Positions 1 through 64,000 of a stretch of 64,000 bases of DNA are shown piece after piece (position 1 is the first letter of the stretch; the number at the start of each line of letters is the position of its first letter). Below the pieces are notes generated by a model. The model saw only the letters and a program-made list of their open reading frames with translations, searched no databases and was not told the origin of the DNA. Where the stretch lies: positions 212,474,001 to 212,538,000 of the forward strand of contig OZ024743.1 in the NCBI GenBank assembly GCA_964016885.1, in the 5' to 3' direction. The DNA comes from Eledone cirrhosa (Eukaryota). A program made the position numbers and the translations under genes.

Positions 1-81
1 TAAAAAGTAGCGAAGCAAGCGGTTATTAAATAATTATCTAAATAAATAAAAAAAACGATTTAAATAATCACCTGTTCCATT

Positions 82-162
82 GCTGTTACCGACGGTTTCA
101 TCATTCCAAAAGATTGGAAATCCAGAGAATTTCCAATGGAAAGAAATGAATCTTCAGACAGC
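82..162 (-). ncRNA. Type I hammerhead ribozyme, long stem II
   Basis: Minus strand: GCTGT-CTGAAGA-[ttcattt..attggaaat/atttccaat..gaatgat]-GAAA-ccgtcgg-TA-ACAGC. Stem I GCTGT/ACAGC, canonical core, GUA cleavage triplet. Confidence 0.85.
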
Positions 163-297
163 CTATTTACACGCCATAAGGTTGCAAGCCCCATAGCAAG
201 TAAATATTTTGCTTCCTGCCTAACGCATGCGGTCAAGCTGCTAAAATGACAAACCGCTTGCTTCGCTACTTTTTATATTGTTCTGGCATCTGGCATA

Positions 298-1420
298 TAA
301 TACGTCATTAATAGGAGCGGAGAAAAACAATTACACGCAAAGACAGAACCACGTTTATAGTATAAAAGAAGTCGTAGACTAATGTTCTCTTAGGTGGTTC
401 ATAGAGACGTTCTCTGGCAATGAACGGAGATAATATGTCATATGTGAAGCGTGGAGAACAATTGCACGCAAAGACAAAACCACGTATGCACAAAACTTTC
501 CTGTATTACAGCCCCACATTATACCCTAACGGATAGTGCGATCTGTACGTGGATATTTTACGTCTTGATGTGGTAGCTAAGTATATGTTATGTTTATACC
601 ATTACTTATTTGCATAGGTAAGTATATATTACCTGTATGTTTTGTGAAGGTACGTATACTTTCTCGTACGTATATTTGATTGTATATGTTATGGCGTATA
701 TTTTTATATATTCTGGTACACATGCTTTTGGTTATGTGTATACGGGAGTTTTGCGTCTGTGTGAGTATGCGGGTTCGTACGTATGTTGGGTGTGTGTATA
801 TGTGTACTTACGGGAGTTTTACGTCTGTGTGAGTATGCGGGTTCGTACGTATGTTGGGTGTGTGTATATGTGTACTTCATGTTTTGGTTGACCTACGTCT
901 CCGAACATTTGTGTATTTACATGTAGGTATGTGTGTGCGCTTGTTATATACGTATTTATTTATTTATATACCTTTATTTAATTACTTATTTATTTGTATA
1001 CACGCACACACACACACACATATTTATATGTGCGTGGTTTTGTATACCTATGGCGAGTGTTTTCGCGTATGCTTGTGTATGTACGTATTTGGATGTGTGT
1101 ATGTATTTATTTAATTTCAATTACCTCTGTATTGTATTTTATTTACTTTATTCTTAACTCTGAAGCGGAGAATCATTCGGTTTCATAGTTAGAATTTTAG
1201 TCTACGACTTCAGCTATACCATTTACGTGGTTTTGTCTTTGCGTGCAATTGTTCTCTACGCTCCACATATGACGTATTATCTTCGTTTTTTTTCCGTTCA
1301 TTGCCAGAGAACGTCTCTATGAACCACCTAACATTAGTCTACGACTTCTTTTATACCATAAACGTGGGTCTGTCTTTGCGTGTAATTGTTTTTCACCACT
1401 CCTATTAATGACGTATTATA
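298..1420. repeat. ~190-bp inverted repeat pair (about 298-487 vs 1224-1420), probable Penelope-like terminal repeat
   Basis: acgcaaagacagaaccacgttt...gtcgtagactaatgtt...gagacgttctctggcaatgaacgg recurs as a diverged reverse complement at 1224-1420. Confidence 0.75.
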
Positions 1421-1541
1421 TTCGTTTTTTCCTGTTCTTTGTCAGGGAACGTTTCCACGAACCAAAGTATCGTCTTCCTGTCTTCCTCCGGTTGCAACAT
1501 TTTTTGAAACATCCACTTCTGCGTTTACAGATTGACTTTGT

Positions 1542-1706
1542 TAGTTTCAGAAGATCCCGTTAAGGGTGAAAGCAGCCATTCTTTGCTTAAACTTTAATCT
1601 GTTATTTTAATAAATATTTGCTCTACGGTTCTTATATATTTGATATATATTTATCCTTATCGAGTCCTCTTTGGATTTTAGTCTTCAAATTTATTATTAT
1701 TACTAT
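1542..1706 (+). mobile_element. Short (TA)n-associated repeat family, 4 copies in window
   Basis: cagaagatcccgttaagggtgaaagcagc.attctttgcttaaactttaatctg recurs at ~3209-3360 (+, preceded by an inverted head), ~13785-13852 (-) and ~19703-19764 (-), each next to (TA)n. Confidence 0.75.
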
Positions 1707-1740
1707 ATATATATAAATATATATATGTATGTATATATAT

Positions 1741-1815
<75 letters not shown>

Positions 1816-1872
1816 GGGGGAAGAATAAGAAATACGAAGTAGTTTCAGATGTTAATGTCCTTTAATGATAAT

Positions 1873-1947
1873 GCTGTGATACATATTTCAATGACGGCAG
1901 TGACCACACGATTCCGTGTACCCAGTGCCGTGACATCATCAGACAGC
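1873..1947 (-). ncRNA. Type I hammerhead ribozyme
   Basis: Minus: GCTGT-CTGATGA-[t gtc acggca..tacacg gaat cgtgtg..tgccgt catt]-GAAA-tatgta-TC-ACAGC. Confidence 0.85.
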
Positions 1948-3361
1948 TTCTTACATAATAAGGTTATGTTCCCGAAGCAATCCAAATTGAATCGACAAGG
2001 GAACGGACAAATCGGGTGTTCTTGAATCCTTCGCCCGTTCCCTTGTGAGTCCCAATTCACCCCCACCGGTTTGTGCAGGCGCAAATCCGAAGGAAGCTGA
2101 TCATCCACTACTCCAAAACTCTACGAAACTCACCTAGGCAGGTCCCCCCATACCCCAACGAAATAATCACCCCCATCCAGGTCTGTAATATGACACGGTT
2201 ATAGTTTACTGCTAGTCGCCCTGCCAGTGGCCTAGTGGTGGTAGCAGAGTATGAGTTTCAATAGGCTTCGATACTACCCCTAAATTATGCTTGGACAGTA
2301 GAATTGACCATCACCCGCAAAGAGAATGTAAACTTAATTCTAGATATTATGGTTTCACAGTGGAAATTATTGTTGAAAATTAGAAATTAAAAATTACAAG
2401 TTAAAATCTTGATTGAAGTAAATAAAAACAAAAAATCTATATATAATGTAAATTATAATAAAGGGAGGAGCGCGGGACTGCGTACGGTTTATAATTTTTT
2501 ATCCCATTAGTAAAATAAGTTGGATTACTTTGAATAAATAATGAATGAATATTACATAATTTATCTACTAAATTTCGTGGCTGTTGATTAAATATATTTT
2601 GTTTATTTAAAGATTCACACTTCTTTAAAATTTCTGAAATGTCAACACTTCCGGTTGGCGATCGCTTGAATAAACATACTAATTTTCTCCTAATGCAGTT
2701 TATATATAATATCGTCTTTTTTTAATGTATCATGGATTACTTTACTGATTACATAAAACAGTGTAACACAGTCTTCGTTCAATTTCTGTGTATATTGTCA
2801 ATTACGATTTTATTTGATGTATCATATCTACATGTATATATACTTGTGTATAATATCAATATACATACTACACATGCTAGCAGAAAACCAGCCCGAAGGG
2901 TAGTTTTTCTGCTAGTAAATAATAAAACAGGAAGATGTTTAAATTAAAGTAAGAAGTTTTGAAAGCGGGATCAATATTACAGATATATTATCCATATATT
3001 GAACGATAGTACCGTACAGTAGAACGGAAAATTATAGTGAGAAATTTTAACATCTGAAACTACTTCGCATTTTCTTATTCTAAATATACCCCGTCACTTC
3101 TATGTGGAAAAAGTACGTTGAGTGCTTGAATTGAATTGCATCAATATTTACCGTAAGTATGTGTATATATATATATTAATATAACAGATTAAAGTTTAAG
3201 CAAAGAATCGTTAAGGGTGAAAGCAGCGATTCTTTGCTTAAACTTTAATCTGTTATTTTAATAAATATTTGCTCTACGGTTCTTATATATTTGATATATA
3301 TTTATCCTTATCGAGCCCTCTTTGGATTTTAGTCTTCACATTTATTATTATTACTATATAT

Positions 3362-3454
3362 GGGGCGGTGGATTAGCAGTATCGGTAGAGGGTCAGACGC
3401 CTTGCTTTGCAGCATAGAGTTACGGCTCTTTATGATCTGAGCTCAAATCCCGCC

Positions 3455-3458
<4 letters not shown>
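3362..3458 (+). mobile_element. tRNA-derived SINE, 5' part
   Basis: ggcggtggattagcagtatcggtagag...ctgagctcaaatcccgccgag; A/B-box-like head matching other SINE copies in the window. Confidence 0.6.
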
Positions 3459-3515
<57 letters not shown>

Positions 3516-3695
3516 TACTATATATAGGATCGATCGGCTTTCGTCAAATCGGACCGAGGAAACAATGTTTCCGTTAGTCTTTCCAGTTGCTAATACTATG
3601 TATCGGTTGCAACTCCAGGTAGAAGGAACAACGTGAAATAAACTGTCTTGCTCAAGGACAATTGTTTCACCTTAGCGGATCCTCAGCTCGTAATC

Positions 3696-3731
3696 GAGCT
3701 GAGGATCCGCTAAGGTGAAACAATTGTTCTC
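3696..3731 (+). ncRNA. Minimal type I hammerhead within a 70-bp fold-back (3658-3727)
   Basis: GAG-CTGAGGA-tcc gctaa ggt-GAAA-caattg-TT-CTC with palindromic stem III; 3658-3690 is the reverse complement of 3695-3727. Confidence 0.75.
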
Positions 3732-3827
3732 AGTATGGTGAACTAACTGTTGTGTAACCACTTCTACTTAACTTGTCCTATGGACTGAGTGCTCTACCAC
3801 TACGGATATTACCTTCCAGTGTTCTAC

Positions 3828-3886
<59 letters not shown>

Positions 3887-4823
3887 TGTATGTGAGTGTG
3901 TAACCAGTTGCAACTGCATGGACCAAAATACCCGAAGCACTGTGAATATAACTGACTCTCTATAACTCACCCCCACTCAGACATTTATCATGGATTTTTT
4001 CCTTCTATGTTTCCTTCATTCTCTCTATAAGTCTTTTTACCTTATATTTATATATATTTTTCCCCCCTTTATTTTATTCTATGTATAATCCCTTTTTCCC
4101 CGTTTTTTCCCCTGTTCTTCCTTACTTGTACACTTTTCCTTAAACCATAAATGTATCTTTTTGTCTCCACTGGATTGACCGGGATACCAACTGTAGGATT
4201 GTTTAATTTTTAATTTTTACATTTGTTTAATTTTTTTACATTCGTTTATTTTTAATTTTAACACTCGTTAAATTAGATACTTTAAATTTTAAATGTCATC
4301 CACGACAAGTGGTCAGATATCTTCTTATCCTTAGCAGATTGACTGTTGCCTAGTTGTCTGGACTCTTAATTTTTAACTATTAACGTCTGAAACTTAGAAT
4401 TTTTTTCGAGTTGTGAAACTTTAAATATTTTCTATGATAAGTTGTATTAACCATAGCAGAAGGGAACTTTCTCGCTTCGGGGTGATTATCCCACCATAAA
4501 CAGATGGCGGGCACAAATGCACCAAAATCCTACCGGTTGCCAAAGCTAGCAGTAAATTTTGGCTGGCTTGAACTCCCACTGGTCATATCGAGTTGATGGC
4601 CGAGGAGGTGGGAGATTGGTAGATAGAGAGAACATACAAGGTTGGTAGTATTCTGGGTGTAGGTGAAGGGGGCAGCCTCCCACACACCCCTGCGACATGC
4701 GCAGAGCTGTCTGGATGGCCTGAAACCAGAAGAGGGCGGACAATCAAAGCAAAAACACATTTTTTTAGTACGCTCCCTTCCAAATAAAATTACCTCAGAA
4801 CTGTTACCTTTTAATCAATTTTT

Positions 4824-4873
4824 GCTGTCTGAAGATATCACGATGTTATCGTCAATGAAATATATATAACGGC
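4824..4873 (+). ncRNA. Minimal type I hammerhead ribozyme
   Basis: GCTGT-CTGAAGA-[tatc acgat gtt atcgt caat]-GAAA-tatata-TA-ACGGC, followed by AATAAA. Confidence 0.8.
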
Positions 4874-5011
4874 TCAAATAATAAAGGACTCTAACACCTT
4901 CAACATCTCATTTTCATCTTTATTAATATACTCCGTCACCTCTGTCATTGGGAATATGGCGTTGAGTGGTATAAGTGAATTTCATCCTTGTATACCGAAT
5001 ATATATATATA

Positions 5012-5422
5012 TAATTAAGTTAAAAATGTACATCTACATATGCATACTGAAATACTAGTGTGTATATGAATACACACACGTATACATATGTAGGTGTACC
5101 AAGTCTTTCACTGGTCGCTTTACAGTGAGCGGCCCAGCTATTCTGTATGTAAACACACAGACAAACCGGTTTTTAGAGTCATACTGGTTTTTCGGGGGAA
5201 CACCTTCCCCCTATTCTTCAGAAAGCCAGACAAGGAATATTGAACTAGTTTCGTTGTTGTTACAACTCATCAGCAATATTTACCTATCTACCGGCCTTTC
5301 TGGAGAATTGTAAAAGCACACCAGTGAAAGACTTGGTACACCTACATATGTATACGTGTGTGTATTCATATACACACTAGTATTTCAGTATGCATATGTA
5401 GATGTACATTTTTAACTTAATT
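5012..5422. mobile_element. Fold-back module: ~104-bp inverted arms around a hammerhead, near (TA)n on both sides
   Basis: aattaagttaaaaatgtacatc...gtctttcactggt (5012-5115) is the reverse complement of 5320-5422. Confidence 0.8.
5236..5280 (-). ncRNA. Minimal type I hammerhead ribozyme
   Basis: Minus: AATATTG-CTGATGA-gttgt aaca acaac-GAAA-ctag-TT-CAATATT; 7-bp stem I, palindromic stem III. Confidence 0.9.
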
Positions 5423-5489
5423 GTTTAAGCGTCAGTCATACAAAAGTGAGTTACAAACGAAACGAAATTTAATTTCGTTTCGTTATTTG

Positions 5490-5542
<53 letters not shown>

Positions 5543-5677
5543 CAGCTCGAGGAACGATCGATTATGTGTTAACACATATCTGAGGAGCCTCCGATTCCAG
5601 AGTCAGGATCGATCATTAATCAAACATATATAATATGTAATTAAATATGTATATGATGCAATACTGATTCTTTGCTC

Positions 5678-5733
<56 letters not shown>

Positions 5734-5909
5734 AAGGTCATATTGTTGTAATAATATTGCCAGAAATAATAACAGAACACACTCACTGTTTGCTGTTTGG
5801 TTAGGTTTTCGCTTCTGTATCTTTTATATATCCATAGTTAATTTATTTGGCAAACAATGTTTATCATTGATTGACCAACGGTTAAAAATACAAATATAAA
5901 TATATATAT

Positions 5910-6810
5910 ATAGTCTACCAAAGTTCTTTCGTTGCACATCTGCAACATCATCAGTAGTACTATTATGTTCCCTCCTATTGTATTGTAATGTCTACGCCAT
6001 TTTTATTTTATTTATTTATGTATTCTTGTCTCAGTCTCTGCGCATGCGCTTGCGTGTGTGTATAATGTTTGGTGTGTGTGTTCGCGTTTGAGTGTATGTG
6101 TTTTTGTTTTTATATTCTATCTTTGTTCACTAGTGTGTGTTTATGTGTATATATTTATTTATTTATTTATTTATATTTCCCTTAAGTCAGTATTGTTTGT
6201 TCAGGTATGATTGTTGTTATTCCATTCATTTTTTCTGTTTAACTTTGGTTTTCTTAGCTCTATCTCAGTTGCTTCTTTGCGGAGCCCATACAAGGTTGAT
6301 ATGTCATTATTAGACGTTTGGAAGTTGTTAGCTGTGCGTCTACCTGGCTTTAGGATGTCGGTCCACATCAACATGTGGACGTTGAGGATCTTCTCTCTCT
6401 CCTCGTGTGTTTGTTGTGCTGTTTCGCTCGTGTTGATGATGTGGGGTTGCATAGCCTTGATATAGTTCGGCATGCTGTCTATAGACATCCTACCAGATTT
6501 ATCTGTTGGTAGACACACTACCCCACCATCCATTGTGCGCTGCTTGAGGCTAAGTAGGCCTTCTACAGGTTTTCTTCCAAGTTGTTGAATTTCTGGTCTG
6601 CTCTGTCTCTTAGTATATTGGTCTACTACTTGTCTAATTTTATTTCTAGCTATGGTAAACTGTGCCTCTGTGTCGTCATCTATTTGTTGTGGTATACAAA
6701 CTCTTTTATTAAAAGGTAATTTAGTGGGTTAAAATGTGTTCATCTTGTATGTTTTGTCAGCTGGGTTGAAGAATAGGTTCTCTAAGGGGATGTCATTAAA
6801 TCTACCGTAT
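5910..6810 (-). mobile_element. Degenerate Penelope-like retroelement fragment with 3' terminal repeat
   Basis: ORF 6201-6533 VCLPTDKSGRMSIDSMPNYIKAM resembles the PLE pre-RT (P/T)DKG motif; a hammerhead lies at its 3' end and it ends in (TA)n. Confidence 0.6.
5916..5959 (-). ncRNA. Minimal type I hammerhead ribozyme
   Basis: Minus: TACTA-CTGATGA-t gttgca gatg tgcaac-GAAA-gaac-TT-TGGTA. Confidence 0.75.
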
Positions 6811-6902
6811 GACCCCCCCCCCAAGTATAACAATATTTGTTTCGACACACGATTTCAAATCAAAAACCTTGCAAAACAAATTCATATATATATATATATA
6901 TA

Positions 6903-8530
6903 TCATCATCATCATCATCATCACCATTTTACGCCCGTTTTTCCACGCTAGCATGGGTTAGACGGGTTGTCCTGTTGTGGGCAGTATCCGGTCGGCTGAC
7001 CTTGTCTTGCTCATACGGGAACTGATTCTGGCTTGATTTCTACAGCTGGATACCCTTCCTAACACCAACCTCATTTACAGTGAGTGCTGGGTGCTTTTTT
7101 TCCGTGGCACCTACACGTCCACTTTACAGTGTGGGCTGGGTGCTTTTTTGCCGTGGCTCTTCCACGACCACTTTGCAGTGGGAGGGTGTGGGGGCATATT
7201 GTCTATATGCTTCAGCTTCGGCTTGTACCCGTGGGGGGGGGGGGTCTTCTGTATTACTGCGTGACACCAGAGGTCACAGTAGTGTGTTATCGCCTTTGAG
7301 AGGTGCAATTGGGTAAGGTCGGCTTTTATCACCTCATCCCAGGTCTTGTTGGGTCTCCCCACTCTGCGGCTTCCATCGACTTCTAGTGCTCTGCACCTTT
7401 TTATGCAGCTGTCATCCTTCATACGCATCACATGTCCATACCAACGCAACCTCCTCTTCTGCACACAGCATTTGATTCCTCTTATGCTCAGTCTCTCTCA
7501 ATTCGTTTACGCATTGCCGTTCGCGTATATTACTATTACACATCCATCGGAGCATGCAAGCTTCGTTTATTTCTAATCTACGCAAGTCTTCTACAGACAG
7601 CGCTCAGGTCTCACTACCATGTAACATTGCTGTTCGTATAAACGCTACAGTCTGCCTTTCATTTTGAGGGGAAAGCCTTTTGCAGCTAGCAGTGGCAGTA
7701 GCTCCCTGAACTTCTTCCACCCCGTTCTTACGCTGCAAATTCGGTCACCTAGGTAGCAGAAGCTGTCTACGGTTTCTACAGAGCCCTCCCAGAGTTTGGT
7801 GGTGCTCGTATCCTGTGGCCGTTTGCTGCTTGCTGTCCCAGCGCAGCTGCTACATGTAAAGCCTACATTCTTAGCTAAGCTTCCTGAGATCCCACTACAT
7901 CTCTTGTGTAGCCATTGTTTGCATCTGGGGCAAAGGATGGAGTTTCTACCTACACCTTTCCCTCATACTGAGCAAGGCCATTTCCCTGAGGGGATCTGGG
8001 TTGTTTTCTCGTCTACTTACGAGAACCTTAATCTTTGTCAGGTTGACTTTGAAACCCTTTCTTTCTCGTCCCTGCTTCCATGTTTGGAATTTCTTCTCTA
8101 GTTCCACCATAGATTCAGCTATAAGTGTGAGATCATCCGCATATAGGAGTTCCCATGGGCATCCGTTCTTAAACTCCTCCGTTATTGTCTGCAATACTAT
8201 AATGAACAGGAGAGGGCTATGAACAGAGCCCTGCTGGACATCGATCTGTATGCTAAATTCCTCGCTATAGTCATTGCTAATCCAAACTTTGCTGACTGCT
8301 CCCCTATGCATGGCTTGTACAGCTTTCACAAGCCATTCATCTACTCCTAATTTTCTAAGAGCCCACCAGATTATAGCACGAGGGACTCGTTCGAAGGCTT
8401 TTTCCAGATCGACAAATGCTAGGTAGAGCGGCTTACTTTTAGCTAAGTACTTTTCCTGTAACTGCCTCACAAGGAAGAGGGCATCAGTGGTGCCTTTTCC
8501 TGGCACAAACCCAAATTGCATCTCATCTAT
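6903..8530 (-). mobile_element. RTE-clade LINE, 5'-truncated and frameshifted
   Basis: QFGFVPGKGTTDA, FVDLEKAF, QQGS..SPLLF, LLYADD, RRLRWYGHVMRM; (GAT)n tail appears as (CAT)n at 6903-6925. Confidence 0.92.
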
Positions 8531-8571
8531 ATAGATATATATAATTCTATATATACATGAGTGTGTGTGTG

Positions 8572-8635
<64 letters not shown>

Positions 8636-8952
8636 CTCCTATGTTATCATCAAAAAGGCTCTTTGGAACGAAAAATCAACGACGAAAAGCAACACAGGGG
8701 AACAATGCGGTACAATGAAGATATATATTAGTTTAACGCTAGATATAGTAGGAAATGTATATTAACGTTTCAGGCGTTAATCCTTCATCGGCAAATAAAA
8801 TAAGAGATAGACGAGAGGGGAAGAAACGGAAATTTATTTTTTACATACAAGCTCGTGTGTGATTAGTCAGCTAAAACAAATGAATACCAGTTGTTATTGT
8901 TTAGTCCCGATTCAACCCTAATCGAGCAGGACTATAACCAAGGTATTGTAAC

Positions 8953-9103
8953 CAGTGCTGGATTTACCATTGTGCTTAGGTGTGTTTGGCCAGAGGCGAA
9001 CACATCTTTCTGCCAAAATAAATGTTTAGCTCCTTCAGGGCCCAAGTAAGGGGCCTCATAACTTAATTAGCACAGGGCCTCATTTGTCCTAAATCCGGCA
9101 CTG
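8953..9103. mobile_element. hAT-type MITE
   Basis: TIRs CAGTGCTGGATTTA / TAAATCCGGCACTG; 8-bp TSD attgtaac / gttgtaac (one mismatch). Confidence 0.8.
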
Positions 9104-9434
9104 GTTGTAACTGTTATAAACCCGTCTTTTTAACGGTATGTAAGACATTAACCGTTGTGTCCTTCCATTTTTTATGACGGTAGGATATGTTTTTTAAAGA
9201 GATTTGACTGTTATTTCTAACAGATCAAACCGTTAGTTTGTATAAATACCAGTAATATATAGAATTGATTCTATCAACTATTTCCATCCCCAACGAAACA
9301 TTTGTCTAGTGAATCCCAATAATTATTACTGTTTTTATTTCACATATACATTGATAAGATCGGTTCCTATGAATATTAACTATTCTGCTATTGTAATGAA
9401 TGTTACGTTTATTATCATTTCAATGTTATGAACT

Positions 9435-9550
9435 GTGGATTGCCAGTATCGGTAAAGCGTCGGACAAAATGCTTTGCGGCATATAGATACGGCCCTTTAC
9501 TTTCTGAGTTCAAATTTCGCCGAGGTTAACTTAGCCTTTCATCCTTACGT
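9435..9550 (+). mobile_element. tRNA-derived SINE
   Basis: gagttcaaatttcgccgaggttaacttagcctttcatcc core shared with copies at ~11410-11630(-), ~13885-14015(+), ~37270-37410(-) and ~45430-45610(-). Confidence 0.7.
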
Positions 9551-10687
9551 TTGTTTTTTTCCAGGGACTATGTTGAAAAATAAACCTCATTTGGTCATTC
9601 CTCGAGAGTATTTGGGTCAGCTTATAAAATGTTCAACCGACCCTTGTATAAAATATAACCATGTCCTTGACACCTATTCTGCGGAAGTTTCTAGAAATCA
9701 TTACGTACATACACCGCAAGCCCTCTCATTCATAAGAAAGGATAAATGAGATTACACGAAATGTTCTAGTAAGTTTCAATACTGTTTATCTGATTTACCC
9801 GACGACATTCAACACATTATTTGAACCTGCTAATGCTTTCTTTTCTCTTTCTTTCTTTTGAATGTTTTCTTTATTTCTTTACACAAAACAAATCTTGAAC
9901 ATTTTAGATTATTTATAACCGATGTATATATATGTGTGTGGGGGCGGGGCGGGGGGACGTGTGTGTGTGTGCGCGTGTGTGTGTATGTGTGTCTCTATGC
10001 GCGCGTGTGTGTGTGTTGTTGTTGTTGTCGTGGTGGTGATGGTTGTTGTTGTGGTGGTGATGGTGGTGATGCTGGTGGTGGTGGTGGTGGTGATGCTGGT
10101 ATTGGTGGTAGTGGTGGGTTTTTTTTCTTCTTGTTTAACCCCAGGTCTGTCTAAGCGAGCAGACCTACGATCAAAAACATTCCAATCGTATCCTCTCTTC
10201 TCCTCATTACCGGGTGACGGGGACCTTGGGCAATTGCACCAATGCTCTCCACTAACCCCTCTCCCTATCTACGACTGTGCACTCCACCAGCATTCTTCAC
10301 GTCCAATCCTTGATGCCATCACACCAGTGTCTTCTTGGTCTTTCTATGGATCTTCTGCCATCGATGCATCCCTCTAGGATGTGGGTGCAGAGGTTCTGGG
10401 CCCAGCTGACTTTGCTAAAGAATTATAGCTTTCGCTTTCTCTCTAGGACTACATTATTCAATGTATTTCTTTATTTTAAGACAGTAAGGTATAGTATTTT
10501 GTGAATGAGATTTGGATGCCATTCAGTGAAGTGTTGCTGGGGGTATGTGATGTGCAGCTGCACCCCCCAAAAAATTGTTGTAGGAAAATTCTAAAATTTT
10601 CAAAAAATATTGTATACTTTCCTCGTTTATTTTAATTACACAAAACATAATAAAATATATACAACACAATAATGAATAAAGTTGTCA

Positions 10688-10708
10688 TCTATATATATAA
10701 AACTGATG

Positions 10709-10778
<70 letters not shown>

Positions 10779-11408
10779 TCGCGCGCGCGCGTGTGTGTGT
10801 GAAACTCGAGAAGTACCCAACCGATCTTTTTCAAACTTTACATGTGTATTACTTATATTTCAGGAAGTGTTATGCACATAAAAAAATTCAACTTTTTGAT
10901 CCCCTAGGGCCCGCATTAGGTGAAAAACTGCATTTTCCCCACCTTTTTAGGGTTTTTTGAGGCGTTATGTCAGGCCGATTTCCTTGAAATTGTAACTATG
11001 TATTAGTCAGTCTCTTCTTCATACCGTGAGCAAAGAAAATCCAACTTTTTTATGGCCTAGGGCCCGCATTAGGTGAAAAACTTCATTTTTTTTCAGCTTT
11101 TTAGGACTTTTTTAAGGCGTTACGTCTTACGATTTTTAAGGCGTTACGTCTTACGATTTTCCCGAAATTTCAAGGCATATTATGCACATAAAAAAAATCA
11201 TTTTCTTGATCCCCTAGGGCCCGCATTAAGTGAAAACCTGCCTTTTTTCCTGCTTCATCGAGGAAAATCTTAGATTATCCAGCCATCAGAGTATTCGGTT
11301 TATTTTCTGTACATATTGTCCAGGCATGCAGTTTTTCCACGATTAGGTCTGTTGGCGGCCCGCGTTCCAAAATACCTTATTCCGTGCAACGCCGGGTACC
11401 ACTGCTAG
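10688..11408 (+). mobile_element. Non-autonomous Helitron
   Basis: Inserted between A and T; 5' TCTATATATATAAAA; internal (GT)n and three cctagggcccgcatta subrepeats; 3' hairpin ccgtgcaacgccgg then CTAG. Confidence 0.8.
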
Positions 11409-11409
11409 T

Positions 11410-11630
11410 AATTATTCTTTCTGATTTAGGCAGAAGGCCAACAGTTTGGGGAGGAAGGGACAAGTCGATTAAATCGACGCCAGTGCATTACAGGTACTTT
11501 ATTTTATCGACCCAGTATGGATGAAAAGCACAACTAACCTCAGCGGGATTTGAAGTCAGAACATAAAGTGATGTAACTCTATGCTGCGAAGCATGATGTC
11601 CAACGCTTTACCGATTCTACCAATCCAATT
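11410..11630 (-). mobile_element. tRNA-derived SINE
   Basis: ggtacttt.attttatcgaccc...atgaaaagca...gggatttgaa on +, the reverse complement of the SINE core. Confidence 0.7.
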
Positions 11631-11986
11631 AGCGTGCATAAACATTTATGTAGGAAAATTATGAACGTCTGCACCCCCCAAAAAAATGATAGTAGCAAAA
11701 TGTTTATGATGCAGTTATGAGAAGATTGAGCACCACGTAGAAACTCCATCGCTGGTTCGTATATTTATATGTCAAAATTATGTAATCTTACTGAGAATGA
11801 ATCAATTATATATATCGCAAGTTCTCGAGGAAACGCCACGTGTCGGAATAAACCTAGTATCAAGCTCTATGGCTGTCTTCAACTCTGAGTTATGATCTCT
11901 TAGTAGAACGACGTGATAAACAACTATAGATAAATCATTGTTCCAAAGAGCCGTTTTGATGGTAACACGCACACACACACACACAC

Positions 11987-12035
<49 letters not shown>

Positions 12036-12050
12036 CACACACACGCACAC

Positions 12051-12146
<96 letters not shown>

Positions 12147-12157
12147 GTATATAATAT

Positions 12158-12545
12158 GTAACAAGCTTGATGTATTCCACCGTCGTTGCATTCGGACCAT
12201 ATTGAAAATGTCATGGAGAGACCAAGTTAGCAACGAGGAAGTGATTAGGAGGTCAGGATTGGAGAGGTTAAGGGACATTGTCCGGAAAAGGAGACGGCGG
12301 TTCGCGGGTCACATCCTTCGTTTGCCGGCAGATCGACCTGCTCATATTGCCATGGATTGGGTACCAGAAGGTAGTAGGAGAGAACGTGGAAGACCACGAA
12401 AAACATGGCGGAGCACATTCAGGGAGGACCTGCAGGAGATTGGGATTACCTGGAGAGGTGCTAGAAGGGCCGCCAGTGACAGGATCAAGTGGAGGAAGCT
12501 CGTCGCCCAATGTTCCACAAGGGACTGGAGGAACTAAGACTAATA
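12158..12545 (+). mobile_element. RTE-clade LINE 3' fragment
   Basis: KLDVFHRRCIRTILKMSWRDQVSNEEV...RRRRFAGHILR...RGRPRKTWR, a typical RTE C-terminus; short actaag tail. Confidence 0.88.
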
Positions 12546-12630
12546 TATAATATATATACAATGAATCTTGATGTCGATTTAACCCCCAAATCTCTTTCCA
12601 AACTATGTAAAGAACACTTGTGACTGTTTA

Positions 12631-12670
12631 TGCCCTTGAGAAGCCCAACTGGGCGAAACGTACGTAGGTG
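12631..12670 (+). ncRNA. Minimal hammerhead, U3-A8 variant (weak stem I)
   Basis: CC-TTGAGAA-gccc aact gggc-GAAA-cgtacg-TA-GG. Confidence 0.65.
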
Positions 12671-12885
12671 ATATTTTCAATAAGCATGTTTTAACGGTCT
12701 ATTCTCCGATTTTTCACTTTCCCACGTGCTTACGCTCTGCTAATTCTCTAGCCCACTAAATATTAACACTTCGAATATTTAATACTGTCGGCACTAGTAT
12801 CGAGCACCTTTGGCATACGCTACTTGGCAAATAACTATATGTATCACCTATCCCTCCTTTTCTTCTCTCTTTCTCGATACGTAAA

Positions 12886-12931
<46 letters not shown>

Positions 12932-12936
<5 letters not shown>

Positions 12937-13712
12937 ATATAGAGAAACACACAGATACATGCGGACACACACATATACATGAATATATCCACATCCATCC
13001 TTGAGTTAATGGTGCCAACCTTAACCGATGTTGCTCTATGAATAACTGGGACAAACCAATCCGAATTGGACAAACCAATCTTATTACTAATTATATCTAA
13101 TGTTTCTTCTCTCTTCATAATGTACTTTATAGCTCTGATACTGGTTCAGTCTAATCCATTCGGATTGGTTTATCCCAGTTATTCATAGAGCAACATCGGT
13201 TAAGGTTGGCACCATTAACTCAAGGATGGATGTGGATATATTCATGTATATGTGTGTGTCCGCATGTATCTATGTGTTTCTCTATATATTGTTTATAACT
13301 CCCTTTGGTCGAGTAACCCTTGAAGTGTAGTGACTGCTGGAAAGCTACCGTTACTCATACTTCTTGCCCCCTTAACCACCTCTTCTACGGCCTCGATATA
13401 AATACCCCCCCCCGCCTCCGTGGTATTTTTCAGGGTTATAAGAGGCTTAGCTCTGTTTCTTGACCGCTGTATCACGTGACTGACTCCCCCTCCGCCTTTT
13501 GGGATTCTATCTCGCATCTTACAGACGTGTTTTTGAAATCCTTAATGAGGTATCCTCTTGATAAGTCGGCAGACCTCACAAAAATTATATATCTCTGTGA
13601 TATATTGTTTTTGATTATGCCACGAAACTACGTAGTCGAGGAATTTAGAAGCAGTTTAGGTATGATACATCTTATTACTAATTATATCTAATGTTTCTTC
13701 TCTCTTCATAAT

Positions 13713-13717
<5 letters not shown>
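12932..13717. mobile_element. Fold-back/direct-repeat module between (TA)n tracts (Penelope pLTR-like)
   Basis: 12932-13065 is inverted at 13159-13293; a ~49-bp direct repeat at 13078-13127 and 13669-13717; contains the hammerhead at 13553-13642. Confidence 0.75.
13553..13642 (+). ncRNA. Type I hammerhead, U3-A8 variant, long stem II
   Basis: TCCTC-TTGATAA-[gtcggca...tgccac]-GAAA-ctacgtag-TC-GAGGA; GUC triplet. Confidence 0.8.
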
Positions 13718-13774
<57 letters not shown>

Positions 13775-14044
13775 TATATATATATTAAAATAACAGATTA
13801 AAGTTTAAGCAAAGAATCGCTGCTTTCACCCATAACGGGATTTTCTGAAACTAAAACTCATTATCATTATTATTACTTTATATGACCCTTTATGTTCTGA
13901 GTTCAAATCCCGCCGAGGTTAACTTTGCCTTTCATCCTTACGGGGTCGATAAAATAAAGTACCAGTAATGCACTGAGTAATTGCTGGCCTTGTGCCAAAA
14001 GTAGAACAATTATTATTACTTTATCTATATATATATATATATTT

Positions 14045-14082
14045 CGAGCTGAGGATCCGCTAAGGTGAAACAATTGTTCTCG
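14045..14082 (+). ncRNA. Minimal type I hammerhead (same family as 3696-3731)
   Basis: CGAG-CTGAGGA-tcc gctaa ggt-GAAA-caattg-TT-CTCG, directly after (TA)n. Confidence 0.78.
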
Positions 14083-14111
14083 GTATGGTGAACTAACTGT
14101 TGTGTAACCAC

Positions 14112-14592
14112 TGTAGTGACCTACATTCCGCGGGCTCACATACATTCTCTGTGCGTGATTTGGCTCAGTTCAGCCAATCAGCGCCAGTAGAAGAGGATGT
14201 ATCCCTACGCGCCCTGAGGAAGAAATTCCCCGCGAAGATTTGAAGAATCTCTCTCTTGTACCGGAAACTTCAAGCCAGCAACACGCATAATGTAACAGTG
14301 AGATATTGCACCCCTAGCCTCGCCGGCTTAACGGCGCAATGGCACATTCCCTTTTGTAACCTCTTTTTATCTGTAACTTCAACCATATAAATAAACAGAC
14401 ATTTCATCTCTAATTGCTGCTGTTGAAATCGTTGTTATGTTACTCGTGTCTCAATAACATCTTTAGTCCATGCTGCTGGAATTGGCGACCTGACGAAAGG
14501 AATATTGTAAATAGATGGTAAATAGATCGAGGGACCTTCCCTCACGTCTATGTCAACAAGATAATCCAACGAGGATACTATCACTTACCACA
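14112..14592 (+). mobile_element. LTR (Gypsy-like) followed by a primer-binding-site-like motif
   Basis: Begins TGTAGT and ends ACCACA; internal CCAAT and AATAAA; TGGCAAC starts at 14594. Confidence 0.55.
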
Positions 14593-14782
14593 CTGGCAAC
14601 TAACGACCTTCAATCATCTACCCTGTTAAAGTGACGACCACTGATTCTACCACCCTGCTAATGTGGCGATAACATCAACAACTAATACTGCTAAACCACT
14701 TCCACCTAACTCGTCCCATGGACTGAGTGCTCTACCACTACCGATATTACCTTCCAGTGTTCCACCACTATATATATATATC

Positions 14783-15100
14783 CAGTGGAACCTCAGTTCA
14801 CGAATGTCTCTCATCACGAAACAAATCAGTTCACGAACAACTTTTCCGAACATAAAACGTCTCGTGTGACGAATAGAGTCTCGAGTAATGAACACGCAAG
14901 GTGGGCAACAACGGTTGGCGACAAGCTGGGGATGTCAGTTGGAAAGCATCGCTTGCTGTGTAATTAGTTACTATGGTGATATCTATCTGTCTTTCACACA
15001 CAGTCTCTCTCAATATTTCGTATGGGGAAAATAATTTCGGCATACGAACATTTCGGATGACGAATGGCCTTCAGAAACGAATTAAATTGTATTCTCAGTC
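14783..15100 (+). mobile_element. Tigger/pogo-like MITE remnant
   Basis: CAGTGGAACCTC.GTTCACGAA terminus with repeated acgaa motifs; right end truncated. Confidence 0.55.
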
Positions 15101-15242
15101 GCTTCACGCCATGAAACCGGGATAAGCACCGGCCAAATGAGCCTTCTGTTTTAAGACAGACTTTAGACTTTTTATATATATTTCCTGCTATTTCAAGCGT
15201 TAACCTGATATATTCCTTCCATATAATGTACCGATCATGTAC

Positions 15243-18200
15243 TGCCAGGCGCCCAGTTTTCTCGGTCTTTGCTTGACCCAGGATTGCAGCTCGGTGAGTG
15301 AGACGAGTCTGGGAAAGGTTCGTCTCACAAACGAGGCCCACACCGGTTGACCGGTGAGGAATACGTAGAGGTGCCGTAGCCTTAATGCGTGTTTACGCAT
15401 CATTAGCCACGGCATCCCCAGCCCTCCTTTCGAAGGGTGTTGACAGCAGATGGATCTCCTCACCATAGGAGCCCGCCTCTTCCAAAGGAATTGGAAGAGC
15501 GCGCGCTCCATCTTGGTGAGGGTTTCCCTTGGGCAGGGCACTACGGTCAGGCGGTAGTAGATGACGGACGCTATATAGGTGTTCGCCACCTCCGCCCGAC
15601 CTTTCAGGGATAGTTTGCAACTGGCCCACTTCTGGGTCAGTGCAAACACCCTGTTCGTAACCTCCGCCCAGTTTTTCTCCACCTGGAGGTCCGGTCCGAA
15701 CCAGACCCCGAGCAACTTCACCGGGCCCTCCGTCCAGCGTCCGACGACGCCATCGGAGGGCATCGGTCTTCCCCTCCACGTGCCGAGTTGCAAACCGATC
15801 GACTTGTCCCGGTTCAGCTTAGCCCCTGTGAACCTTTCGTACTCCTCCAGTAAGGTGCCGACCGCCTCGATTTCGGAGGCCGTCGACACCATTACTGTCA
15901 CGTCATCGGCGTAGGCCGACACCGCTTTCCGCAATCCCGGTTCCAACGGGATGCCCTGCAACAACTCCAACTTCCGCAGTAGTGGCTCGAGAGTCAACAC
16001 ATACAGAAGGGAGGAGAGATGGCACCCTTGTCGGATGGACCGCGCGATTTTGAACGGCTCCGAGAGGTAGCCGTTCACCTTGACCCTAGAGCAGATGCGG
16101 CTGCTGTGCATAGCAGTGATCCAGCCCCTGAAAACGGGTCCGAAGCCTGCCGCCGCTAGCACCGCATCCAGATAACCATGGTCGACCCTATCGAACGCCT
16201 TAGATTGATCCAAGTTGATCAGAGCCCCACCAAAGCCGGGTTCGTTCCCAACCCTCTCTATGATGTATCGCATTAGGTGGAGGTTGTCATGGATGGACCT
16301 GGACGGGATAGCGCATGTCTGCGCATCTCCCACCAGGTTGCCCACGACAAGCGCCAACCTCTTTGCTAGCACCTTGGCCAAAATCTGTAACTTTGTATTT
16401 AGCAGAGTTATGGGCCTGAAGTTACTTATTTCGTCCCCCTTGTTCTCGTCCTTCCTCACTAGCGTGACTACGCCCTTGGTCACAGTACAGGGAATTCTGC
16501 CGTTCTGTTGCCAGTTGCAGTAGACCGCCTCGAGGAGATCGGGGAACAAGTCCGGCATAGCTAGATATAATTCGTAAGGAAGACCATCGAGACCCGGGGA
16601 TTTGCGTTTGCCGCATTGGCCCAGCACGTCCTCTATCTCAGCGGCCGAAATCGGCTCCTCGCAGGACTTCGCCTCCCTGTCCGAGAGACGCGGCAGGCCG
16701 TCGAGGTATGGACCGAAGTCCACATTCCCAACCGGCCCCCCGCCCCTCCCGAACAGTCGGGCAAAGTGCCTTTGAAAGGCCTCACACATCTGCTTAGGCT
16801 CAAGAATCGCCCGTCCATCAAGGTCTCGCAAAGACCGGATAGTGGATTTAGTTCCACTGTTGGCCTCTGTCACGCGGGCCCAGCTAACAGCTTTGGTCCC
16901 ATCGTTCCCTAGAGCACGTATTTTACTTCGGACAACGTAGCCTTCGTGCTTCGCGTCGAAAAACTGGCTCAAAGCCGTTCTCGACGCTAGCACTCTGGCC
17001 ACGTCGCCGCTTCTAATTGCCTCTTCTACTCTATCTATTAGCTCCCTTTCCTTCCTACTCCTATCCGCAGCTAGAACCTTACTAAATTCTATCGAGACTA
17101 CTCTAATCTCTCTCTTTAGAGATACCCACCACCTGCTGTTGACGATCGCTCCAGTCAATCGTTCCTTAACTAACGTACTAATCCGATCCCTGTAGGCTCT
17201 ACTTGCCGGCAAGGACAAGTTGAGCTTCCAGTAACCGGGGCCCTGTCTATGCGTTCTATCAAGGTTGACCATGCAGGTCACCAACTTGTGGTCTGAATAG
17301 CCAACCATGAGCATTTCTGGACAACTTAAAAAGTCCCTGTCCTTATTTCTAACTAAAAATCTATCTAGGTACGACCTAAATGATCCGCTGCGATTTGACC
17401 AAGACCAGGTTGGCACCGTCGGAAAATCTAGTCGAAATCTATCGGCCAGGTCAAATCGGTCGAGTAACCCCTTGAGGCTGTTGCACCCCTCTCTATCGGG
17501 ACATGCCCCTGCATAGTCCCAACGTGCATCCAGGATACCATTCCAATCCCCCACTAAAAGCAGGGAACGGGACGTCCCTAGAAAAGACTCCAGACGCTGG
17601 AAAAAGTCGGGCCGCTCTGTCCCAAAAGGGGCATATGCGGCTACCAGCCTAAAGGCTCCACCTTCACCACTGCCAAGGTCCAGCACCACCAGTCGACCCC
17701 CTGGGTCCAAGTGAACTATCTGTGTTGCAAGGCCCATATGTTTTTGCAGCAGAACGACAACCCCACCCCCACCTCCGGGCTGACAGAGAGATGCGTGCAT
17801 CTCAAAGTCGTCAAAGGTGGGGGCTAGCTGTCGCATGCTGCTGATCCGGGTCTCGCAGATAACCATCACATTTATAGATTGTGACCTGAGGTCATTTAGA
17901 AGCATTGCTTGCTTCCAAGACGAGCCCAGGCCACGCGCATTTAGACACCCTACTCTTAGCACAGCCATGTTGGTGGTAAAGAGAAAAGGCACTTACCTCT
18001 CTGCGTCCCGGGAAACGGGCCGCTCAATTTCCATGCTGGTTGGGGATGGGTTGTTGGGTGGGGTGGTGGTTTGTGGAAGTGAAGGGGCATCGGTGTGTTG
18101 TGGGGTTGGGGTGTTTGTGGTTGAGTGGGTGTCTGGGTGGGGTGGGGGTGGGGGGTGAAATTTTTTTAGGAGGACGCAGTTGATTGGTTTGGCGCAGGGG

Positions 18201-18874
18201 GGGGGGGGGGGGGGCCACGTCCTCCGTGAAATTTATTTTCAGTGTTTTGTACAAGTGCATTGGGACTTTTATCATTTTTAAATGAGGTAGTCCCACAGCA
18301 GTTATAAAGTTAGGCCCTTCAGTTTGGACCGAAGGGTTTGCTGAAATTGTTTTCCGTAATTATTTGTTGTCTGTGTTCATGTATGTGTATTGTAAGGTCT
18401 TTTTTTGTGTAGCAGTTAGTGTTGTGTGACAGGGAGGGGTGGTTTGTGTGTAGTTTGTGTTCTCTTGGGGGGGGGGGGGGTTAAAGTTAACATGTGTGTC
18501 TGTGGTGCGTCTTCTCTTCTTTCTTTTTACTTGTTGGAAGGGATCTTTTTCGTCTTGCGACGAAAGGGGTTCGTCTTCCTTGTTGGGTGGGAGGGGTATG
18601 TTTTCTGGTAGTGTTTGCGGTGTGTGTGTTTTTGTATTTGTTTTGGGTGAGGAGGGGTTGGGTGGGACAGTATTCTGTGTTATTTTTTCACGTGTTTGTT
18701 GTTGTTGTTGTTGTGGTGGTGGTGGTGGGGTTGTTGGTTTTTGTTGTTGTTGTTGTTGTGGTTGGGGTGGTGTTGTAGTTGGGGTGGTGTTGGTGTTGGT
18801 AGCAGTGTTTTTTTCTGTGTGAGCTGGGGACAGGCAGCCCTCAGGTGACCTCTATTGCCACAGAGGTAACAGGA
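15243..18874 (-). mobile_element. L1/Tx1-clade LINE (subfamily B), truncated at both ends
   Basis: ORF 15200-17992 has an APE endonuclease (LNARGL, GDWN, SDH) and RT (KSPGLDG, DQSKAFD, RQG, YADD); ORF1 remnant with CYLCGNRGHLRAAC knuckle; nearly identical to the copy at 58679-64000. Confidence 0.95.
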
Positions 18875-19187
18875 ATTTATTTTATTCATTTCTCACTATC
18901 TAATTTTATATATTTTTTTATTTCTTTCTATTATCTTTTATTGTCTCCTACTCTCATTCGATTTACCTATTCTATAACCTCCCTGCTCCACTTCATACAC
19001 TATCCTTAGAATCTGCTGTATACATATCACTTTCAACGCTTGACCGCTCCACTCATACCCCTATTGTTCTACAGGCAAGTTCAGCCACCCCTTCCTCCCA
19101 CCAAATGCCATGATAGACTTATTTGTGTTTACAACAAATTTTAACCAATCCTCTTGACAACTACAATTTTCCCATATAAAGAAGTAC

Positions 19188-19281
19188 CCCCTTGACAAGT
19201 TCGACTATTTATTCACCAGGCTAAACATTCTAATTTAGTCCAGAAATAGCCGTCGAAACGGCTTGAGCTCTGCCGTCGGGG
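19188..19281 (+). ncRNA. Type I hammerhead, U3-A8 variant, full stem III
   Basis: CCCC-TTGACAA-[gttcgactattt..ggctaaa/tttagtc..aaatagccgtc]-GAAA-cggc ttgagctct gccg-TC-GGGG. Confidence 0.8.
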
Positions 19282-19322
19282 TCATACTTTTTCCTATATA
19301 TATATATATATATATAGAGAGA

Positions 19323-19629
19323 GATTTTGAGTTTATGTTGGTTGTATACCAACACCTCAGTATGCAGGCTGGAGCACTCGACGAAGTGCGCAGGTTGGTT
19401 TGGTTACTCCGGAGTAGTGTAAAATAAAGTTAAATAAAAGTCAAATGATTAAAATTTAGCTTCGTTTATTACTGCTATATATATTTCAGTGACATGTACT
19501 TGTCTATACCATACTAATTCAAACTGCCTGAAGAGGTCACAGCCAAAGATGGCTGTCACTGAAATATATATAGCAGTAATAAACGAAGCTAAATTTTAAT
19601 CATTTGACTTTTATTTAACTTTATTTTAT
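19323..19629. mobile_element. Hammerhead-bearing fold-back module in (TA)n; same family as 42369-42908
   Basis: 19323-19493 is the reverse complement of ~42737-42908; 19494-19628 is a direct copy of ~42676-42810. Confidence 0.85.
19523..19577 (+). ncRNA. Minimal type I hammerhead ribozyme
   Basis: ACTGC-CTGAAGA-g gtcacagcca aaga tggctgtcac t-GAAA-tatata-TA-GCAGT, then AATAAA. Confidence 0.88.
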
Positions 19630-19812
19630 ATATATATATATATATATATGAAAAAGTATGACCCCGACGGTATATATATATATATATATATACTTATTAT
19701 ATGAACAGATTAAAGTTTAAGCAAAGAATCGCTGCTTTCACCCTCAACGGGATCTTCTGAAACTATATATATATATATATATAGTTATGTAATAAACAAC
19801 ATAAGACAATTA

Positions 19813-19885
19813 TTCCATTTACCAAAGGTTTCACGAAGACAGACGAGCTCAGCACAGACGTCTGAAATCGCTCATCAGAATAAAA
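19813..19885 (-). ncRNA. Type I hammerhead ribozyme
   Basis: Minus: TTTTATT-CTGATGA-[gcga ttt cagacg..cgtctg tct tcgt]-GAAA-cctttgg-TA-AATGGAA; stem I has two G-U pairs. Confidence 0.78.
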
Positions 19886-21019
19886 ATTAAAATTTAATAT
19901 GGACGTAAGATATGAATTTAAAAACAAAGGCTAAAACAATTGAAAGCGAGGCTGATATATAATAAAAAATAAAGATAAGAAATAAAATAAAATAAAATAA
20001 CGGGAAAATAGAACGTAAGGTTATGGGGAAAATTAATAAATATATATATATACATATTATTCAAAATGTTAATAAATGAAAAATATTCTCATAATCAAGA
20101 TTTGATATGTGACATACCGCTACGGTTTTGATCATTCAATTCCAGTATTGGCAGTGATTTATTTCACCAAATCTCAACGTTTTTATACCACAAATAATAT
20201 GATAAACTTAAAGAAGAAAAGGACGTAGAGCAAGTTAAAAATATAGAAGGGGGATGCAAAGAAGAGGAAAAGGCAAGAAATAAACAAATACATAAATAAA
20301 TAAATATGTAAATGAATAAAAAAATAAATAAATGGATGAATGAATAAAAGAAGAAAAAAAAAGATATAAAAGAAAAGAGGAATAAAAACAAAAGAAAGGG
20401 AAGATGTGGGGAGATTAAAGAGAAAACGAAGGGGAATAAAGAAAAACGAAGAAAAGGAAAAGGAAAAATATGAAATAGAAGGGGAGAATAAAAAAACCGT
20501 TGTATTCAAATGCTAGATAAAATAAGAAATCAAAAATCTATTCACATATATCAATAAATATCGCTTGTATTGGATTACGCTTTAGCTAATTATACTTTTA
20601 TATTATATCCAGATTATTAGGTATAGATTACTTTCTATAGCAATCAAATATTTACAAATTTATATAATTTAATTTAGCTCATTAAAGATTATTATAATTT
20701 TTAATTTTAAGGTAAGATATTCTATTAATATTTTACTACAACTTTAAAAGAATTAATCTTTAAAGCGCAATTAAATAATTATTAAATATCTATTAAAATA
20801 TACCATCCATATATCCCCATCAATGCATATAATATTTTGTTCATTTATTATCCAAATTAATTTAGAAATTCGCTTTATGAAAACTTTGTTATTATTTAAT
20901 TTTCATTTATTTCTTAGAATCCAACAGTGGTTATATTTACTCTCTATAATTTTATTTCATTTAATGAATGGTTATATTTACTTCTGTATTTAATTATTCT
21001 AATATATATAGTTTCCTTT

Positions 21020-23154
<2,135 letters not shown>

Positions 23155-23749
23155 AGGAAGTTATAGTTCACTTGAAGCATTGTGTAATGAGGTATAAACG
23201 TTTGTATATGTATAATAAAGCCAAAAGAATGCAGGTATGGACATAGAATAAAGAATGCAAATGCAAAAGATATTGTTGACAATTAGTCTTTTACCTTAGA
23301 TTTATTTAAATGTCCTAATTTTCGAGATAATATCTCTTCTTCGGAGGGAAGTAAAGCGGTTAAACCAGTGTTCTAAATAGCTTGCCAAGTCATGCGGACA
23401 GGAAATGGTATAGAGTTCTATCTCTAATGTCAAAGAGTTAAGGTTAGGTGGATAAAGAGTAGTCTCCCTTGAAAAGTTTTTTTGTACATGCCTGTTTAAG
23501 TGTGTGGGAGAATGTGTGAGGTGTAAGTATGTGTGTGTGTGAGTGTGAGAAGATATGTCTATACGAAAATGTGGGGGATAGATGTTATCTCGTGTTAGAA
23601 CTGGTCTTTGTGTGTGTATGTGTGTGTGTGTGAGAGAGAGAATAAGTGGAGGTGTAAGCGCGCGCACGCATGTGTGTGTGTATGTGCGTGTGTGTGTGTG
23701 CGTGTGTGTGGGTGGGGTGGTGGTGTAAATATGGGGCTAGATGCTCTAT

Positions 23750-26700
23750 CAAGTTATAAATTGGGTGTTGAGTTCTAGTCTATTATTGATTTGTGGTTGT
23801 GTTTTGTCTATAATTAGGGCATTGGAGTAGGCCACAGACTGTGAGGTGGCGTGCGGAATGTCCAGGGGCACCAAAGTGGCGGGCGATGGGGGAACTACCA
23901 CCGAGACGAATATCCCGGAGGTGCTCAGTGAATCTGTCCGCCAGGCGACGTCCCGTCTGTCCGGCGAAGTCCGTAGACTAGGTTGGAGGAGGTGCAGCGG
24001 AAGGCATGCCGGACAGAGAGAGAGTGGCCGTTGGGACCCTGGAAGGTGGTGGTGTTGGTGATGTGGGGACAGGTGTTGCAGCGGGGCCTAGAACAGGGAA
24101 AGGAAACGGGGGGCGGGAAAGAGAGCGTGGGTTGGGGGGTAGGGAGCTGTGGACGAGGAGGGTGCGGAGAGATTGCGTGCGCATTTGAAGGAGGGGAGTG
24201 GTGGGGTTGGGAAGATGTGGGAGGTGGAGGGGTCGGACTGGAGGCGTCGGAAGAGGCGGCGGATGGTGCGGTGGATGGGTGGTAGGTGATGGGGAAGGGG
24301 AGACGGTGGATGGGTGTGCGGTGGCGTGGGGTGAGGGTGGTGGAGCGGTGGACAGCACGGGCGCTGGTGAGAGCGGTGTGGACGAGAGAGGGGGGGGGGT
24401 AACCTCTGCGGATGAAATAGCTGACTAGGGAAAGGGCCTGGGACTCGAAGTCAGCATCTCGGCTACAGAGGCGGCGGATCCTGAGGAGTTGGGAGTAGGG
24501 AATAGAGTGTTTAGTGTGTGTGGGGTGGGAAGAGGTGAAGTCGAGGTAAGAGTGGGAGTCAGTGGGTTTGAAGAAGGCGGAGGTGACGAGGGAGTGGTGG
24601 GAGGGGTCGAAGGCGACGGAGATGTCTAAGAAGTGGACGTGGGTGGTGGAGATAGAGGTGGTGAAGTGGAGGGAGGGGTGGAAGGAGCAGAAGAAGGAGA
24701 GAAAGGAGTCGAGCTGTTCTCGGGTGAGGGTCGTGGCTCCGATACAGTCGTCGATGTAACGACCGTACAGTTCGGGCGTGGGGCCGGTGTACTGGGCAAA
24801 GATTTGGGCCTCAACATGGCCAACAAAAAGGTTGGCATAGTTCGGGCCCATTCTTGTACCCATGGCTACCCCCGTGACCTGTTGGTAAAACTCACCCGAG
24901 AAGGAGAAACAATTGAGGGTGACGACCAGCTCGGCGAGGCGAAGGAGGGTGGGGGTGGAGGGAATGGGGGAGGGGCGAAGGTCGAAGTAGTGTTTGAGGG
25001 CGTGTAGGCCGTCGGCGTGGGGGGATGACGGTATAGAGGGACTTGATGTCTAGGGTGAAGAGGAAGGGCTGTGGGCCGGGTGGGTAGGTGAAGGAGTCGA
25101 AAAGGCGCAGGGCGTGGTTGGTGTCGGAGATGTGGGAGGGGAGGGTTGTGACAAGGGGGGCGAGGATGGAGTCGAGAAAGGCGGAGATGAGTTCGGTGGG
25201 GCAGTTGCAAGCGGAGACGATGGGGCGGCCGGGGTTGTCGGGTTTGTGGAGTTTGGGGAGGAAGTAGATGGTGGGGGTGCGGGGGGTGCGGACGATGAGG
25301 TGGGAAGCAGTGGGGGGGGGGGGAGACAAGGTGTTGGATGGTGGAGGAAACTTGTTGTTTGTAGAGGGTGTGGGATCGGAGGGTAGAGGGCGGTAGAAGA
25401 GGGGGTTACGGAGCTGCCTGAGGGCTTCGGCCGTGTAGAGGTCCGCGCGCCACACCACCACGGCGCCCCCCTTGTCCGCCGGTTTGATGACGATGTCATC
25501 TCGGCTACGGAGGGAGCGGAGAGCGAGGAGTTCGCCCCGTGAGATATTATTCCGTTTGGAACGGTGGCGGAAGTCGAAACGATTTACGGCGCTACGGCTG
25601 GCATCGACGAACGCGTCCAGGGTGCTAAATTGCCCTGGGGCCGGCGTCCAAGAAGATGGTCGTCGGCCCAGGGCGAGAAACGGGTCTGGGGCGTTCGGCC
25701 GAAATGTGCCTGTAGCTTCGTGCGTCGCACGAATCGCTCGACTTCCGTTCGGGTGCGGAACTCGTCGCTGTGCGGAGTGTGGGGTATGAAGCGGAGGCCT
25801 CTACTAAGGAGTGAGCGCTCAGGTGCGGAGAGGGGGAGGTCAGAGGGTATGGTGACAACAAGTGGTGGGGTTTGGGTGTGTCGGGTGAGGGGGGAGATTG
25901 GATGGGGGGGGGTGAGGGAGGGTTGGAGAGTGGTGGGCTCATGGGGATGGGCTGGTGGTGGTGGATGGGGGTGGTTGGGAGGAGTGAGTGTAGCTTGCGG
26001 GCTTTGGTGGAGATGAGGAAGGAGAAGAGGTCGTGGTTGAGGTTTTGGATGAAGGAGAGGATGGCTTGGGCGAGGAGGGGGTGGCAGGTGGAGTTAAGGC
26101 GGAGGAGGGTGGGAGTCAGTTGGTGGTCAAGTTGGCGGAGGGTGGAACGGGAGGCGCGGATGGAGTTGCGCATCAGGAGGCGTGAGGATCGGGTGAGGAT
26201 ACGTTGCGTGGAGGGGGAAGCGGCGGGGGAAGGGTGGAAGTGTAGACGGAAGCCGAGGGGGATAAGGTGGAGGCGGTGGCAGTGGCTGAGGAAATGGATG
26301 TGGCTGGAGTGCCGGGTTTTGGCGAAGAGAAGGTAGGAGAGTTGAAGGGCAGAGGGGAGATAGCAGGGTGGGAGGAGGGTGGTGAGGAAAAGTTTGAGGC
26401 TAGTGTGTAGTTGGTGGAGAAAGGATCTCAGGCTGGGCATGGTGGGCGTTGGGTGAAAGCAGGGGAGGGATGAGAAAGCAGGTGGGTGAAGCGGGGTGGA
26501 GTGAACGAAGGAGTGAGTGCGAAGGATAGGCAGAGACGGGGAAGGGAAAATGAAACAGAAAAACGTAAAGAGGGGAGAGTATACACAGGAAAATTAAAGA
26601 CAAAAAATCATAAAGGTAAAAACACAGGCAATCGTGAACAGAAAATCATAGAAATAAAATTGTAAAAACACAGGCAAAAAATCAGATACGGAAATAAACA

Positions 26701-26990
26701 AGTACAGTAACAAAATCAAACAAAGGTAATGCGTGGAAGGAAAGAACAAGTGTGGGAAGGTGTGTAAAGTTCAGAGAGTGGTCACGGCGGATTAGATCGG
26801 GGTTGAGCCGGTAGTTAAGTTATATTCCAAAGGAATGGAAGCCGTGTGAGCGTGTATTATATATAATGGAAAATTTGAACAGGAACAAAACAGAGAGGCA
26901 GTACAACGAATGTTTATTAATTTCACGCTCTTGAGAGTGGGGTGGGGGTGGGGAACGACGTTTCGGGCATAAGCCCTTCTTCAGGTGAAA
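23750..26990 (-). mobile_element. GC-rich Penelope-like element (Neptune-like), frameshifted
   Basis: KPADKGGAVV, YFLPKLHK...GRPIVS, LDIKSLYT, MGTRMGPNYANLF, RYIDD, KPTDSHSYL..SSHP, Cys linker CSRPRCNTC..CTSSNLVY before a decayed GIY-YIG domain. Confidence 0.9.
26955..26986 (-). ncRNA. Minimal hammerhead in the Penelope 5' pseudo-LTR
   Basis: Minus: AC-CTGAAGA-a gggc ttat gccc-GAAA-cg-TC-GT, with AATAAA downstream. Confidence 0.75.
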
Positions 26991-26991
26991 A

Positions 26992-27801
26992 GTGTGTGGG
27001 AAGAGAGTTCAAAGGGTGTGTAGGGGAGTGGTGGAGAGACATATAGCGAAAAGGGGGTGGGAGGAAACGGTGCGAATGAAATTAAAAATAAAAGCATGAT
27101 CAAAATAAAATTAAAATGGGGTAAAACAAGTGGTGGAAGGGTGTGGGGCGTGTAGGGGTGGTGGCGGGTGGAGTGGGGAGAGGGAGACGGGGTGTCTGAG
27201 CGGGGAGGGCTGAAGGTGGTGTGTGTGTGTGTGTAGGTGTACGTGTGTGTGTGTATGTGAAAGCAAGGGTTGGGGGAAGAACGGGGTTGCATGTTCAGGA
27301 AGAGGTGTGTGTGGGGTGGGGTGTAGGTGTGGGAAGAGAGTTCAAAGGGTGTATAGGGGAGTGGTGGAGAGACATATAGCGAAAAGGGGGTGGGAGGAAA
27401 CGGTGCGAATGAAATTAAAAATAAAAGCATGATCAAAATAAAATTAAAATGGGGTAAAACAAGTGGTAGAAGGGTGTGGGGCGTGTAGGGGTGGTGGCGG
27501 GTGGAGTGGGGAGAGGGAGACGGGGTGTCTGAGCGTGGAGGGCTGAAGGTGGTGTGTGTGTGTGTGTAGGTGTACGTGTGTGTGTGTATGTGAAAGCAAG
27601 GGTTGGGGGAAGAACGGGGTTGCATGTTCAGGAAGAGGTGTGTGTAGGGTGGGGTGTAGGTGTGGGAAGAGAGTTCAAAGGGTGTGTAGGGGAGTGGTGG
27701 AGAGACATATAGCGAAAAGGGGGTGGGAGGAAACGGTGCGAATGAAATTAAAAATAAAAGCATGATCAAAATAAAATTAAAATGGGGTAAAACAGGTGGT
27801 G

Positions 27802-27803
<2 letters not shown>
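26992..27803. repeat. 333-bp tandem repeat (~2.4 copies)
   Basis: Near-identical ORFs at 27223 and 27556 (offset 333); ggaagagagttcaaagggtgt occurs three times. Confidence 0.9.
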
Positions 27804-27839
<36 letters not shown>

Positions 27840-27841
<2 letters not shown>

Positions 27842-29175
27842 TTGCATTTTAAGTGCCATATCAAGTTTCAAAGAGAAGTTGAAGATTTTTTTATCAAATC
27901 TTCGGAAAGAAAAATTGTGGTTATTCCAGCGAAGTTTAAATTCTGTAGAAGTGGCACCGACATAGTTAAATATAATTCCACTAGTTTTAACTGTGCATTT
28001 GTAGACCACGTTTTTATCTAAACACTTATTTTGTAAAGGACAGTTTGATTTAATTTTACAGTTACATTTTGCGGAGTTATTGTTGCTCGGAACGGTACTA
28101 TTAGGTTGGATATTGCTAGAAATATTATTATTGCTATTTTGGTTATTTTGGTTAGGGTTTAAATTTAAGTTTCTATTATTAATTCTATTTATATTTTGTG
28201 CTATGTTCATAGTAGTAGAGTAGGATAGTTTTATAGTATGTTTGTTAAAGATTGAGTGGTATCTGTGAGCTTTAGGAAAACATTTATCTAGTGCTTTAAA
28301 GAATAGCTTTGCTAAAGGTGTTTTAACGCTTAATGAGAATGGGGGTGAATACCAAATAATATTTCTAGTTCTTCTGTTAGTTTTAGAGTTTAAGTTAAAT
28401 TGTTTATTATTATTACAATTAATAGTAGGGTGATTTGCCCTATTATTGTTGTCAATGTATTTAATCTTATTTATATACCCTGCTCTATTTAAAGCTTCAT
28501 TATAATATTCAGCCTTCTCATCAAAAATGTTTTTATTAGCGGAGATGCGTGAAATCCGTTGTTGGACACAATTGACAATAGTGTTCTTGATAGATCTAGG
28601 ATGATTAGAGTTAAAACTTACATAATTTAGATTCTCATTAATTTTATGGAATGGATAGTAGAGCCCTGTGCTAAAGTTTAATGTTACAGCTAAAAAGTTA
28701 ACGATTTTATAGTTATTCTCTATTTCTAACTTAAGGTTGTAGTTATTGAAGAATTGTATTATGGATTTTCTTTTCCTATTAATTTCACAATTACTATGAT
28801 TTTCAATTAAAAGCAGCATATCATCACGATATAAACCACCGGTCATCTCTGGTATTTTTCTATGCAATAAATAACCCCACAAGATCCGTTATTTGCGCCG
28901 AGTCAGATGATCCCATGGTGATGTCAAAATTATTTTTCCTATCGGCTCTTGTCCAGAAATGATAGTTGAATTCAATTAAAGTTTTCCGTGCGGTTAAAAT
29001 GATATGCATTTCTTCACTAGATAAATCTGTATGTTTAGATGCATAGATAAGAGCCTTATTAAGTAAACTAGGAGTAATAGAGGAGTAGTAGTTTGCAATA
29101 TCCATTTGAATGAATTTTTTGTTATGTTTAAATTTTATGTTATTGAACCAATCTATAATCTCATTACTCCAGGAA
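27840..29175 (-). mobile_element. AT-rich Penelope-like element (Naiad-like), RT plus GIY-YIG fragment
   Basis: DIANYYSSI, FDITMGSSDSAQITDLVG, GLYRDD, SNHP, RNIIWYSPPFS, CNCKIKSNCPL..KCL..NVVYKC..YVGAT..FKLRWNNH; interrupted at (TA)n. Confidence 0.88.
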
Positions 29176-29757
29176 ACTGATGAGTGCTCTAAATCGGAGT
29201 CTTTGGTCTGTTACGATTTGAAGACCTTTATTCAAATGGTCACTGGAGACTTGATAACAACAACAACAACTACACTGACGCAAAGAACACACACAGACAC
29301 ACACATACACACAGACACACAGACACACACACAGACACACAGGGACACACACACAGACACATACAGACACACAGACAGACACACTAACTCTTTGTCATTT
29401 TCTCATATATGCTGCATACACACACACACTCACACAAACAAAACACATTCTCACACAAGAGGAGACACACGCACATTCTCTCTCCCTCACACACACACTC
29501 ACACCTTTGTTTCTGTAGACTTTTGATAGACTTCATATGACTAAAATATCGGAAATAATCGATGACGTCCATCACCCGTGAGTGGTTTTAATCTTTTCAC
29601 TATTATCTCTTTATATGCATCTTTTATCTCCTACCTATTCCTGTCGACGGCTTGAGGTCATGCTGGAGCACTGCTATTGAATATATACAGTTTTTGGCTG
29701 TTCAGTTATAATGGGAAGAAGTGCTGAGTCCATGACACTTTTCAGGGCCTCCAGGTC

Positions 29758-32700
29758 TGATAGGAAGAGAGAGTGGGAGTTATCCCTGAAACACTGGAGA
29801 CCTGGCTTGATAGGAATAGAGGGTGGGAGTTATCCCTGAAACTGGAGACCTGGCTTGATAGGAAGAGAGAGTGGGAGTTATCCCTGAAACACTGGAGACC
29901 TGGTTTGATAGGAAGAGAGAGTGGGAGTTATCCCTGAAACACTGGAGACCTGGCTTGATAGGAAGAGATGTGGGAGTTATCCCTGAAACTGGAGACCTGG
30001 CTTGATAGGAAGAGAGGGTGGGAGTTATCCCTGAAACACTGGAGACCTGGCTTGATAGGAAGAGAGGGTGGGAGTTATCCCTGAAACACTGGAGACCTGG
30101 TTTGATAGGAAGAGAGGATGGGAGTTATCCCTGAAACACTGGAGACCTGGCTTGATAGGAAGAGAGGGTGGGAGTTATCCCTGAAACACTGGAGACCTGG
30201 CTTGATAGGAAGAGAGGGTGGGAGTTATCCCTGAAACTGGAGACCTGGCTTGATAGGAAGAGAGGGTGGGAGTTATCCCTGAAACTGGAGACCTGGCTTG
30301 ATAGGAAGAGAGGGTGGGAGTTATCCCTGAAACTGGAGACTTGGCTTGATAGGAAGAGAGGGTGGGAGTTATCCCTGAAACTGGAGACCTGGCTTGATAG
30401 GAAGAGAGGGTGGGAGTTATCCCTGAAACTGGAGACTTGGCTTGATAGGAAGGGAGGGTGGGAGTTATCCCTGAAACTGGAGACTTGGCTTGATAGGAAG
30501 AGAGGGTGGGAGTTATCCCTGAAACTCTGGAGATCTAGCTTGATAGGAAGAGAGGGTGGGAGTTATCCCTGAAACTGGAGACCTGGCTTGATAGGAAGAG
30601 AGGGTGGGAGTTATCCCTGAAACACTGGAGACTTGGCTTGATAGGAATAGAGGGTGGGAGTTATCCCTGAAACACTGGAGACTTGGCTTGATAGGAAGAG
30701 AGGGTGGGAGTTATCCCTGAAACTGGAGACCTGGCTTGATAGGAAGAGAGGGTGGGAGTTATCCCTGAAACTGGAGACCTGGCTTGATAGGAAGAGAGGG
30801 TGGGAGTTATCCCTGAAACACTGGAGACCTGGCTTGATAGGAAGAGAGGGTGGGAGTTATCCCTGAAACTGGAGACCTGGCTTGATAGGAAGAGAGAGTG
30901 GGAGTTATCCCTGAAACTGGAGACCTGGCTTGATAGGAAGAGAGGGTGGGAGTTATCCCTGAAACTCTGGAGACCTGGCTTGATAGGAAGAGAGGGTGGG
31001 AGTTATCCCTGAAACTGGAGACCTGGCTTGATAGGAAGAGAGGGTGGGAGTTATCCCTGAAACTGGAGACTTGGCTTGATAGGAAGAGAGGGTGGGAGTT
31101 ATCCCTGAAACTGGAGACTTGGCTTGATAGGAAGAGAGGGTGGGAGTTATCCCTGAAACTGGAGACCTGGCTTGATAGGAAGAGAGGGTGGGAGTTATCC
31201 CTGAAACTGGAGACTGGCTTGATAGGAAGAGAGGGTGGGAGTTATCCCTGAAACACTGGAGACTTGGCTTGATAGGAATAGAGGGTGGGAGTTATCCCTG
31301 AAACACTGGAGACTTGGCTTGATAGGAAGAGAGGGTGGGAGTTATCCCTGAAACTGGAGACCTGGCTTGATAGGAAGAGAGGGTGGGAGTTATCCCTGAA
31401 ACTGGAGACCTGGCTTGATAGGAAGAGAGGGTGGGAGTTATCCCTGAAACTGGAGACCTGGCTTGATAGGAAGAGAGAGTGGGAGTTATCCCTGAAACTG
31501 GAGACCTGGCTTGATAGGAAGAGAGGGTGGGAGTTATCCCTGAAACTCTGGAGACCTGGCTTGATAGGAAGAGAGGGTGGGAGTTATCTCTGAAACTGGA
31601 GACCTGGCTTGATAGGAAGAGAGGGTGGGAGTTATCCCTGAAACTGGAGACTTGGCTTGATAGGAAGAGAAGGTGGGAGTTATCCCTGAAACTGGAGACT
31701 TGGCTTGATAGGAAGAGAAGGTGGGAGTTATCCCTGAAACTGGAGACCTGGCTTGATAGAAAGAGAGGGTGGGAGTTATCCCTGAAACTCTGGAGACCTG
31801 GCTTGATAGGAAGAGAGGGTGGGAGTTATCCCTGAAACACTGGAGACCTGGTTTGATAGGAAGAGAGGGTGGGAGTTATCCCTGAAACACTGGAGACCTG
31901 GCTTGATAGGAAGAGAGGGTGGGAGTTATTCCTGAAACACTGGAGACCTCGCTTGATAGGAAGAGAGGGTGGGAGTTATCCCTGAAACTGGAGACCTGGC
32001 TTGATAGGAAGAGAGGGTGGGAGTTATCCCTGAAACTGGAGACCTGGCTTGATAGGAAGAGAGGGTGGGAGTTATCCCTGAAACTGGAGACCTGGCTTGA
32101 TAGGAAGAGAGGGTGGGAGTTATCCCTGAAACACTGGAGACCTGGCTTGATAGGAAGAGAGGGTGGGAGTTATCCCTGAAACTGGAGACCTGGCTTGATA
32201 GGAAGAGAGGGTGGGAGTTATCCCTGAAACACTGGAGACCTGGCTTGATAGGAAGAGAGGGTGGGAGTTATCCCTGAAACTCTGGAGACCTGGCTTGATA
32301 GGAAGAGAGAGTGGGAGATATCCCTGAAACTCTGGAGACCTGGCTTGATAGGAAGAGAGGGTGGGAGTTATCCCTGAAACTGGAGACCTGGCTTGATAGG
32401 AAGAGAGGGTGGGAGTTATCCCTGAAACTGGAGACCTGGCTTGATAGGAAGAGAGGGTGGGAGTTATCCCTGAAACACTGGAGACCTGGCTTGATAGGAA
32501 GAGAGGGTGGGAGTTATCCCTGAAACACTGGAGACCTGGCTTGATAGGAAGAGAGGGTGAGAGTTATCCTTGAAACTGGAGACCTGGCTTGATAGGAAGA
32601 GAGGGTGGGAGTTATCCCTGAAACACTGGAGACCTGGCTTGATAGGAAGAGAGGGTGGGAGTTATCCCTGAAACACTGGAGACTTGGCTTGATAGGAAGA

Positions 32701-35700
32701 GAGGGTGGGAGTTATCCCTGAAACACTGGAGACTTGGCTTGATAGGAAGAGAGGGTGGGAGTTATCCCTGAAACTGGAGACCTGGCTTGATAGGAAGAGA
32801 GGGTGGGAGTTATCCATGAAACACTGGAGACCTGGCTTGATAGGAAGAGAGGGTGGGAGTTATCCCTGAAACTGGAGACCTGGCTTGATAGGAAGAGAGG
32901 GTGGGAGTTATCCCTGAAACTGGAGACCTGGCTTGATAGGAAGAGAGGGTGGGAGTTATCCATGAAACACTGGAGACCTGGCTTGATAGGAAGAGAGGGT
33001 GGGAGTTATCCCTGAAACACTGGAGACCTGGCTTGATAGGAAGAGAGGGTGGGAGTTATCCCTGAAACTGGAGACCTGGCTTGATAGGAAGAGAGGGTGG
33101 GAGTTATCCCTGAAACTCTGGAGACCTGGCTTGATAGGAAGAGAGGGTGGGAGTTATCCCTGAAACACTGGAGACCTGGCTTGATAGGAAGAGAGGGTGG
33201 GAGTTATCCCTGAAACTCTGGAGATCTAGCTTGATAGGAAGAGAGGGTGGGAGTTATCCCTGAAACTGGAGACCTGGCTTGATAGGAAGAGAGGGTGGGA
33301 GTTATCCCTGAAACACTGGAGACTTGGCTTGATAGGAAGAGAGGGTGGGAGTTATCCCTGAAACTGGAGACCTGGCTTGATAGGAAGAGAGGGTGGGAGT
33401 TATCCCTGAAACTGGAGACCTGGCTTGATAGGAAGAGAGGGTGGGAGTTATCCCTGAAACACTGGAGACCTGGCTTGATAGGAAGAGAGGGTGGGAGTTA
33501 TCCCTGAAACTGGAGACCTGGCTTGATAGGAAGAGAGAGTGGGAGTTATCCCTGAAACTGGAGACCTGGCTTGATAGGAAGAGAGGGTGGGAGTTATCCC
33601 TGAAACTCTGGAGACCTGGCTTGATAGGAAGAGAGGGTGGGAGTTATCCCTGAAACTAGAGACCTGGCTTGATAGGAAGAGAGGGTGGGAGTTATCCCTG
33701 AAACTGGAGACTTGGCTTGATAGGAAGAGAGGGTGGGAGTTATCCCTGAAACTGGAGACTTGGCTTGATAGGAAGAGAGGGTGGGAGTTATCCCTGAAAC
33801 TGGAGACCTGGCTTGATAGGAAGAGAGGGTGGGAGTTATCCCTGAAACTGGAGACCTGGCTTGATAGGAAGAGATGGTGGGAGTTATCCCTGAAACACTG
33901 GAGACTTGGCTTGATAGGAATAGAGGGTGGGAGTTATCCCTGAAACACTGGAGACTTGGCTTGATAGGAAGAGAGGGTGTGAGTTATCCCTGAAACTGGA
34001 GACCTGGCTTGATAGGAAGAGAGGGTGGGAGTTATCCCTGAAACTGGAGACCTGGCTTGATAGGAAGAGAGGGTGGGAGTTATCCCTGAAACTGGAGACC
34101 TGGCTTGATAGGAAGAGAGAGTGGGAGTTATCCCTGAAACTGGAGACCTGGCTTGATAGGAAGAGAGGGTGGGAGTTATCCCTGAAACTCTGGAGACCTG
34201 GCTTGATAGGAAGAGAGGGTGGGAGTTATCCCTGAAACTGGAGACCTGGCTTGATAGGAAGAGAGGGTGGGAGTTATCCCTGAAACTGGAGACTTGGCTT
34301 GATAGGAAGAGAAGGTGGGAGTTATCCCTGAAACTGGAGACTTGGCTTGATAGGAAGAGAAGGTGGGAGTTATCCCTGAAACTGGAGACCTGGCTTGATA
34401 GAAAGAGAGGGTGGGAGTTATCCCTGAAACTCTGGAGACCTGTCTTGATAGGAAGAGAGGGTGGGAGTTATCCCTGAAACACTGGAGACCTGGTTTGATA
34501 GGAAGAGAGGGTGGGAGTTATCCCTGAAACACTGGAGACCTGGCTTGATAGAAAGAGAGGGTGGGAGTTATTCCTGAAACACTGGAGACCTCGCTTGATA
34601 GGAAGAGAGGGTGGGAGTTATCCCTGAAACTGGAGACCTGGCTTGATAGGAAGAGAGGGTGGGAGTTATCCCTGAAACTGGAGACCTGGCTTGATAGGAA
34701 GAGAGGGTGGGAGTTATCCCTGAAACTGGAGACCTGGCTTGATAGGAAGAGAGGGTGGGAGTTATCCCTGAAACACTGGAGACCTGGCTTGATAGGAAGA
34801 GAGGGTGGGAGTTATCCCTGAAACTGGAGACCTGGCTTGATAGGAAGAGAGGGTGGGAGTTATCCCTGAAACACTGGAGACCTGGCTTGATAGGAAGAGA
34901 GGGTGGGAGTTATCCCTGAAACTCTGGAGACCTGGCTTGATAGGAAGAGAGAGTGGGAGATATCCCTGAAACTCTGGAGACCTGGCTTGATAGGAAGAGA
35001 GGGTGGGAGTTATCCCTGAAACTGGAGACCTGGCTTGATAGGAAGAGAGGGTGGGAGTTATCCCTGAAACTGGAGACCTGGCTTGATAGGAAGAGAGGGT
35101 GGGAGTTATCCCTGAAACACTGGAGACCTGGCTTGATAGGAAGAGAGGGTGGGAGTTATCCCTGAAACACTGGAGACCTGGCTTGATAGGAAGAGAGGGT
35201 GAGAGTTATCCTTGAAACTGGAGACCTGGCTTGATAGGAAGAGAGGGTGGGAGTTATCCCTGAAACACTGGAGACCTGGCTTGATAGGAAGAGAGGGTGG
35301 GAGTTATCCCTGAAACACTGGAGACTTGGCTTGATAGGAAGAGAGGGTGGGAGTTATCCCTGAAACACTGGAGACTTGGCTTGATAGGAAGAGAGGGTGG
35401 GAGTTATCCCTGAAACTGGAGACCTGGCTTGATAGGAAGAGAGGGTGGGAGTTATCCATGAAACACTGGAGACCTGGCTTGATAGGAAGAGAGGGTGGGA
35501 GTTATCCCTGAAACACTGGAGACCTGGCTTGATAGGAAGAGAGGGTGGGAGTTATCCCTGAAACTGGAGACCTGGCTTGATAGGAAGAGAGGGTGGGAGT
35601 TATCCATGAAACACTGGAGACCTGGCTTGATAGGAAGAGAGGGTGGGAGTTATCCCTGAAACACTGGAGACCTGGCTTGATAGGAAGAGAGGGTGGGAGT

Positions 35701-36960
35701 TATCCCTGAAACTGGAGACCTGGCTTGATAGGAAGAGAGGGTGGGAGTTATCCCTGAAACTCTGGAGACCTGGCTTGATAGGAAGAGAGGGTGGGAGTTA
35801 TCCCTGAAACACTGGAGACCTGGCTTGATAGGAAGAGAGGGTGGGAGTTATCCCTGAAACTGGAGACCTGGCCTTGATAGGAAGAGAGGGTGGGAGTTAT
35901 CCCTGAAACTGGAGACCTGGCTTGATAGGAAGAGAGGGTGGGAGTTATCCCTGAAACTCTGGAGACCTGGCTTGATAGGAAGAGAGGGTGGGAGTTATCC
36001 CTGAAACTGGAGACCTGGTTTGATAGGAAGAGAGGGTGGGAGTTATCCCTGAAACTGGAGACCTGGTTTGATAGGAAGAGAGGGTGGGAGTTATCCCTGA
36101 AACTCTGGAGACCTGGCTTGATAGGAAGAGAGGGTGGAGTTATCCCTGAAACTGGAGACCTGGCTTGATAGGAAGAGAGGGTGGGAGTTATCCCTGAAAC
36201 TGGAGACCTGGCTTGATAGGAAGAGAGGGTGGGAGTTATCCCTGAAACACTGGAGACCTGGCTTGATAGGAAGAGAGGGTGGGAGTTATCCCTGAAACTC
36301 TGGAGACCTGGCTTGATAGGAATAGAGGGTTGGAGTTATCCCTGAAACACTGGAGACCTGGCTTGATAGGAAGAGAGGGTGGGAGTTATCCCTGAAACAC
36401 TGGAGACTTGGCTTGATAGGAAGAGAGGGTGGGAGTTATCCCTGAAACACTGGAGACTTGGCTTGATAGGAAGAGAGGGTGGGAGTTATCCCTGAAACTG
36501 GAGACTTGGCTTGATAGGAAGAGAGGGTGGGAGTTATCCCTGAAACACTGGAGACCTGGCTTGATAGGAAGAGAGGGTGGGAGTTATCCCTGAAACACTG
36601 GAGACTTGGCTTGATAGGAAGAGAGGGTGGGAGTTATCCCTGAAACTCTGGAGACTTGGCTTGATAGGAAGAGAGGGTGGGAGTTATCCCTGAAACTGGA
36701 GACTTGGCTTGATAGGAAGAGAGGGTGGGAGTTATCCCTGAAACACTGGAGACTTGGCTTGATAGGAAGAGAGGGTGGGAGTTATCCCTGAAACTGGAGA
36801 CCTGGCTTGATAGGAAGAGAGGGTGGGAGTTATCCCTGAAACACTGGAGACCTGGCTTGATAGGAAGAGAGGGTGGGAGTTATCCTTGAAACTCTGGAGA
36901 CCTGGCTTGATAGGAAGAGAGAGTGGGAGTTATCCCTGAAACACTGGAGACCTGGCTTGA
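29758..36960 (+). repeat. 7.2-kb minisatellite, 48/50-bp unit (~147 copies)
   Basis: Unit tgataggaagagagggtgggagttatccctgaaa(ca|ct|--)ctggagacctggct in unbroken tandem with no spacers. Confidence 0.97.
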
Positions 36961-37970
36961 ATATTTGCTACAGAGTGAATTCAAATCATATCCATCCGTC
37001 TTAAAAAAGGATACATTTGATAATGAGGCCTCAAGTGAACTATCTTTAGGGAAAAGTGTGATTGTCACGTCTAGAATGCATTTGATGATGGGTCTACGTG
37101 GTCAAGGCCTACATATCACTAAGGAACGAAAGTCAACAACAATAACAGCTGCAGCTGCATACGTATATATGTATGGTCCCTAATTCCTAATAGCGTCGGC
37201 GTTTCTTGGGCATTTTAAGTCTGGCGGAACCCATCTCTTTCCAGGCCTGAGTACAGCAGAATCGACCTCAGTACTAGACTGGTACTTTTTTATCGACCAC
37301 GAAAGGATGAAAGGCAAAGTTGACCTCGACAGGATTTGAACTCAGAGAGGAGAGAGGCAGAACGAATACCATAAAGCATTCTATCCGACGTTCTAGTGAC
37401 TCTGTCAATTCGTATATATACAAACATATAATATACACATAAAACTGCATAGCAGAAAAAGACGAGACCACTACTCCTTCAATGCTTAATGATATGTCTA
37501 CTTAGCCAGGAACTATCTAAGGCTAAACAACAGCAATAGCGACATTATCAGTATATACACATAGAAAGCATATCATGCACCTATACAGCAGGACAACATA
37601 GAACTGGATAATTTAAAAACATCAACAACAACAGGAATCAACTAGTTCTATATTTTCTTAAGTTCCTCGATCATTATAAAGGCAAACATGTAAAGGATTT
37701 AGTCAGATTAACAAATATGATTGCCTCCAAATAAGTAAGCTAGAAATGATTTGCTTCTCCGTCATTTTTGGCCATATTTAATCATTTATTGTGTTAATAA
37801 TTTGAAAATTTCTGTTGGGCCATGCAAATATTTAAAGTTTAACAATAACAATTTGAAAATAAGAATTTTAAAGTTCCTAGAAAAAATTAGCTTTTTCTGA
37901 AAAAGATTATAACCATAGCATGCTTCGAGTAACATAAGGACTGGGCAACATAAGGATAGGAAACCATCGG

Positions 37971-38053
37971 ATGAATACCATATTTGTGGTATTTTCACTA
38001 TTGATATTATTACAATTGATTGAACACTTGAAAGCTCACAACATTATGCATAG
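37971..38053 (+). CDS. Probable first coding exon (signal peptide) of the metalloprotease gene
   Basis: MNTIFVVFSLLILLQLIEHLKA-HNIMH is a hydrophobic signal-peptide pattern 0.9 kb upstream of the prodomain exon; donor and phase are imperfect (see findings). Confidence 0.5.
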
Positions 38054-38070
38054 TAGCCTCCACACCGCCA

Positions 38071-38785
38071 TCTTCTTCTTCTTCTTCTTCTTCTTCTTCT
38101 TCTTCTTCTTCTTCTTCTTCTTCTTCTTCTTCTTCTTCTTCTTCTTCTTCTTCTTCTTCTTCTTCTTCTTCTTCTTCTTCTTCTTCTTCTTCTTCTTCTT
38201 CTTCTTCCTGAGAGGGTCGTGGGAGCTGAGTCTCAATTACTCCTTCCAGCGGGTCTTGTCAGAAGTAACCTTCTCCAATTGATCCGGTTGGATCCCTAAG
38301 CGAGACAAGCTGAGCTCATGGATGTTATCGATCCATCTTGCTCGGAGTCTACCCCTGGGTCTCCTGCCGCTTGGTTTTGCCCGTAAAATATGTCCAGTGA
38401 TTCTTTCCTGAGGCATTCTAATCACATGTCTGTAGCATCGGATCTGTGATCTCTCAATTCGGAGGAGTTGCAGCAGCATACGTATATATGTATGGTCCCA
38501 TCACTCCTGATAGAGTTGGCGTTTCTTGGGCATTTTAAGTCTGGCGGAACCTAATAGTATCGGATCTGTGATCTCTCAATTCGGAGAAGTTGCAGCTCTA
38601 CCTGGAGTAACTATCTGATCTCCGAACTACGCACTCTATCGAGTAACGTTACTTCAGAAACCCTTTGGAGGAACCCCATTTCGGCCGCTTGTATTTGCGA
38701 TCGTATTCTTTCGGTCATTACCCAAGATTCATAACCATAGATAAAGGTTGGCGCAAATACCGAATTGAAGATAGCTAGTTTATCT
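38071..38785 (-). mobile_element. RTE-clade LINE 3' fragment with (GAA)n tail
   Basis: PTFIYGYESW...AAEMGFLQRV, QIRCYRHVIRM...RPRGRLRARWID; (TTC)n at 38071-38208. Confidence 0.88.
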
Positions 38786-38887
38786 TTTATATCTCCCCCC
38801 TTCTTATGATTACCGAATGATAACCATATTTCCACATTTCATTGATAATAGCATTTTCACTTTCTATTTTGTGTCATTGTTTTACAG

Positions 38888-39140
38888 ATTGGACATCAGC
38901 CGAATTCGAGAGAGACAAGGAAATCATGTGGAAACAATTCTACATATTCCTCTTGCCGAGTTAGAACTGACGGTAAAGCTAAAACATCCAGAACCGGTAT
39001 TACACAAAAGTGCCAGTGTCTCAGTTTCGGACGGCGTGGAAAATCAGCATTTTAAAGTGGAACCGAAGCATTGTTATTTGGTCGGTCATACCAACACTTT
39101 CCCTTCCGCCCACGTGCAATTGTGCCTAGCACCTAGGCTG
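38888..39140 (+). CDS. Reprolysin/ADAMTS-like metalloprotease, prodomain exon
   Basis: ttttacag acceptor; LDISRIR...LELTVKLKHPEPVLHKSASV...KHCYLVGHTNTFPSAHVQLCLAPRL matches the M12B propeptide pattern; phase-0 donor gtgaca. Confidence 0.75.
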
Positions 39141-49656: not shown

Positions 49657-51438
49657 ATGGCCGAAGCTTCTTCACCAAAATTCGAAGGAGGAAAGGGGAA
49701 GGTAAACTTACAGTTTCCCCCTGCCACTGTCACAGTAGCAGAGGTCAAGAAGAAAGGTCAGCCAGAGGAAGAATTCTCTCCACCTGTTAACCGACAACTT
49801 GACGTTGCCATGGCAACAACCCAAAGAACCAGCAGCAACAGCAACAACAACAATGCGACGGACGAAAACAACACCAATAACAATAACAACAACAACAAGA
49901 CCAATAACGGTGACAACAACAACAATGATAACAACAACACCACCAACGACAACAACAACACAAACAAACAAAATTTCTCCTTCGCCGAGACGACAAGTAA
50001 AACCCTCGACTATCTGCCAGTAGATATAACCAAAGCGAAGGAGCTACTGGCAGATGCGAAAAAATATATAGTGTACGGAGAAAATGGTTCATTCACAATC
50101 CATCCCCCCCCGGAACTAAAAAGCCAGAGACTCCTAAACACGGTCATGTTTAGGACAATCTCGAACAAAAGTAAAAAACCAGCTCAACCATCACAGAGTG
50201 AGATAGAGCTGGTTTTAAAAGACGTCATGAAGGACATCACCTTCATTCAGAAGGATAGACTCTACGGGAGTCTATCCATTCTCATGAAGGACAGGGACAC
50301 AGCAGTGAAACTGTCCATCAAACCAATCACATCCACCGCATACACCTTCTACCCTACGTACATGGGTAGAAGAACACAAAAAATAAAAATCCACACCATC
50401 CTGCCGATTATGGACATATGGTGGGTTTTGACAGGTTTTCTGGACCTGGAGGATGACATGCTGGTGTCCATGGGAAAGGCATCGGGTGACGCGTTCAGTG
50501 GAACGAGCCTCGAACTTGTAGTTCAAATGAGGCCCGAAAGGATCGCCCAGATCCCTGAACGCGTCATACTGGATGATCTAACCTTCATCAACATTACCGT
50601 TGAGGGTAGACGGCCCTCGTGTTACCTCTGCGGAACCAGAGGTCACCCGAGGGCTGTCTGTCCCCAACTTAATAAGAAAACCCCAATCCTGCCTACACCA
50701 CCAACAACTGCACAACCAACACAATCACCACAACTACAACTACAAAAACAACCACCACAGCTCAAACCAAAACAAAACAATGTCCAACCCATCCCCTCCA
50801 CTCAAAAAACAAAAACAATTTCCAAAACACCCGTACCGCAAACACAACCCGAAAATATACCCCTCCCCTCCAACGCGGAAGATGACCCTAGTTCGTCGTC
50901 AGACGAGGAGGAGCACTTCCACACAATCAAAAGAAAAAAAAGAAAACACACCTCAGACACACAAATGAAAACAACCCCTCCCCAAAACATAACACTGACA
51001 CCAACACAAAAGAGCTCACAACAACAGCAAACAAAAAACACCACACAAAAACAAAAACATGCATACACATACATAAACACAAGAAACAAAAAACTGTTAA
51101 ACATTGTGTACAACAATCTAATAAAAACACAAGGGCCTAACTTCACCCAGGCAGGGGATTTCCCCCACCTCAAAATGATTAAGGCCCCACAGGACACCTA
51201 TAAAACTTTAAAAAACAATTTTAAAGAGGACGTGGGTCCCCCCTGCGTCGGGCCCATTAACCGCGTCCTCCTAAAAAACTATCCCACGCCCTCCCCAAAC
51301 ACCCACACAACTCCAAGCTCCCCAACCACACACCACACTGATGCCCCTACACTTCCACAAACCACCACCCCACCCAACAACCCATCCCCCACCCTAATGG
51401 AAATTGTTCAGCCCGATACCCGGGACGCAGAGAGGTAA
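49657..51438 (+). CDS. LINE ORF1 (593 aa), poly-Asn tract and CCHC zinc knuckle
   Basis: Uninterrupted ORF; CYLCGTRGHPRAVC; basic KRKKRK motif. Confidence 0.9.
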   Translation: MAEASSPKFEGGKGKVNLQFPPATVTVAEVKKKGQPEEEFSPPVNRQLDVAMATTQRTSSNSNNNNATDENNTNNNNNNNKTNNGDNNNNDNNNTTNDNNNTNKQNFSFAETTSKTLDYLPVDITKAKELLADAKKYIVYGENGSFTIHPPPELKSQRLLNTVMFRTISNKSKKPAQPSQSEIELVLKDVMKDITFIQKDRLYGSLSILMKDRDTAVKLSIKPITSTAYTFYPTYMGRRTQKIKIHTILPIMDIWWVLTGFLDLEDDMLVSMGKASGDAFSGTSLELVVQMRPERIAQIPERVILDDLTFINITVEGRRPSCYLCGTRGHPRAVCPQLNKKTPILPTPPTTAQPTQSPQLQLQKQPPQLKPKQNNVQPIPSTQKTKTISKTPVPQTQPENIPLPSNAEDDPSSSSDEEEHFHTIKRKKRKHTSDTQMKTTPPQNITLTPTQKSSQQQQTKNTTQKQKHAYTYINTRNKKLLNIVYNNLIKTQGPNFTQAGDFPHLKMIKAPQDTYKTLKNNFKEDVGPPCVGPINRVLLKNYPTPSPNTHTTPSSPTTHHTDAPTLPQTTTPPNNPSPTLMEIVQPDTRDAER

Positions 51439-51462
51439 GTGCCTTTTCTCTTCACCACCAAC

Positions 51463-54400
51463 ATGGCTATGCTAAGAGTAGGCTGTTTAAATGCGCGTGG
51501 CCTGGGCTCAACTTGGAAGCAAGCAATGCTTCTAAATGACCTCAGGTCACAACGTATAGATGTGATGGTTATTTGCGAGGCCCGGATCAGCAACGTGCGA
51601 CAGCTGGCCCCCACTTTTGATGACTTTGAGATGCACGCATCTCTCTGTCAGCCCGGAGGTGGGGGTGGAGTTGTCGTTCTGTTGCAAAAACATCTGGATC
51701 TCGCAACACAGATGGTACATTTGGACCCGGAGGGTCGACTAGTGGTTCTGGACCTTGGCAGTGGTAAAGGCGGAGCGTTTAGGTTGGTAGCCGCCTACGG
51801 CCCTTTCGGGTCAATGCGGCCGGACTTCTTCCATCGTCTGGAGACTTTTCTAGGGACGTCCCGCTCCTTGCTATTAGTGTGGGACTGGAATGGTATCCTA
51901 GATGCACGCTGGGACTACGTAGGGGCCTGTCCCGATAGAGAGGGGTGTAATAGCCTCAAAGGGTTAATCGGTCGATTTGACCTGGCCGATAGATATCGAC
52001 TAGATTTTCCGACTGCGCCAACCTGGACTTGGGCAAATCGTAGCGGAACATCTAGGTCGTACCTAGATAGGTTCTTAGTTAGAATTAAGGATAAGGACTT
52101 TTTAAGTTGTCCAAAAATGCGCATGGTTGGCTATTCAGACCACAAATTAGTGACCTGCATGGTCAACCTTGACAGAACTCATAGACAGGGACCCGGTTAC
52201 TGGAAGCTCAACTTGTTCTTACCGGCAAGTAAGGCTTACAGGAACCGGATTAGCACTTTAGTTAAGGAGCGGTTGACGGGCGCCATCGTCAACAGCAGGT
52301 GGTGGGGATCTCTCAAAAGAGAGATTAGAGTAGTCTCTATAGAATTTAGTAAGGAGTTAGCCTCCAATAGACATAGGAAGGAAAGGGACTTGGTAGATAG
52401 TGTAGAAGAGGCAATTAGAAGCGGCGACGTGGCCAGAGTGCTAGCGTCGAGAACGGCCCTGGGCCAGTTCTTCGACGCGAAACACGAAGGCTGCATCGTC
52501 CAAAGCAAAATACGTGCTCTGGGAAACGAGGGGACCAAAGCTGTTAGCTGGGCCCGCGTGACAGAAGCCAAAAGAGGGAGCAGATCCACTATCCGGTCTT
52601 TGCGAGACCAGGATGGACGGGTGATCCTTGAACCTAAGCAGATGTGCGAGGCTTTTCAAAAGCACTTTGCCGAATTGTTCGGAAGGGGCGGGGGGCCGGT
52701 TGGGGACGTGGACTTCGGTCCATACCTCGACGGACTGCCGCGTCTCTCGGACAGGGAGGCGAAGTCCTGCGAGGAGCCGATTTCAGCCGCTGAGATAGAG
52801 CACGTGCTGAGCCAATGCGGCAAACGCAAATCCCCGGGTCTCGATGGTCTTCCATACGAACTATATCTAGCTATGCCGGACTTGTTCCCCGAACTCCTCG
52901 AGGCGGTCTACTGCAACTGGCGACAGAACGGGAGAATTCCCTGTGCTGTGACCAAGGGCGTAGTCACGCTAGTGAGGAAGGACGAGAACAAGGGGGACGA
53001 TATAAATAATTTCAGGCCCATAACTCTGCTAAATACAGAGTTACAGATTTTGGCCAAAGTGCTAGCAAAGAGGTTGGCGCTTGTCGTGGGCAACCTGGTG
53101 GGAGATGCGCAGACATGTGCTATCCCGTCCAGGTCCATCCACGATAACCTCCACCTCATGCGATACATCATAGAGAGGGTTGGGAACGAACCCGGCTTTG
53201 GTGGGGCCCTGATCAACTTGGATCAATCTAAGGCATTCGATAGGGTCGACCATGGTTACCTGGATGCGGTGCTAGCGGCGGCAGGCTTCGGACCCGTTTT
53301 CAGGGGCTGGATCAATGCCATCCACAGCAGCCGCATCTGCTCTAGGGTCAAGGTGAACGGCTATCTCTCGGAGCCGTTCGAAATCGCGCGGTCCATCCGA
53401 CAGGGGTGCCCTCTCTCCTCCCTTCTGTATGTAGTGACTCTAGAGCCACTGCTGCGGAAGTTGGAGTTGTTGCAGGGCATCCCGTTGGAACCGGGATTGC
53501 GGAAAGCGGTGTCAGCCTAAGCCGATGACGTAACAGTAATGGTGTCGACGGCCTCGGAAATCGGGGCGATCGGCACCTTACTGGAGGAGTACGAAAGGTT
53601 TACAGGGGCTAAGCTGAACCGGGACAAGTCGATCGGTCTGCAACTTGGCACGTGGAGGGGCAGATCGATGCCCTCCGATGGCGTCGTCGGGCGCTGGACG
53701 GAGGGCCCGGTGAAATTGCTCGGGGTCTGGTTCGGACCAGACCTCCAGGTGGAGAAGAACTGGGGTGAGGTGACGAGCAGGGTGTTTGCACTGACCCAGA
53801 AGTGGGCCGAGTGCAAACTGTCCCTGAAAGGTCGGGCGGAGGTGGCGAACACTTATATAGCGTCCGTCATCTACTACCGCCTGACCGTGGTGCCTTGCCC
53901 AAGGGAAACGCTCGCCAAAATGGAGCGCGCACTCTTCCAATTCCTTTGGAAGAAGCGGGCTCCTATGGTGAGGAGATCCATCTGCTGTCAACACCCTTCG
54001 AAAGGAGGGCTGGGGATGCTGTGGCTGATGATACGTAAACACGCATTAAGGCTACGGCACCTTCAGGTATTCCTCTCCGGTCAACCGGTGTGGGCCCCGT
54101 TTGTGAGGCGAGCCTTTCCCAGACTCGTCTCACTCACCGAGCTGCAATCCTGGGTCAAGCAAAGACCGAGAAAACTGGGCGCCTGGCACACCGAGTGTGC
54201 CCAGGCGCTCACGGCTCTCTGGCAGGTGGACCCGGCTGTCAGTGGAGAATCCACCTCGTCATTCTATAGAGGGCTGGTGGTTAGCAGGTGCGACGACGCC
54301 CTCGGAGAAGCCCTAGGCATAGAGGAAGACGAACTGGCCAACCTGTTCGGTAGGACATTCAGCCCGGGACCCATGGATAACTTCCAGAGGTCCCTGGCCT

Positions 54401-54900
54401 GGCAATGCTACAGAAGGGCTCTGCCCGTTCGAGAAAGGCTCTACAGACACGGGCGCCCGGGTAGGGACCCATCGAAAAAGGTCTGTCCCAGATGCGTGTG
54501 CGACGAGGAAACCGTTGCACACGCATTGGTACACTGCTCGGGCATTGCCGATCTGTGGGGCTATGTCGAACAACTGCTGTCAAGGGTGGGACCGATCCGG
54601 TTGACCACCGAGTCTATTGTAACGATCAAGCCGCCTCCCCTCTTCAAAAACGAAGGAGAGGCGGTGTTTCTGTGCGTAATAGCCATGGCGAAAGAGGTTG
54701 TATGGTGGACGCGTCTGAAAGGACTGAGGTCAGACACCTTTCTCTCTGGCCAACAACTGGTCCGTTTCTTCCGATATCATTTCGGAAGAAGGATCAGGAT
54801 GGAGAGAGAGGTGCTGCACCCCAGCCGTTTCTATGAAAGATGGGTGAAAGTGGCGAGAATGGCCCGTGTGAATGGGCCTTCACTCTACATCAGACTATAG
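51463..54900 (+). pseudogene. LINE ORF2 (APE-RT-zinc finger) with one nonsense codon
   Basis: One frame from ccaccaacATGG to TAG at 54900, except TAA at 53518-53520 replacing the Tyr of YADD; C-terminal CPRC..EETVAHALVHC. Confidence 0.92.
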
Positions 54901-55179
54901 GTGAGGAAGATGAAAGACCAAGGGAGCACCCCTTCTCTGTGCTCCTGAGGTGAAGGGTTGCACACTTTTTTCGGGGGTGTGTGCGACCCCCCAAGGCGCC
55001 TCCTCTCTATTGAGGACTTTGTTATAAATTTTATTTTTTGTTATATTTTATTTTATTTTTATATATTGTTATTGCCTCCTCCTTATTGAGGACGCCTTGT
55101 TTTGTAAACTCCCCCAATTGTACTTGTCCCACTTTTGATGCCCTGGGGGCAAATAAAAGAAACATATCTATCTATCTAT

Positions 55180-58100
55180 AGATAGTTCACTTGGACCCAG
55201 GGGGTCGACTAGTGGCTATCTATCTATAGATAGTTCACTTGGACCCAGGGGGCCGACTGGTGGTGCTGGACCTTGGCAGTGGTGAAGGTAGAGCCTTTAG
55301 GCTGGTAGCCGCATATGCCCCTTTTGGGACAGAGCGACCCGACTTTTTCCAGCGCCTGGAGTCTTTTCTAGGGACGTCCCGTTCCCTGCTCTTAGTGGGG
55401 GATTGGAATGGTATCCTGGATGCACGTTGGGACTATGCAGGGGCATGTCCCGATAGAGAGGGGTGCAACAGCCTCAAGGGGTTACTCGGCCGATTTGACC
55501 TGGCCGATAGATTTCGACTAGATTTTCCGACGGTGCCAACCTGGTCTTGGTCAAATCGCAGCGGATCATCTAGGTCGTACCTAGATAGATTTTTAGTTAG
55601 AAATAAGGACAGGGACTTTTTAAGTTGTCCAGAAATGCTCATGGTTGGCTACTCAGACCACAAGTTGGTGACCTGCATGGTCAACCTTGATAGAACGCAT
55701 AGACAGGGCCCCGGTTACTGGAAGCTCAACTTGTCCTTGCCGGCAAGTAGAGCCTACAGGGATCGGATTAGTACGTTAGTTAAGGAACGGTTGACTGGAG
55801 CGATCGTCAACAGCAGGTGGTGGGTATCTCTAAAGAGAGAGATTAGAGTAGTCTCGATAGAATTTAGTAAGGTTCTAGCTGCGGATAGGAATAGGAAGGA
55901 AAGTGAGCTAATATATAGAGTAGAAGAGGCAATTAGAAGCGGCGAAGTGGCCAGAGTGCTAGCGTCGAGAAAGGCTTTGAGCCAGTTTTTCGACGCGAAG
56001 CACGAAGGCTGCGTTGTCCGAAGAAAAATACGTGCTCTAGGGAACGAGGGGACCAAAGCTGTTAGCTGGGCCCGCGTGACAGAGGCCAACAGTGGAACTA
56101 AATCCACCATCCGGTCTTTGCGAGACCTGGATGGACGGGCGATTCTTGAGCCTAAGAAGATGTGTGAGGCCTTTCAAAGGCACTTTGCCCGACTGTTCGG
56201 GAGGGGCGGGGAGCCGGTTGGGAATGTGGACTTCGGTCCATACCTCGACGGCCTGCCGCGTCTCTCGGACAGGGAGGCGAAGTCCTGCGAGGAGCCGATT
56301 TCGGCCGCTGAGATAGAGGACGTGCTGAGCCAATGCGTCAAACGCAAATCCCCGGGTCTCGATGGTCTTCCTTACGAATTATATCTAGCTATGCCGGACT
56401 TGTTCCCCGATCTCCTCTAGGCGGTCTACTGCAACTGGCAACAGAACGGGAGGATTCCCTGTACTGTGACCAAGGGCGTAGTCACGCTAGTGAGGAAGGA
56501 CGAGAACAAGGGGGACGAAATAAGTAACTTCAGGCCCATAACTATGCTAAATACAGAGTTACAGATTTTGGCCAAGGTGCTAGCAAAGAGGTTGGCGCTT
56601 GTCGTGGGCAACCTGGTGGGAGATGTGCAGACATGCGCTATCCCGTCCAGGTCCATCCATGACAACCTCCACCTCATGCGATACATCATAGAGAGGGTTG
56701 GGAACGAACCCGGCTTTGGTGGGGTTCTAATCAACTTGGATCAATCTAAGGCGTTCGATAGGGTCGATCATGGTTACCTGGATGCGGTGCTAGCGGCGGC
56801 AGGCTTCGGACCCGTTTTCAGGGGCTGGATGACTGCTATGCACAGCAGCCGCATCTGCTCTAGGGTCAACGTGAACGGCTACCTCTCGGAGCCGTTCAAA
56901 ATCGCGCGGTCCATCCAACAAGGGTGCCCTCTCTCCTCCCATCTGTATGTGTTGACTCTCGAGCCACTATTGCGGAAGTTGTTGCAAGGCATCCCTTTGG
57001 AACCGGGATTGCGGAAAGCGGTGTCGGCCTACGCCGATGACGTGACAGTAATAGTGTCGACGGCCTCCGAAATCGAGGCGGTCGGCACCTTACTGGAGGA
57101 GTACGAAAGGTTCACAGGGGCTAAGCTGAACCGGGACAAGTCGATCGGTTTGCAACTCGGCACGTGGAGGGGCAGACCGATGCCCTCCGATGGCGTCGCC
57201 GGACGCTGGACGGAGGGCCCGGTGAAGTTACTCGGGGTCTGGTTCGGACCGGACTTCCAGGTGGAGAAGAACTGGGCGGAGGTTACGAACAGGGTGTTTG
57301 CACTGACCCAGAAGTGGGCCAGTTGCAAACTATCCCTGAAAGGTCGGGCGGAGGTGGCGAACACCTATATAGCGTCCATCATCTACTACCGCCTGACCGT
57401 AGTGCCCTGCCCAAGGGAAACCCTCACCAAGATGGAGCGTGCGCTTTTCCAATTCCTTTGGAAGAGGCGGGCGCCTATGGTGAGGAGATCCATCTGCTGT
57501 CAACACCCTTCGAAAGGAGGGCTAGGGATGCCGTGGCTAATGATGCGTAAATACGCATTAAGGCTACGGCACCTCTACGTATTCCTCACCGGTCAACCGG
57601 TGTGGGCCTCGTTTGTGAGACGAACCTTTCCCAGACTCGTCTCACTCACCGAGCTGCAATCCTTGGTCAAGCAAAGACCGAGAAAACTGGGCGCCTGGCA
57701 CACTGAGTGTGCCCAGGCGCTCACCGCCCTCTGGCTGGCGGATCCGGTTATCAGTGGAGACTCCACCGCAACATTCTATAGAGGGCTGGTACGCAGCAGG
57801 TGCGACGACGCCCTCGGAGAAGCCCTAGACATGGAGGAGGACGAACTGGCCAGCCTGTTCGGTAGGACATTCAGCCCGGGACCTATGGACAACTTCCAGA
57901 AGTCCCTGGCCTGGCAGTGCTACCGAGGGTCTCTACCCGTCCGAGAAAAGCTCTACAGACACGGGCGCCCGGGTAGGGACCCCGCCAAAAAGATTTGTCC
58001 CAGATGCGTGTGTGACGAGGAAACCGTTGCACACGCATTGGTACACTGCTCGGGCGTAGCCGATCTGTGGGGCTATGTCGAACAACTGCTGTCAAGGGTA

Positions 58101-58678
58101 GGACCGATCCGGTTGACCACCGAGTCTATTGTAATGATCAAGCCGCCTCCCCCCTTCAAAGATGAAGAGAGGCGGTGTTTCTGTGCGTAATAGCCATGGT
58201 GAAAGAAGTTGTATGGTGGACGCGTCTGAAAGGACTGAGGTCAGGCACCTTTCTCTCTGGCCAACAACTGGTCCGTTTCTTCCGATATCATTTCGGAAGA
58301 AGGATCAGGATGGAGAGAGAGGTGCTCCACCCCAGTCGTTTTTATGAAAGGTGGGTGAAAGTGGTGAGAATGGCCCGTGGGAATGGGCCTTCTCTTTACA
58401 TAAGCCTGTAGGTGGAAAAGAGGAAGGAACGAGGGAGCACCCCCTCTCTGTGCTCCTGAGGAAAAGGGTTGCACACTTGTTTCGGGGGAGTGTGCGACCC
58501 CCCAAGGCGCCCCCTCTCTATTGAGGATTTTGTTATAAATTTTATTTTTGTTATATTTTATTTTATTTTATATATTGTTATTGCCTCCTCCTTATTGAGG
58601 ACGCCTTTTTGTGTAAACTCCCCCCTTTGTACTTGTCCCACTTTTGATGCCCTGGTGGCAAATAAAAGAAACATATCT
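55180..58678 (+). mobile_element. 5'-truncated L1/Tx1 LINE (subfamily B), second in the tandem
   Basis: Starts inside the APE domain; stop at 56418-56420; frameshift near 58170; complete 3'UTR ending aataaaagaaacatatct. Confidence 0.95.
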
Positions 58679-61600
58679 AACTCTTTACGATGGACACATG
58701 TGCTGAGCTCGCTCGGTAAGTTTCGTTTAAATTTATCCGGAAATTGTGAACTGTAAACTTTCATTTTTGTACCATTTTGTAGAGGGACTGCCAGGTCAAA
58801 TTTTGATCTGGTCGGTCTCTCAAAATATTCTGCGCCTTTGGGCGAAATAGTATTGTAAACATTTTATCTTTCGAAAAATTTCGAAAAACCCTATTTTGAG
58901 AAAAATGGCTGAAGCATCTTCACCAACAATCAAAGAAGGAAAGGGGAAGTTATACTCACAGCTTCCCCCTGCCACTGTCACAGCAGCAGATGCCAAAGGC
59001 AGAGGTCAGCCAGAGGAAGAATTGTCTTCACCTGTTGACCGACCACTAGATGTAGCCACAACTATACAAGAAACTGAAAACAACAACAACAACAACGACA
59101 ACAACAGCAACAATAAAGACAACAAAAACAACAACAACACAAACGTCACAAGTATCCACACACCAAACGAGAAAGACAACAACAACAACAAAGATGAAAA
59201 CAACTCAAACGACGAGAAACAAAACAATACAAACACCAACAACGAAAACAAAATATCTTTTGCACAAACGGCTAAATTATCAGTCACGTATGTGCTTGAA
59301 GATATTTCAAATGCTGGAAAAAGCCAAGAAATATATATCTTTTGGCGAAAACGGTTCGTTTTCTATAAATTCACCTCCAGAACTAAAAAAACAGACGGAA
59401 TTACGAACTGTCGTATTCCGTACAATTTTAAATAAAACAAAAAAACCAGCACAACCATCTCAAGCTGACATTCAGTTAGTACTGAAAGAAGCGATGAGAG
59501 ACTTCACTTTCATACAAAAGGATTAACTATTGTGGAGGGTAGGCGTCCCTCCTGTTACCTCTGTGGCAATAGAGGTCACCTGAGGGCTGCCTGTCCCCAG
59601 CTCACACAGAAAAAAACACTGCTACCAACACCAACACAACCCCAACAACAACAACAAAAACAACCACAACAACAACAACAACAAAAACCAACACCACCAC
59701 CACCACCACAACAACAACAACAACAACAAACACGTGAAAAAATAACACAGAATACTGTCCCACCCAAATCCCTCCCCACCCAAAACAAATACAAAAACAC
59801 ACACACCGCAAACACTACCAGAAAACATACCCCTCCCACCCAACAAGGAAGACGAACCCCTTTCGTCGCAAGACGAAAAAGATCCCTTCCAACAAGTAAA
59901 AAGAAAGAAGAGGAGACGCACCACAGACACACATGTTAACTTTAACCCTCCCCAAGAGAACACAAACTACACACAAACCACTCCTCCCTGTCACACAACA
60001 CTAACTGCTACACAAAAAAAGACCTTACAATATACATACATGAACACAGACAACAAAGAATTACTGAAAACAATTTCAGCAAACCCTTCGGTCCAAACTG
60101 AAGGGCCTAACTTTATAACTGCTGTGGGACTACCTCATTTAAATATGATTAAAGTCCCAATGAACTTTTACAAAACACTGAAAATAAATTTCACGGAGGA
60201 CGTGCCCCTCCCCCCCCCCCCCTGCGCCAAACCAATCAACCGCGTCCTCCTAAAAAATTTCACCCCCCACCCCACTCAGACACCCACTCAACCACAAACA
60301 CCCCAACCCCACAACACACTGATGCCCCTTCACTTCCACAAACCACCACCCCACCCAAAAACCCATCCCCAACCAGCATGGAAATTGAGCGGCCCGTTTC
60401 CCGGGACGCAGAGAGGTAAGTGCCTTTTCTCCTTACCACCAACATGGCTGTGCTAAGAGTAGGGTGTCTAAATGCGCGTGGCCTGGGCTCATCTTGGAAG
60501 CAAGCAATGCTTCTAAATGACCTCAGGTCACAATCTATAAATGTGATGGTTATCTGCGAGGCCCGGATCAGCAGCATGCGGCAGCTAGCACCCACCTTTG
60601 ACGACTTTGAGATGCACGCATCTCTCTGTCAGCCCGGAGGTGGGGGTGGGGTTGTCGTTCTGCTGCAAAAACATCTGGGCCTTGCAACACAGATAGTTCA
60701 CTTGGACCCAGGGGGTCGACTGGTGGTGCTGGACCTTGGCAGTGGTGAAGGTGGAGCCTTTAGGCTGGTAGCCGCATATGCCCCTTTTGGGACAGAGCGG
60801 CCCGACTTTTTCCAGCGTCTGGAGTCTTTTCTAGGGACGTCCCGTTCCCTGCTTTTAGTGGGGGACTGGAATGATATCCTGGATGCCCGTTGAGACTATG
60901 CAGGGGTATGTCCCGATAGAGAGGGGTGCAACAGCCTCAAGGGGTTACTCGGCCGATTTGACCTGGCCGATAGATTTCGACTAGATTTTCCGACGGTGCC
61001 AACCTGGTCTTGGTCAAATCGCAGCGGATCATCTAGGTCGTACCTAGATAGATTTTTAGTTAGAAATAAGGACAGGGACTTTTTAAGTTGTCCAGAAATG
61101 CTCATGGTTGGCTATTCAGACCACAAGTTGGTGACCTACATGGTCAACCTTGATAGAACGCATAGACAGGGCCCCGGTTACTGGAAGCTCAACTTGTCCT
61201 TGCCGGCAAGTAGAGCTTACAGGGATCGGATTAGTACGTTAGTTAAGGAACGGTTGACTGGAGCGATCGTCAACAGCAGGTGGTGGGTATCTCTAAAGAG
61301 AGAGATTAGAGTAGTCTCGATAGAATTTAGTAAGGTTCTAGCTGCGGATAGGAATAGGAAGGAAAGGGAGCTAATAGATAGAGTAGAATAGGCAATTAGA
61401 AGCGGCGACGTAGCCAGAGTGCTAGCGTCGAGAACGGCTTTGAGCCAGTTTTTCGACGCAAAGCACGAAGGCTGCGTTGCCCGAATTAAAATACGTGCTC
61501 TAGGGAACGAGGGGACCAAAGCTGTTAGCTGGGCCCGCGTGACAGAGGCCAACAGTGGAACTAAATCCACCATCCGGTCTTTGCGAGACCAGGATGGACG

Positions 61601-64000
61601 GGCGATTCTTGAGCCTAAGCAGATGTCTTTCAAAGGCACTTTGCCCGACTGTTCGGAAGGGGCGGGGAGCCGGTTGGGGATGTGGACTTCGGTCCATACC
61701 TCGACGGCCTGCCGCGTCTCTCGGACAGGGAGGCGAAGTCCTGCGAGGAGCCGATTTCGGCCGCTGAGATAGAGGACGTGCTGAGCCAATGCGTCAAACG
61801 CAAATCCCCGGGTCTCGATGGTCTTCCTTACGAATTATATCTAGCTATGCCGGACTTGTTCCCCGATCTCCTCGAGGCGGTCTACTGCAACTGGCAACAG
61901 AACGGGAGAATTCCCTGTACTGTGACCAAGGGCGTAGTCACGCTAGTGAGGAAGGACGAGAACAAGGGGGACGAAATAAGTAACTTCAGGCCCATAACTC
62001 TGCTAAATACAGAGTTACAGATTTTGGCCAAGATGCTAGCAAAGAGGTTGGCGCTTGTCGTGGGCAACCTGGTGGGAGATGTGCAGACATGCGCTATCCC
62101 GTCCAGGTCCATCCATGACAACCTCCACCTCATGTGATACATCATAGAGAGGGTTGGGAACGAACCTGGCTTTGGTGGGGCTCTGATCAACTTGGATCAA
62201 TCTAAGGCGTTCGATAGGGTCGACCATGGTTACCTGGATGCGGTGCTAGCGGCGGCAGGCTTCGGACCCGTTTTCAGGGGCTGGATGACTGCTATGCACA
62301 GCAGCCGCATCTGCTCTAGGGTCAACGTGAACGGCTACCTCTCGGAGCCGTTCAAAATCGCGCGGTCCATCCAACAAGGGTGCCCTCTCTCCTCCCATCT
62401 GTATGTGTTGACTCTCGAGCCACTATTGCGGAAGTTGGAGTTGTTGCAAGGCATCCCTTTGGAACCGGGATTGCGGAAAGCGGTGTCGGCCTACGTCGAT
62501 GACGTGACAGTAATAGTGTCGACGGCCTCCGAAATCGAGGCGGTCGGCACCTTACTGGAGGAGTACGAAAGGTTCACAGGGGCTAAGCTGAACCGGGACA
62601 AGTCGATCGGTTTGCAACTCGGCACGTGGAGGGGCAGACCGATGCCCTCCGATGGCGTCGTCGGACGCTGGACGGAGGGCCCGGTGAAGTTGCTCGGGGT
62701 CTGGTTCGGACCGGACCTCCAGGTGGAGAAAAACTGGGCGGAGGTTACGAACAGGGTGTTTGCACTGACCCAGAAGTGGGCCAGTTGCATATATCCCTGA
62801 AAGGTCGGGCGGAGGTGGCGAACACCTATATAGCGTCCGTCATCTACTACCGCCTGACCGTAGTGCCCTGCCCAAGGGAAACCCTCGCCAAGATGGAGCG
62901 CGCGCTCTTCCAATTCCTTTGGAAGAGGCGGGCTCCTATGGTGAGGAGATCCATCTGCTGTCAACACCCTTCGAAAGGAGGGCTGGGGATGCCGTGGCTA
63001 ATGATGCGTAAACACGCATTAAGGCTACGGCACATCTACGTATTCCTCACCGGTCAACCGGTGTGGGCCTCGTTTGTGAGACGAACCTTTCCCAGACTCG
63101 TCTCACTCACCGAGCTGCAATCCTGGGTCAAGCAAAGACCGAGAAAACTGGGCGCCTGGCACACTGAGTGTGCCCAGGCGCTCACTGCCCTCTGGCAGGC
63201 GGATCCGGTTATCAGTGGAGACTCCACCGCAACATTCTATAGAGGGCTGGTACGCAGCAGGTGCGACGACGCCCTCAGAGAAGCCCTAGACATGGAGGAG
63301 GACGAACTGGCCAGCCTGTTCAGTAGGACATTCAGCCCGGGACCTATGGACAACTTCCAGAAGTCCCTGGCCTGGCAGTGCTACCGAGGGGCTCTACCCG
63401 TTCGAGAAAAGCTCTACAGACACGGGCGCCCGGGTAGGGACCCCGCCAAAAAGATCTGTCCCAGATGCGTGTGCGACGAGGAAACCGTTGCACACGCATT
63501 GGTACACTGCTCGGGCGTAGCCGATCTGTGGGGCTTGTCGAACAACTGCTGTCAAGGGTGGGACCGATCCGGTTGACCACCGAATCTATTGTAATGATCA
63601 AGCCGCCTCCCCCCTTCAAAGATGAAGGAGAGACGGTGTTTCTGTGCGTAATAGCCATGGTGAAAGAAGTTGTATGGTGGACGCGTCTGAAAGGACTGAG
63701 GTCAAGCACCTTTCTCTCTGGCCAACAACTGGTCCGTTTCTTCCGATATCATTTCGGAAGAAGGATCAGGATGGAGAGAGAGAGGTGGTCCACCCCAGTC
63801 GTTTTTATGAAAGGTGGGTGAAAGTGGCGAGAATGGCCCGTGTGAATGGGCCTTCTCTTTACATAAGCCTGTAGGTGGAAAAGAGGAAGGAACGAGGGAG
63901 CACCGCCTCTCTGTGCTCCTGAGGAGAAGGGTTGCACACTTGTTTCGGGGGTGTGTGCGACCCCCCAAGGCGCCTCCTCTCTATTGAGGATTTTGTTATA
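58679..64000 (+). mobile_element. Near full-length L1/Tx1 LINE (subfamily B), third in the tandem, degenerate
   Basis: 5'UTR gatggacaca; ORF1 from MAEASSP with frameshifts and a ~330-bp deletion near 59523; ORF2 with several stops; 3'UTR runs off the window. Confidence 0.95.

What the first reader, a model, noticed from the sequence alone, without database searches (positions are those of the whole stretch)
51433..54904. ORF2 may be exactly an intron: perfect donor on the ORF1 stop, candidate acceptor on the ORF2 stop
Seen: ORF1 ends GAG AG|GTAAGT, a consensus donor overlapping the TAA, in all three copies that retain the junction (51435, ~60416 and ~17997 on minus). ORF2 ends ...ccttcactctacatcagactaTAG|GTGA in copy A and ...ccttctctttacataagcctgTAG|GTGG in B copies. 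Splicing 51435-54900 in copy A gives GAG AGG TGA, the same Glu-Arg-stop as the unspliced ORF1. Inference: splicing could make an ORF1-only mRNA that keeps the 3'UTR, setting the ORF1:ORF2 ratio and possibly generating non-autonomous ORF1-only elements. Caveats: a competing AG lies 7 nt upstream of the proposed acceptor, and in subfamily B the spliced ORF1 would read on about 40 codons.
Basis: partly seen in the sequence, partly recalled or inferred. Interest (0 to 1): 0.75.

Follow-up and report, generated by a model that had tools for sequence, protein, structure and literature searches.

The report
RNA clamp masks LINE splice donor
A family of jumping genes keeps a perfect splice-start signal where its first gene ends, and the RNA on the two sides of its second gene is complementary and is predicted to fold over that signal, which likely decides whether the second gene is cut out, although no spliced copy was found and the exact cut first proposed is unsupported.

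Summary
The region is ORF2 of a young, (TATC)n-targeting Tx1-like LINE. The sequence facts check out. The donor is more than chance: GTAAGT stays invariant 27-40 nt before the ORF2 AUG in six lineages (49-87% identical in the endonuclease), while the ORF1 stop falls in three different places around it. The acceptor 'exactly on the ORF2 stop' is not supported. A sister family ends ORF2 in TAA, the AG 7 nt upstream gives a cleaner product, and 0 joined copies were found against 1,423 unspliced junctions and 9,552 3' ends. The donor, spacer and AUG (51417-51478) are complementary to the ORF2 end and 3'UTR start (54883-54952), and this pairing changes together within clades. Best reading (0.5): a copia-like switch, where a U1 site yields an ORF1-only mRNA unless the long-range duplex masks it. 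Rivals: splicing-independent U1 function, or control of ORF2 translation. No run on record as RNA was available. The scan noted the donor before on other DNA of this genome (8 notes). The clamp idea came from one of them and was tested here.

The parts
49439..55163 (+). Full-length Tx1-like LINE, copy A, inserted in a (TATC)n tract
   Evidence: TATC upstream of 13 of 13 full-length 5' ends and in 16 of 20 tails of fetched A copies
49471..49537 (+). 5'UTR intron-like piece (GTAAGT ... TTTTGTAG, 67 nt); donor-like motif 30-43 nt from the 5' end in all seven family 5' ends read
   Evidence: 623 unspliced genomic copies, 0 spliced
49657..51438 (+). ORF1, 593 aa, with a CCHC knuckle (CYLCGTRGHPRAVC)
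   Evidence: no Pfam hit; Atlas look-alikes carry zf-CCHC / ZCCHC3-type RNA-binding domains at 0.90-0.92, a lead
51435..51440 (+). Conserved 5' splice-site motif GTAAGT overlapping the ORF1 stop
51439..51462 (+). Pyrimidine-rich inter-ORF spacer
51417..51478 (+). 5' arm of predicted long-range duplex (ORF1 end, donor, spacer, ORF2 AUG)
   Evidence: 51 predicted pairs in copy A
51463..54900 (+). ORF2 (APE-type endonuclease, RT, zf-RVT); in-frame TAA at 53518-53520 in this copy
54861..54878 (+). Small hairpin GGCCC/GGGCC near the ORF2 end, with excess synonymous conservation
54883..54952 (+). 3' arm of predicted long-range duplex (last ORF2 codons, stop, purine tract, start of 3'UTR); part of it can instead form a local hairpin
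54892..54893 (+). Upstream AG (CAG): better near-stop acceptor candidate in the A/B clade; a join here is in frame with the ORF2 stop
   Evidence: untested on RNA
54899..54900 (+).
55228..58682 (+). Second, 5'-truncated B-type copy in tandem
58680..64000 (+). Third, B-type copy with an internal ORF1 deletion; donor at 60416, ORF2 stop at 63872
15243..18874 (-). B-type copy truncated at both ends; donor GT at 17996

Best explanation
This LINE lineage keeps an invariant GTAAGT at the end of ORF1 and carries complementary sequences on both sides of ORF2, which are predicted to pair over 3.4 kb and would mask that site; the site is likely a U1 snRNP splice donor through which part of the RNA would lose ORF2 and serve as an ORF1-only mRNA. 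Shown: conservation of the motif, the complementarity and its clade-matched change, and the absence of spliced DNA copies in the screens run. Inferred: U1 binds the nascent donor. When the ORF2 end is transcribed, its purine tract pairs either with the distant spacer (donor and near-stop AGs buried, unspliced RNA kept as ORF2 mRNA and template) or locally (donor free, ORF2 removed). The acceptor is unresolved. If it lies near the stop, 54892-54893 fits better than 54899-54900. Cis preference of ORF2p (established for L1) would explain why only unspliced RNA is copied.
For: GTAAGT is the only run of invariant positions in 55 nt around the junction in six lineages. It is present in 30 of 30 family C loci, 29 of 30 family D loci and 13 of 15 other sister loci that cover the site. 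The ORF1 stop starts 1, 5 or 27 nt after the G depending on family, so the stop codon does not explain it. Four-fold sites are identical across four lineages at only 56 of 180 (0.31^6 = 0.0009, 0.31^3 = 0.03 if three bases are taken as constrained). Duplex: binding gain beats every one of 41-43 control windows in 5 of 5 elements. Mean gain is -22.0 own, -18.0 within clade (48 pairs) and -12.2 between clades (108 pairs). Own partner beats all other-clade partners in 10 of 13. Dinucleotide shuffles reach it 0, 0, 0, 0, 2 and 9 times of 100. In family C the donor pairs fully with CACTTGCC; in A, B and E2/E4 only its TAA is unpaired. Precedent: Ty1/Copia gag mRNA.
Against: No spliced RNA seen. No listed run is on record as RNA, and the contigs laid show unspliced junctions only. 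0 joined genomic copies among 9,552 A/B 3' ends and none in family C (6 hits examined, 1,528 unspliced). The 5'UTR piece, which could be copied in cis if spliced, is also 0 against 623, whereas about 2% of full-length human L1s are spliced copies. No acceptor is conserved across families. The spacer-only pairing is not significant in 4 of 12 copies and is the best site in the element in only 7 of 18. Copy A itself pairs better with B and C 3' ends than with its own. Folding energies are predictions for two isolated pieces.
Confidence: 0.5

Rival explanations
1. U1 binds the ORF1-end motif (and the 5'UTR motif) without productive splicing, to aid elongation, block premature polyadenylation or govern nuclear retention; the duplex then releases U1 so the full-length RNA can be exported.
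For: Strong donors but no conserved acceptor. Zero spliced copies from either donor. A splicing-independent U1 role is shown for EVD. The human L1 5'UTR donor is kept for another function and is rarely spliced.
Against: ORF2 of A, B and C has no AATAAA/ATTAAA to suppress (0 each; 2 in D). AGs giving near-immediate stops lie at the ORF2 end in A, B, D and E2, though picked after the fact.
Confidence: 0.22
2. The duplex controls ORF2 translation: it places the ORF2 AUG against the ORF2 stop and 3'UTR and gates termination-reinitiation; GTAAGT is a protein- or ADAR-recognised loop in it rather than a splice site.
For: The helix is centred on the AUG/stop pair in all families. SART1 and L1 use RNA structure or nearby sequence for ORF2 reinitiation (passages).
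Against: The motif is paired in C and bulged in A/B/E, yet its sequence is invariant and matches the donor consensus. Stop-to-AUG phase differs among families (27, 38, 32, 12 nt), so editing-based readthrough cannot be general.
Confidence: 0.15
3. One reading: intron 51435-54900, acceptor on the ORF2 stop, producing ORF1-only elements.
For: Gives an unchanged ORF1 end in A and 0-2 extra codons in D and E2.
Against: TAA stop in family C; 41 extra codons in B; an upstream AG precedes it; 0 genomic copies.
Confidence: 0.1
4. Chance or shared ancestry: a stop codon in a donor-like context.
For: The lineages are related; the motif was noticed after the fact; 19 distant relatives lack GTAAGT upstream of ORF2.
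Against: Invariance across shifted stop positions and half-saturated silent sites.
Confidence: 0.03

Closest known systems
Ty1/Copia subgenomic gag mRNA (Arabidopsis EVD; Drosophila copia ~3 kb intron) - PMC5580714, 12 passages read
   Same: Conserved U1 site at the boundary of structural and enzymatic ORFs; spliced short mRNA for the structural protein and unspliced long RNA as template; U1 also blocks premature termination.
   Different: LTR elements with one gag-pol frame, where splicing creates the stop. Here a non-LTR element whose ORF1 already has a stop, with a predicted 3.4-kb-range duplex over the donor, and splicing not shown.
Human L1 splicing and SpIREs - PMC5860796, abstract, sections 7, 10 and part 1 of 2 of section 17 read
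   Same: L1-group element with a conserved splice donor that is rarely used; masking by RNA structure is suggested there.
   Different: The L1 donor lies in the 5'UTR, is kept as part of a RUNX3 site, and leaves ~2% spliced genomic copies. Here the donor is at the ORF1 end and no spliced copy was found.
Microsatellite-targeting Tx1 elements Kibi and Koshi - PMC4494074, passages
   Same: EN-RT element inserted in a specific microsatellite.
   Different: Targets here are (TATC)n (A/B) and (ATT)n (C/D). The passages read mention no splice signal in these elements.
Termination-reinitiation of ORF2 in SART1 and L1 - PMC5972666, passages
   Same: Bicistronic RNA with a short spacer and RNA structure near the ORF2 start.
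   Different: Those structures are local; here the predicted partner lies beyond the ORF2 stop.

Membership tests
L1/Tx1 group non-LTR retrotransposons | ORF2 with N-terminal APE endonuclease, RT and C-terminal zinc-binding region | tested here: met
   PF03372, PF00078, PF13966 (27.4 bits against a cut-off of 27.5); best PDB match human L1 ORF2p, E 4e-48, against R2 E 3e-19
L1/Tx1 group non-LTR retrotransposons | ORF1 nucleic-acid-binding protein upstream of ORF2 | tested here: inconclusive
   CCHC motif in sequence; no Pfam hit; Atlas lead only
Tx1 clade | Target-site preference (microsatellite) | tested here: met
   13 of 13 5' flanks and 16 of 20 tails carry TATC repeats
Tx1 clade | RT phylogeny groups with named Tx1 elements | not testable with these tools
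   No named Tx1 reference among 84 homologues; the label Tx1 is recalled and rests on anatomy
Copia-type subgenomic mRNA strategy | Conserved 5' splice site at the structural/enzymatic boundary | tested here: met
Copia-type subgenomic mRNA strategy | Conserved acceptor, or proximal poly(A) site, defining the short RNA | tested here: not met
   No conserved strong acceptor; no AATAAA/ATTAAA in ORF2 of A, B, C
Copia-type subgenomic mRNA strategy | Spliced short mRNA exists | not testable with these tools
   No run on record as RNA
SpIRE / ORF1-only non-autonomous elements | Genomic copies joined at the splice sites | tested here: not met
   0 found (family C; young D)

The most novel reading that the evidence does not exclude
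A LINE lineage makes two RNAs as retroviruses and copia do, a spliced ORF1-only mRNA and an unspliced genomic RNA, and chooses between them with a co-evolving 50-70 bp duplex that loops out the whole 3.4 kb ORF2 and hides the splice donor: a built-in RNA switch for LINE protein stoichiometry and template choice.
Probability: 0.4. Interest if true: 0.82.

Novelty: new variant of a known kind. Interest (0 to 1): 0.63.

Why it matters
LINEs need far more ORF1p than ORF2p, and the accepted solution is inefficient reinitiation on one bicistronic RNA. A conserved donor plus a long-range duplex around ORF2 would be a second solution, shared in logic with LTR elements. It would also explain how an element that carries strong splice donors keeps copying only its unspliced RNA. 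The family is young and abundant (over a thousand copies keep the junction, many with open ORF2), so each step can be tested directly.

Tried and rejected
No RNA holder listed; kind of all six runs is not on record. Contigs of four runs laid on the element: 15 of 239 joints shown, none from 51434. Three runs on the donor: no joints, 15 of 27 loose ends shown, none at 51434. Neither result bears on expression. From depth arithmetic I inferred that a contig of run X4 ends exactly at 51434. I rejected this as evidence of splicing, because 3 of 8 genomic copies with another base at 51404 are 5'-truncated exactly at 51405 and would give the same fork. Depth differences between ORF1 and ORF2 in X4 were set aside, as the tool warns. 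A mini-intron fusing ORF1 to ORF2 in frame fits A and C but not old D/E phases, and no such genomic copy appeared. A conserved TTCTATAG|AG inside ORF2 (F-Y-R) scored best among shared AGs but is out of frame in D and was not among the top 14 synonymous-constraint windows. 3'UTR acceptors after the U-rich tract score highest in C and D but are not positionally conserved, and the A/B one is polymorphic. Editing-based readthrough and ORF2 back-splicing: phases and AGs not conserved. The ORF1 deletion in the third copy has no GT-AG ends. A hotspot of 5' truncation near the donor was not seen among the A loci mapped. Distant relatives: 19 of 61 metagenome loci reached or neared the ORF2 start; none has GTAAGT in the 120 nt upstream, and one has GTGAGT 5 nt before its ORF1 stop. 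The hybrid-family lead (e1-10311009) was not tested. Nine literature searches listed no title or abstract start describing this donor or duplex in a LINE. The library lacks most subscription journals and Repbase reports, and no supplements were read.
Full report
What it is. The window comes from a 3.0-Gb genome rich in simple repeats; I did not determine the organism. 49439-55163 is a full-length non-LTR retrotransposon: ORF1 49657-51438 and ORF2 51463-54900, with endonuclease, RT and zf-RVT domains and human L1 ORF2p as nearest solved structure. It sits in (TATC)n: 13 of 13 full-length 5' ends and 16 of 20 tails among fetched copies carry TATC repeats. This is the habit of microsatellite-targeting Tx1 elements (PMC4494074, passages); the Tx1 label itself is recalled, not shown by a tree. 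The family is young, with many 1,153-codon open frames among 150 scored hits. Copy A has an in-frame TAA at 53518.

The observation.

The donor is conserved. I collected sister families from the same genome. GTAAGT lies 27-40 nt before the ORF2 AUG in 30 of 30 family C loci and 29 of 30 family D loci. Among 40 other sister loci, 16 reached the ORF2 start and 15 covered the site; 13 of these have it and two carry one-base changes. Across six lineages, 49-87% identical in the endonuclease, it is the only invariant run in 55 positions; ORF1 proteins of A, C and D are 28-37% identical. The ORF1 stop begins 1 nt after the G in A/B/C, 5 nt after it in older D/E, and 27 nt after it in younger D (19 of 30 loci by longest open frame, two with 497 open codons). 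The stop codon therefore does not explain the motif. Four-fold sites are identical across A, C, D and E at 56 of 180. The motif is lineage-limited in my data: none of 19 distant metagenome relatives (21-30% identity; 19 of 61 loci examined) has GTAAGT upstream of ORF2. Two earlier AI notes report it in a distant relative, which I did not reproduce. A second donor-like motif lies 30-43 nt from the 5' end in all seven family 5' ends read.

The acceptor is not. Family C ends ORF2 in TAA (27 of 27 copies reading to the end; 3 interrupted copies left out). D/E have no pyrimidine tract before the stop. On a home-made score the stop AG ranks 35 of 267 in A and 16 of 262 in B; the upstream AG ranks 10 and 22. 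The upstream AG lies in a Ser or Arg codon in A, B and B2, and a join there adds one codon and reuses the ORF2 stop in A and both B copies. It is the better candidate in that clade, but family C has only a GAG there. No AG with a strong tract is shared by all families.

No spliced DNA copies. The unspliced junction occurs 1,423 times and the A/B ORF2 end 9,552 times. The proposed join occurs 0 times, and a join with up to 30 nt to the 3'UTR motif 0 times. Screens for any other continuation gave 7, 4 and 11 hits. These were unrelated sequence or point and small-indel variants that keep the spacer (for the first two sets; matched letters for the third). Each screen misses about a quarter of cases through its last degenerate letter. 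Family C: 1,528 unspliced, 6 other hits, none a join. Young D: 0. 5'UTR piece: 623 unspliced, 0 spliced. In human L1 about 2% of full-length copies are spliced (PMC5860796 section 7). An ORF2-less RNA needs ORF2p in trans, so zero is not fatal, but the predicted non-autonomous elements were not found here.

A long-range duplex. This lead came from note e1-8835883 and was tested here. The spacer pairs with the 45 nt after the ORF2 stop: best site in the element in 7 of 18 copies, and p < 0.05 against shuffles in 8 of 12. With flanks included, the pairing runs from the ORF1 end through the AUG on one side and from the last ORF2 codons into the 3'UTR on the other. In copy A it has 51 predicted pairs, 51417-51478 with 54883-54952. 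The gain beats all 41-43 control windows in 5 of 5 elements. Own, within-clade and between-clade means are -22.0, -18.0 and -12.2 kcal/mol. Own beats all other-clade partners in 10 of 13, copy A being one of the three exceptions. Shuffles reach the observed gain 0-2 times of 100 in five lineages and 9 times in the sixth. The donor is fully paired in C. In A, B, E2 and E4 it is flanked by helices with TAA unpaired. In young D and E3 the best fold pairs it locally. Both near-stop AGs lie in the 3' arm. Part of that arm can form a local hairpin instead (sequence), which suggests two states. These are predictions on isolated pieces, not a formal covariation test.

How it likely works. Inferred: U1 binds the nascent donor. 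Once the ORF2 end is made, the duplex either closes, masking donor and near-stop AGs and keeping the unspliced RNA as ORF2 mRNA and template, or it does not, and ORF2 is spliced out to give ORF1 mRNA. A junction at the ORF1 stop would also avoid a downstream exon junction and the long 3' tail that invite nonsense-mediated decay (own knowledge). The closest precedent is the Ty1/Copia gag mRNA, where a conserved U1 site both splices and blocks premature termination, and Drosophila copia has a ~3 kb intron (PMC5580714, passages). Confidence 0.5. Rivals: U1 without splicing 0.22, translation control 0.15 (PMC5972666, passages), the exact first reading 0.10, chance 0.03.

RNA evidence. None available: no listed run is on record as RNA, and the contig results are told under Tried and rejected.

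Novelty. My nine paper searches (listings only, except the five papers named) showed no description of this in a LINE. PMC7140322 (passages) has no occurrence of 'splic'. The library is incomplete and supplements were not read. The scan itself noted the donor in eight other places of this genome; these are AI notes, not independent support. Verdict: a real, conserved RNA-processing signal with a predicted co-evolving clamp; the exact intron is unsupported; new variant of a known kind; interest 0.63.

Noticed in passing
window 49471-49537 and 58717-58786; loci L193-L234: Donor-like motif 30-43 nt from the 5' end in all seven family 5' ends read (GA|GTAAGT, CG|GTAAGT, CT|GTAAGG, AAG|GTTTGT, AAG|GTTCGT, CT|GTAAGT, CC|GTAAGT), with an AG about 60-70 nt downstream; 623 unspliced against 0 spliced A/B copies.
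   Followed up: partly
L193-L202, L221-L234: Sister families C, D and E insert in (ATT)n rather than (TATC)n and often in head-to-tail arrays about 6 kb apart (listing).
   Followed up: no
L053, L068: Recombinant copies with an A-type 5' part and a B-type ORF2 end; the A 5' arm pairs better with the B 3' arm (-27.4) than with its own (-18.8).
   Followed up: partly
window 55170-55240: At the join of copy A and the next copy, about 40 nt (TATCTAT...GGACCCAGGGGG) is duplicated, as from a restarted reverse transcription.
   Followed up: no
window 46154-46696 (+): Open frame with a probable host exon (…IEMVIYSDADMTKLL…YIISKMNG), resembling the start of an M12B metalloprotease domain by recall; no Pfam hit. 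The + strand LINE copies may lie in a host intron.
   Followed up: partly
window 29900-37000: Tandem array about 7 kb long with strong strand skew (GC skew about 0.42).
   Followed up: no
window 23925-28888 (-) and 38775-42162 (+): Decayed RT elements of other kinds (Penelope-like frames at 24-28.9 kb; another non-LTR frame at 39-42 kb), by inspection.
   Followed up: no
L166, L172, L189: In young family D a 1-nt deletion moved ORF1 to read through the donor to a TAG in frame with ORF2, 12 nt before the AUG.
   Followed up: partly
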